A stretch of 64,000 nucleotides of DNA from assembly GCF_964204645.1 (NCBI RefSeq), contig NC_134031.1, positions 15,859,807 through 15,923,806 on the forward strand, in the 5' to 3' direction. The notes below the pieces were generated by a model. It was not told the DNA's origin. It saw nothing but the letters and a program-made list of their open reading frames with translations, and ran no database searches. Below, piece by piece: positions 1 through 64,000 of the stretch (positions are counted from its first letter, which is position 1; each line of letters begins with the position of its first letter). This DNA comes from Tubulanus polymorphus. Its lineage: Eukaryota > Animalia > Nemertea. The translations under genes were made by a program, and so were the position numbers.

Positions 1-11
1 CAGGGCCCAGT

Positions 12-148
12 GGCCGGCTGCATAGTCATGGCTTAGACTTAAGACCACTCTAAGACCAACGTAGTTCTATAGCTAATCTAACAACCTCGGAAGACCAGTC
101 TTATTTAAGACTACTTTTGAACTTAAGCCATGACTATGCAACTGGCCC
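12..148. mobile_element. MITE with GGCC(A/G)GTT-type termini (PIF/Harbinger-like)
   Basis: Inverted termini GGCCGGCTGCATAGTCATGGCTTA/TAAGCCATGACTATGCAACTGGCC. Related elements near 1067-1180, 2071-2188, 6110-6172, 12437-12544 and 47941-48052. Confidence 0.7.
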
Positions 149-726
149 CAGGGGATTTATTTTTCCATGAAGAGAAAATCAGGCAATTCTGATTTTCTTC
201 CTGAAAATCATGTTATTTCTAATTTCATTGCCTCATCACCTTGCTGGTGATCAGTAGTTGCACAAGAAGCCTCTTGAGATGAAATGGGGGGGGGGGGGCA
301 CTGAGGATATCTTATAATTTAATCTGGGAATTGTTGGCCAAGAGAAAGTCAAGGGATTCCCTGATGGTTTAAGTGCTTCAGTGTAGCTGGGGTATGAAGA
401 ACCCGGATTTGGGGAATGTGTTTCTGAGTCAGCTGAAACTGTTTGTAAACACTACATGTATCCTGTTATTTGACCGTATAAATAACGGATATTGTCGTAA
501 TGGAATTTGAATGGTTAACAACTGTGATGCAACCGGACCAAGAATTCTCTGTCGAATTCGAAAAAGCAAGAATTACTGGGTGAAAGAGGGTTAACCTACT
601 AATAACTTAAGTTGGTGTAAGATCAGATCTTAAAGAAGTGAATTTAAAGAAAAACAATTTAAGCTTTATTTGAATTAAGGATGAACTATTGCGACATGTA
701 TATCGAGATTCGTTTCTAATTTACAG

Positions 727-3700
727 ACTCCTACGTCCACCTCGAACGTGTTGACCAAAATCAAACATCATTTGAGTTTGAGCAAACACAGTTCTAGCGA
801 TGAGGAAACGAGTGACGACGATAATAAGGATCAACTTTATATGCCAGTGTTTGTTAATAACGATAAACATCCACCGCCAGCTCTACCTCCGATGCCTGAT
901 GGTCTTACTGCTGATCAGGTATGACAATTCTCTCCATATTTTTCAATCTTTATGGCCACATATTTGATTCGGTTAACTTCTATGCTCTCTAATTAATCAC
1001 AGATTTCATTCCTGCCTCGGCCGGGTGAAATTTTCTTGGCGTGATGATGGTTTATTTATGTTAACCAGGGCCCGGTTTTAGAGACTGGTATGAACTTTAA
1101 CCCAGGGGTTGACTCAATTGAAAATGAATTGAGTTAACCTCCCGGGTTAAAGGTAATACCAGTCTATAAAACCTGCCTCTGGGAATTAACCCTTTCAGTA
1201 TGTCTACATCTCAGGGCTGTGTATAAATTGGTGTTGGACTTTGCTAGTACACCGCATTGCGGTGTATTGACATTGTTAGTAGTTTTTATCTCCACTAAAA
1301 GATGGCAGCATCCGTCAAACATAGTGAAATATTAGTAACTAATGATACACCGCACCCCGGTGTAGACACACTGAATTGTTATGCCTGTTATTTCACTGGG
1401 GTGGAATCTTTAGAAATTTTCAAACAATCTCCAGCATTTTCAAGTATTAATTAGTCGGCACTGAAAGAGTTTTAACTGAATTCAGTGTTAATTGAGTGAA
1501 CGTGCTGAACTGTATATACAGTATCTAATATTTGTTATCTTCAGATGAAGCGACGATACATCGTGAATTCAATCGTTGAAAGCGAAAATTCATATATGGA
1601 AACTTTACACAGACTCGTGCAGGTCTCGTCGTCTTACTTGATTTTTTGGAAATCAATTTCGTTCACTGATTAATTTTAACGAACGTTCTCATCTTTTATC
1701 ATCATCAGGACTATGAGCGCCCTCTATTGGAGAGTAACCCGCCGATTCTGCGTAGATCGAAGGTTAAAGTGATATTTCATAAACTCAGAGATATCTTGCA
1801 TTGTCACTCGATGTTTCAAATCGCTTTATCCGAGGTCGTCGCTCACTGGGACACCGAGCAGAAGATCGGCGATTGTTTCACGGCGTCGGTAAGTTTTATA
1901 GGAGCAGTGTGGGTGAGTGGTTAGAGCTTTCAACTCTGGTTTAGGGTTAGCCGGGTTGTGGGTTCAAACTCTATTACACTCGGGCAAGACGCCTATTCAC
2001 ATTGCCTACTGAGGAGCAAATAGATACCTACGTAGACTTATAGATAACTCCTGAGTGCTTAGTAACAGCTCTGGACCCAGTTCCACAGTTCTGAGTTAAG
2101 ATTCAACTCAAGAGTTAACTTATTGAAAATGAACTGATTTCAACTTACAGAGTCAACTTAAACTCACAACTGTGGAACTGGGTCCTGGTGTTACATCTCC
2201 CCAGGCAGGGACAGATGACTGATTCGGTCTATGAAATAGATGGGCTATGAAACGAATGATACCATTAAGAAAAAACAAAGAATGAGTCCATTTGAACTGT
2301 ATTGAATAGGATTCTATATAGATGTCAGTTATCATCATAAACTGTTATTTACTGTGAAATCCAGTTCGTTATGAAATTTTCAACAAATTTTCAGTTTTCG
2401 AAGTCGATGGTTTTCGACATTTACAGCGATTTCGTGAATAATTTTTCGCAAGCGATGGAAACGGCGAAGTCGTGCTGCAGCAAACAAGGAACCAGGTTCG
2501 CCGAATTTATGAATGTAAGTGACTCGATCTAAATAAGAACTATGCTAATATGCATTGTTAGGGTGAAGTTACAGTAGCCCAGACTTACACGGGTTGAAAG
2601 CTATTTGCAAGTTTGTTTCACGAGAAATGAATAGTCAAAGTTATGTTAATGTTTCACTTTTCAAGGATTATTAATTATTGGGGTTCTTCTGTATCTTTTC
2701 AGCAATGTCAAGCCAAAAGTCCGGACAAGTTATCGCTATTTGGTCTGATGGTGAAACCAGTGCAAAGATTTCCGCAATTTATCCTGATATTGCAGGTAAG
2801 CAATTTCAATAGGCTAATGGACGCATCCATCAGGGAGGGGGGTCGGGTCGAGCGTTCTTACAGTTCAGGGAAATCAGATAATTCTCGTCCTTTTCTTGAA
2901 AATCAAGGAAAATTCAGGATTTGAAGCTTAAGAAATTAATTTTTTGTGCCGTATCTTGTTCGTGTTAGTGATGAGTGATACAAGAGGAACCTATTTAGAA
3001 GAAACAGTCTTGCCTTGTAATCTAATCTGGGAATTTTTGGTCGAGGGTCAGGGAAATTTCAGAGAATTTTGGATACCCTAATTTATAAGAACCCAGATTT
3101 TGCGGGTTTGCGGCTACTTTTCCTGTATTCTTTTCGTAGGATTTGCTTAAAAATACCGACAAAGAACACGCCGATCGACTGCCGTTACAACTGGCGTTGA
3201 CCGTACTGGAGAATCTGGCCCATAAACTAAACGATCGTAAACGAGAAAGCGAGCAACGCCACGCGGCGAATAAATTACTCAAACAACTCAACGTGAAGTT
3301 CGTGCAGAAACTGAACAGCCCGAATTTACACGTCATTCGGCAAGACGACGTCGTAGAAACTGTAAGTGGAAGCGCGTTTGAAAAAGAACTGCTTCTCGGC
3401 TTGAAATGATTATAGGTGATTCCTCTAGCAAATGATCACCTGGAATTGTGAAAAGAACTAGTCTCTCAAATTGCCGAAATAAACAGGCTGTAGACTAGCT
3501 TAGAACAGGGTGGCTACTGACCTGGAAAACCTTGGGGAATCAGAAAAATTTAGAAAAATTAGGGAATTTGACAAATTTCGCAAAAAAACCTGGAAAACTT
3601 GGGGAATTTAGATTAGTTATTGACCACGCATTTCTTTATCAATACACAATTCATGAAAAATGATAGAATTAACACTTCTTACCAAGAAATTCAATCAAAT

Positions 3701-6700
3701 CACATGGAAGACTCAGGGTATTTGTTATTTGATGGAAAGTGGCCACCATGTAGAATTTTAACAACAGCAGTTCAGAACGCTAGAATTTGTGCTTTCTGAA
3801 GGTACAGATTCAATTTCATGCTATTGGATAAAAACGAGCTTTAGTGTCAGATTATTTCGTTCAGTTATTGTTCACGGGTCCAAAACAATTCATTCCCACA
3901 CAAACACTACTAGACATTCAATATTACAGGCATTACCTGCTCAAGAATATCCAAAGAAAAGGCGGTCAAGTTTACCTCAAGTCATGAAAAAAGTGGGTAC
4001 ACCATCGTTACTGGCACTTTCTCAAATATCTTCTAACTGGGCTCAAAATTATACTTATAACACTAGTATATTCTAAAAAAAAAAACATTAACTTTTAGTA
4101 GAAACCTTTACTACAAAATGAGCTGATGAATTGACTTCGAAGTGGCATGGCGATACGCATGCTCTCTCTCCCCTCTTTGCCTTCTATCGACATTGGTCAG
4201 CCCTTCATTTTCTGCTAAAGTATTTCTTCAAATGCATCCTGATTCGGCCTGATACCAGCCGTGGACAATCCAGACTCGGTTAAAAGTTATTTTTGAGTAA
4301 TCAATTGACGATGATATATTCTAGGAAATCTATATCTCAAGTATACTTGAAATACTAATCGTAGTGAGTACATATATGACCATTTCAGAAAAAACGCGCT
4401 TGACAAATTTTAAATTCTGGAAAATGAAGCCTTCACTTGATTATTCCTAGGCAGACGATGTATCATAATACCCTAGCCTGTTTCGGTGGTGGAAAATCGA
4501 TACACTTTATAATCGTTTTAACTTTCAGCATCCTCGTTTTAATAAAAAGCATAACGTTTCTAATGATATGGAATTATTTTCAATGCAGCACTTCTTATAT
4601 CGCGGATGGTAGGTACATTCTGTGTAGAATAATCAAAACCCGATCTATATTTGTGCACCCTATCTGCATGGTGTATGGCTGTCATTGGTGGTATATTTCT
4701 TGTAGTGATATGACATATTTTCTTATTTTCGTGTTCAACAATTTCATGGATAGCTTTTTCTGGTAGAATTTCGTTTTTAATTTTTTCTTTATTTCGATAT
4801 CGGTCAATGTTGACTCAGATTTTTCAGAATATTCATTCTAACAAGGTTCATATTTTTTTAGATTTCGGGTGTTGTTCCGTATTTGTGCTTTTTTGAAAAT
4901 GTTCCATTTTCTCCAAGTAGTGCACTTCATATTTTTAGCTTAATAATCCCTAATATTTTAGATATACAACTTACACAGGGACTGCTTTCACACAAACAGC
5001 CTAACCTTCAAACATTGTATAATTTTGTGTGCTTATTGATGATCAAGGTATCTTTGTGAAGCCAGTCATTGCTCACTCTAAACTAACCCCGCTCATCATC
5101 GCTGCCTTTTGTCTAAAACTATAGTTCGTAAACAATGCCTGGTCTTGGTTTATTCATAATTGAAGTAGAGCAAAAATTTTGTAAAACTAACATAAATGCA
5201 ATTACTACAAAATCCAATGAGAAGCTAACACAACTATCATTCTTATAAAATATTTAATTTTCACTCCGTATTTATCACTATATCCTCTGTGCCTATTTCA
5301 AGACGCATTCATCGGTCCGAATTTCTTGTAGACCATTCCTCGATGTGTTTAACTCATATCAGTTTCGTTTCATTTCTCGTCAGATTTACAACGATCGCAA
5401 CAGTTTAGTTCAGACGAAAGGCAGACGGCTGTTTACGTTGAACAATTCTCTGGTCGTCGTTTGCGTTCACAACAAGTAAGTATCGATTTCACCGTTGAAG
5501 AAGAAACATTGTTTCACAATAGTAAACAGGGTGACCACTTGTGTACCAGGAAATCAGGGAAAAGTCAGGGAATAGTCAAAAAGTAAAATGTAAAAAGCTA
5601 AAAATCAGGAAAAAGTCGTGGAAAATTGTTGAGATTGCTAGATCGCGCGTAAAGTCAAACAGTTTTCGTCTATGTCTTACGTATTTGACTGTGTTTATTG
5701 AATGGATTCTTATAGCAGATCAAGTCAGGGGAAACAACGTGCATGTCAGGGTATATAGTCACAGAAAAGTCAGGGAAATAGAAGTCAAATTGAAGTGGCT
5801 TCCCTGGTAACCCTCGCCTAGCTACTTGGCTTACTGTATTTGATGGCGATTATTGATTTGCAGGGAGGCAGATTACGGCACCGTTGAGAAGTTTCACATG
5901 AAACGTATGATTCCGTTGCGTTTGGTCGAAGTGCGGGACACGGTCATCACTCCCGACACGAAGGTCTCTCTGAGCGGTCAGCCTGGTCGTATCACGATCT
6001 CATCTGCTAGACCAAGTACGTACAAGAGGTCCATTTTGTTGAAATGGTGACATCTGTCACCTAAGTAGTGACTATCAGAATATTGAGATATAAAGGAAAG
6101 TAATTTCAGGCGTTAGTTCTAGTCATGGCTTAGACTAAGGTCCAGTCTATGATCACTTAGTGTGAACCAGCCACGGGATTCCAGATTCTCTCAATTGCTT
6201 ACCACTCCGGACTTACACTCGTTGCACTCAAATCTCCAAACGGAGATTCGAAATTCGATGTTATAAGTTCATTGAAATTTTATGCGAAAATCTATTTATT
6301 AGGGAAAAAAGATGAAAGCGAACTCTATCAGCAATTAGACAATCTGTTACATGATTTTACGGTCATCGGTCAGATCAGCTCGATGGCGACGTCGCTCAAA
6401 TGTCAGTATGAAGTAAGTTCTAAACGACACAACGTTTCTGTGATCATTTTTTACTCGAAAATGATTCGCTCAACTAATTCGTGTTCATTGTATAGAAACT
6501 AAACGACGTCATTCTCGAAGAAATGTCGAAACAAATTCAGATGGAAATACAAAAGTTGGATGAACACTTGCGCACTTATGACAGTTCTGCATTACAGCTT
6601 ATCATTCGGAAGTGAGTAGCAATATTAGCTGTGTTGAAAGTCCAATTTGTTTAAATGTCATATAATAATTTCATGATTATGTTCAGGAAAAATGGTAAAA

Positions 6701-9700
6701 ATGCTAAATTCCTCATGAATATGGACAACGCAGAAGTGAAACAAAGCTGGTTATCGGATCTGAAAACTGCCAAACTAATCGCAGGTACGAAATATATTAT
6801 TCCTGATTCCCTTTGCAATAAAGGAAGCCAGTGCTTATGATAGCTGTCATTTTATTACCTGCAGATGAGAGAAATTGTCCCGGCTGGTTGGAAGCGATCG
6901 AAGCTAACGAACACGAACATTGGGGTCAGCTACCTTTATTCATAAAACCTATGGGTATAGACATTACTCAACAAATGGACAGGGTGAGCGAATTAATTCA
7001 AGTTTCATGTGGTCCTGTAAATCAACCATTGATGAAACACTCAGTTTGTCTTGTGACAATGGTATGAAATCTCACAATGAGAATGAAGAAATAGAGCCTG
7101 AAAAAGTTTCCTTGAGCTAGTAGTTTGTTGAACATTTCCAATATATCCTAAGAATCATCTTTGGCAATTCATCTTCAGTATTACTGAAATGATCAATAAA
7201 GTATAGCTCATGCAAACTTTTTCAGACTCTATCTTTTGTTTCTTATTGTGGGATTTTATATTCTATGTCCTGTGAATTGTTTAATGAACTTCTTTCGTCA
7301 CCTGTCTTCTATATTTTATCAGGTTGTTTGTGGAATACCGTTTACGCTGCCTAGTTACCACCCGAACGGTCACCCGCTGCAGCACATCTGGCTGTGCGGT
7401 GGTGAACGTAATCGTAGCTCGGTCAGTATTGTCATGCTAGATCAGGAACGGTTCCACGTGACCGAATCGTTCAACGTCTGCAAAGCGGCCGTCTCGTGCG
7501 TGGAACTCGTTCCCGGCTGCGGTGACGAGTTCGATACGCTGAAATTCCGACGTGAAACTATCTGGATGGGTACGAGTTCGGGAAGGTGAGCGTTCAACGG
7601 GCTGAGTGACTGTGATATCTTGTTGTTTCTCAATAAGATCGAAACCTGCTGTATACAAACAAGAAACGAAATCTATTTATCAAGAATTAAAAAGACCTAA
7701 CATTTCGGACTCTCCACCTGGTGACGGTCTCCAGAGAGTCAAAAACGTGGTGTCAGTTTATTAAAGTTTTCAATCTTCTCCATTTGCCGGTAGTGGATTA
7801 AAATCTTACTTAATTACCTATAATTCTCCGCGTCTAAATTCTTTTCTTCTGATGTTTCTTTTTTTAGAATCCAAGTGCACGATTTACACGGATTTACACG
7901 CGGCGAAGTATTACTATCCCTGTCTCTAAAAAGTGGAGTCGTCAGTTTACGTTATCTCAACGATTCTGTATTCGCCGGTCTAGACTGCGGCGACGTCTCG
8001 GTAATCGGCAGAAACGAAGGTTTGTCATGAAAAATTTATATAAATTCCAACATTTTTTTGGTCGTAGTCGAGTCGTGAAGTACGAATAATGTGTGAGGTT
8101 TGTTTATTTTCAGACGGCGGATGGAGTGGAACCGAAATTGTCTCTTTCCACCTGAGTTCCGCTCCGGTGAGCAGTCTGCTGCCGATTGATTGGACGATTT
8201 GGTGCGCGTGTAGGAACAAGATATTCGTATATGATACAGACACCCTCGAAGAAGAGGTAAAACTTTCTTAAACGAGAATCGAAATTAGAAAATTCATTTT
8301 CTTGACCGCCAAAAATGCAACGTTCCGTAATACGTTCTCATGTTCTGTAATGTGATTGAATAATTTGGGGCTTTCAGAAAAAATTAGTTCGTTTAAAGGT
8401 AAATATAGTGATGAATTAAAAAGGTAGATATGGAGATAAATATAACAGACAAATTCATGGTTTCATTTTCAATGATATAGATTCATGCGTCTTAGCAGTT
8501 CCTTAACTTTCTGGTCTATTGCATATTTAACGCGTTCAATTATATCTAGTTGATAAACAATTTTGGGTTTGTTTAAACGTGGAAAACACGTTCATGTCAT
8601 TCATGAATAACCATCTTAGATAGCTCCTGACATATTTGCTAACTTGCTTGCTTAGTTTTCTTCATTATTTGAGCTAACTACTTGAGTCTGCTTCGGTATA
8701 TAGAGAATCCCTCACTAAAAAAACGATAGTGATGAAGTCCTAAAAGTTTTCTTCAAGTTAGTAATTTATTGATTCAATTTATTGTTTCGACTGGAACCTG
8801 ATAGTCATCTTCAGGAATGAAGATGATACCTTGCAGAAGATGACTATTAGGTTATAGTCAAAATGTTGAACCAATGAATTTTTAGCTGGAAGGAAACTTT
8901 TCAAACTTCATTTTTCTGGTTTTATTGGTGTTGGATTCTCTATATATTGTTACAACGCGGAAGAGTTTTTCACCAATGGTTATCTGCTTCAGTTATAACT
9001 CGGGCTATGTTAAAGACAATGTAATGAATAGTTGTATAAAGATGTATGAAATTTGTATTTGGAAAAAGTGCTTCTGCAAATTCATTGGCTTCTATGTGAA
9101 GTTCTGTACTGATGCTCTTAACTTAACAACTCTGGAAAATTTTCTCAGTATATTAACACTCTTAAAGGTAAATATAGTGAAGAAACGTTTTCTACTCTCA
9201 TTTTTCAGTTGATTTATGAAATAGCGCCGTTGGAAGGGCGGAAACCGGTGATTACGCACACCGTACGCGCCGGTGTTGGATTGTGGGTCGCTTTCAAAAA
9301 TAAAGCAGTCCTTCATTTGTATCACATAGAAACGTTCAGACTACTGAAAGACATCAACATCGCTTCAGCAGTTCCACAGAATCAACTCAGTAAGTTGTAT
9401 TCAGATTTGATTGTAATGGATGAAAATGTTCCCTAATAGCATGGTTCCCGCAGTATGGGGAAATCAGGAAAAACCTAAGAAATGATACTTTCCATTTTAG
9501 AAATATTTGGGAAATTTTTACATTTTCTTCTGATCCAGGAAATATTTGGGCAATTAATTTTACACACTTCACCTAAAATTAACCAAGGGTAACTTTCTTC
9601 AGTAACTTTTCTTGATAATCACCTTTATCAACCAGTCACGATTAAAATGTTGAAATCCATGTAATAGGATCGGGGATGGGATCTGTTCATTTTTACAAAG

Positions 9701-11163
9701 GCCCAATCGAAAGCTCCTAGGAATTACTTTGGAAAAACTTAATGAATTCATGTAGCTGTGTGAACCGTATTTTAGGAAGAGGCGAGTCAGGAAAATATGT
9801 CTCAATATTTGTTTATTTCATCATTTTAGAATCGTCGGTCAGCGATGTGATGATAACGGCTCTCGTGGCGAGTCGGGGTTGGTTGTGGATCGGAACGAAT
9901 TCCGGACACATTCTTACGCTACCGTTGCCGCGTCTGGAAGGGGTGCCGCTCGTTAACGGACGTCCGAAACTGTCTCGACACAAACACGACGGACCGGTTA
10001 CGTTCATAATACCGACGCTTAAACAGCAAACGACGATGAAACCGCTGATGGTGAAAGAACTTCTCGAGAAAGTCGACAAGTCTCCCTCGTCCGACGAGAA
10101 ATCAACGTCGGTCGATGAAGTCGACGCTCCCACTTTGAAACGCGGTATTTTCCAAGCGTCGTTCAAGGGTAAATTTCGATTGTCGGCCGCGTGGAAAAAC
10201 CGATCGAAAACGATGCGCCGCGCATCCGAAGGCCCGACGACGACGACGACGACGAATAACCTGAGTCGCGTTAACTCTTGCGTCGCGGATGCGTCGCCGC
10301 CGACTTCGCTTCTGAAGTACAGCCAGAAATCGAAGTCGATGGGAAATCTGTTGGATTTAGATAAACACGAAAACGAATACAGCGAAGAAGACATTCAGAA
10401 ACTCTACGCGAACCTCATGTCGGAAAAATGCGTTAAGGAATTCGAGGACGTTTTGAAACGGACTCCGATCGCTGGAGCAGCGGCGGGAAAACGAGAGTTT
10501 ATTACGAAATCGGACAGTCACGATAAGGAAGAAAATACCTACGTTTCATTAGTCGCCGATTCGTCGGACATGATCGAATACGGTAAAGATCGATTACAAA
10601 AACATAAGAAGTTGACATTGACGAAACAACGTAACGACTCCGAAACGACAGACGAAGTCGATCTCTGTGCGGGAGTGTACGGTGATTATAATTTCGACGA
10701 CGCGAGGGGCGGACGATTGTCCGATTTCGACATCACGACTAGCAGCGACGAAGGCGACGAGAAGGATGATGAGGAACCGATTTACGACGATTTCGAGATT
10801 AATAAACCGAACAAACGAATGAGCGCGCCGGCGAATTTGATCGATGCGTCTGCCGAACCGAGTGAACCACGGCAGATGACGTTAGAACGGCCGTTTTCGT
10901 TTCCGGCGATGCCTAGTAGCTCAGACGTAGTTGCCGCCGCTGAAGAAGATGTACGCGATAAGAAAAAACCGACAACTCCGCAGCAAGAGAAATTCAAAGC
11001 CCCGAACAGTAGTAAAAAATCGCCAGTTTTGAAATCGTTCATCGTTATCAGCGGCGGTTTAGGTTACGTCGACGAACAACAAAAACAGCATGACAAATCA
11101 AATTCATCGTATAAACAAGATGATCCTCTTATATTACTGTGGCAGTGTTCGATGCACGCGTAA
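727..11163 (+). CDS. ARHGEF10: Rho guanine nucleotide exchange factor 10-like (DH domain, PH-like region, C-terminal beta-propeller-like region); multi-exon, 5' end not visible
   Basis: GT-AG exons (approximate) 727-918, 1545-1622, 1709-1888, 2395-2514, 2703-2794, 3140-3361, 5384-5475, 5864-6015, 6303-6412, 6496-6610, 6688-6784, 6866-6982, 7323-7585, 7869-8019, 8114-8256, 9209-9389, 9830-11163. The DH translation ([12 protein letters not shown]..., [73 protein letters not shown]) matches ARHGEF10/10L as I recall it. The C-terminus has [21 protein letters not shown] and VISGG.GY. Confidence 0.9.
1187..1476. mobile_element. piggyBac-like non-autonomous element
   Basis: TTAA-CCCTTTCAGT...ACTGAAAGAG-TTTTAA. 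A homologous copy lies at ~53497-53813, with fragments at ~52480-52610, 53825-53915 and 54255-54390. Confidence 0.65.
1902..2060 (+). mobile_element. Degenerate tRNA-derived SINE of a related family
   Basis: GTGGGTGAGTGGTTAGAGC...GGGTTCAAACTC...GGGCAAGAC...CATTGCCT, similar to 59221-59522. Confidence 0.55.
8697..8980. mobile_element. Short Penelope-derived hammerhead palindrome (degenerate, same family as 53030)
   Basis: Arms TATATAGAGAATCC.../...GGATTCTCTATATA; central GTTTCGACT..AGTCATCTTCAG and CAGAAGATGACTAT..ATAGTC. Confidence 0.65.
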
Positions 11164-12825
11164 AACGGATCCGGTCTCTAAAAGTCTCCAAAGGCCCTAA
11201 AAGCAGTGGCAGCAGTGATGAATCGGCAAATTTTTTAAATAAGATTTTTTTCAAATTTGATCGTAATTCTAATTGATTAACTTATGCATTTATTTTCGGA
11301 ATTCTGCAGCCCGTTTTAGGCCCCACAACGATTATCGAAAATTGACAATGTGTATTTTATGTAAGTACTAGTTTTTGCACGGTAGAATAGGTGCTACTAT
11401 ATATTACACATAGGTGTTTCATGTATTAATGTGATTGCTGGACTATGATCGAAATTCTGTCCATTCATCAGTAAATGGTGCTCGATTTGAAGAAATTAAC
11501 TGCTTCTTTCCGATTAAAAAAGAAGATTTTCATTTCATGCGATTGAATAGTTTAAACGTAAGTGATATTGTGATCCGGCTACTGCTTGTATTCAGCTAAA
11601 CGCTGTATGATCCTCGCTTTCCGATGCATAATATCTGCAAATATTTTATGTGATAATTCATTCACTCCATTCCGATACTGGTGGTACTGTGTTATTGATT
11701 ATTGACAAAGTTTGAAAATTTTAATTTAGAATATATTACAAATTGAAATTTTATTCGATGCCAAAACTTAGTTGCTATGGCTGATCTCTAAGGTTACCGC
11801 AGGTCATATTGGACTCTTATTTTTCTTTTTGGAAGTACGGTAAATCGCGCCATATCTCGGACAAACTGGGATTGGCAAAATCGGTTCGAGTAAAGATAGG
11901 AAAATACATTAGGATGTCAGAAAAATGATTTCATTTTTGTCCGAGTTTGTCAAAAGTCCGACCATGTCCGAATAAGCTGAGGTTTATTGTAATTATGTGC
12001 TGCAAAGGCTAGATTTGAAGCGATGCTCCTTAGTTGTTAGTTATTTGAATCGGCTTAATCAAATCTTAGTCGCAACCTGCTTAACCGAGTCCAGTGTCCG
12101 ATCTTTTGAAATTATTGCCACTGCACAAAAAAAGTTATATGTCTATTTATTTATAGAGTTTATATACAAACATTATATTGAAATATGTAATTTATATAAT
12201 TTAAACATTATACAAGTCTTTGTAATTTGAATATATTTGAATATAATTTAAGATGTAGAATGAATATCATAATCTACGTGATTCAATGAATGTGTTGTCT
12301 TCGATATTTCTCTAGCGATTTGAACTGTTTCAGTGGATTTTTAGGCGCAGCGTCGCCCAACCCTCGCTATCTTGTTACAGGAAAGTTGTTATGAACTGAC
12401 GGAATAATCTATCGACTTCTGGACATCCGAACCCAGTGGCCAGTTGCGCAGTTATGTTTTAAGACCATCTTGGGTCTACAACCAATCTTACAATTTGAGA
12501 CCAATACACTCGACGACTGAAGTGACGACTGTGCAACCGGGCCTCATGGTTACTGTGAAGAACGTTCGCAAAAGTTACGGAAACGACAACAAGACAAAGT
12601 GGTATCGAAATCAAATATATTTTGAGAAACAATAATTAAGTAGTCACCAGAGAAGTCGATACATAAGAGTGAAATTGTGTATTTTTGAAGAGCTTCGAAA
12701 AATTGAGAATGTAACATTTTTAGACTGACGTCACATACATCGTTCACATGCATACTGGCCGTCAGCCGACTCAGCCGCTTGCGCTTTACAGCCAAAATTA
12801 CGCGCTGTGACGTCACTAAAGCTGT

Positions 12826-14692
12826 TTATTGTATCACTATCGCAGAAAAACAGCCTATAGTCAGTAAAACAGACACGGTAAAATAAATTATTAGTGCAAA
12901 TCGATCCAATACCCTAGCGACACGGATCCAATCGTGATTTTCGGGCATCATCTCCTCTTGCTCCGGTTTTTCGACCACTTCACACGATTTTCTGTAACCG
13001 GTGCCGCAGACGATGGGACCGATGACGCCGGAAAACTTTCGCAGCCAATCGGGAACGGCGTAGTCGTTTTTGTAGAAGATACGAATGACGCAGACAGAAA
13101 CAGCAACCGAGAAAATCAACATCATCACCATGCAGCTGAGGTAAACCACTGGAAATAGACGAATTAGTGAAAGATTGAAAAAACTTTACTCATTTCCACA
13201 GAAGCCTGACACAAAAGGTTTTTGACCCCAATATCCTAGGTATTATATATAAAAAACTTGTATATCTTTATATCTTTTTAACTTTTTATATATAGTACCT
13301 AGGATATAGTGGGGTCAAAAACTTATTGTGTCAGGCCCCAGTGCACATTTCAAAACGATGGTGCGTGCATACATGCACAATATCGTGTGAATTAAGTGTT
13401 CAATTCTTAAAATGTTTCCGATGATTAGTTTTCACTATCGATGATTACCTATGATCGGTGTTTTCGAGGTTTTGGGGATGTTATCGGCTAGCAACAGTTG
13501 AAACACAGAACACGTCACTAGCACCGTGATACTCAACGAGATCTTTTCTCCCGATTCTGTCGGAAGCAGGAAAACCATGTGCGTCAGAAACGATAAAGCG
13601 ATGAGGGGCACGACGATATTCACGACGAAGTATTTCGGTCGTCTCGAAATGAGGATCGTCGCTTTGAAACTGCTCCATTGATTATAACCGGGAATGTTTA
13701 GCGTGGACGTATACGCGTAGGTATCCTCCAAATTCCAAACCTCACTGGGCACGAAAACCGATTTCTCCAAACGTGTCATCAGCGCCGTCAGTTTCAATTT
13801 ATACTCGTCGTACAGCCAGCTGTCGAAGTCTATCGTCACGTTGTGGGAATCGAACGGGAAATATGTCATGTCCAACTCGGTGCTCATCGTCAGTTTTAGA
13901 GGCGGATACCATTCGACTTTGCCGTTCGAGCGTACCAGTACCCGGGTATTGTCACTATCCTCCAATCGGGTCGTCATTGGAATGCTGAAAAATACATGCT
14001 GTATAAAGTAGAAATCGACATTAAAATATACAGTTCAGTGTTGTCAGTTGTATTCAAATTTGTCAATGAGAAGTCAGTCTCAGTCCGACCTGCGTCGTAC
14101 GACCATGTTAGGATCCCAAATGTCCCTCAAGAAGACATGTACGTAATCGACGCCGCCGTATTGTGACGTATTCCACGCCAGGGTTCTATCAATCCAGTGC
14201 TGGAATTAGAAACGAATGGAAGAAAAAAAATATATCAAGATTTAGAAAATGGAAGTTTAGAAACTTCGGCTATCTCACCATTCCCAGGTAGGCGCCTATT
14301 GTAACAGTTTGTTCTCGTTCGTTCTGGAAGAGTCAATTTAGATATATTTGAAGCCAACTGACCCAATTCGACACCGATAGAATTAACTGGGAAATCATCA
14401 ACTCACGACTTCGATCAACTGCACAATTCCAAGTTTCATGCCTATTTCGAACACATCTGTATGATTGACAACTGGTCTGACCAGCGCGCTCCTCGGTTTT
14501 GCCATCAAGTCAGCGACACAACGTTCCGCATCGGTCAAAACAGCCGCGCTCTCTGCATCTGATAGAAAAAGCTTGACTCATTTCCATCGGGACGTAATCA
14601 TGATACATACACACTTTAGAAGAAATGGAAAAATTACCTTTGCAGAAAACTGTTAACGCAGATCCGAGGAATACGAAAAATACCCGCAACAT
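12826..14692 (-). CDS. Nicotinic acetylcholine receptor-like pentameric ligand-gated cation channel subunit, lacking the Cys-loop cysteines
   Basis: Six exons (approximate 14692-14638, 14558-14407, 14324-14279, 14199-14089, 13985-13447, 13149-12826). Signal peptide MLRVFFVFLGSA..., LVRPVVN, WIDRTLAW, IWDPNM, G.VEWYPP, DMTYFPFD, SWLYD, RRPKYFVVNIVVP (M1), LPTESGEKISLSITVL (cation-type M2) and WIRVARVLDR (pre-M4). Confidence 0.9.
13196..13345. mobile_element. Palindromic MITE in a channel-gene intron
   Basis: GCCTGACACAA...TTTTGACCCCAATATCCTAGGTA / TACCTAGGATATAGTGGGGTCAAAA...TTGTGTCAGGC. Confidence 0.7.
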
Positions 14693-15390
14693 ACTGGTGC
14701 CAATCTAAATGTCGGACTGATAAAACGTTTAGTGACTCTCGGCTGTAGAAGTAATGAAATTACCACTAGATTGCATGTTTTGCTGACGTATCCAACACAT
14801 CCAAGCTATAACACAACAGTATGAATTAGGATGGATATAAAACGGCAGAAAAGAGTAAATGCGAAGCACTAATATTATATGAATGGGCCCCATGGGTTCA
14901 AAACCCGTGCGTAATAAAAATGAAGCTGAACAAAACACTCTTCAGCAATGCACACATTTTAATGCACGAATTCGACATTTCGATACACCTTCAAAATAAT
15001 TCGTGACGTTACACAGTATATGAAGAACCTTTTCACGAACAAGAAATATGTTGACGCTCGAACCTGAAATACGATGTCAATTTTGAGTCGTCATTGGTTT
15101 TATATCTTTACACTTTTTAATCTCTGATGTGATATCGAGATCACTGTCATTAGCAAACATGAATAATACATATAATTTGTATTTTTCCGTATTTGCTAAT
15201 GACAATAGATACACACAGTCGATCTAGTAGAATGTCAAGTATAGCTATCAAGTAAGTAATGCAGAATACATCGGGAAAATCGTTCTTTATACAAACTAGT
15301 GTCATCGCAACCGACGTGAATTATAGAGAAAACCATTTGAATCCTCCAGAAGTCATAGTATATGAATGGTGTCTAGAATATGGTCGAGAC

Positions 15391-16036
15391 AATGAGCCTT
15401 TTTACAGTTTCCAGCAGGCGCCATTTTTTGGGCACCCACCGAGTCCGCATTGTTGAATTTTTCGTCCCTATTTTTTACCGTTTATTTTTTTTTATTTCAT
15501 TCATATCTCTGGATTGGATTAAGATAGAAACAAAGTGAAAATAACGATGAATTCAGCTAATAATTAACTTTTTAATGATATTACTCAATCATAAAGTTAA
15601 CGCAATGAAGTTTGACTCGCAGTTACTTAAAAACTAATAAAGATAATTGAAAACGGTAAAAAGTATATAAGACCACATATAGATGTCTATTGATCCTGAA
15701 AACTCCAAAAATGTAGATTAAAATTTGCAAGAATTACGAACTTTTGAATGGGATGAGCTATAATTCAAGTTGAATTATCGGGAAGACGATATCAATGTTT
15801 ATAACTTCACCAGCGCGCATTGTTGCATTAACTTTATAAATGAGTGATATCATAAAAAAATCTAATTGTCAGCTGAATTCATTGATATTTTACTTTGTTT
15901 CTATCTTAATCCAATCCAGAGATATGAACGAAATAAAAAAAATTAAACCGGAATAAAATAGGGACAAAAAATTCAACAATGCGGACCCGGCGGGTACCCA
16001 AAAAAATGGTGCCTGGAAACTGTAAAAAGGCTTATT
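15391..16036. mobile_element. Fold-back/MITE element with ~220-bp inverted arms
   Basis: AATGAGCCTTTTTACAGTTTCCAG... is mirrored by ...CTGGAAACTGTAAAAAGGCTTATT. It lies between the divergent channel and Ig genes. Confidence 0.75.
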
Positions 16037-16209
16037 CACGAAACAACTTATCAATAAGAACTTTTTCTCCGCATAAATACACATTACCAGATAATTTACG
16101 GAGGGTCCACGTTTAACTTATCTGGGTTATAACAATTGTTGAAATTGTTGTTTGTTATGTGATGATGTTTCGTATCATCGTTACATAACCGTAAGAACAT
16201 CAGAGAAAC

Positions 16210-18336
16210 ATGGACCGATCACGCATGTGCGTAATAATATTATGTTTAATCGGCCGCAGTTTTGCCCAGGTAGGAGAATTCTGAGAATCTTGACTTTCCT
16301 GTTTAGTTAATCAGTGATTTTATTTCTATGGGACCGTGATGATAAGTTGGTTTTCTTTTTGCAAGGACCTGTGTTCGGATGTTTTGGGGAAAGCGACACA
16401 AATCACCAACCGCAAAGACAAACCATCGTTAGAAATAATAATTGAGACTGGTCTTGAAGTGGAGATTGTTTGGCTTTTGAATCGTGTTCCGATAATTTGT
16501 ATGTACATAATACATGTCACAGATCTAGTCGTTCAAAACAAAATTATCTTAGCTATATTTGATACTTTGAGTTCTTGAAACGTTGAGGTCGAACCAATGA
16601 TTTCTAAGCTACTTGTCGCAATCGATAACCACCCAATCACCTAAGTGGATCCAATTTCGGTTACTATATTTTGACATTCGATCCAAAGAATTCATTTTTT
16701 CAAGCAATTAACACCTGATCCATTTCTAATTCTATAGCTGATGAAAACTACATGATTGTGACGAATCAAACGGGAACCACAACCCGATCGAAGATGTCGA
16801 TAGACACGTCACAATCGATGCTACTAATAAATCAAACAAACTCGTTCCGGGTGTGGGTTGCCCTTAAAGGTTGCCAAACCCATACATTTGATGCTCGTTT
16901 TTTGACGAACGAAGACGCGAGATTTGAAATGGTGTTGGGAACTTTGGAATCGACCCCGGCAGTTTTGTTTCTCGAAGACGACCCAAATCGAATAGAACTG
17001 GAGGTAAAAACGACGGTTCCCGCGCATAAAGCCGACTTCGGTATAATACGTGGTCCACTCAATATCTATAGATGGCGTTATCGATCCACGACGAATGGTA
17101 CAGAACAGTTCAGACAATTGTACAGCTCTGGAAAGGAAGATCACGTGAAATCTTCGTGGCCCTCGGATAAATCATTTTCCTACGAGAGATCATTCGTCAT
17201 AAAAACGCCAAATAAACAACGGGATGCCGGTCTGTACTGCGTTGACGTGATATACTACGGGGACTACGGGTTGGATAGGCCGCGTGTACGAACGTGCGTC
17301 GCCGTTCAGTCGAGAGCAGATATGGACGTCATTAAAGGGATGAAGGTACGATTGATGGAAGTACTGGACAGGAGTACAAATCCTAATTTCGGCGATACGA
17401 TTGACGCTTACGGATCTGTACCTGTGGTAAAAGGCATGGGTACGTAATGTTTAAAACTCTTTCAAAGTAAAATCGACCGAAGAATTACTTTAAAAAGAGC
17501 ATGGTTAGTTTTGTAATGTAATGTATCTTCTTTTTTCGAATCGGATCAAATGATCAAACTTTCGAATTCTTGTTTCTATAAATTCGAATGGCTTTTCTTT
17601 TCGTAGCAAACGGTTTAAAGGTGGCTGTGTATGGCTACCCGGCACCGCCTATAACCGTTTACAAGGTTCACAACCGCGAAGTTGTCAAACCAGTAACGGT
17701 TGAGAATAATGGTGTATACACGATGAACTGGTATTATTTACCGCCGAATAAAGATCCCAAAGAGACCTGGACCATGGAGGCCGGCAACCAAGGCAGACTA
17801 ATACCGTTTACTAAAATAAAACCTATCAAGATCCTTGGACGCCACAGCCAACCAAGATACCTTAAACCGGGCATTCACTTCGTAAGAGACTTTCATTCGA
17901 TTTGATTATAATGTTGACATATTCTAACTAAGACTTAGTTAATTTCGATAACAAATTTAAGAAATTCAGACCAGTCTATAACGACCGTATGCCCCATGTT
18001 GAATAAGCGATTTATGTAGGAAGTATCCTTTTGGAAACTTCGGTTTACTGTTGCTTGATTTTTGTTTTTCAGATCGAATGGATTTGCGCAGCAACCGGTT
18101 TCCCTCGGCCTGAAATCACGTTTTACGAGGTAAATTGGCCTTTCGCTACATTTCCCAACATGGGAAAACGCGTCAAGCGAGTAATACCTAGCCATAAAAC
18201 GTTGACTTCTACCGACATGATCGCCAGCATGGTCCAGATGCACGTCGACAATAATACGATAACTAATTTCGAATGTAAAATTTCTAACTTGTACGAAAAT
18301 AGAAGCAAGATTTTGCACGTTCGTACTTTGAAATAG
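16210..18336 (+). CDS. Secreted Ig-like-domain protein, paralog 1
   Basis: Exons ~16210-16269 (signal peptide MDRSRMCVIILCLIGRSFAQ), 16366-16499, 16738-17439, 17607-17880, 18073-18336. Ig-like motifs DAGLYC, VYGYPAPPITVYK and WICAATGFPRPEITFY...FECKISN. No transmembrane segment. Confidence 0.75.
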
Positions 18337-18571
18337 TAACAGTTGATCATCGTTGACCAGAGACTTGCTGAACGGTCAGTTGAGAACGTATAAAGTTGCG
18401 TCTTAGAAAAGAACAATACTCTTAATAAATATGTAGCTTGGCTGATATTCAATGTCGCTCTATAATGTATGTCTATATAACGCGAATTATAATGTATTGT
18501 GTATTCAATCTCGCAATGTGCATTCAATCTCCTTGAAAAAATAAAATTTCCGGAAGATAAGAAATTCTTAC

Positions 18572-18813
18572 TAGAGCTGATGGGTTGAAATTGAGTTTCC
18601 GGAGCGAGACCGTTTGTCCCGTTGCCCGCACTTCAAAAGAATATGTTGATGCATCTTCACCAGTTTCGGGTTCACTAATGCCGTTCCTGTTGGTGACGGC
18701 GAGTTCGGGATACTGGGCCCTTGGCAAGCGAGGAGGAGCCTGATGAGCGGTCATTCTTAATCTATCGGGTTTAACTGCCACGAATATCACCGCCGTCTCG
18801 TGGCGGAGATTGT
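18572..18813 (-). other. Isolated putative coding exon (orphan or decayed gene fragment)
   Basis: GC-richer open frame (DNLRHETAVIFVAVKPDRL...RKLNFNPSAL) bounded by tttcag and gtaag on the minus strand. No partner exons identified. Confidence 0.35.
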
Positions 18814-19264
18814 CTGAAAGACTGAAGTGAAAAACCTCGAGTAAATCGACCATTCATTAAGAATTCCATCATTGATCGGATATACACGCAATACAGAAGA
18901 GCCGTTATATACATTTTATGTTTTCAAGCTTCCGATGTATAATGTTTCGGATGTGTCTAGTTCAAGAGTTACTATTTATGTTTTCTTTACTCGTTGCGAC
19001 ACTAATAATCGTTAATTATGGCCAGTAATAAGAAATACATGTAACGACTGTGAATTTGTACGTAACAATATAATTATTCTATTACTATTTTAAAAAAAAT
19101 GACCCAGACAATATTACAAATATGCGGATATCAGAGCTTATACCAAACATTGCTTATTATCGTGAACAAATCATCACTATTTGGGTTAAAACGAAGCGAG
19201 TAATTGTTGAAGTTGTTTGATATGATGACTTGGGGATATTACGTTGTTGATTATCTGTAGAAAC

Positions 19265-21556
19265 ATGGACCGATCACGTATATGCGTATTGATATCATGT
19301 ATAGCCGGCTTCAGTTTGGCCCAGGTAGGAGAATTCTCGGAATCCCGTCGTGTTCAATTAATCAGTCGTTTTACCTTCGAGACCGACACCAGCTTGAAAT
19401 GATATAAAAACGCTATTTTCATTATCTATATTTGATAATCTGATTCTACTTTGCAAGGATCTGTGTTCAGACGTTTTGGGGAAAGTGACACAAATCACCA
19501 ACCGCAAAGACAACCTATCGTTAGAAATAACGATTAAGACTGGTCTTGAAGTGGAGATTGTTTGGATTTTGAATGGTGTTCCCATGATTTGTACGTATCT
19601 ATACATCTGACGGACTTTTTAGTCGTTCGAAATAAAAATTATCCAACCTACATATCGATTTTGTTACCAATTACCAACACAAATCGTATTATTTTATTGA
19701 ACTTTCCAAAGCTTTCGATACGATACGAAAGCTATTTCGATTTACATTTCGCTCCTCTCTGCTCACTATACTAGACCTCTAGAATTAATTTTTCAAGAAA
19801 CAAACACTGATTCATGTTTAATCCAATAGCTGATGAAAACTACACAATTGTGACGAATCGGACGGGAACCACAACCCGATCAAAGATATTGATAGATGTT
19901 TCACAGACGACGATAGTAAAAAATCGACGAAACTCGTTCCTGGCAAGGGTTGTATTTAAAGGTTGTCAGACCCATACATTTGAGGCGAACGTTTTCGAAG
20001 ACGGAATATTTGAAATAGTATTGGGTACTATAGAATCAACCCCGGCAATTCTATTCCTCGAAGACGAACCAAGACGAATAGAACTGAACGTAAAAATGAC
20101 GGTTCCCCATACAGACCCGAATTTGGTGGTTTAAGTCATCCAATAAAAATTCATAGATGGCGTTATCGCGCCACAACGAATGGCACACTAAAGTTCAACT
20201 ACTTGGAGCGTCCTGGACATGACAGCTCCGCCAAATTCTCGTGGCTTTCACGAAATCTATTTTCCTACGAAAGATTCAACGTCATTGAAACACCAAATAA
20301 ACAACGTCATACGGGTCTGTATTGTGTTGCCGTAGTTTACTTTGGATATTTTCGGTTGGAGAAGTGGCGGTTACGAACGTGCGTCGCCGTTCAGTCGAGA
20401 GCCGATATGGGCGTCATTAAAGGGACAAAGGTGCAATTGATGGAAGTACTGGACAGGAGTACAAATCCTAATTTCGGCGATACGATTGACGCTTACGGAT
20501 CTGTACCATTGGCAGAAGGCATGGGTACGTAATATATCATCGCCGCTATAAATAATATAATCTTCGTTTTACACTGATTTCGAGTGTAACTTTGGGACCA
20601 AAGTGAACAGACTTTTGAATTGTAACAATAACTATTCGAACTGATTAAATCTCAGTGTGGAGTAAACAAATACAAACCCAGATTTTAGTTTCTCTGATGA
20701 TGGCGTTTAGTAGTAACCCCGAAACTGCCAAGTAATAAATTTTTCTATATATCTACTGTGGGTTTTTATTTGTTAACTATTCAATATTTTTGGCAGCAAA
20801 TGGTATAGGAGTGTCTGTATGCGGATACCCGGCGCCACCTATAACAGTTTACAAGGTTCACAACCGCGAAGTTATCAAACCAGTAACGGTTGAGAATAAC
20901 GGCGTCTGCGAGACGAACTGGTATCATCTACCGCCAAATAAAGATGCCAAAGAGACCTGGACCATGGAGGCCGGCAACCAAGGCAGACTAATACCGTTTA
21001 CTAGAATAAAACCCATCCAGACCCTTGGAAGCCGCCGCCAAAAAAGATACCTTAAACCGGGCATTCACACCGTAAGTGACTTTATTCGATTCGGTTTAGA
21101 TGATAACATATCTTTAGTCACGTTGCTGGGTCCACCGATAAACCGGGCTAAGTTCATTTCGATAACGAATTTATTACATTCAGACCTGTCTAACAATCTT
21201 AAATAACGCTGTTGAATTAGCTAATTATGTTTCGAAAATACTTTTGAAAAGTTTTTGTTTTAAATGTTTGCTGATTTTCGTTTCAGATCGAATGGATTTG
21301 TGCAGCGACTGGTTACCCTCGCCCGAAAATCACATTTTACGAGCTGAATTGGCCTTTCAGATCATTTGCCAGCGTGCACGAAGACGCTAGGCGAGTAATA
21401 CTAAGCCGTAAAACGTTGACTTCTACCGACATGATCGCCACCATGGTTCAGATGCACGTCTTCAATAATACGATAACTAATTTCGCCTGTAGAATTTCTA
21501 ATTTGTACGAAAATAGAGGCAATTTGTTGGAAGTTCGTACTTTGTCAAGTGACTGA
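19265..21556 (+). pseudogene. Ig-like-domain protein paralog 2, with a 1-nt frameshift in exon 3
   Basis: Same five-exon layout as paralog 1. The frame breaks near 20108-20113: VPHTDPNLVV* versus the shifted frame RPEFGGLSHPIKIHRWRYRATTNG, which aligns with paralog 1 KADFGIIRGPLNIYRWRYRSTTNG. An assembly indel is also possible. Confidence 0.65.
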
Positions 21557-21738
21557 TCGTATGGTGAGACTGGGCGGTCAGTCGATCGATAGGTGTATTT
21601 TAGAAAAGAGCGATTCATTACGTTACATGTAGTCTATACTTTGTCCTTTGTGAAGTTCAATAAATCCTATTCATAAATATATAAGACATACATTTTTTTC
21701 GTTTGTTCAACTACGGTACTATAAGTTATTGGCTTATC

Positions 21739-24700
21739 GAAGAAGGTATCTCATCTCGTGGGGGTTCCCTAGTTTACGTCACATCCTGTTATTGGGTCAG
21801 GGTTACTAAGCACCGTTGCTGGTTGAAGAAGGCATCCCGACGGGGGTTTCCTATTTGACGTCACTTCCAGTTAATAGTTCAGCGGTTGCTAAGTGCTGTT
21901 GCTGGTTGCTACAGACTCGAATTCCGCTTCAGCAAGCGAAAAAACCGATACGCCGAAAAAAACTGCTCAACAACGAAGAAAACTTTGAAATAAGAGCCCA
22001 AAATAAGAGAATTGTGTCTAAATTTCATCAAATTGAAATCTAAAGGTGAGATAAGATCTGTAACTTGGACTTGAGTTTTAGAGTTGATGATTTTGTTGAA
22101 TAATTTGTCGAGTGAACAGTCTTCAACTAACCGCTTTAGATCTTCAAAACTTTACAACTGCAGTTTACTTTTTATAGCGAATATGTTTCGAAATCTTTTT
22201 GGAATGTAGCACGCATTCATCTGGTCAAATGATTTCAAGTCAGACTCCTTGAAATTAGAGGCGTGAATGCGTGATAAAGAGTAATTGATAAATGAATATG
22301 CGGTTAATTGAAGACTGTTTTACCGACCTCGTTTACTACTGGTAACGATTCAGTAAATACGTCGAAAGTGGATTCAATTTCATAAATTCTTATCAACTAT
22401 TTGAAATTGATTATTTTCATAACTAGGTTTAGTCTTTGGGTCTAATTCATTCTTTTTTATTCTTCAGAGAGTTTAGAAAAATAAATGCATTATTATTTTT
22501 CTAAACTATTACGATCATATTTACTCAAAACGTTAGTTTATATAAAAGTATCTCTATTTATTTTAAACGACAAAATGCGTCACGTGCATCTATCAAACAT
22601 TTTGAATTTTAAATAGCTCTTTTTCCATCCGTTGATGTTTTTAATCATAAATTACCAATAGAATCAATTAATTTTTATTACCAATGCTGTCTGATGGCAT
22701 GATCGCCGCTATGATTTGGCCACAAAATCGTCGACAGCATATGTCTATAGTTTAAGAATGACCGCATCAAGCTATTCATGTATAATACTTAACGTGGATG
22801 TAATGAAATAAACGGCAAAAAGGGAAGCGCTCTATCAGGAGTGAAGCCAAAACGGCCCAGGCCTTCCTAATTTTTTTTCTGAAAAATCATATCTTCTCAA
22901 ACAGGCTTAAGAAAGTTACAAATACAGTGACAATTTATTGCCGGTCATTTTGTTCTAGAATCACTCTAGCCTTCAAAAAATATTCAAAAATTTCTTGAGG
23001 TTGGGCCCCCAAACCCCTCGTAGGACGCTTCGCTCCTAAGCTCGCGCGGTCATGATGTACCAAATTCGTGTATACAACCAGGCCTCGGGAACCCTCCCCT
23101 TATTCTCAATTCCTGGGTCCACCCCTGTCTACATATACTTCATGCCCTTCATTTATAAAGTGAGAGTGAGATCTTTAAGTGTTTCCTATGAATATCAACG
23201 TATATTTTACCGACCACACATGAACTATAGTTTATTACATTCGACCCACCCACGTTATCCCCTAGATTCAACAAAACGCTTCCCTAAGCATTTACTATTT
23301 CCGAGTTTATTTAATAAATGGAAAGAATTGCTTCTCGTATCAAACTTTATCAAGAGTAGAATTCATTTATCACAGCTTAATATACCGAGGGATTTATTTC
23401 CTTGGATCAATTTATTAGGGGAGAGATAGTCACGGGTAGATAAGATACTTTACCAACTCAGGAGGAGGGTGTTTCCACGATGACGTCATGATCATTGGGT
23501 TGAGATTGGTATCCCGCGGTATCCCATGGGCTTTTCCGATTTGACGTCACATCCTGCAGTGGGCCCAGGGGTTGCTAAGAAGGTTGGGTTGCTAAGTGCT
23601 GTTGCTGGTTGTTACAGACACGAATCCCGCTTCATCAAGTAAAAAAAAAAGATGCGCTCGAAAACTCTTTAAAAGTGAACAAAACAAGAGTCCAATTACT
23701 TCTGAAACTTATCAAATTGATATCTAAAGGTGAGATAAGATCTGTAACATGGACTTGAGTTTTAGAGTTGATGATTTTGTTGAATAATTTGTCGAGTGAA
23801 CAGTCTTCATCTAACCGCTTTAGATCTTCAAAACTTTCCAAATTAAGTTTACTTTTTATAGCGAATATGTTTCGAAATCGTTTTGAAATGTCGCACGCAT
23901 TCATCTGGTCAAATGATTTCAAGTCAGACTCCTTGAAATTAGAGGCGTGAATGCGTGATAAAGAGTAATTGATAAATGAATATGCGGTTAATTGAAGATT
24001 GTTTTACCGACCTCGTTTACTACTGGTAACGATTCAGTAAATACGTCACAACCTTCCCGTTATCCCTTCGCATTCTATTTCACATTACAATCTCTCCAGA
24101 ATTATTCAGACATCATTCATAACTTAGGATGAAATTCATTTAGTTTCCCATTCGAAAGGAAATTCAGAATTAGGTTACTTTGAAAGTGGAATGAATTTCA
24201 TAAATGCTTATCAACTATTTGAAATTGATTGTTTTGATAACTAGGTTTAGTCTTCGGGTCTAATTCATTCTTCTTTTTTTTTCTTCAGAAAGTTTAAAAA
24301 AATAAATGCATTATTATTTTTCTAAATGATTACGATCATATTTACTCAAAACGTTAGTTTATATAAAAGTATCTCTATTAATTGTAAACGACAAAATGCG
24401 TCACGTGCATCTATCAAACATTTTGAATTTTGAATAGCTCTTTTTCCATCCGTTGATGGTTTTAAACATAAATTACCGATAGAATAAATTAAGTTTTATT
24501 ACCAATGCTGTCTGATGGCATGATCGCCGCTATGATTTGGCCACAAAATCGTCGACAGCATCTTATGTCTACAGTTTAAGAATGACCGCGTCAAGCTATT
24601 CCTGTGTAATACTTAACGTGGGTGTAATGAAATAAACGGTTACAAGGTAAGCGCTCTATCAGGAGCTAAGCCAAAACGGCCCAGGCCTTCCTAATTTTTT

Positions 24701-27700
24701 GAAAAATCAAATCTTCTCAACCAGGTTTAAGAAAGTTACAGATACAGTGATAATTTATTGCCGGTCATTTTGTTTTAGAATCACTCTAGCCTTCAGAAAA
24801 TATTCCGTTTTTCAAAGATTTCTTGAGGTTGGGCCCCCAGACCCCTCGTAGGACGCTTTGCACCTAAGCTCGCGGTCATGATGTACCAAATTAGGTTTTG
24901 AACATTCTATCTCCACCCCCCTCCTATCCCTTTCGAAATTCCTGGATCTGCCCCTATCTACATATACTTCAAAGTATGCCCTTCATTTATAAAGTGAGAG
25001 TGAGATCTGTAAATGTTTCCAAGGAGTATCAACAAATTTTTACCGACCCCACATGAACTATAGTTTATTTATTACATTTGACCCCATCCACGTCATCCCC
25101 TATTCAACAAAACGCTTCCCTAAGTGTTCATAATTTCTGAGTTGAATTTGCTAAATGGAAAGAATCACTTGTATCAAACTTTATCAAGAGTAGAATTCAT
25201 TTATCACAGCTTAATATACCGAGGGATTTATTTCCTTGGATCGATTTATTAGGGGAGAGATAGTCACGGGTAGATAAGATACTTTACCAACTCAGGAGGA
25301 GGGTGTTACCACGATGACGTCATGATCATTGGTTTGAGAATGGTATCCCGCGGTATCCCATGGGCTTTTCCGATTTGACGTCACATCCTGCAATGGGCCC
25401 AGGGGTTGCTAAGAAGGTTGGGTTGCTAAGTGCTGTTGCTGGTTGTTACAGACACGAATCCCGCTTCACCAAGTGAAAAAACGGATGCGCTCGAAAATCT
25501 GTTAAAAAGTGAACAAAACAAGGGTCAAATTACATCTGAAACTTATCAAATCGATATCTCAAGGTGAGATAAGATCTGTAACATGGACTTGAGTTTTAGA
25601 GTTGATGATTTTGTTGAATAATTTGTCGAGTGAACAGTCTTCAATTAACCGCTTTAGATCTTCAAAACTTTCCAAATGAAGTTTACTTTTTATAGTGAAT
25701 ATGTTTCGAAATCGTTTTGAAATGTAGCACGCATTCATCTGGTCAAATGATTTCAAGTCAGACTCCTTGAAATTAGAGGCGTGAATGCGTGATAAAGAGT
25801 AATTGATAAATGAATATGCGGTTAATTGAAGGCTGTTTTACCGACCTCGTTTACTACTGGTATCGATTCAGTAAATACGTCACAACCTTCCCGTTATCCC
25901 TTCGCATTCTATTTCACATTACAATATCTCCAGAATTATTCAGACATCATTCATAACTCAGGATGAAATTCATTTAGTTTCCCATTTGAGAAGAATTCAG
26001 AATTTGGTTAGTTTGAACGTGGAATGAATTTCATAAATTCTTATCAACTATTTGAAATTGATTGTTTTGATAACTAGGTTTAGTCTTCGGGTCTAATTCA
26101 TTCTTCTTTTTTTTTCTTCAGAGAGTTTAGAAAAGTAAATGCATTATTATTTTTCTAAACGATTGCGATCATATTTACTCAAAACGTTAGTTTATATAAA
26201 AGTATCTCGTTTTATTTTAACCGACAAAATGCGTCACGTGCATCTATCAAACATTTTGAATTTTGAATAGCTCTTTTTCCATCCGTTGATGTTTTTAATC
26301 ATAAATTACCGATAGAATCAATTAAGTTTTATTTCCAATGCTGTCTGATGGCATGATCGCCGCTATGATTTGGCCACAAAATCGTCGACAGCGTCTTATG
26401 TCTATAGTTTAAGAATGACCGCGTCAAGCTATTCCTGTGTAATGCTTAACGTGGATGTAATGAAATAAACGGTTACAAGGTAAGCGCTCTATCAGGAGCT
26501 AAGCCAAAACGGCCCAGGCCTTCCTAATTTTTTGAAAAATCAAATCTTCTCAACCAGGTTAGAAAGTTACAGATACAGTGATAATTTATTGCCGGTCATT
26601 TTGTTTTAGAATCACTCTAGCCTTCAGAAAATATTCCGTTTCTCAAAATTTTCTTGAGGTTGGGCCCCCAGACCTCTCGTAGGACGCTTTGCACCTAAGC
26701 TCGCGGTCATGATGTACCAAATTAGGTTTTGAACATTCTATCTCCACCCCCCTCCTATCCCTTTCGAAATTCCTGGATCTGCCCCTATCTACATATACTT
26801 CAAAGTATGCCCTTCATTTATAAAGTGAGAGTGAGATCTGTAAATGTTTCCAAGGAGTATCAACAAATTTTTACCGACCCCACATGAACTATAGTTTATT
26901 TATTACATTTGACCCCATCCACGTCATCCCCTATTCAACAAAACGCTTCCCTAAGTGTTCATAATTTCTGAGTTGAATTTGCTAAATGGAAAGAATCACT
27001 TATTGTATCAAACTTTATCAAGAGTAGAATTCATTTATCACAGCTTAATATACCGAGGGATTTATTTCCTTGGATCAATTTATTGGGGGAGAGATAGTCA
27101 CGGGTAGATAAGATACTTTACCAAGTCAGGAGGAGGGTGTTTCCACGATGACGTCATGATCATTGGTTTGAGAATGGTATCCCGCGGTATCCCATGGGCT
27201 TTTCCGATTTGACGTCACATCCTGCAGTGGGCCCAGGGGTTGCTAAGAAGGTTGGGTTGCTAAGTGCTGTTGCTGGTTGTTACAGACACGAATCCCGCTT
27301 CACCAAGTGGAAAAACCGATGCGCTCGAAAACTCTTTAAAAGTGAACAAAAGAAGGGTCCAATTACATCTGAAACTTATCAAATTGATATATAAAGGTGA
27401 GATAAGATCTGTAACATGGACTTGAGTTTTAGAGTTGATGATTTTGTTGAATAATTTGTCGAGTGAACAGTCTTCAATTAACCGCTTTAGATCTTCAAAA
27501 CTTTCCAACTGCAGTTTACTTTTTATAGCGAATATGTTTCGAAATCGTTTTGGAATGTAGCACGCGTTCATCTGGTCAAATGATTTCAAGTCAGACTCCT
27601 TGAAATTAGAGGCGTGAATGCGTGATAAAGAGTAATTGATAAATGAATATGCGGTTAATTGAAGGCTGTTTTACCGACCTCGTTTACTACTGGTAACGAT

Positions 27701-27830
27701 TCAGTAAATATGTCACAACCTTCCCGTTATCCCTTCGCATTCGATTTCACATTATAATCTCTCCAGAATTATTCTCATCTTACAAATAGACACGATTCAT
27801 AACTCAGAAATTCAGAATTTGGTTAGTTAG
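21739..27830 (+). repeat. Tandem array of a ~1.83-kb unit (three full units and one partial)
   Basis: Landmark TTTGACGTCAC at 21856, 23542, 25376 and 27210 (spacing 1686, 1834, 1834). Units are near-identical. Confidence 0.95.
27148..27402 (+). promoter_or_regulatory. Putative promoter and non-coding first exon: two CRE sites, RFX X-box half-sites, splice donor (recurs in each 1.8-kb unit)
   Basis: TGACGTCA twice, GGTTGCTAAG twice, then AAG|GTGAG with GT at 27397. Equivalent donors at 22046, 23730, 25564. Near-full X-box GTTACTAAGCACC at 21802. Confidence 0.5.
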
Positions 27831-27917
27831 TGAAATGAACCTCGGGAGTTCTTATCAAATATTCAATTATCCTGATAGCTAGGTCCAGTTTCCATTATCA
27901 TTCATTTATCTTCGTGC

Positions 27918-28248
27918 CATGGTTCTCACAGGTACATGAAATAAAAATTCCCAAGTTTTTCCAAAGTATTTCAAGAGTGATTTTTCAATATCTCCGAATG
28001 GAAATGAATAGATACAATCATGATACAGTCAACATTTTAGTGGTGACATGTTGATAAAGGTGATTTTCCAGGGAAATCGCCGAAGAAAGTTGCCCTTGGC
28101 AAAAGCAATAGGTGAAATGTAAATAAATTTCCCAAATATTTCCCTGATTTTGAAAAATTTTTCTAATTCCCCAATATTTCCAAACTGGGAATTATTATTT
28201 CATAATTCCCAACTTTTCCACTAATTACCCCGTTCTGTGGGAGCCGTG
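27918..28248. mobile_element. MITE with CA(T/G)GG termini
   Basis: CATGGTTCTCACAG...CTGTGGGAGCCGTG. Homologous copy at ~63313-63620. Related CAGGGTGGC elements at ~3506-3750 and 5527-5815. Confidence 0.65.
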
Positions 28249-29023
28249 TTGTACAGAAAGGTTAGAAAATTATTATTTGAAATTCAGAAAATTAGAAATT
28301 ATTATTTAAAAATCGTTTAGAAAATTTTTACGAATGATTACAATCACGTAAAGATAAAATTCAATATTAAAAACTCCAGTTTACAAAAATCCTCATTCAC
28401 CTTGGATAACAAAGCGCATACGTGCAAACGGCTGAAATCCCATTCGTTTAGGGTTCGAATCCGATTGATTAAGGGTCGATTCAGCACAGTTTTCTCTAAA
28501 ATGTTCTCCGTTTGTACGATCCCCACTATGATCTATGACAAATGATTTTATCTAAAGCAACTGTTGAAATTGAATTTTATTCTACTGAGTAATATTTTGT
28601 ATATCTGTCAATTGTCGTATGTTTTTGTGAATTTGTATAGTCTGTTGAGATATTTGATGTAATGGACTGTAAATAGTTATCGATATTATTATTATTATTA
28701 TTATCATATTATTAGCCACGGTATTCTTGACAGATAATGTCCGATAATTCAAGAGAATGGCCGCTGTTTGTCAGATCGGGCTTTTCTTGTCTAATTCTTT
28801 GTGGACATACGACAAATGGTCTCATAGAAAGCACCCTCTAAGGCCCCGATTTCAAGTTTAGATACATCACTGAAGTGACCAGAAAAATTTTTCGTAGGAG
28901 ATTATTTCTAAATAGATAATCATTTACTACGAACTTAGGCGGTTTGTAAAATAGATGAATTCGTAGATTTTTGTAGATGCAAAATTGGTATTTTCCCGAT
29001 TTGATTACAGGTATTTAGGTACG

Positions 29024-30459
29024 ATGGATCGACTTGGTATACCACGGTGTATCGACAGATATTCTGATGAATCCATCAAGAGATATTTAGCGACGAAATT
29101 CGATAGCGTACAACCAAAGGGTTATAGCTTCAACGAATACGATGTACCAAAGATGCCACACCTTTCCCCTGAACCACCACGCAGTATTAAAGTAAGTATC
29201 AAGAACCCAAAACTGATTATGAAATAAGTAAAAAATCTTCATATCTCTGAATATTTTTCTTCTCAGATTTGTAAGTAGTAGTAATAGATGAGTAAAATCC
29301 GACAAAAAGAATGAATGAATCTAAAAAGTTTTGAATATTAGAATTATTTCGCTTGGTTGCTTTAGACTTAGAAGGGTGGCAGCAACCACCCGAAATAATT
29401 CTCATATTTAAAAAAAAAACGTTTTAGATTAATTCAATTATTGTGGGATTTCACTCACCGTTTTATCACGGATATTGTGATCGACAACTGATTCATTAGT
29501 AGTATAGATATATTATTATAAATGCGACAATATCTATTTCAGCCAATGGGAAAAAAGAAAGAACAACTTTCGATGACTGAATTATCTGAATATTACAAAG
29601 CGAAGGGACGTCGTCAGGGTAAATATAGATTCTAACTTCGTAACACCAAAACAGCGACGAGTTCTTAGTTATAACGTTTTTATAATCGTGTAAGGATTTT
29701 TTCCCTTCAGCCGAACGACACTTCGACTTGCCGGAAATTACCGCAAAATCGGTGAACATCGAACCAAACTTTCGACACGTTTACATTCCGCAAGCTATTG
29801 ACAGATATCGACGTCCGCCGAATATCCTGCGCAAAGTAGAAGGCGAAGATCGGTACACTCCGGTAAAAAGCCCTCCTTCAGATACTTATATCGCTGAATA
29901 CGGCGATTCGCTGAAGAGTAAAGGAAAGGATTCGGGAATTCGCTTCGACGATGTGCCGTTTAATGTATTGATCAACATTAAAAGATATCTTCCGTTGCCG
30001 CCACCAACTTCGCCGGAAACGTACGAGAACCATCGTCGACAATTACTGCTCGAAGAACCGATTATCAAGCAGAACCACACCGTCAACAAACTCAGAGGCA
30101 ATTTACAGTCGATGGCTTCGCTCCGGGTGCCGCCGAAAGAGAGCGTATTTCCCGAAATCACCGGTACCGGTCTAATGAAGAGTAACAGAAAGACAACCAG
30201 CCTCGCAAAACTCTACTCGCAGAAGTTACTGCCCAAAATCGAGACAGACGATACGGCCGAAATCGAGAAAAAAGATGTAAAAGTCCAGCTTCCAGAAATT
30301 GTCGGAGAACAAGCGCCACGAACGAATGTCAGAAAGAGAAGAAATTTACCTCAACAGCAAGAACGACGACGACAACGACGAGAAGGCGGAGCAATGAAAA
30401 AAGTGAAACAAACCATCACCGCAGCTCATGACGACCGACTTCGACCAACCCGTAACTAA
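29024..30459 (+). CDS. Uncharacterised basic, low-complexity protein (3 coding exons)
   Basis: Phase-compatible GT-AG exons 29024-29191, 29543-29618, 29711-30459. An acceptor at 29009-29010 implies an upstream non-coding exon. Internal repeat IPRCIDRY/IPQAIDRY and EYDVP/FDDVP. Confidence 0.7.
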
Positions 30460-31746
30460 AGAAAAATTTTGTAAACTCAACATAACCTTTTCAGTTGGAA
30501 GAGCAGCATGTAATTTGAATATCTAATCATGACCCATCAGCTCAAAATTCCTTTTAGACATTTATATCTTTACGATCTCCTTTACGATTTCCTTCTTCAA
30601 TTCCTGTCCGTTGCTGCTCTTCCTGTCTACCATAACAGAAGTCATATAGGCTCTTAACGTATGCGCTGCTATCTTAAATAGCGAAACAGAACGATAGAGA
30701 TGGTCATTTTAGGTGTGTAGTGATCAGTATTGGAACCTTTCAATACTGGACTGGGATTTATGGTTACTGGGGGCTCAAATCAGTCGAGCCTAATGGGAAA
30801 TCCACGCCTCAACCTCCAGTAGTGGCTTCCTCATCCAATTCTTCCAATTTTTCAACTTCCTTTTTAAATTTGGCTTGAGTTCAATATATTGTACATGTTT
30901 AGCAGAGAGTTAAACTTGGTGTCATTTTCAGGCCCGAAAATGGAACCGATGTTTAACTCTTCTGCTGTAAACATTTCCCGATCTCAGTTCATGATTCGTA
31001 TATCGTATGCACAGCTAATTTCATAATAGTACAGAAAAGCGATTGAGATTGTGTTTTCAGTATTGGACCCTTCCAATACTGGATTGGTATGGTTACTGGG
31101 GGCTCAGATCATTGGAGCCTAATGGGAACTCCACGACCCAACCTCTAGGAGCGGAATCTTTTTGTAACATCAGGTACAAAAATTATTTTCTTGTTGAGTC
31201 GTTTTTTTACCACAACATCTAACAATTTATAGTAAGATGTTGTAATTGGTTTGCTGACGATGGCCAAAATATCAGTATATAGGTGCTGCACATGGAACGC
31301 TATGGGGAGACATCTACGATACATTTACAATTTTTTTCCAATCAATATTAAATTCATTTTAGTCGCAGAGGTTCAAATCATTGTAGCACAAAGCCACGCT
31401 TAAACCTCCAAAGCATCTACATTAAACTTTTCTGCTGAAGAAATTTCCTGAACTCAGTAAATGATTTATTCTATGTCGTATGCACAACAATTTTCATAAT
31501 AGTCCAGAAAAGCAATTGAGATTGTGTTATCAGTATTGGAACCTTCTAATACTGAATTGGTATGGTTACTGGGGGCTCAGATCATTGGAGCCTAATGGGA
31601 ACTCCACGACCCAACCTCCAGGAGTGGATTTCCTTTTCAATTTACTTATATTTGGTTTCCGTTTCCCCCCTTCAATCCTCTTCCCGCCGCCTGGTATCTA
31701 CGAACATGGTGAGATGTCCCATTACTGAAAATGCATAAGTCAATGG

Positions 31747-32110
31747 TCACAAGGAGATTCAGTGATCATAGTCTGATCTGAGTAATTAGTAAAGTGTCAT
31801 GTAAAGCTACCCCACTCTTTCAACAACCAGACGTGTGGTTCTACGCTGTTGTGACAAAACTGGCAACAGCGTGAAAAGAAAGACGCATATCTGAACTGGT
31901 CGGTTGTTCAGGGAGTACATGGATTGGTAGAGTATAGGGTAGTCGAACGTATCTGGTTGTTGTGTGGGGTAGCTCAGTTTTTTCTTAACCGTGGGACGGT
32001 TGAATAAGAGAGGTGTATATCTGAACTATAGCTGGTAGTTTAGGGAGCGCCGTGGAGTTTGGTGAACTAGGTTACTCAGATCAGCTGTGGTTGCTGTGTC
32101 TTTCTTGTGA
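31747..32110 (+). ncRNA. Candidate ~360-nt multibranch structured RNA, copy 1
   Basis: Nested stems TCACAAGGAGA/TCTTTCTTGTGA, CAGTGATCATAG/CTGTGGTTGCTG, CTGATCTGAGTAA/TTACTCAGATCAG, AGCTACCCCAC/GTGGGGTAGCT, CAACAACCAGA/TCTGGTTGTTG, ACGCTGTTG/CAACAGCGT. Mismatches are mostly plus-strand G.U. Transcription is unknown. Confidence 0.5.
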
Positions 32111-33870
32111 GCAACTTATGAATTTTCTACATTGGACCCCTTGATCGTGAATCTTTTTGTGCCAGTTTTACGCATCTCAACAGTCTCCAAATCTTCAAAA
32201 TTTCCTTAATGATCTTGCGTTTAATCCATCGTCTGGTTCTTCGTTACCTTTCAAGTTTCCCCTTCTATCGTTTCCGATTCAAAACCTCTGTTCCCTCGTG
32301 TATTCTATAACTCGAGCCTCTCCCTAAATCCTTCCCATCCTCATGACATTTGGTGTGTACGGTTACTGGGGGCTCATGTCATCGCATTAAGCCTAACGGG
32401 AGCCCCCGCCCCGACGTTCTCCAGTAGCATATTACCCATTACCATTCGATTTTCATCCTTTAGCTTTTGAAAAAAACCAGATTTATTTTTTGAATAACTA
32501 AACAGAACGAGCGAGATTGCCATTCTAGGTGTGTAGTGATCAGTTGGGATTTATGGTTACTGGGGGCCCAAATCAGTCGAGCCTATTGGGAAATCCACGC
32601 CCCAACCTCCAGTAGTGGTGTCCTTATCAAATTCTTCCAATTTTTCAACTTCCTTTTAAAATTTGGCTTGAGTTCAATATATTGTACATGTTTAACAGAG
32701 AGTTAAACTCGGTGTTATTTTTAGGCCCGAAAATGCAACTGACATTTAACTCTTCTGTTCTAAACAACTGAACCCAGTAAATGATTAATTCCATATCGTA
32801 TGCACAGCTATTTCCATAATAGCCCAGAAAAGCGATTGAGATTGTGTTATCAGTATTGGAGCCTTCTTATACTGGATGTGTATGGTTGCTGGGGGCTCAG
32901 ATCATTGGAGCCTAATGGGAAGTCCATGCCCCAACCTCCAGTAGTGGTGTACCCATCCAATTCTTCCGATTTTTCAACTTCCTTTTTAAATTTGGCTTGA
33001 GTTCAATGTCTTTTACATGTTTAACAGAGAGTTAAACTCGGTTTCATTTTTAGGCCCGAAAATGGAACCGATGTTCAACTCTTCTGCTGTAAACACCTCC
33101 CGATCTCAGTTCAAGATTCATTCTATGTCGTATGCACAGCTATTTCCATAATAGTCCAAAAAAGTGATTGAGATTGTGTTATCAGTATTGGAGCCTTCTA
33201 ATACGGGATTGGTATGGTTACTGGGGGCTCAGATCATTGGAGCCTAATGGGAACTCCACGACCCAACCTCCGGTAGTGGATTCCGCGCCCAATTCTATCA
33301 ATTATTAATGTATGCACAGTTATCTTGAATAGTGAAACAGAACGAGAGAGATGGCCATTTTAGGTGTGTAGTGATCAGTATTGGAACCCTTCAATGCTGG
33401 ACTGGGATTTATGGTTACTGGGGGCTCAAATCAGTCGAGCCTAATGGGAAGTCCACGCCCCAACCTCCAGTAGTGGCGTCCTCATCCAATTCTTCCAATT
33501 TTTCAACTACCTTTCTAAATTTGGTTTGAGTTCAATGCCTTGTACATGTTTAACAGAGAGTTAAACTCGGTTTCATTTTTAGGCCCGAAATGCAACTGAC
33601 ATTTAACTCTTCTGTTCTAAACATCTGAACCCAGTCAATGATTAATTACATATCGAATGCACAGCTATTTCCACAATAGTCCAGAAAAGCGATTGAGATT
33701 GTGTTATCAGTATTGGAGCCTTTCAATACTGGATTGGTATGGTTACTGGGGGCTCAGATCATTGGAGCCTAATGGGAACTCCACGACCCAACCTCCGGTA
33801 GTGGATTCCGCACCCAATTCTATCAATTTTAATGCACAATTATCTTGAATAACATAACAGAACGAGAGAG

Positions 33871-35102
33871 TAATCGAATGAAACACTCTAATCCGTGTTT
33901 ACTGCAGATTAATTGAAGAAGTTCCACAATTCGAATTTTATATGAAATAATGTATTAGAACGAAACCACAACATTTCGGCTGTTGACTAATGGCCATCAT
34001 CAGGTGGAAATGACCAGAAAACAGAAGTAACGTAGCATATAAACTTACAGGACATAAACAAAAGCGATGTGTCAGAATAAATGTAAACAGAACAAGTGAC
34101 AAATGAAAACAACCGAGGGGTACCGTAGAAACCACAAAATTCTATGAACAGTTAGGATGAATACAAATTATGTAACTAAAGTGGAGTAGAAGCGGATGGG
34201 GATAGCAGTGTGACACGTAGTGACATTAACCAAAATCTAGTAGAGAGTTGATATGTCTAGATAATAATTGTTTATGTGGAGAAAAACCATTATTTAGATT
34301 GGTAGATAAGTTGGATTTCGAAAGTTTACAAATAAGGGCTGATTCCACTATGTGACTCTTATGGATGTCTTTACAAGGATAAATGAGTTTAGAATTGTGA
34401 AAGTCAAATTTGTGGTTGGTTGTAAAAACATGATTTGCTATCCCACTCTCGGGCTTTTGATTAGGAGTGTCTACCCTATGTTCCTTAATACGTTGACTAG
34501 GGTCGCAATCTTAGTCAAGGCATTAAGGAACATAGGGTAGACATCCGTAATCAAAAGCCTGAGAGTGGGATAGCAAATCATGTTTTAACAACCAACCACA
34601 AATTTGACTTTCCAAATTCTAAACTCATTTATCCTTGTAAAGACATCCATAAGAGACACATAGTGGAATCAGCCCTTATTTGTAAACTTTCGAAATCCAA
34701 TTTATCTACCAATCTAAATACTGGTTTTTCTCAACATAATCAATTATTATCTAGACATATCAACTCTCTACTCGATTTTGGTTAATGTCTCTATGTGTCA
34801 CACTGCTATCCCCATCCACTTCTACTCCACTTTATTAGTTACATATTTGTATTCATCCTGACTGTTCATAGAATTTTGTGGTTTCTACGGTACCCCTTGG
34901 TTGTTTTCATTTGTCACTTGTTCTGTTTACATTTATTCTAATACATCGCTTTTGTTTATGTCCTGTAAGTTTATATGCTATGTTACTTCTGTTCTGGTCA
35001 TTCCATCTGATGATGGCCGTTAGTCAACAGCCGAAACGTTGTGATTTCGGTCTAATAAATTATTTCATATAGAATTCGAATTGTGGGACTTCTTCAATTA
35101 AT
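33871..35102. mobile_element. Penelope-like retroelement remnant: head-to-head 5'-truncated GIY-YIG/pLTR palindrome, copy 1
   Basis: ~600-bp inverted arms centred near 34505. The arm encodes GRNLSQ.IKEHRVDIRNQKPESGIANHV..TNHKFDF...IY..KD..KRHIVESALI...NLNTG, the C-terminal half of a Penelope GIY-YIG endonuclease. One arm has a short extra tail. Target-site duplication ~CAGAACGAGAGAG. Confidence 0.85.
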
Positions 35103-36167
35103 CAGAACAAGGGAGATGGCCATTTTAGGTGTGTAGTGATCAGTATTGGAACCCTTCAATACTGGACTGGGATTTATGGTTACTGGGGGCTCAAATCAGT
35201 CGAGCCTAATGGGAAATCCATGCCCCAACCTCCAGTAGTGGCGTCCTCATCCAATTCTTCCGATTTTTCAACTTCCTTTTTAAATTTGGCTTGAGTTCAA
35301 TGTTTTTTACATGTTTTAACAGAGAGTTAAACTCGGTTTCATTTTTAGGCCCGAAAATGGAACCGATGTTCAACTCTTCTGCTGTAAACACCTCCCGATC
35401 TCAGTTCAAGATTAATTCTATGTCGCATGCACAGCTATTTCCATAATAGTCCAAAATAGTGATTGAGATTGTGTTATCAGTATTGGAGCCTTCTTATACT
35501 GGATTGGTATGGTTACTGGGGGCTCAGATCATTGGAGCCTAATGGGAACTCCACGACCCAACCTCCGGTAGTGGATTCCGCGCCCAATTCTATAAATTAT
35601 TAATGTATGCACAGTTATCTTGAATAGTTAAACAGAACGAGAGAGATGGCCATTTTAGGTGTGTAGTGATCAGTATTGGAACCCTTCAATGCTGGACTGG
35701 GATTTATGGTTACTGGGGGCTCAAATTAATCGAGCCTAATGGGAAGTCCACGCCCCAACCTCCAGTAGTGGCGTCCTCATCCAATTCTTCCAATTTTTTA
35801 ACTTCCTTTTTAAATTTGGCTTGAGTTCAATATATTGTACATGTTTAACAGAGAGTTAAACTCGGTGTCATTTTTAGGCCCGAAAATGCAACTGACATTT
35901 AACTCTTCTGTTCTAAACATCTGAAACAAGTAAATCATTAATTACATATCGTATGCACAGCTATTTCCACAATAGTCCAGAAAAGCGATTGAGATTGTGT
36001 TATCAGTATTGGAGCCTTTCAATACTGGATTGGTATGGTTACTGGGGGCTCAGATCATTGGAGCCTAATGGGAACTCCACGACCCAACCTCCGGTAGTGG
36101 ATTCCGCACCCAATTCTATCAATTTTTAATGCACAATTATCTTGAATAACATAACAGAAAGAGAGAG

Positions 36168-37398
36168 TAATCGAATGAAACACCCTAATCCGTGTTTACT
36201 GCAGATTAATTGAAGAAGTTCCACAATTCGAATTTTATATGAAATAATGTATTAGAACGAAACCACAACGTTTCGGCTGTTGACTAACGGCCATCATCAG
36301 GTGGAAATGACCAGAAAACAGAAGTAACGTAGCATATAAACTTACAGGACATAAACAAAAGCGATGTGTCAGAATAAATGTAAACAGAACAAGTGACAAA
36401 TGAAAACAACCAGGAGTACCGTAGAAACCACAAAATTCTATGAACAGTTAGGATGAATACAAATTATGTAACTAAAGTGGAGTAGAAGCGGATGGGGATA
36501 GCAGTGTGACACGTAGTGACATTAACCAAAATCTAGTAGAGAGTTGATATGTCTAGATGATAATTGTTTATGTGGAGAAAAATCAGTATTTAGATTGGTA
36601 GATAAGTTGGATTTCGAAAGTTTACAAATAAGGGCTGATTCCACTATGTGACTCTTATGGATGTCTTTACAAGGATAAATGAGTTTAGAATTGTGAAAGT
36701 CAAATTTGTGGTTGGTTGTAAAAACATGATTTGCTATCCCACTCTCGGGCTTTTGATTAGGGGTGTCTACCCTATGTTCCTTAATACGTTGACTAGGGTC
36801 GCAATCTTAGTCAAGGCATTAAGGAACATAGGGTAGACATCCGTAATCAAAAGCCTGAGACTGGGATAGCAAATCATGTTTTTACAACCAACCACAAATT
36901 TGACTTACCAAATTCTAAACTCATTTATCCTTGCTAAGACATCCATAAGAGACACATAGTGGAATCAGCCCTTATTTGTAAACTTTCGAAATCCAATTTA
37001 TCTACCAATCTAAATACTGGTTTTTCTCAACATAATCAATTATTATCTAGATATATCAACTCTCTACTCGATTTTGGTTAATGTCTCTATGTGTCACACT
37101 GCTATCCCCATCCACTTCTACTCCACTTTATTAGTTACATATTTGTATTCATCCTGACTGTTCATAGAATTTTGTGGTTTCTACGGTACCCCTTGGTTGT
37201 TTTCATTTGTCACTTGTTCTGTTTACATTTATTCCAACACATCGCTTTTGTTTATGTCCTGTAAGTTTATATGCTACGTTACTTCTGTTCTGGTCATTCC
37301 ATCTGATGATGGCTGTTAGTCAACAGCCGAAACGTTGTGATTTCGGTCTAATAAATTATTTCATATAGAATTCGAATTGTGGGACTTCTTCAATTAAT
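36168..37398. mobile_element. Penelope-like palindrome, copy 2
   Basis: Near-identical to copy 1, at the same site of the higher-order repeat. Confidence 0.85.
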
Positions 37399-38461
37399 CG
37401 GAACGAGAGAGATGGCCATTTTATGTGTGTAGTGATCAGTATTGGAACCCTTCAATACTGGATTGGGATTTATGGTTACTGGGGGCTCAAATCAGTCGAG
37501 CCTAATGGGAAATCCATGCCCCAACCTCCAGTAGTGGCGTCCTCATCCAATTCTTCCGATTTTTCAACTTCCTTTTTAAATTTGGCTTGAGTTCAATGTC
37601 TTTTACATGTTTAACAGAGAGTTAAACTCGGTTTCATTTTTTGGCCCGAAAATGGAACCGATCTTCATCTCTTCTGCTGTAAACACCTCCCGATCTCAGT
37701 TCAAGATTAATTCTATGTCGCATGCACAGCTATTTCCATAATAGTCCAAAAAAGTGATTGAGATTGTGTTATCAGTATTGGAGCCTTCTAATACTGGATT
37801 GGTATGGTTACTGGGGGCTCAGATCATTGAAGCCTAATGGGAACTCCACGACCCAACCTCCGGTAGTGGATTCCGCGCCCAATTCTATAAATTATTAATG
37901 TATGCACAGTTATCTTGAATAGTTAAACAGAACGAGAGAGATGGCCAATTAGGTGTGTAGTGATCAGTATTGGAACCCTTCAATGCTGGACTGGGATTTA
38001 TGGTTACTGGGGGCTCAAATCAGTCGAGCCTAATGGGAAGTCCACGCCCCAACCTCCAGTAGTGGCGTCCTCATCCAATTCTTCCAATTTTTTAACTTCC
38101 TTTTTAAATTTGGCTTGAGTTCAATATATTGTACATGTTTAACAGAGAGTTAAACTCGGTGTCATTTTTAGGCCCGAAAATGCAACTGACATTTAACTCT
38201 TCTGTTCTAAACATCTGAACCCAGTAAATGATTAATTACATATCGTATGCACAGCTATTTCCACAATAGTCCAGAAAAGCGATTGAGATTGTGTTATCAG
38301 TATTGGAGCCTTTCAATACTGGATTGGTATGGTTACTGGGGGCTCAGATCATTGGAGCCTAATGGGAACTCCACGACCCAACCTCCGGTAGTGGATTCCG
38401 CACCCAATTCTATCAATTTTTAATGCACAATTATCTTGAATAACATAACAGAACGAGAGAG

Positions 38462-39444
38462 TAATCGAATGAAACACTCTAATCCGTGTTTACTGCAGAT
38501 TAATTGAAGAAGTTCCACAATTCGAATTTTATATGAAATAATGTATTAGAACGAAACCACGACGTTTCGGCTGTTGACTAACGGCCATCATCAGGTGGAA
38601 ATGACCAGAAAACAGAAGTAACGTAGCATATAAACGTACAGGACATAAATAAAAGCGATGCGTCAGAATAAATGTAAACAGAACAAGTGACAAATGAAAA
38701 CAACCAAGGGGTACCGTAGAAACCACCAAAATTCTATGAACAGTTAGGATGAATACAAATTATGTAACTAAAGTTGAGTAGAAGCGGATGGGGATAGCAG
38801 TGTGACACATAGTGACATTAACCAAAATCTAGTAGAGAGTTGATATGTCTAGATAATAATTGTTTTAAGGAACATAGGGTAGACATCCGTAATCAAAAGC
38901 CTGAGAGTGGGATAGCAAATCATGTTTTTACAACCAACCACAAATGTGACTTTCCAAATTCTAAACTCATTTATCCTTGTAAAGACATCCATAAGAGTCA
39001 CATAGTGGAATCAGCCCTTATTTGTAAACTTTCGAAATCCAACTTATCTACCAATCTAAATACTGATTTTTCTCCACATAAACAATTATTATCTAGACAA
39101 ATCAACTCTCTACTCGATTTTGGTTTATGTCTCTATGTGTCACACTGCTATCCCCATCCACTTCTACTCCACTTTATTAGTTACATATTTGTATTCATCC
39201 TGACTGTTCATAGAATTTTGTGGTTTCTACGGTACCCCTCGGTTGTTTTCATTTGTCACTTGTTCTGTTTACATTTATTCTAACACATCGCTTTTGTTTA
39301 TGCCCTGTAAGTTTATATGCTACGTTACTTCTGTTCTGGTCATTCCATCTGATGATTGCTGTTAGTCAATAGCCAAAACGTTGTGATTTCGGTCTAATAA
39401 ATTATTTCATATAAAATTCTAATTGTGGGACTTCTTCAATTAAT
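38462..39444. mobile_element. Penelope-like palindrome, copy 3 (inner left arm deleted)
   Basis: The left arm stops near 38865 and joins the right arm at AAGGAACATAGGG. ORF 38840-39283 carries the GIY-YIG fragment. Confidence 0.85.
38557..38598 (-). ncRNA. Minimal type I hammerhead ribozyme (Penelope pLTR), best-preserved copy
   Basis: Minus strand CCAC-CUGAUGA-U-GGCCGUU(AGUC)AACAGCC-GAAA-CG-UC-GUGG: intact core, palindromic ACGU stem III, GUC cleavage site. Sister motifs at 33966-34007(-), 35003-35044(+), 36263-36304(-), 37299-37340(+) and 39345-39386(+, degraded). Confidence 0.8.
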
Positions 39445-40025
39445 CAGGACGAGAGAGGTGGCCATTTTAGGTGTGTAGTGATCAGTATTGGAGCCCTTCA
39501 ATACTGGACTGGGATTTATGGTTACTGGGGCTCAAATCAGTCGAGCCTAATGGGAAGTCCACGCCCCAACCTTCAGTAGTGGCATCCTCATCCAATTCTT
39601 CCAATTTTTCAACTTCCTTTCTAAATTTGGCTTGAGTCCAATGTCTTTTACATGTTTAACAGATAGTTAAACTCGGTTTCATTTTTAGGCCCGAAAATGA
39701 AACCGATGTTTAACTCTTCTGCTGTAAACACCTCCCGATCTCAGTTCAAGATTAATTCTATGTCGCATGCACAGCTATTTCCATAATAGTCCAAAAAAGT
39801 GATCGAGATTGTGTTATCAGTATTGGAACCTTCCAATACTGGATTGGTATGTTTACTGGGGGCTCAGATCATTGGAGCCTAATGGGAACTCCACGACCCA
39901 ACCTCCACGGGTGGATTTTCTTTTCAATTTACTTATATTTGGTTTCTGTTTTCCCCCTCCATTCCAATTCCCCCCCCTTGGTATATGTGAACACGGTGAA
40001 ATGTTCCATTACTGAAAGTCAACGG

Positions 40026-40383
40026 TCACAAGGAGATTCAGTGATCATAGTCTGATCTGAGTAATTAGTAAAGTGTCAAGTAAAGCTACCTCACTGTTTC
40101 AACAACCAGACGTGTGGTTCTACGCTGTTGCGACAAAACTGGCAACAGCGTGAAAAGAAAGACGCATATCTGAACTTGTCGGTTGTTCGGGGAGTACATG
40201 GATTGGTAGAGTAGGGTAGTCGAACGTATCTGGTTGTTGTGTGAGGTAGCTCAGTTTGTCTTAACCGTGGGACGGTTGAATAAGAGAGGTGTATATCTGA
40301 ACTAGCTGGTAGTTCAGGGAGCGCCGTGGAGTTTGTTGACCTAGGTTACTCAGATCAGCTGTGGTTACGGTGTCTGCTTGTGA
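40026..40383 (+). ncRNA. Candidate ~360-nt structured RNA, copy 2
   Basis: Same fold. Compensatory pair AGCTACCTCAC/GTGAGGTAGCT versus copy 1 AGCTACCCCAC/GTGGGGTAGCT. Confidence 0.5.
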
Positions 40384-40824
40384 TCAACTTTTGAATTTTC
40401 TACAATGGATGACCCGTTAATCGTGAATCTTTTTGTACCAATTCCCATCTCAACAGTCTCCAAATCTTGAAAACGTCCTTATTGATCTTGGGACGCGTTT
40501 TATCCATCGTCTGGTTCTTCATCCCCTACCGCTTCAACTTTTCAAGTTTCCCCTTCTATCGTTTCCAATTGATAACCTCTGATTCCCCAATGTATTCCAT
40601 AACTCGCCCCTCTCCCTAAATCCTTCCCATCCTAGTGACATTTGGTGTGTACGGTTACTGGGGGCTCATGTCATCGCATGGAGCTTAATGGGAGCCCCCG
40701 CCCCGACGTTCTCCAGTAGCAGATTTCCCATTCGATTTCACGTTACAATTTCGTTTCCGATGTCCCCTTTGAACCCTTTGGTATCTGTGAACACGACAAG
40801 ATGTCCAAATACTGAAGTAGGATA

Positions 40825-41185
40825 TCACAAGGAGGTTCAGTGATCATAGTCTGATCTGAGTAATTAGTAAAGTGTCATGTAAAGCTACCTCACTGTTTCA
40901 ACAACCAGACGTGTGTTTCCACGCTGTTGTGACAAAACTGGCAACAGCGTGAAAAGAAAGACGCATATCTGAACTGGTCGGTTGTTCAGGGAGTACATGG
41001 ATTGGTAGAGTAGGGTAGTAGAACGTATCTGGTTGTTGTGTGAGGTAGCTTAGTTTGTCTTAACCGTGGGACGGTTGAATATGAGAGGTGTATATCTGAA
41101 CTATAGCTGGTAGTTCAGGAAGCGCCGTGGAGTTTGTTGAACTAGGTTACTCAGATCAGCTGTGGTTATTGTATCTTTCTTGTGA
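40825..41185 (+). ncRNA. Candidate ~360-nt structured RNA, copy 3
   Basis: Same fold and same compensated stem as copy 2. Confidence 0.5.
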
Positions 41186-42321
41186 TCAACTTATATATTT
41201 CTTACATTGGCTATCGTAACCCATTGACCCTAAAATCCCAACCCTTCACGCTTTCATCCTTTTTCTTACTTGCCATCATTTTCTAACTCCTCTTTTCTAG
41301 ACCCCGATTTCTAAACCAATGTTAATCATTTGAAAAAATCCCCTCTTCATTACTTCTGGGAGACAATTTCTCAGTTCTCTTAATTCATTATTTTTGGAAT
41401 TACAATAGTAATTCGTAATTTTTTTCTAATCCCTTTTATCGCCTTTTTCATAGTAATCTCAACTAATCACTCTTTTTACATTGTTTCAAGTTTCTTAAAA
41501 CAACATTATGTCAATTCCCCGTAGGTTTCTCTTCCAAAGCGTTTCATCGTGCAGCACTGAACTCTTCATTGCGATACCTCAGCAAATCAAACCAGCATAT
41601 TACGTATTCATCTTTAAGAGTTCTCACCTTATGTGCAAAATTCTTAAAATCTCAGATGATAATTTGAGATGACTTTAAAAGAACATAACTTTTGTATCTC
41701 CGTATCAGTCTTGTATCATATATTTTTTCTCATATCATATCATATATCTTTTATATGTAAAATTTACAACCATTGTTTCAAGAAATACCTATTTACTGAA
41801 AACTATCATGTGCAACTTTTGTCTCTATATTCATGTCAAGTCTCAATATTGCTTTAATTTCAATATTTCTATTATTGTTAGGCTACTTTTTATGACCGAA
41901 TTATTTCATAATGTATATCAAAATGTACTCATCTGATACCCGAAAGCTTTCGTCATAAGTATTTTTCTAATGTATATATATAAAATATATCTGTAAAATA
42001 TACATGTATTTGATTTCATCGTATATTTTTCGTCTTTGCCGTTTCTTGTAGGCAATGGATACATCGAGCAGGTTGGTCGATACAATAAATGAAATGTTAT
42101 AATCGAGATTAGGCTAAAAAAAATTGATACCTTGTTTCTGCTGAGCTTAGAAATTGTAATTTACCCCGTACATTACTTTTTTTGTCGTGATCAATTTTAC
42201 CATACACGGCAGCTATATGAATTAACTGATTACATATAACAAAAATTACCCGGCCGATTAGGAGAAACTAGGTATCACTTTTTCAGCCGTAGGTCGCGTA
42301 AAAATCAGTAATCCGGAAACC

Positions 42322-44983
42322 TTATTCTGTCACCCCAACGTACAGATATCTGCCTCTACTTTCGTATAAAGTAGATATCTTACAGATGTAAGTGAATGAA
42401 TTGCGTCTTGTGTAGGTGATGGGTAAATCAGCCAAACTGGCGACCATTTCACCAGAGGTCAACGTTTCCACGCTCGTTATTCGTTCGGCCGTGTTATCGT
42501 TATAGAGAGCAAATGCCGTGTAAAACCCTTTCTTCTTGTAAAATGTTATTTCCGGCCGAGGGTTGCCAGTTGCCGCACACATCCAGTCGATCTGAAACGG
42601 AAGGTAACCAACGTTGAGCCCATTTTTCGACGGTACACTGTCAGTGCAGAAAGATTTATCTCAAAGATTAAATTTAGTATCTTACGGTTTTATCGCCCTT
42701 AATGTGTCTTGCTTTGCCGCGAGGTCCAAGGATCGTGATAGGTTTTATTTTAGTAAACGGTATTAGTCTGCCTTGGTTGCCGGCCTCCATGGTCCAGGTC
42801 TCTTTGGGATCTTTATTAGGCGGTAAATAATACCAGTTCATCGTGTATACACCATTATTCTCAACCGCTACTGGTTTGACAACTTCGTGGTTGTGAACCT
42901 TGTAAACGGTTATAGGCGGCGCTGGGTAGCCATACACAGCCACTTTAATGCCATTTGCTAGAATTTTAAGAAAATTGGTCGGCATTTTGATAAATATTCA
43001 ACAGTAATTAAGATTCGTAGAGGATGTAGAATGGATACAACGAAACGAGAGTAGTACTAGTTTATTATTAGTATTATTATGATTATCATCATTATTATTA
43101 TTATCAATTTACGTTATCATTGATTGTTATTATTACTATTATTATAATTATCAGTTCATTCGCATTTATATATTTTTCATCATATCTTTATACTATTTTT
43201 TTATAATTTTTTAAGTCCTTTTGACCTTAGCATGTATTTATTTTGTCTATGCTATTGACTTTGTTTAATAAAATTTATTTTTACTATAAGAAGAACAATT
43301 TTATTTGACGCACGAGCTTTCGTTACTAGTGTATAGTAGCTTCATCGGGCTTCATTCACCCGATGAAGCCGAAGCTGCCAGGAATTGTAACTTTCTAACT
43401 ACTTATAGCCTTATCCTAACCCTACCCTATTATGATATGTAACGGAACATAACCCTTAACTCTAATCCTAACCCTTCCCCTAACCCTAACCCTCACCCTA
43501 ACCCTAATTCTCTGGGCCCTCTAGACCCTAAACCCTGGACCCTAAACCCTATCCCTTCTGCGATTCAAAAAGCCGCCATTTTGTATCTTTCCAATATCAC
43601 TTCCGTTTTGTGGATGGTTTCAACATTACCTAAATTGCACTATCCACCAGTATAGCGAAAGTTCTTGCGTCAAATGAAATAGTTTTAAGTACTACTCGTC
43701 TCGTAGCGTATTTATTCAACACCCGGTTAACGGTGTATCTAAATTGAAACCGAAACACAGAAAAGCATTTTGAATTACAAGAGAGCTTTCCGTGGATTTT
43801 CCTCTTACAGTTCAGGTTCCGAAAAAATGTCTCACATAACATACGCTCATACCTTTGCCCTCTATCAGAGGTATCGTTTCGTAGATATCGATCGTATCTT
43901 CATAAGTAGGATTGGTTGACGCGTCCGGTAAATCGATCATTCGCACAGTCAGCCGTTTTATGACGCCCTTGTCTGCCCTGGATTGAACGGCGACGCATGT
44001 TCGTAAATGCGGCGTCAATTCCCGAAAAATCAAGCCGTAAAAATACACCGTGGCGCAGTACAGACCCGTAACTCGGTTGTCGGGCGTTTCTATAACGTTG
44101 AGTCTTCCGTATGAAAATAACTTATTCGACAGCCATGAGTAGTTGGCCCCTTCTTCATAACTGCCCAATGTTTTGAACGCCACTGTACCATTCGTTGTAG
44201 ACACATAACGCCATCTATTCGCGGACACTGGTTTGCGAGAGCGGGTTCCGGCTTTAGGTTTATCGGCAGGAACCGTCATATTTACCTTCAGTTCTAGCTT
44301 TCTGGAATTGTCCTCGAGATACAAAACTGATGGAGTAGATTCTATAGTGCCCATCAGTATTTCAAATTTCGAATCTTCAATCGGCCAAAACGGGGCCACA
44401 AATGTATAGGTCTGACAGCCTTTAAGCGCAACCTTTGCTTCGAATGTTGTTCTTGGCTTTTTCAAAACTTCTAAATGTGATATAGCTACCGACAGCTTTG
44501 ACCGGGTAGTTATACCAGTCCGATTTGCCGCAATCGTGAATATGTCATCAGCTTTATAGGATTAAACATACAAAGTTCTAGAAAGCTACAAGAAGATGAG
44601 GTTCCATAATTCGGACGTGAATTAAGCGATCAGGCGGTTTTCTGAAGCAAGTTGTATCATAAACAGGTGGCATTTGATTTTATTTACTTTAACACAAACA
44701 AGTTTGATACGTACTGATTATTGGAACTTCATCTTTAAGCCAAATGATTTCCACATCAAGACCAGTCTCTACTATCAATTCTAGTGATGGTCTGTCTTTA
44801 ACAGTGGTGACTTGCGTCAGTTTCCCCAAAACGTCCGAACACAATTCCTTCAAAGAAAGAATCGATTCCCTAATTAATCAGATTAGAAAACGCACCTTTT
44901 CTCTTAATTAGTAATTCGCCTACCTGGGAAAAACTGCAGCCGACAACACATAGCAGTAAAACACATACACGTAATCGCTCCAT
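42322..44983 (-). CDS. Secreted Ig-like-domain protein, paralog 3
   Basis: Exons ~44983-44924 (MERLRVCVLLLCVVGCSFSQ), 44850-44713, 44552-43852, 42957-42684, 42591-42322. Homologous to paralogs 1 and 2, with open frames. Confidence 0.75.
43297..43686. mobile_element. Family-2 hammerhead palindrome interrupted by a ~265-bp insert with degenerate (CCCTAA)n
   Basis: Arms TTTTATTTGACGCACGAGCTTTCG.../...CGAAAGTTCTTGCGTCAAATGAAA. Insert ~43370-43637 contains CCCTAACCCTAACCCTCACCCTAACCCTAA. Confidence 0.55.
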
Positions 44984-45952
44984 GTTTCTGCAATCAGACG
45001 CCATGAACGTTTGACTTGATCACCCTCCGGAAATCAGGAATTTGTATTTAAAAATCTCGCAAGTAATAAATCATCAGGATAAACAACGGTTGGATCGACA
45101 ATTTTCATTAATTTCGACCCAATTAATCCAAATGACCATGTATATATATAATTTTTCTATAACATATATATATGTATATGTAATTATCAATCGCGGATGA
45201 ATTAATTGCTACCATCCCTGATATGCATAGTTTATAGTTATAGTGGATCACCATATCTATACGGGGCAAGATGTCCGCGAAATTTCATTTTACTTTAACT
45301 TCAACTAAGTATAAGATGTAATGATTCTGAAATCAGGAAACGAGATCCACAAGAATCCCGTGACTTCGAAATATTTAAAAAAAATTAATTTGTTTATGCG
45401 ATCATTACTACGTGATATGCCCAAATATTATTACTTCACAGGGGAAACAGTCTTATCTTCATCTTGAAGATTTCATATATGCGATGTATTTCGAGGGTTC
45501 TAAGCCAAACCGTTTTCCAGAGGGGAACATAGGGTTCGGTTGTATCAGCGGTGTAGAACATTACAATCTCGTGTCTATCTAATGCTCATACGTCATAAAC
45601 TAATTATCAAAATCAATTTCTACGTGTATCTGATCAAGATATTAGTGACAGTACTTATCGAACTGAAGCATTCAGCTTCTTCACAGACGATTGTCGGTGC
45701 GGTCGACGCCCACCTCTTATACAGCGACGACGGCAATTACACCCTCTCGGAAGCCGTTATACACTGTATCTACATCGAACTAGCGGTATAAGAGTCTTTT
45801 ACGTATTCAAAGAATCACGATTTCGCGGAGTATTTTCTGTAGTACACAACGTGGCATCTAACCTGTGAAAACGATGTCGAAAAGCAGCGCAAAAGCGATG
45901 GTAACGACGACGATTTGTGGATGATCTACGATTAGTACTACCGTTGGTTACG

Positions 45953-48594
45953 ATGCGTTTAGGCGACACCTTTATCGTTTTTGTTCTGTTACTTTTATTC
46001 GGAGGTAGGTCAGTATATGGATTATTGCACATGAACAACCACTTCCTGGTAGAAAATTGAGAAAAGCGGTCAATTGCATGCGACTGCTTTGTAAATTATT
46101 TTAGATTATATGTCTCGTCATACTGAATGACTGGAGTTAATCATCGATATATATGAGCTATAGAAAGATCGATACGAAATCAACGACATTTAACGACAAA
46201 ATGTTGCCGAAAGCTATCATTCTCGATTTATTTGCTTTACACACGATAGCCTCGAACTCGTTTGAACCATCATATTTCCACCGTTATATTAAGGTTTATG
46301 TATCTAATACGAATCTTTGGAAGGTTATTAATGCAAATGTGTAAATCCAATAGAAATAGATTCTAGATTCCTGTTGAACGGAAGAAAAGCATGATCGGGT
46401 TAGTTGTTGAATATACGAAACCTGCTCAATACAATGTATACTCGCTTTCGCTTGGCCCTTTTTAGTTCGGGAAATGGAATTGGAATGTAGGAAATCCATC
46501 TCCTACGAGGCGGATATTGCAGAATTGAATTTCTCGGAGCTAGTCTCGGAATTTACTCAGCAGGTCGAATCGGGGCCATATTGATCATGAGTGCGCCGTG
46601 TTCGGTCAATTGACTGATCAGATAATAAGGATATTGTACACGTATATACGGCAGCCGATGGATAATTGACTGGAAACCATTCTCTCTCTCATATATACAT
46701 GTATATACGTCTTATTAGTTTTCTTCACTCAATTTCGTGTGCCGAGTAATTGCATCGTTCTTAGTGACCTTTTCCGCTGTTCCATACGACTGCGAAATTT
46801 CAAAATGCTGAATATGGTCGATTGCTTTGGGAGCGTTCAAATACGGCCAATTTTGCCGTTGTAGACATCCCCCCTGTACTTATTTTATAGACGACCCAAC
46901 GCACCCCCCCCCCCACGTACATTTTGAAAGACCCCCCTCAACCATCGAATTGACGATAATATAATGCTTAAATTGTTGAACTACTTTTAATTGAAAAACG
47001 CAGAGACAGTCGCCAGAATTTGATAGCGACGATGTGTCAAAATCATGTAAATCTTAGAAGTAGTAGGAGTGAGTGGGATGATATCAAGATACCGTACAAT
47101 TAATTTTTGTATCAGACAGTGTTTGTCGTAATTTTGGAAATCTCTTGTCCACTAAGTGGGCTACGAGATCCTCTCCCCTACACGATGTTACCCCTCCCCT
47201 AAAAAATTGTACCCACTATTTGGACTTTGTCATTTAATGATACCTTTAGGACTGCGATGAGAGTTAAATGTGTCATGTTTTGTTTGAAGAGAGTATAGTA
47301 GGCGCCAAGTGTATTTGCTCTTAACCACTTTTTGATATTCAGTTCATCGTTTGCTGAATATTGCGGAATATTTGCCAAACGTTATCATTGTTTGGATATC
47401 ATTAATAAATAAAACACTATAAATTGCATGCGTTATCTATATAATCAATATTTAGATATGACAAACAAATAACCGATCAAGGAATATTAGGAAATTCCTG
47501 AGATTAAGAATGTAAAAATATTTTTAAAAAAAACAAGATATGAGTTTATGTCCACGTCTTTTATGTTCAGATTGCGTAAGTTTGCGATGTTTCGAATGTC
47601 AGCGCATGTTAAACGTGTCATCCTTGTATAAAACTGGTCACGCAGACGAACTGTACGGAGATTTACATAAACAAGTGGATTGCTACAATTCCCGAAGTCT
47701 TAACGAATCCGATTCGATCGAATGTCCAGACGATAGTCAAGGATGCATTGTAAGTGTGAACGGTGATGCATCCCAATTAATCTTGGAAATCTTTTTCGCT
47801 TTTTATAGCTTAGAACAACATCTTTGTTTTATGATGGTAGCTATTGAAGGGTATCAAGCTATTTGTAGATTACGCGGTAGTGACAAGTCGGCCAATCATC
47901 GTTAAGCAGCCCCAGGTTCGAAGAATGGCTTATCCCCCTCGGGGCCTGTTTTAAAGACTGGTATTAGCTTCAACCCCGGGGTTAACTATTGAAAATGAAT
48001 TGTGTTTGCCCCCAGATTAAAGTTAATACCAGTCTATAGAACCGGTCCCTGGTATTCCCAGAACCGAAGCTTCCTAACCTAAACATCGAAAAATACAATA
48101 AAAAAACGTTTTGGACCCACTGTAAAAACATGGCATTATAACGAATTTGGCGGTATAAAGAATAGTATTTTCATTGAATTTGAGTTAGCTCGGGAATATT
48201 TTTTTTCTGAAAAAAAAATGTTGGCGTTTATATCAGTGAGCAGTGCAGTGGCATTAAAAAAGATGCATTATAACGGACGTTGTTGTTGATTCTGAATAAA
48301 ACGTTGTTTTCTTTCTTTCGTTCGTTTGTTTGTTTGTAGAAAATCGTAAAGAAGTTCGTCACGCGTTTCGGGATGGATTTACAGGTGTCCAGGCAGTGCG
48401 GAGGAGCCAACGAATCGTATTCGAGCGGTGCCTTAAATGGCGCTTGTAACGGTCGAGTGATTCGACGAATCGCTATCGACGGCATGTCGGAAACCGTCAC
48501 TACCTGCTGCTCGTCCGATCTGTGCAATGGTTCAACCAACACTAGCATCCAATATTTCACCATCTTTTTGATTTTTCTATCACTGATCTCATAG
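45953..48594 (+). CDS. Ly6/uPAR three-finger-domain protein (quiver/sleepless-like), predicted GPI-anchored
   Basis: Exons 45953-46004 (signal MRLGDTFIVFVLLLLFG), 47571-47749 (LRCFEC...C...C...GC) and 48340-48594 (RQC...C...CCSSDLCN plus hydrophobic tail). Splice phases match. Confidence 0.85.
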
Positions 48595-50199
48595 CATTGA
48601 TATCGTTGACGTATGGTAACTGTTTTTATTCAGGGTCCCACACACACAAGGTTTTGAAATATGTAAATTAAAGTTAGGCTATAACCGTCAAGTGCTGTCC
48701 CTATACATATCGTTGACGGTGAATGTGGGAACTAACATATTACTTGCATGCCACAGAGGAATATTTTGTAAATCTAGTTAGTTCACAATTCCACCGCTAA
48801 GGATGTATATAGAGACAGCACTTTACGGTCGTAACGGATACATGCACAGTCATATCTCGTTACACCGTCCTGAGTCCGATACCGCCAGTCTCGTTTATCG
48901 CCAACAATTACCGAAAATACGGAACGCCTGCATCAAAAGTCCCGATACCGCCATCCGCAAACACCGTCACCGCCAATGAATTTCCTGTACATTCCTATAC
49001 AAACACATTGATATATTGCCAGTGAAAAAAAATCGATTGTCATATGCAATAAGTCATGCTTTTTTGCCCCTTCGTTAAGACACCAGCCGCTTATTTTTTG
49101 TTAAAGCTGTGCAAATGACGATTCTCAACCCGTTTATTGGACCTCCGTGATTTTGGCGGATAATCGAGGTTGGTGGATAAAAGTGAATTTAACACATTTT
49201 CATCTTCTTCAAGACACCCGAAATTAACTGAAAACGTGTTTATATATCTTATTATCAAGAAGCTCCTGTTTTCTGTGTATAAACGCATGAACTGTTTTAT
49301 TGAAGTTTTCCTATTTCAAAAAATAGTGAGAAGCTTGTTCTCTTATCTAAAATATTTATCTGAGAATACTCGTAGTCACGGGTAGTCCTAAATGTTCGCA
49401 TAAGGGATGAGTTAAGAGCATTAGACCATTTGTTCAGAAAATGCTGAAAGCAATTTGGGCCTAAGCTGTTACTTGACAGTAGCCGGGAGTGACGGATGAA
49501 TGGAGAACGGATAACCTGGAGTTGACTGAACTGCGCGGCGCATATCATCTAGAATACCCCTGGCGTTGTCAGCCAGTATGACGTTCTCAAGTCAAATCTA
49601 GCGTCAAAGATTTCAGTTGTAAATGAGGTTCAATAAATGCAAACACTGGACTCGAACCACTGGTACCAGTCGTAACTGTTGTAGATGTGTTAAAATGTTG
49701 CAATTTTTGCAGATAATAAAATCTTTTATTGTTTCTTAATACCGAAGTACATTTTTTGTTCGTTTTCTTTTTGTTTGAATGCGGTGCGCACATGGATGAT
49801 GCGTGAAATAATTGTACATTGTAGGTAGAGATAGATCAGATTCGCTATAATTCCTTAGACGGCATCACCATTCATCGATTATCTGTCCTATAAGCGAGTA
49901 ATGTCTATCAGAATTCCTGATTGTGCAGTCAGATCACGTTCGATCGATTTGTCCGTTGATGATACATTTACCTTCGTTTTCTCAATTTTCTAATATCGAA
50001 GAAAAACATGAACTGATTTTATTACGAATTTTATTCTACATTGTATATAATCATTAGATTCATAGCGCATCAAATAATGCAAACATGTATATATAATTTG
50101 TTTCTCTGCGGGTTTTCTTAGTACAAAATATGCGCAAATTAGTTTTTTTCGTCATATATAATACACATGGATTTTTTTTAAATATCGAAAAATCTCATT

Positions 50200-51153
50200 T
50201 TACAGTTTTTTAAAAACTGGTTTCTTTTTCTCCATCATCGACTGCACGGCGGTCAACATATCCTCGCTCTGAAGCATTGACTGATTCCACAAATTCATGT
50301 ACTCAAGTCCTTCTCCGACGGAATGATCTCTGGAATAAACTAAACACTTCTTCGAGCCTTGCACGGCCATCGGACTTTTCTCGGCGATCGTAGCCGCTAA
50401 TTCTATCGCGTTTTCGACCATGGTTTCCTTGTTTTTAAACACGCGACTCACGAAGCCGCATTCCTTCGCTTCGTCGGACAAAAACTTCCGAGCCGTGTAC
50501 ACGAGCTCGCGAACTAAACTATCGTTGCCGATCACTTTCGGGAATCGTTGCAGCGTGCCCACATCAGCGGCTATGCCCAGGTCGACTTCTTTAATTTGGA
50601 ACCAGGCGTCTGTTGTGCAGATACGTATGTCGCAAGCCGATACCATATCGACCCCGCCTCCGATACAGGCGCTGTGAACGGCCGCGATCACAGGCTTCGG
50701 GCATCGTTCAATAGCCGTGAATGAATCTTGTAACTTCGGTATCAAACGATTCAGCGCGAAAGCTTGTCGCCCCGGGTCGCTAGTCTCTTCGCGACGCTTC
50801 ATCAATAACTGGGCGAAGTCTTGAAGATCCATGCCGGCCGTGAACATAGCCCCGTTTCCGCTGAGCACGACCGTGCGACAATCTTCATCGACGGCCAGTT
50901 TGTCGAAACATTCGACCATTTCGCTCCAGAATTTCAAATTCATCGCGTTCCTTTTCTCCGGTCGGTTTATATCGACTTGAATTACAAATTCGCGTGGTTT
51001 CGAAATGGCTAATGTCTCGAAATTGTATCCATCGTCGCTTGTAGATGTTAGGCCGGCAAATCTTCTCCCTTCAACAACACCTCGAAATACTGATAATCCC
51101 TGCTTATGCGGTTGCTTCATAGATCTACACAACGATCTTATTAATAATGCCAT
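50200..51153 (-). CDS. ECH1: Delta(3,5)-delta(2,4)-dienoyl-CoA isomerase (crotonase family), intronless CDS
   Basis: NRPEKRNAMN, FTAGMDL, CPKPVIAAVHSACIGGGVD, KEVDLGIAADVGTLQR, YSRDHSV.EGL.Y...WNQSML. Likely start MALLIRSLCRS; C-terminus KKL. Confidence 0.93.
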   Translation of the reverse strand: MALLIRSLCRSMKQPHKQGLSVFRGVVEGRRFAGLTSTSDDGYNFETLAISKPREFVIQVDINRPEKRNAMNLKFWSEMVECFDKLAVDEDCRTVVLSGNGAMFTAGMDLQDFAQLLMKRREETSDPGRQAFALNRLIPKLQDSFTAIERCPKPVIAAVHSACIGGGVDMVSACDIRICTTDAWFQIKEVDLGIAADVGTLQRFPKVIGNDSLVRELVYTARKFLSDEAKECGFVSRVFKNKETMVENAIELAATIAEKSPMAVQGSKKCLVYSRDHSVGEGLEYMNLWNQSMLQSEDMLTAVQSMMEKKKPVFKKL

Positions 51154-51998
51154 CTTGTTAAGTAATTTGTTAGTAATTAATTCCTGATGCCAATTTCGAA
51201 GCAATTTAAATCGGTCAATGAATGTATCGTAAATAACCTTCCGTAAGTAACACTTGGTTTAGCTAGGTGCATCCGACGGTCAACAGCTAAATGTCTCAGT
51301 TATCCTTGGCACTGCCAACTTCTACTACTGTATGAACTGAAAAAAATTCCCAGAATATCATAAGTGATCTGAGCCTATCAGTAGTGCTTGAGCAACGGCA
51401 TTGCTGGGTGAGGTCAATCACTGTCACCAAAAGACCAAAAGTTCGGCCGCAGATAAGTTCAGCACGAGTTAAATTTGACTCATATTCAATTCATTTCCAA
51501 TTATGCGTTAACTCGTCGTTAATTTTGAGGCTTCGAATTCTCGAGTTAAGTCATTGGAGATGAAATAATTGACGCCGGAGTCAAAGTTAACTCAATACTG
51601 TAAAAACTGTCACAACACTGCAGTGACGAACTATTACTGAGCGCCGACAAACCTAAAGTTTGGTCTGGAAAACTGGGCTTGGTTCTATCATTTCCTACAT
51701 CAAAACTAAGCCAATGGACGGAAGAAAAAGATTTCTTTAAAGCTTAGGAATATGTTCGGAATATATTCTTACAAGAAAATCCCAATCCTTATAAAATTCA
51801 CAATTGTGCTGCGGTGATTCCTCGATACCGCCAACATATTTCACGGTATACCACACATTGCGTATCGTAAACTCCTATTTTACGACGAGCCGTCCCCGGT
51901 TATGGAACGTCCCGCTTGCATCAATAAACAAAATTTTTTTTCAATAATTCTTCAGCCCCTGTTTCTTTTATTTCATGCATAAAGGATAATTTACAAAT

Positions 51999-54900
51999 AT
52001 GGTTTTGCTGTCTTTAGGTAAGTAGGTCCAGATCCTAGATCATTACTCGATTTGATTTCTCATCAGATTTGAATCCGGGTGGAAAAAATGACGTCGTCAT
52101 GACAGGACTGACTGACGACGGCTGACAAGCCACTGCGTAAGATTCAAGTTCCTTTTCAAATTTTCATTCACAGATATACCCCATGAACAGCTGATATCGG
52201 CTTTATCTGACCAGCAGATGACGTTATTAGATGAACTGGTGATAAATGCTGATGAACAGATTTGGAGTCGATGGTGCAAGGAGAGAAAACGATGTAAGCC
52301 AAAAATATATGGGTTCACCCCCTTGCCCTTTTTTGACAATATCGTTCATTCGTAAACCTTTGATTTCATCTAGAAGTCCGAGAAAAATTCAATTATATGG
52401 CTGTCTTAACCATTTTCCATACTGACTGAAACCATAATATGAGAATCAAGTTATTTAATTTACATGGCCTAGGGCCTAATTAATTCTCGAAAGTGCTGGT
52501 GACAATTTAAAAATTTTGAAAATTTCCACCCGTTGTGTTTGCATAACAGGCATACTGGGCATATTCAGTGCATCTACACTCAGAATGGTTTAGGGCTACA
52601 CTGAAAGTATGCTTAATGCATTTATATTTGCTCTTCAAGGTAAAGCGCCTTCTCCGGAAAGAAAGAAAATGACGCAGACCAATAAAAATAATATTGCACA
52701 AAAATTAGCAGTTCCAGTAGTTGATGCACCGTCTTCGGGTAAAGACGCGCCTCGACCGCCTGGCGTGAAAATCACCGGTAAACACAATATGAACGAGTCG
52801 CTGGAAGAATCCTCGGTGATCAACGAGATAATAATCGCAGCGGTCGAGGGCGACGTGCCGGGAAGTGATGAAATAGAGCGAAACGACGCGGACAAGATCG
52901 ACGAAAATTGCGACGCGATAAAACTGGAAACGGAACCGCACGCGATCGGGATACAAACTATTAAACGGGAATTCGTTGAAGTTTTACACGAAGAAGGAGT
53001 TGAAGGTTCGTATCGGATACCTTCCAGATGTAGAGAGAATCCCACAATGATAAGAAAAAGATAGAAAATATAACTTCAAGATAGTAGTTTATTCCACGTT
53101 TCGACTATATCCTAATAGTCATCTTCAGGAATGATGACTTTCCTGAAGATGACCATTAGGATATAGTCGAAACGTTGAATAAACTACAATTTCGAAGTTA
53201 CATTTTCGGACTTATTCTTATCATTGTGGGATTCTCTCTACATCGCGTCAACACGGATATAGTGTTCTATCAATCGTGACCTTCCAGATACTACAATTGA
53301 ACCTCTTTATGAAGAGCTCGGATACGACGATACATCCGATATAACAAATAAAGAATTTCGTCCCAAGTAAAACTATTTGGTTAATTTCATACTGGATATA
53401 ACGAACTATCGGCTATAACGAACATATTTTCTGGTTGCGTTAAGTTCTCTGTAACGAGGTTCCACTGTAGGCCTATACGTTATTCGCTCATTCATTTTAA
53501 CCCTTCATTGCTGACTAATTAATCCTTTCAGTGCATCTACAGCGCAGTGCGTTGTATGAATCGGTGATGGATTTTGCGAGTACACCGCACTGCGGTCTAT
53601 TGATTCAATTAGTAATTAGTAATTATCTCTCTTGAAAAATGGCAGCACCTGTCAAACATAGTGAAACACTAGTTACTAATGATACACTGCGCTGCGGTGT
53701 AGACGCACTATAGTGGTATTCCCGTTATTCAACACACTAGGGTGGAATTTTTCAAAATTTTCAAATTATCTCCAGCACTATAGGGTATTGATTTGTCAGC
53801 ACTGAAAGGGCTAATACCCGAACGTGCTGGAGTTAATTTCAAAATTTGAAAAATTTCACCCCAGTGTGTTGAATAATTGGCATACCACCAAAGTGCATCT
53901 AAACTGCGGCTAGTTACTAATACAGTGCTACCTCCTTCCAGCGAACTTCATGGTACCAGAGAATATCTTCTTTATACCCAATAGTTTGTTATATCCAGTA
54001 TGAAATTAATTAAATTGCATTACTTGCAACGAAATTCTATATTTGTTATATCCGATGAATTGTTTTATCCTAGTTCGTCATAACGAGAGGTTCCAATGTA
54101 CTTTTCTTTTTTTTTGAAATGAAATGAAATTTATTTACACTCACCATCTCAAGGAGAGGTATACAGAGGGATTTGGCTATGTTTGATAATAATAATAACA
54201 GTTTTATAACTATTTTTCCTTGACCTGGCGTTGTAAAGAACGAACCCCTTTATACTTTGATATGTTTGACAGGTGCTGCCATCTTTCGAAAAAGAAAACT
54301 AATTACTAATAACATCGATACGCCATGATGCGGTGTACTAGCAACGTCATCCACTGATTTATACACCGCACTGCAGTGTAGATGCACTGATCAGTTCTTT
54401 CCACCTCTGGAGTTAAATTTTAACCAGTCTAGCTAAGACACGGTACAACTCACGTTCATTTTCAGATTCTGCCTTGAGCGTCGAAATAGTTAATCAAGGC
54501 GTGTTTATCTGCACGATTTGTCATCGACAATACAAAACAGCCGAACTGTTAGAAATCCACAGCCACGTTCACACCTATGCCAGACCGTACAAATGCCACC
54601 AATGCGACTTCGCTTTCAGCAATAAACATTTCCTAGCTCGACACAAATTGATTCATTCGGGTAATTATCATATTACAGAAAATACTATATCCATAGAAGA
54701 ACACACCCGCGATTATGAAGAAAATCTCAGAGAGAAGGGACGTTTTGACTCAGTTCTATGAGCAATTTTCTTAGATTTTGGGTTTTTTCTGGTATTGAAT
54801 CCTAGACAGTCACTTGTCTATGTTGTTGTTTTTTTCGCTTCAAGAAAGGTTCAATCTTTCATCATAGTTGCAAGATGTACCGGACAAATACCCATAGGTT

Positions 54901-55795
54901 TTCAAATAAAAGACAAATAACTTAGCGGATGTTTATTTTAGGTGAAAAGCCGTTCCAATGCAGTTACTGCGAGAAGACTTTCTCCAGAAAGTGGCACCTG
55001 AAAGCTCACACGCGTATCCACACGGGCGAAAAATATAAATGTCGATATTGCGATAAACAATTCACTCACCACTCGATGTATCAGAAACACGAGAAAGATC
55101 ACACCGGTCCTTTCTTCCAGTGCGAGGTCTGCAACAAAACGTTTGTCTTGTATTCGCACCTGAAGATACACTTTCGCACGCATTCGAAAGAATCACACCT
55201 GTGTGACATCTGCGGCAAGTCGATTTGCACGAAGAACGAATTGCAGCGGCATAAAAAACGCGTGCACCGCGTCGATGCCGAGAACAATCCGATCAGCGAG
55301 TCGATCATCTGCGAATACTGCGGCCAGGCGTTCATGTTGAAGAGGGATTTAACCGTGCATATGAAACGACACTTGGGACAGTTACTGCCGTGTACGGTGT
55401 GCGACGTTCAGTGCCTGAATCAAAGCCGTTTGAATCGGCACATGCTCTCGCATTCGAACGAACGCTCGTACAAGTGTAAAAATTGTCCGAAAACGTTCAA
55501 GCATCGCGCCGGATTCGTGCGTCATGTCAAGACCGTTCACCAAACGCAGCGCGAATTGTGCCCGATGTGTCAGTCGTCATTTGCGAGTACCGATTCGTTG
55601 AAACGTCATTTGAATAGAGTTCACAAAGTCGTTGAGGTCGATAAGGTTTTGGAGAAACAGAAACTGATGATTCGCGAGCTCGAACAGCAACCGGAGGGCG
55701 ATACCCCGTGCGAGGTCGAGGAAGAACTGGAGGAATTCGTTATACCCGCCGAGGATTCTATTAATTTAGATACTTCCATAGAGCAGCAAATATAG
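51999..55795 (+). CDS. C2H2 zinc-finger protein (~10 fingers)
   Basis: Phase-1-linked exons 51999-52017 (start tentative), 52174-52293, 52640-53005, 54466-54660, 54942-55795. Two plus eight CxxC-x12-HxxxH fingers with SGEKP/TGEK linkers. Confidence 0.85.
53030..53278. mobile_element. Short Penelope-derived palindrome with two head-to-head hammerhead motifs
   Basis: Arms GTAGAGAGAATCCCACAATGATAAGAA... around CTGAAGA-T-GACYAT..ATAGTC-GAAACGT on both strands. Tail ACACGGATATAGTGTT. 11-bp target-site duplication ACCTTCCAGAT (53019-53029, 53279-53289). Confidence 0.8.
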
Positions 55796-56796
55796 ATTTG
55801 TCGATATTTTTTGGTTTTATTAATCACGATATCATTGTTCTGTAATGTATGAATATATTTTTGTTTTTCAATGTTCATAGCCCATTTGAGATTATTGCTT
55901 TCACCTTTCATCCGTAGATGGAATCCAGTTCTGTTTTGAAGATGCTTCTACAATGGATTGTCTTGATATTTGGGTTTTACATGTATTTATTCTAGACACA
56001 TCTTCAGCCCAAAAACTGGCCCAGATGGTCCTGTGACCTTTTTATACGCCCAAGAAGGTAATTTTTGTCCTGAATTCCGAGACCTGTAGCTTCCTAATGG
56101 TTTGCCATGTTTCATTGAAATTCCGGATGGCAGGGATCAGATGCCGTGAAAGATTTTTAAAAATGTGAAAATTTCTAAAAAGTAAATTTCTGTGAAAAAA
56201 AAATCTTGCATCTCATTTCTGTGATGTGTATATTTTGGGAAGAGATCTTAAACATACCTGACATATTGTTTGATCACGCTATCAGCAGCCATCTTTGTGT
56301 AATCATTACTTATATGTAGACAGAAAAGGGTGAGGGGTGTTGAATATTGAAATTTTCAAACCCCTTACCAAGTGGGCGTGGTGTCCCTGGACCCCTAGTT
56401 TTGGATATGATTGACTGTTTGCTATTGTTCGGTCGCAAAAGATAGTAAAATAGAAAAAGAGAACAACTCCAATCGTATTATATACAATAAATAAACAGAA
56501 CGTTTATTTCATTCGATACATTTATATATCAGATACATATGAATGTAAACATCAACAACACAGAAATTGATTCTAAATCGTCGTCAGAACTTGCATTCAT
56601 TAACTTCATTTGTTAACCGTTCAAAAAACAGTAGAACCTCATTTCGTCGGAACCCCAGACAAAACTTTTAGTATCGAATATAACGAGATTAAATCCCAGT
56701 TAGATTTTTTTTTTCAGGGTAAGATTCCATTGTACGATCCACAACAGTAACATTGATATTCATTAGTATAAAATGGTTAAAGCAGGATGAAAAGTC

Positions 56797-56799
<3 letters not shown>

Positions 56800-56861
<62 letters not shown>
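56800..56861. repeat. (TA)n microsatellite
   Basis: About 31 TA units, probably within the ABCA2 3' UTR. Confidence 0.95.
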
Positions 56862-56862
<1 letters not shown>

Positions 56863-58145
56863 CAGCACTAGTCGATTAGAGATGAGCAATAGTTTATAGA
56901 TGCTGTACAGAAGCACTAACGTACCTATATGATGGATGTACAGTAGTTAAAACATAATTCTACAAATTTTCATTGTCTTGAAAAGCAAAAACTTCTAAAC
57001 TCATTTATACATTACCAAAAAACAAAATCTACTCATACCCATTACCTTAATACACTTAATAAACCTCCCTACACTGATGCAGACTCAAACCGATTTTGAG
57101 ATTTTCCACGCATTGCTTGATACCGGAAAGCCGCAAAAATTTTAAACGAAAATGCATCAAATTCAAGTCAAATAGAACATTCTCATAAAACAGCCACACA
57201 GTTCACCCAATAACACAACGAACGCACTACCAAATAAAATCATACTTAAGCTCACTGTAACAAAACCATAAAACACAACTAATAAATACCATTATGATAA
57301 TATCCAGTACAAACAAAACAATAAATATCGTGTTTATAACAAGTTTTCAGAATAAATCTACATCTTTCTAATATTACATGTATCATTTTTCAATAGATTT
57401 AATGTTCTTTCTCATGTTGAAATTGAATAATCAAATGCTAAAATTTCTGCACCTAAGCCGATCTGAACATTGAGCAATATTTCCTAAATTATCAACTTCA
57501 ATAATTTAATATTTCCTACATAGATAATATGTATATATACGACAGTACGTATCTTATGAATCAAAAGCGGGATTTCCGGAGAAAACCATTTCATAATTTT
57601 AATCGATCAAATATCTGATCATTACATAAGACGAACAGAGGTGGAATTGAGCGAGTAAGTCTCGTCACTAATGATATGATGCTGAAACCAAGAGACGATG
57701 CGCGTACATTTTCCCCCTAATGTCCACTCAGTTCGAAATCCTATTCAAATCTTTGAGATAAATAAGAAAACAGAAAATGCATTTACAGCCGTATGTGATA
57801 AATAGTAGATTTATACACCGTAACCAGCACAGTGTGAAGTCAACTCAGATGTAAAACCAATTATCCTACTTAATGAACACAATATCTTGGTGGTTCATCC
57901 CTTGCTCTATCACATTTTGCTTCGTTAACACGAGTCATGGATGCATCAGACTTAATATCTTAAAATCTCTGTTAACAAATTACGTTTTTCGAGAATTGTG
58001 ATGATGAGCGTCACCAAGATAGCACCTTATCATAAACTAACAGGGGAAGACGCCTCGAGTAGGTGTAGGCGGGTATAATCGATATAATGCACCATGTGTA
58101 TCTCTACCAGCACTATTATACAAGGCCGTAGGCTTATCTACGTTA

Positions 58146-61100
58146 TTAAATATCCATTTCTTGTGGTTCGGGCGATAAAAATGCTAGACGCGTCTGAAAG
58201 GCAAGAGAAATAATCGAATCCAAAAGAAGTAGAAGTCACGGAACAGACTATAGCCTCCGTAGGGTCAAAGATATCTTACCCCAGATTCAAATCCGAGCAG
58301 CTCATCGTCGCTATCTTCTAACTGTTCAGATCTACGATTCTGGAATGTTTGAGATCCACTCGGCGTTACATCGCCGTGATCTATTTCATTAGCTATTTCC
58401 GCTTGCTGTTTCACGAAGTTTATAAAGACCTAGAATAGAAATCATTCCTAAATAGTTCTAATGCTCCAAAAAGTAGCATTTTGGAAATGCACAAACCAAA
58501 CCACTCATGCAGCAGAGATCCGATTACTTACATTGTCTAGAGTATTCTGACATACAGAATAATCTTCGACTTGTAGATCGCGTGAAGCCTCTTCCATCTT
58601 AGAGAAGAGCTGAGCCAGAGACAGACCGCTTGTAGACAGCTCATATTGCACCATATTATGATGTTGTTCCTATAAGATGATATTATGATTATTGATATAA
58701 ATGATGAAAATCTGAATATTCAGCAAGACGGATCCAGCCTACCACCATTTCTGCTTAAGCAGCCTATCAGGACAATTTGCCAACTTAATTAAATCCTTTA
58801 TAATCTTTTAAATAACAGATTTTAACTTCTAATAAATTAGACAAAGCTTACTAACTTTCACTAATTAATAATTATCTGGGTAAGGACCTCTGCGGTGCTG
58901 TGATACCGGACCGAGCTGGAACTGAAGCTGGATTCGCCCCAGCTCGGCCTCTGTCACAAACACAATATGAAATACAAACCTTCAGAACAGCAGTGGAGAA
59001 TTTTCTTTCAATAAAGCGCTTGATCGCTTCGACCTCTCTGTCGTAGTTCGGACCTTTCACTCGCACTGTTACTGAGTATCCATCACCAAATCTACTCTTC
59101 AGATGTTGGACACTTCCAAGACATTTAAACTGTCCATTTACCATTATTGCTAATCTCGTACATAAAGCCTCGCATTCCTCCATACTGTAAGACAATTAAT
59201 AATAATGTCATTTACCGGTATATAGCGCAGGGATCATTAACGGAGTCTAGTTCAAATGCGTTCCAAATTGGTTATCATTACCCCCAACCTCATAACTCTA
59301 TTCCATGTATCAGTCATCTCTGCCTGTGGAGAAGTAACATCCAAGCAACTACAAGGCGCTTAGGAATCATCTATTAGGCCAGGTACAAATTTACTCCTGG
59401 GTGGAGAGAGGCAATGAGGATACTAGTGTCTTGCCCAAGGACACTATAAGAGGTTTGAACCTACAACCTGGCTTCCAAGATTCAAACGCTCTAACCACTT
59501 GCCCACACGCCGCTCGCTCTAATTACCGGTAAACGATATGCAGACATTGAACATATTCGTCATTCATGATTGCACAATTCTTTGAATAGCAAATATATTA
59601 CCTGTGAGATGTAAGTATAATGCATCGTCCATTGCGAATGAGATCCAGGATTAGATCCCACAGAAATCGCCTCGAATGAGGATCCATACCAGTTGTAGGT
59701 TCATCCAGAAATATTGCAGGTGGATGACCGATCAAGGCGATAGCAGTTGATAGTTTTCTTTTGTTACCTCCGCTGTAGGTTTTTGACTGTTTATCCGCAT
59801 ACGGGGTCAATGTCAACTTGTTCAACGCCCAGTTTACGACCTGCAAATCATCAAAATATCAGTTATACCTAATACAATTTTTAAGATTTACTCCAAAAGA
59901 TGCATAGTTTTACTAACAAAAAATATATTTCTATTTTTTCAAGAGTACATACACGTTTTTCATCAGAAGGTGGTATCCCTCGCAATCGCGCGTACAGTTG
60001 TAAGTGTTCACGAGCTGTTAGTTCATCATACAATGCATCGAACTGAGGACAATATCCGATGTGCTGCTGTACTTTCAACATGTCCGCCAATATGCTACAA
60101 TAATAGGTGGATAATTTAGCAAATGAATATCTGAAAGAAGGACTGATACGAGTTTTTTTACGATACCTGTACGAACTGAGATGCGCATTGCCGCTGGAGG
60201 GAAGAATGTCACCGGTTAACATTTTAAACGTTGTCGTCTTTCCAGCTCCGTTCACACCCAAAAGACCGAAACACTGTATGAAAACAACAGATATTCATTA
60301 GTCATAATGGAGCGATATTCTTCGAATGATTGAGTAAATATCTATCGAATTAGTATCTCACCTCTCCAGCACTGACGCCGAGACATATTTTATCCACTGC
60401 GAGATGATTTCCGAGTTTCTTTGTATTGTAAACTTTGGTCAGATTCTCAATGCGTAACATATCCCTGCGTCCACTGCCTCGTAGAACACGTTTCCTTTCC
60501 ATCGAAACATCGGCATCTTCATCCGCCGCGGTTGGCGTCTCTGGCACTTTACATTTTCTAAAATTGAAATAAAGGAAAGTTGATGATCAAACGAACAACT
60601 GAGAAAACAATTCGAATTTGTATAGAAAGTTTGTTGCGAAAATGATTTACCTTGGCTTCAGGAAGAATTTATATTCACAAAGTAAAGTGATTATGAAGAA
60701 AATCATTCCCATCACTGCCATAGCCACGAGATTTCTGGACATCAACTCCCATCCAAACGGCGACTTGATTCTATCAAACTGCCCTGTAAGAGGAGATTCA
60801 TACAGTACAGAATATTAATCACCGATGAATATCATCAAAATTACATTCAAACTGGTACTGACCAGTTTTGAAGTAGTATTCGTTGTGATACTCGTTGAAA
60901 GCAATGTCCATCAGACCACGACCGAGACAATAGTTCGGGAACATCAGGAATATCATCTTCAACCATTTGTGAATCTTACGCAAATCCTAAAATTAGTTAC
61001 CCCGGTACCGAAAATGTGGAGAGATGATTTGATGAGAAGTTGATGATTTTGAAACTTTGGAAGAATTTGAAATCCATTTTTCGAAAACTTACCGAATCGT

Positions 61101-64000
61101 AGCTGAACATCTCCAACAAGAAGCTGGTGACGATGCAAGTAATTCCAACGAAAAGATTGATAACAATAAGACAGATATAGGCTGTACTTGGCTCCTTGAA
61201 TTTGAACGATGCTGGATACATCATAGGTGTGATAGACCATCTGTAAAACATATAACATATTTCTCTTAATTCCTTTAAGATGAAGAAATATCTTTAAGTT
61301 ACTGAATATGTGAGGTTTAACCATTGATAAAACGCTATATCCGCATTACGATGATAACCTACAGAGAATCCCACAATGTTAACGAAAAATAATATGAAGT
61401 CTGAAAATGTTTCCATGAGCTCGTAGTTAATTCGAAGTTTCGACTATGATGTTCTAACAGTCATCTTCAGGGAAGGCTACTAATCATTAGTATTCCTATT
61501 AGAATATAGTCGAAATGTCGCATAAGTTACTAGTTCCCTGAAGATAACTATCAGAATATAGTCGAAACGTCGAATAGCTCAAGGAAACATTTTTGGACTA
61601 AATATCGTTCTTTCTTTATCATTTTTGGATTCTCTATCAATAACCGGAGGTTTACTAACCCATAGAGCAGGAACAACGAAACCGTGGCCGGGAAATTTGT
61701 ACCCGACACGTACGCGGGAATATCGAATATTTTCAGAATGATGATACAGCAGCCAGCAGGAATCACGTAATTACACTAGAAAAATATCAACCGAAAATCA
61801 AGCAAAACCAGTTCATACTAAGATACTTTAAGGATCAATCAGATTTCTAATTATACGTACCATATCCCAGAAGTAGTTAGCCGACCAGTAAATAATCGGA
61901 TTGACGCCGGATACGAATTGTAAGTGTTTAGCTTTGATATGACGTTCGTAGACGAGAAACAGAACGAAACTGGCCGGAACAAACGACATCGCGACGATAA
62001 TGAATATCGATATGAGCACGTCGGAACCTTGCAATCTGAAAATAATCGAAACGAAAATATTCTCAAAACGACGAATGAGGTTCCCGATTATTGAGATAGA
62101 ATGCGGAAGAGAAGGGAACAAGTAATAGAAGTGTTTGCTTTGCTTACATGTAATCCATACTCAGCTGGTTATTGGTATTATTTATCGGATGGTTAATCAG
62201 AGTTATACCTGGAAAAAAAAAATTATCATTATGAACAATTTTGGAAAATTACAAAAATTTCGGAAATTTACAAAATATTGCAACGAATCGTTCAATTTTA
62301 CCGTAGGCGGCTGGATTTCCCTTTTCCACTGGTAAGTTGGCGCGTAAAATGGCGTTGTTTATCGTATTCAAATACGCCGGCATCGAATGGTAGCCTTTGT
62401 CGTTGTACCAAACTTTACTGACATCGCGTACGGCCAAACGACGGAACAATCCAGGCGCATTCTCCGCGAAATCCTCCGGTACGAATTTCCTTGCATATCC
62501 CGACGTTATCGCTCCATATCTATAAAACAGAAATTTTTATGAGGATTTCACAATCCAGGTGTGGATCCAGAGGGTGCTTTGGGTGCTAGAACACAGCCAC
62601 CGCTTTCAAAAATGTCCCTTTTTCATTTTTAGTTTTTCAATGTTACTTCTCAAAGTACAAGGTACATTTCGAATATATGAATGATCAAACTTAAAATGCT
62701 CAGAACGCAAGAAAGTGAGACTAATTTTCAAAAATTTCTTGGGGACGACCAGCTAGAGGACTCCCCTTTGAAAATCCTGGATCCACCATGATTCCAGAAG
62801 TGGATGTTGTAATGTGAACTAGATGGATAAGAATGTATCAGTAGTTTTTGATACCTGTTCAGGCGATATTCATCATGAGTATTCAGGAAATATTCCGGTT
62901 CATTTTGTCCAGTGATGTCCAACAACTTTTCATTAGTCAACGCTTTATAAGCGGGCGGACGCTTATAATAGGAAGGACACAAGAATCCCCGTCCATCTTT
63001 AGCACAGCGACACTCTGGATAAAACCGAGCCATGGCTTCCTGAACTGAAAATACAAACATTATTGCTCAAATAATTTTCAGCAGGTGCAGCAGGAGGCAT
63101 TGCGAAGGAGCCGTTTTATAACCTGGTGTCAAATCAGCAAACAAGACAAATAGTACTTTGAAGGTAAACTTTATTTATTTGAAGTACAAGCTTTTGCTAC
63201 TACTGTATTGTAGCTTCATCAGCTTAAAGAGTTTCTGATGAAGCTGCTATATACTAGCTGCAAAATCTTGTGCTACAAATAATTCAAGTTATCCTTCAAA
63301 GTACTATTCTTCATGGTTCCCACATTTACATGGATTAGAAATTCCCAGGTTTCTTTATGGGTGATTTTTCAATTTTCCCAAATGGAAATGAACAGGTATC
63401 GTCATGTTACGGTCAACATTTTAGTGATGGCTGGTTGATAAGGGTGATTCCCGAGGGAAATCGCTGAAGAAAGTTGCCCTTGGCAAATGCAATACGTGAA
63501 ATATAAATGAATTTCCCAAATATGTCCCTGATTCAAGGAAAATTTTCAAATTCCTACATATTTCCAAACTGGGAATTATTGTTTAAAAATTCCCAAGTTC
63601 CCTGTACCCTGGGAGCCATGACTATTTGTCTTAACGCATAAATTTTTTGTGTCAGATGCATGTAAATTTGTTGCCGTTTATCCCTCAGAATGAACTTACT
63701 CGTTTTCATATGAGCTTCTTGCGATGCATTTTTCTTCTCGGTCGCAGCCGGTATTATATAGGACGGAGGCATGTAACTCGATAAGTGAAATCCTTGCACG
63801 AAAACGTCTCTGCAACCCGGATTGAAATACGCCGACAAAAAGTCCCACTTCTGCTGGTTGTCCAAACGTTCCAACTGGTTCATAACCTGCGGTAGCGAAT
63901 CGAACGGATTTTGAAACGGCGTCTTCAAAATACAAGTGGCGCTGATTCCGTAGTTCAGAAGCGAATCGATAACCGCTCCGGGCTGCGCGTCTTCGGTTTT
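58146..64000 (-). CDS. ABCA2: ABC transporter A family member 2-like, 3' part (second exocytoplasmic domain, TMD2, NBD2)
   Basis: [64 protein letters not shown], Walker [10 protein letters not shown], signature [24 protein letters not shown]. Last exon [15 protein letters not shown] with the stop at 58146-58148. Confidence 0.9.
59221..59522 (-). mobile_element. tRNA-derived SINE
   Basis: Minus strand A box TGGGCAAGTGG and B box GGTTCAAACC, then GTGTCCTTGGGCAAGACAC...CACCCAGG and a GCGCTATATA tail. Flanking direct repeat TTACCGGTA. Confidence 0.75.
61320..61635. mobile_element. Short Penelope-derived hammerhead palindrome in an ABCA2 intron
   Basis: Arms AGAGAATCCCACAATG.../...TGGATTCTCT; CTGAAGA...AGTCGAAACGTC at 61538-61571, an inverted motif at ~61431-61473 and a partial third copy. 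Confidence 0.7.
63149..63308. mobile_element. Second family of hammerhead-core palindrome (degenerate)
   Basis: Arms AATAGTACTTTGAAGG.../...CCTTCAAAGTACTATT around AGCTTCATCAG..CTGATGAAGCT. The GAAA core is mutated. Confidence 0.55.

Follow-up and report, generated by a model that had tools for sequence, protein, structure and literature searches.

In the nemertean Tubulanus polymorphus, a core of about 65–70 bases occurs in 20 tandem array copies and one distant lone copy (on another contig, C5), and the pattern of changes among these copies indicates an RNA fold maintained by selection. The basis for this conclusion is that the C5 core, although only 59–72% identical to the array cores, keeps their three-way junction and loop-to-3′ pseudoknot through compensatory changes. 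Together with a large fold in the same array, these changes give the clearest support to the proposal in the initial annotation that selection acted on plus-strand folding.

Layout of the array

The window, a stretch of 64,000 nucleotides from contig NC_134031.1, contains exactly the 20 same-strand cores first reported, all on the plus strand and spanning 30758–40725. The other modules described with them were also recovered: the ~75-nt hairpins in two alternating variants (H; nine hairpins of ~78 nt, the two variants mostly alternating), the ~360-nt multibranch fold (B; three copies of ~365 nt), and the pyrimidine-rich linkers (C/U-rich, with 6–12% G). The array also holds three copies of one Penelope-like insertion, in which the sole open reading frame of at least 100 amino acids lies, consistent with the claim that nothing else is coding.

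29711–30459, + strand: last coding exon of the upstream gene (splice sites read in the sequence)
30758–30828, + strand: core V1 (type V)
30895–30973, + strand: hairpin H1, stem ~36 bp
31087–31157, + strand: core L2 (type L)
31158–31470, + strand: unique cargo of the 473-bp unit, without a significant overall fold; its 3′ third is a hairpin module that has diverged
31560–31630, + strand: core L3
31694–32112, + strand: small hairpin (31694–31718) and multibranch fold B3 (31747–32112)
32140–32345, + strand: C/U-rich linker, unstructured
32357–32433, + strand: core M4 (type M, divergent; 42.6 bits with a model never trained on it)
32551–32621, + strand: core V5
32688–32764, + strand: hairpin H5
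32880–32950, + strand: core L6 (5′ side L-type, 3′ side V-type)
33017–33095, + strand: hairpin H6
33212–33282, + strand: core L7
33409–33479, + strand: core V8
about 33546–33624, + strand: hairpin H8
33737–33807, + strand: core L9
33870–35105, no strand assigned: first Penelope-like insert copy
35174–36103, + strand: second higher-order unit (cores V10, L11, V12, L13; hairpins H10, H12)
36167–37400, no strand assigned: second Penelope-like insert copy
37470–38397, + strand: third higher-order unit (cores V14, L15, V16, L17; hairpins H14, H16)
38462–39447, no strand assigned: third Penelope-like insert copy, with an internal deletion
39516–39585, + strand: core V18
about 39652–39731, + strand: hairpin H18
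39847–39917, + strand: core L19
39981–40384, + strand: small hairpin and multibranch fold B19 (40025–40384)
40420–40640, + strand: C/U-rich linker, unstructured
40649–40725, + strand: core M20 (type M; 44.6 bits)
40781–41187, + strand: small hairpin and multibranch fold B20 (40825–41187), the final module of the array

The array grew by tandem duplication. Its cores comprise three lineages (V, L, and M) multiplied by recent duplication, with copies of a 2.3-kb unit 97–98% identical, and the 20 cores are therefore not independent samples. The ~470-bp spacer, described previously as a variant with the same outer stem, is homologous to the hairpin module in its 3′ third; the rest is not homologous, and the spacer folds no better than shuffles (z −1.2). 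The Penelope-like insert consists of two inverted arms of ~600 bp each, with a target duplication of ~13 bp, a hammerhead core on each strand, and a GIY-YIG-like reading-frame fragment. It belongs to a dispersed family, and the hammerhead cores of the array are confined to it; the Penelope copy, which has a target duplication of its own, was inserted later.

Both the array and the C5 core lie on the sense strand just downstream of a protein-coding gene. The array starts 200 bases past the stop codon of its upstream gene, for which a search with the last exon alone found no homologue; the ECH1 protein is a neighbor of the array. Penelope hairpins aside, the array has no plus-strand AATAAA before 42084. 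On C5, the core follows a RasGAP-like (RASA1-like) gene and begins 43 bases past an AATAAA; AATAAA is frequent in this DNA, and the spacing may be due to chance.

Among the non-core modules, the H hairpins fold on the plus strand with z-scores of −2.0 to −5.8 versus shuffles, and the multibranch folds reach −7.4 to −9.2, with the plus strand 41–49 kcal/mol more stable than the minus strand. Copies of the large fold are 94% identical versus 77–81% in their flanks (p = 2e-6); of its varying pairs, nine are kept and eight broken. The reported excess of G·U among stem mismatches was observed in the large fold (17 G·T to 1 A·C, p = 7e-5) but not in the small hairpins (5:3, p = 0.36), and the corresponding ratio in the Penelope inverted repeat was 10:4 (p = 0.09).

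Fold and distribution of the core

The C5 core was identified blind (32.5 bits, E = 0.009) with a covariance model built from 11 of the array cores, all of types V and L. In the modeled fold, P1 consists of 4–5 pairs and P2 and P3 carry double-sided changes, the P3 base pair occurring as U-A, C-G, U·G, and A-U. The 3′ pseudoknot, between the P3 loop and the 3′ strand, comprises four pairs with 90% of cells paired and one compensatory change, and is absent in this register from both type M cores. Pairing for a 5′ pseudoknot, between the 5′ end and the P3–P1 junction, is possible in 14–15 of the 15 distinct rows, with zero covariation. Invariant letters concentrate in the 5′ strand, the junctions, and the P3 loop, as expected for tertiary contacts. 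Since the isolated core region was as stable as shuffles (z about 0), the case for the fold is one of covariation and not of energy.

The compensatory pairs confirm the earlier observation that some pairs covary. Double-sided changes in the C5 core affect P2, the P3 base, and the 3′ pseudoknot, at four pairs versus 0 of 500 shuffles, a count that is not a probability; the covariation draws on four lineages from one genome. Outside the model, the C5 core shares with the array cores the register of its 5-bp pseudoknot, a homologous outer stem, and an upstream 8-mer (p about 0.008).

When the genome was searched for each module, as the initial annotation had suggested, the hairpin, spacer, and large-fold modules were found at the array locus only, and no homologue was found outside the T. 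polymorphus genome. The suggested scan of Rfam 15 gave no match to a snRNA, snoRNA, ribozyme, or miRNA, yielding only chance hairpin matches at the gathering cut-off and at E up to 10, and no tRNA was found in the array. The small hairpin before the cores may resemble miR-8/miR-200 and obtained only such chance matches; scattered letters that we take to resemble U1, 7SK, 7SL, and vault RNA had no Rfam match. A likeness of the core to U2 scored locally within the range of shuffles; by eye, U2 promoters in this genome end in a 5-mer resembling the core's 5′ letters, and their farther-upstream elements are unmatched in the array. A coding reading of the core was rejected, as the type M length differences of 4 and 1 bases break frame. 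Pattern matches in bacteria (10), metagenomes (5), and viruses (44) lacked the fold; a phage match to a loose pattern was attributed to chance because its matching letters are not conserved in the phage's relatives, and BLAST against phage gave no match. Another three-way-junction array, on C7, is unrelated.

Candidate roles of the core

We tentatively propose, with less than even confidence, that the core is a nuclease-blocking knot like flaviviral xrRNA, protecting read-through RNA after poly(A) cleavage. Such knots are known from viruses. The array would most likely be transcribed on the plus strand, in read-through or extended 3′ RNA that originates from the upstream gene. Each core would fold into a compact three-way junction held together by pseudoknots: the P3 loop would pair with bases immediately 3′ of P1, and the 5′ GG would perhaps pair back into the P3–P1 junction, so that a ring may form. 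After an upstream cut, by poly(A) cleavage or by hairpin cropping, the core would stall the 5′-to-3′ exonuclease Xrn2/Xrn1; the 5′ end of the downstream folded cargo would thereby be defined and protected, and the products would presumably be such protected RNAs. The core's role would then parallel that of the snoRNP in the SPA lncRNAs, SPA1/2 exemplifying an exonuclease-block route to long RNAs (PMC11028025); assignment of xrRNA status from 2D likeness alone has been cautioned against (PMC7749634).

No report of a cellular xrRNA was found in the literature searched. The core may, again with less than even confidence, be the first cellular protein-independent exonuclease-blocking knot, or a new self-cleaving ribozyme class, carving stable structured RNAs from animal read-through; to our knowledge, ribozyme classes are seldom discovered, and bacterial or viral data account for most of those known. 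If true, this would provide a new animal means of defining RNA ends and a new tool part. Should these leading ideas fail, the core would still represent a selected RNA family missing from catalogues, in a phylum that has received little study, and would offer a 65–70-base motif whose compensatory variants occur naturally.

That the core is a self-cleaving ribozyme, new or strongly rearranged, which cuts a long precursor into core-plus-cargo units, as in the retrozyme-like idea of the initial annotation, is in our estimation unlikely. Small ribozymes typically resemble the core in size, in having two pseudoknots, and in their invariant unpaired bases, but no hammerhead, twister, pistol, or hatchet model matched it, even with E allowed up to 10; the retrozymes of animals carry hammerheads (PMC7229834). 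For an HDV-like arrangement, a 7-bp helix beginning with G·U or G-C is possible, the two bases after it pair with loop bases (GG/CC for types V and L, GA/UC for C5), and the V-type loop matches the HDV L3 pattern. However, the canonical adjacency (P3-L3-P3′ directly followed by P1′, and P1.1) is unmatched in the array or C5, inspection found no P2 equivalent of at least four pairs, and the candidate C-N-A-A strand is accounted for by outer-stem pairing.

Single-stranded C/U-rich linkers interleaved with conserved folds, the higher identity of the large fold than of its flanks, and the lack of a canonical poly(A) signal between the upstream gene and the array would also suit cores, hairpins, and large folds that serve as protein docks on one uncut 3′ UTR or lncRNA, in the manner of a scaffold RNA. 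We regard this role as improbable: alone, it leaves unexplained both the double-pseudoknot geometry and the isolated copy, which sits distally in the 3′ region of a different gene, and no known binding motif was identified.

It is quite unlikely that the locus gives rise to small RNAs, as a hairpin RNA or microRNA cluster, and that the cores are secondary. Duplexes of ~36 bp (H stems), ~45 bp (large-fold stem), and ~600 bp (Penelope arms) are available, and the Drosophila hp-CG4068 locus has 20 tandem hairpin copies (PMC10317233); however, the genome yielded neither a target nor a parent gene for H or B, the C5 core lacks such a hairpin, and the true miR-750/miR-1175 pair, considered as an identity for H, sits on C2 and resembles H only faintly.

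Very doubtful, too, is that the modules are DNA-level relics (dead mobile-element termini or a complex satellite) spread by unequal crossing-over, and there is little likelihood that mutation or editing asymmetry produced the G·T bias and gene conversion the homogeneity. Recent tandem duplication is evident, the adjoining DNA is duplication-prone too, a second sample may differ in copy structure, and about half of the varying large-fold pairs are broken, but neutral decay does not give double-sided changes in three separate helices, pseudoknot included, at the identity of the C5 core. The suggestion of rolling-circle or other DNA termini is weakened, as the non-core modules have no dispersed copies and the core has a single copy elsewhere, with neither a target-site duplication nor an enzyme gene seen to accompany it; many dispersed copies with target duplications were found for the Penelope insert only.

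Comparison with known systems

The Drosophila hp-CG4068 hairpin RNA cluster and the array each have some 20 structured repeats in tandem at a single locus, with unstable copy number; the modules of the array differ in being heterogeneous, with a pseudoknotted core and no target found. The array shares tandem short structured units and nearby Penelope-like sequence with non-LTR retrozymes, from which it differs in that the core has no hammerhead, the family is not dispersed, and the cargo varies by unit. HDV-like ribozymes resemble the core in the possible G·U-initiated helix, the two-base loop pairing, and similar type V loop letters; unlike them, the core has no P2, a P3′ not adjacent to P1′, a longer P3 loop, and a base-paired candidate catalytic C.

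For the proposed nuclease-blocking knot, the comparison is with Flaviviridae class 1 xrRNAs (subclasses 1a and 1b), which are likewise three-way junctions, occur in tandem copies, and pair the P3 loop with bases 3′ of P1; the core possibly also pairs its 5′ end by G-C into the P3–P1 junction. The shortness of P1 and P3, the variability of P2, and the pair of pseudoknots, the 5′ one putative, agree with published descriptions (PMC7527734, PMC7749634). By the criteria of PMC7527734, the core differs in a P2–P3 junction of 3 bases, not 0–1, and in having no evident U·A-U or C·G-C triple; the U that precedes its P1 lies opposite G-C pairs of P3. It differs further in its cellular locus, its enclosing outer stem, and its lack of an Rfam match, and its resistance is a prediction. 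The SPA lncRNAs and the SNORD116 array of SNHG14 likewise repeat constant RNA modules in tandem, separated by variable sequence, on the same strand downstream of a coding gene, with an exonuclease block proposed. The core carries no box C/D or H/ACA snoRNA signature, and protection here would be conferred by the RNA fold rather than by a snoRNP.

Composition of the array

Twenty copies of the ~65-base core span 30758-40725, all on the + strand, confirming the 20 same-strand copies of the initial annotation, and comprise types V (nine), L (nine) and M (two). V and L have an extra small hairpin upstream of the core in common; M has only the core in common with them. Between the cores lie nine ~78-base hairpins in two variants, three ~365-base multibranch folds, C/U-rich linkers, and one unique cargo in a 473-bp unit; the hairpins (~75 nt, two variants), multibranch fold (~360 nt) and pyrimidine-rich linkers described earlier were all recovered. 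In the DNA run X1, depth over the large folds reached ~3x the unique depth, which fits three copies, so the array did not arise through misassembly.

The array is broken up by three copies of one insert, which carries inverted arms of ~600 bp, is flanked by a target duplication of ~13 bp, contains one hammerhead core per strand and a GIY-YIG-like reading-frame fragment, and has many dispersed relatives in the genome. Together these sequence features mark it as a Penelope-like insertion, evidently multiplied afterwards with the 2.3-kb unit that contains it, the copies of which are 97-98% identical. The only ORF of at least 100 aa in the array lies within this insert, as expected from the claim that the array has no other coding capacity.

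The proteins encoded around the array are animal; among full-length relatives of the neighbouring ECH1 protein, the best are from molluscs, annelids and other invertebrates (60-65% identity). Upstream of the array is a spliced gene with no known homologues, whose stop lies 200 bases before the array starts. The first + strand AATAAA past the array start, Penelope hairpins excluded, is at 42084, an absence across the array that is not significant alone because the array is repetitive. Other features of the window are:

16204-21544: gene-like segment duplicated, two direct copies ~3.1 kb apart
21739-27863: tandem repeat, ~1834-bp unit, three to four copies, 88-98% identical
42509-44992: third, inverted copy of the duplicated segment, past the array
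43450-43550: degenerate telomere-like hexamer repeats, 2.3 kb past the array

In runs X2 and X3 of a second sample (RNA or Hi-C/DNA), parts of the array and the last exon were covered unevenly, coverage stopped at 30577, and no splice joints were seen in the contigs over these regions. Array variants were present in this sample; one contig matched 30856-31070 exactly and continued into 105 unrelated letters, the departure at 31070 being a probable insertion or rearrangement.

Genomic distribution and a lone core

Each module was searched for in the genome (268 Mb, 77 contigs; the window lies on contig C7), as the initial annotation had proposed. BLAST and pattern searches placed the core, hairpin, spacer and large fold at this locus only. 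A covariance model trained on 11 V and L cores retrieved both M cores, which were absent from the training set, and one additional match:

G000:C5:22695209-22695286, minus strand: single core outside the array (32.5 bits, E 0.009)

Two rebuilt models returned the same 21 cores and none further among the best 150 candidates scored, a depth at which weaker copies could escape notice. Viral, metagenome and bacterial collections yielded no homologue.

The C5 core shares 59-72% identity with the cores of the array and retains the 11 letters at their 5' end. Its P2 helix has seven pairs rebuilt from different letters, the closing pair of P3 is A-U (U-A, C-G or U.G in the array), and the 3' pseudoknot, in which the P3 loop pairs with bases after P1, is altered on both sides. 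This pseudoknot, and likewise an upstream 8-mer and a homologous outer stem that C5 and the array share, had not been included as base pairs in the covariance model by which C5 was retrieved. By inspection, the P2 loop of V, M and C5 is also pairable with an upstream strand, in letters differing in each, a pairing that competes with other helices. Covariation support for the predicted core fold is good but below R-scape grade, since it comes from four lineages of one genome. In sense orientation, the C5 core follows a RasGAP-like gene, whose apparent stop is ~2.7 kb away, and lies 43 bases after an AATAAA; a biliverdin-reductase-type oxidoreductase-like gene begins ~530 bases further on (both genes named by translated motifs). 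The core is a genuine RNA motif, uncatalogued and under selection for its structure, that has been amplified into a modular array at a single locus.

Other structured elements noted were:

G000:C2:29640323-29641341, minus strand: miR-750 and miR-1175 hairpins, 1 kb apart
G000:C7:13975223-14020880: ~20 U2 snRNA genes in tandem, 1.8-kb period; U2 genes from several contigs have short promoter elements in common
L063:3745-3972, and L064-L143 upstream of the helicase ORF: intergenic structure found in many aquatic phages, conserved and with visible covariation, between a small HNH gene and an SNF2-like helicase gene

The phage structure is unrelated to the core and had no Rfam match in L062/L063.

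Folding of the inter-core modules

The stability of the large folds exceeds that of shuffles by a wide margin (z -7 to -9), and their + strand beats the - strand by 41-49 kcal/mol. When G.T and A.C were scored equally, their stems contained 17 G.T and 1 A.C, a ratio that leans upward because helix limits came from the + strand fold, versus 5:3 in the small hairpins and 10:4 in the Penelope arms; the reported predominance of plus-strand G.U mismatches is strong only in the large fold and absent in the small hairpins. Copies of the large fold are 94% identical, whereas for the closest pair the flanking sequence is 77-81% identical, and gene conversion could contribute to the identity of the fold. 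Its varying pairs include one clean compensatory change, eight one-sided changes with pairing kept and eight broken pairs; the former, with the two-sided pseudoknot change in C5, upholds the view that some pairs covary. The 470-bp spacer, described earlier as having the same outer stem but different insides, aligns with the hairpin module in the 3' third only, and its fold stability is not unusual. Ahead of each large fold is a small hairpin, a candidate protein-binding site, whose 7-base loop is kept and in which two stem pairs swap both sides between copies:

31694-31718, + strand: small hairpin before large fold
39981-40005, + strand: small hairpin before large fold
40781-40805, + strand: small hairpin before large fold

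Possible function of the core

From its layout and its position past genes, we tentatively propose that the core is a 5'-end guard, which would stall an exonuclease so that read-through RNA past a coding gene survives. The main rival is a ribozyme, suggested by some HDV-like letters in the core; however, the canonical HDV arrangement fails and base pairing occupies the candidate catalytic strand, and we consider self-cleavage unlikely. That the core serves as a protein-docking scaffold is similarly doubtful, and a small-RNA precursor or a DNA relic is improbable.

The layout that suggests a 5'-end guard is that of the class 1 flaviviral exonuclease-resistant RNAs (xrRNAs; PMC7527734, PMC7749634), which, like the core, have three helices (P1 and P3 short, P2 free) and a loop-to-3' pseudoknot; the 5' end of the core may in addition pair into the junction. 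The core is not a member of this class, because the class triple is missing, its P2-P3 junction is longer and type M cores are without the 3' pseudoknot, but it may work in a like manner. The position of the core loci, just past coding genes, recalls SPA lncRNAs, in which read-through RNA survives because XRN2 is blocked (PMC11028025).
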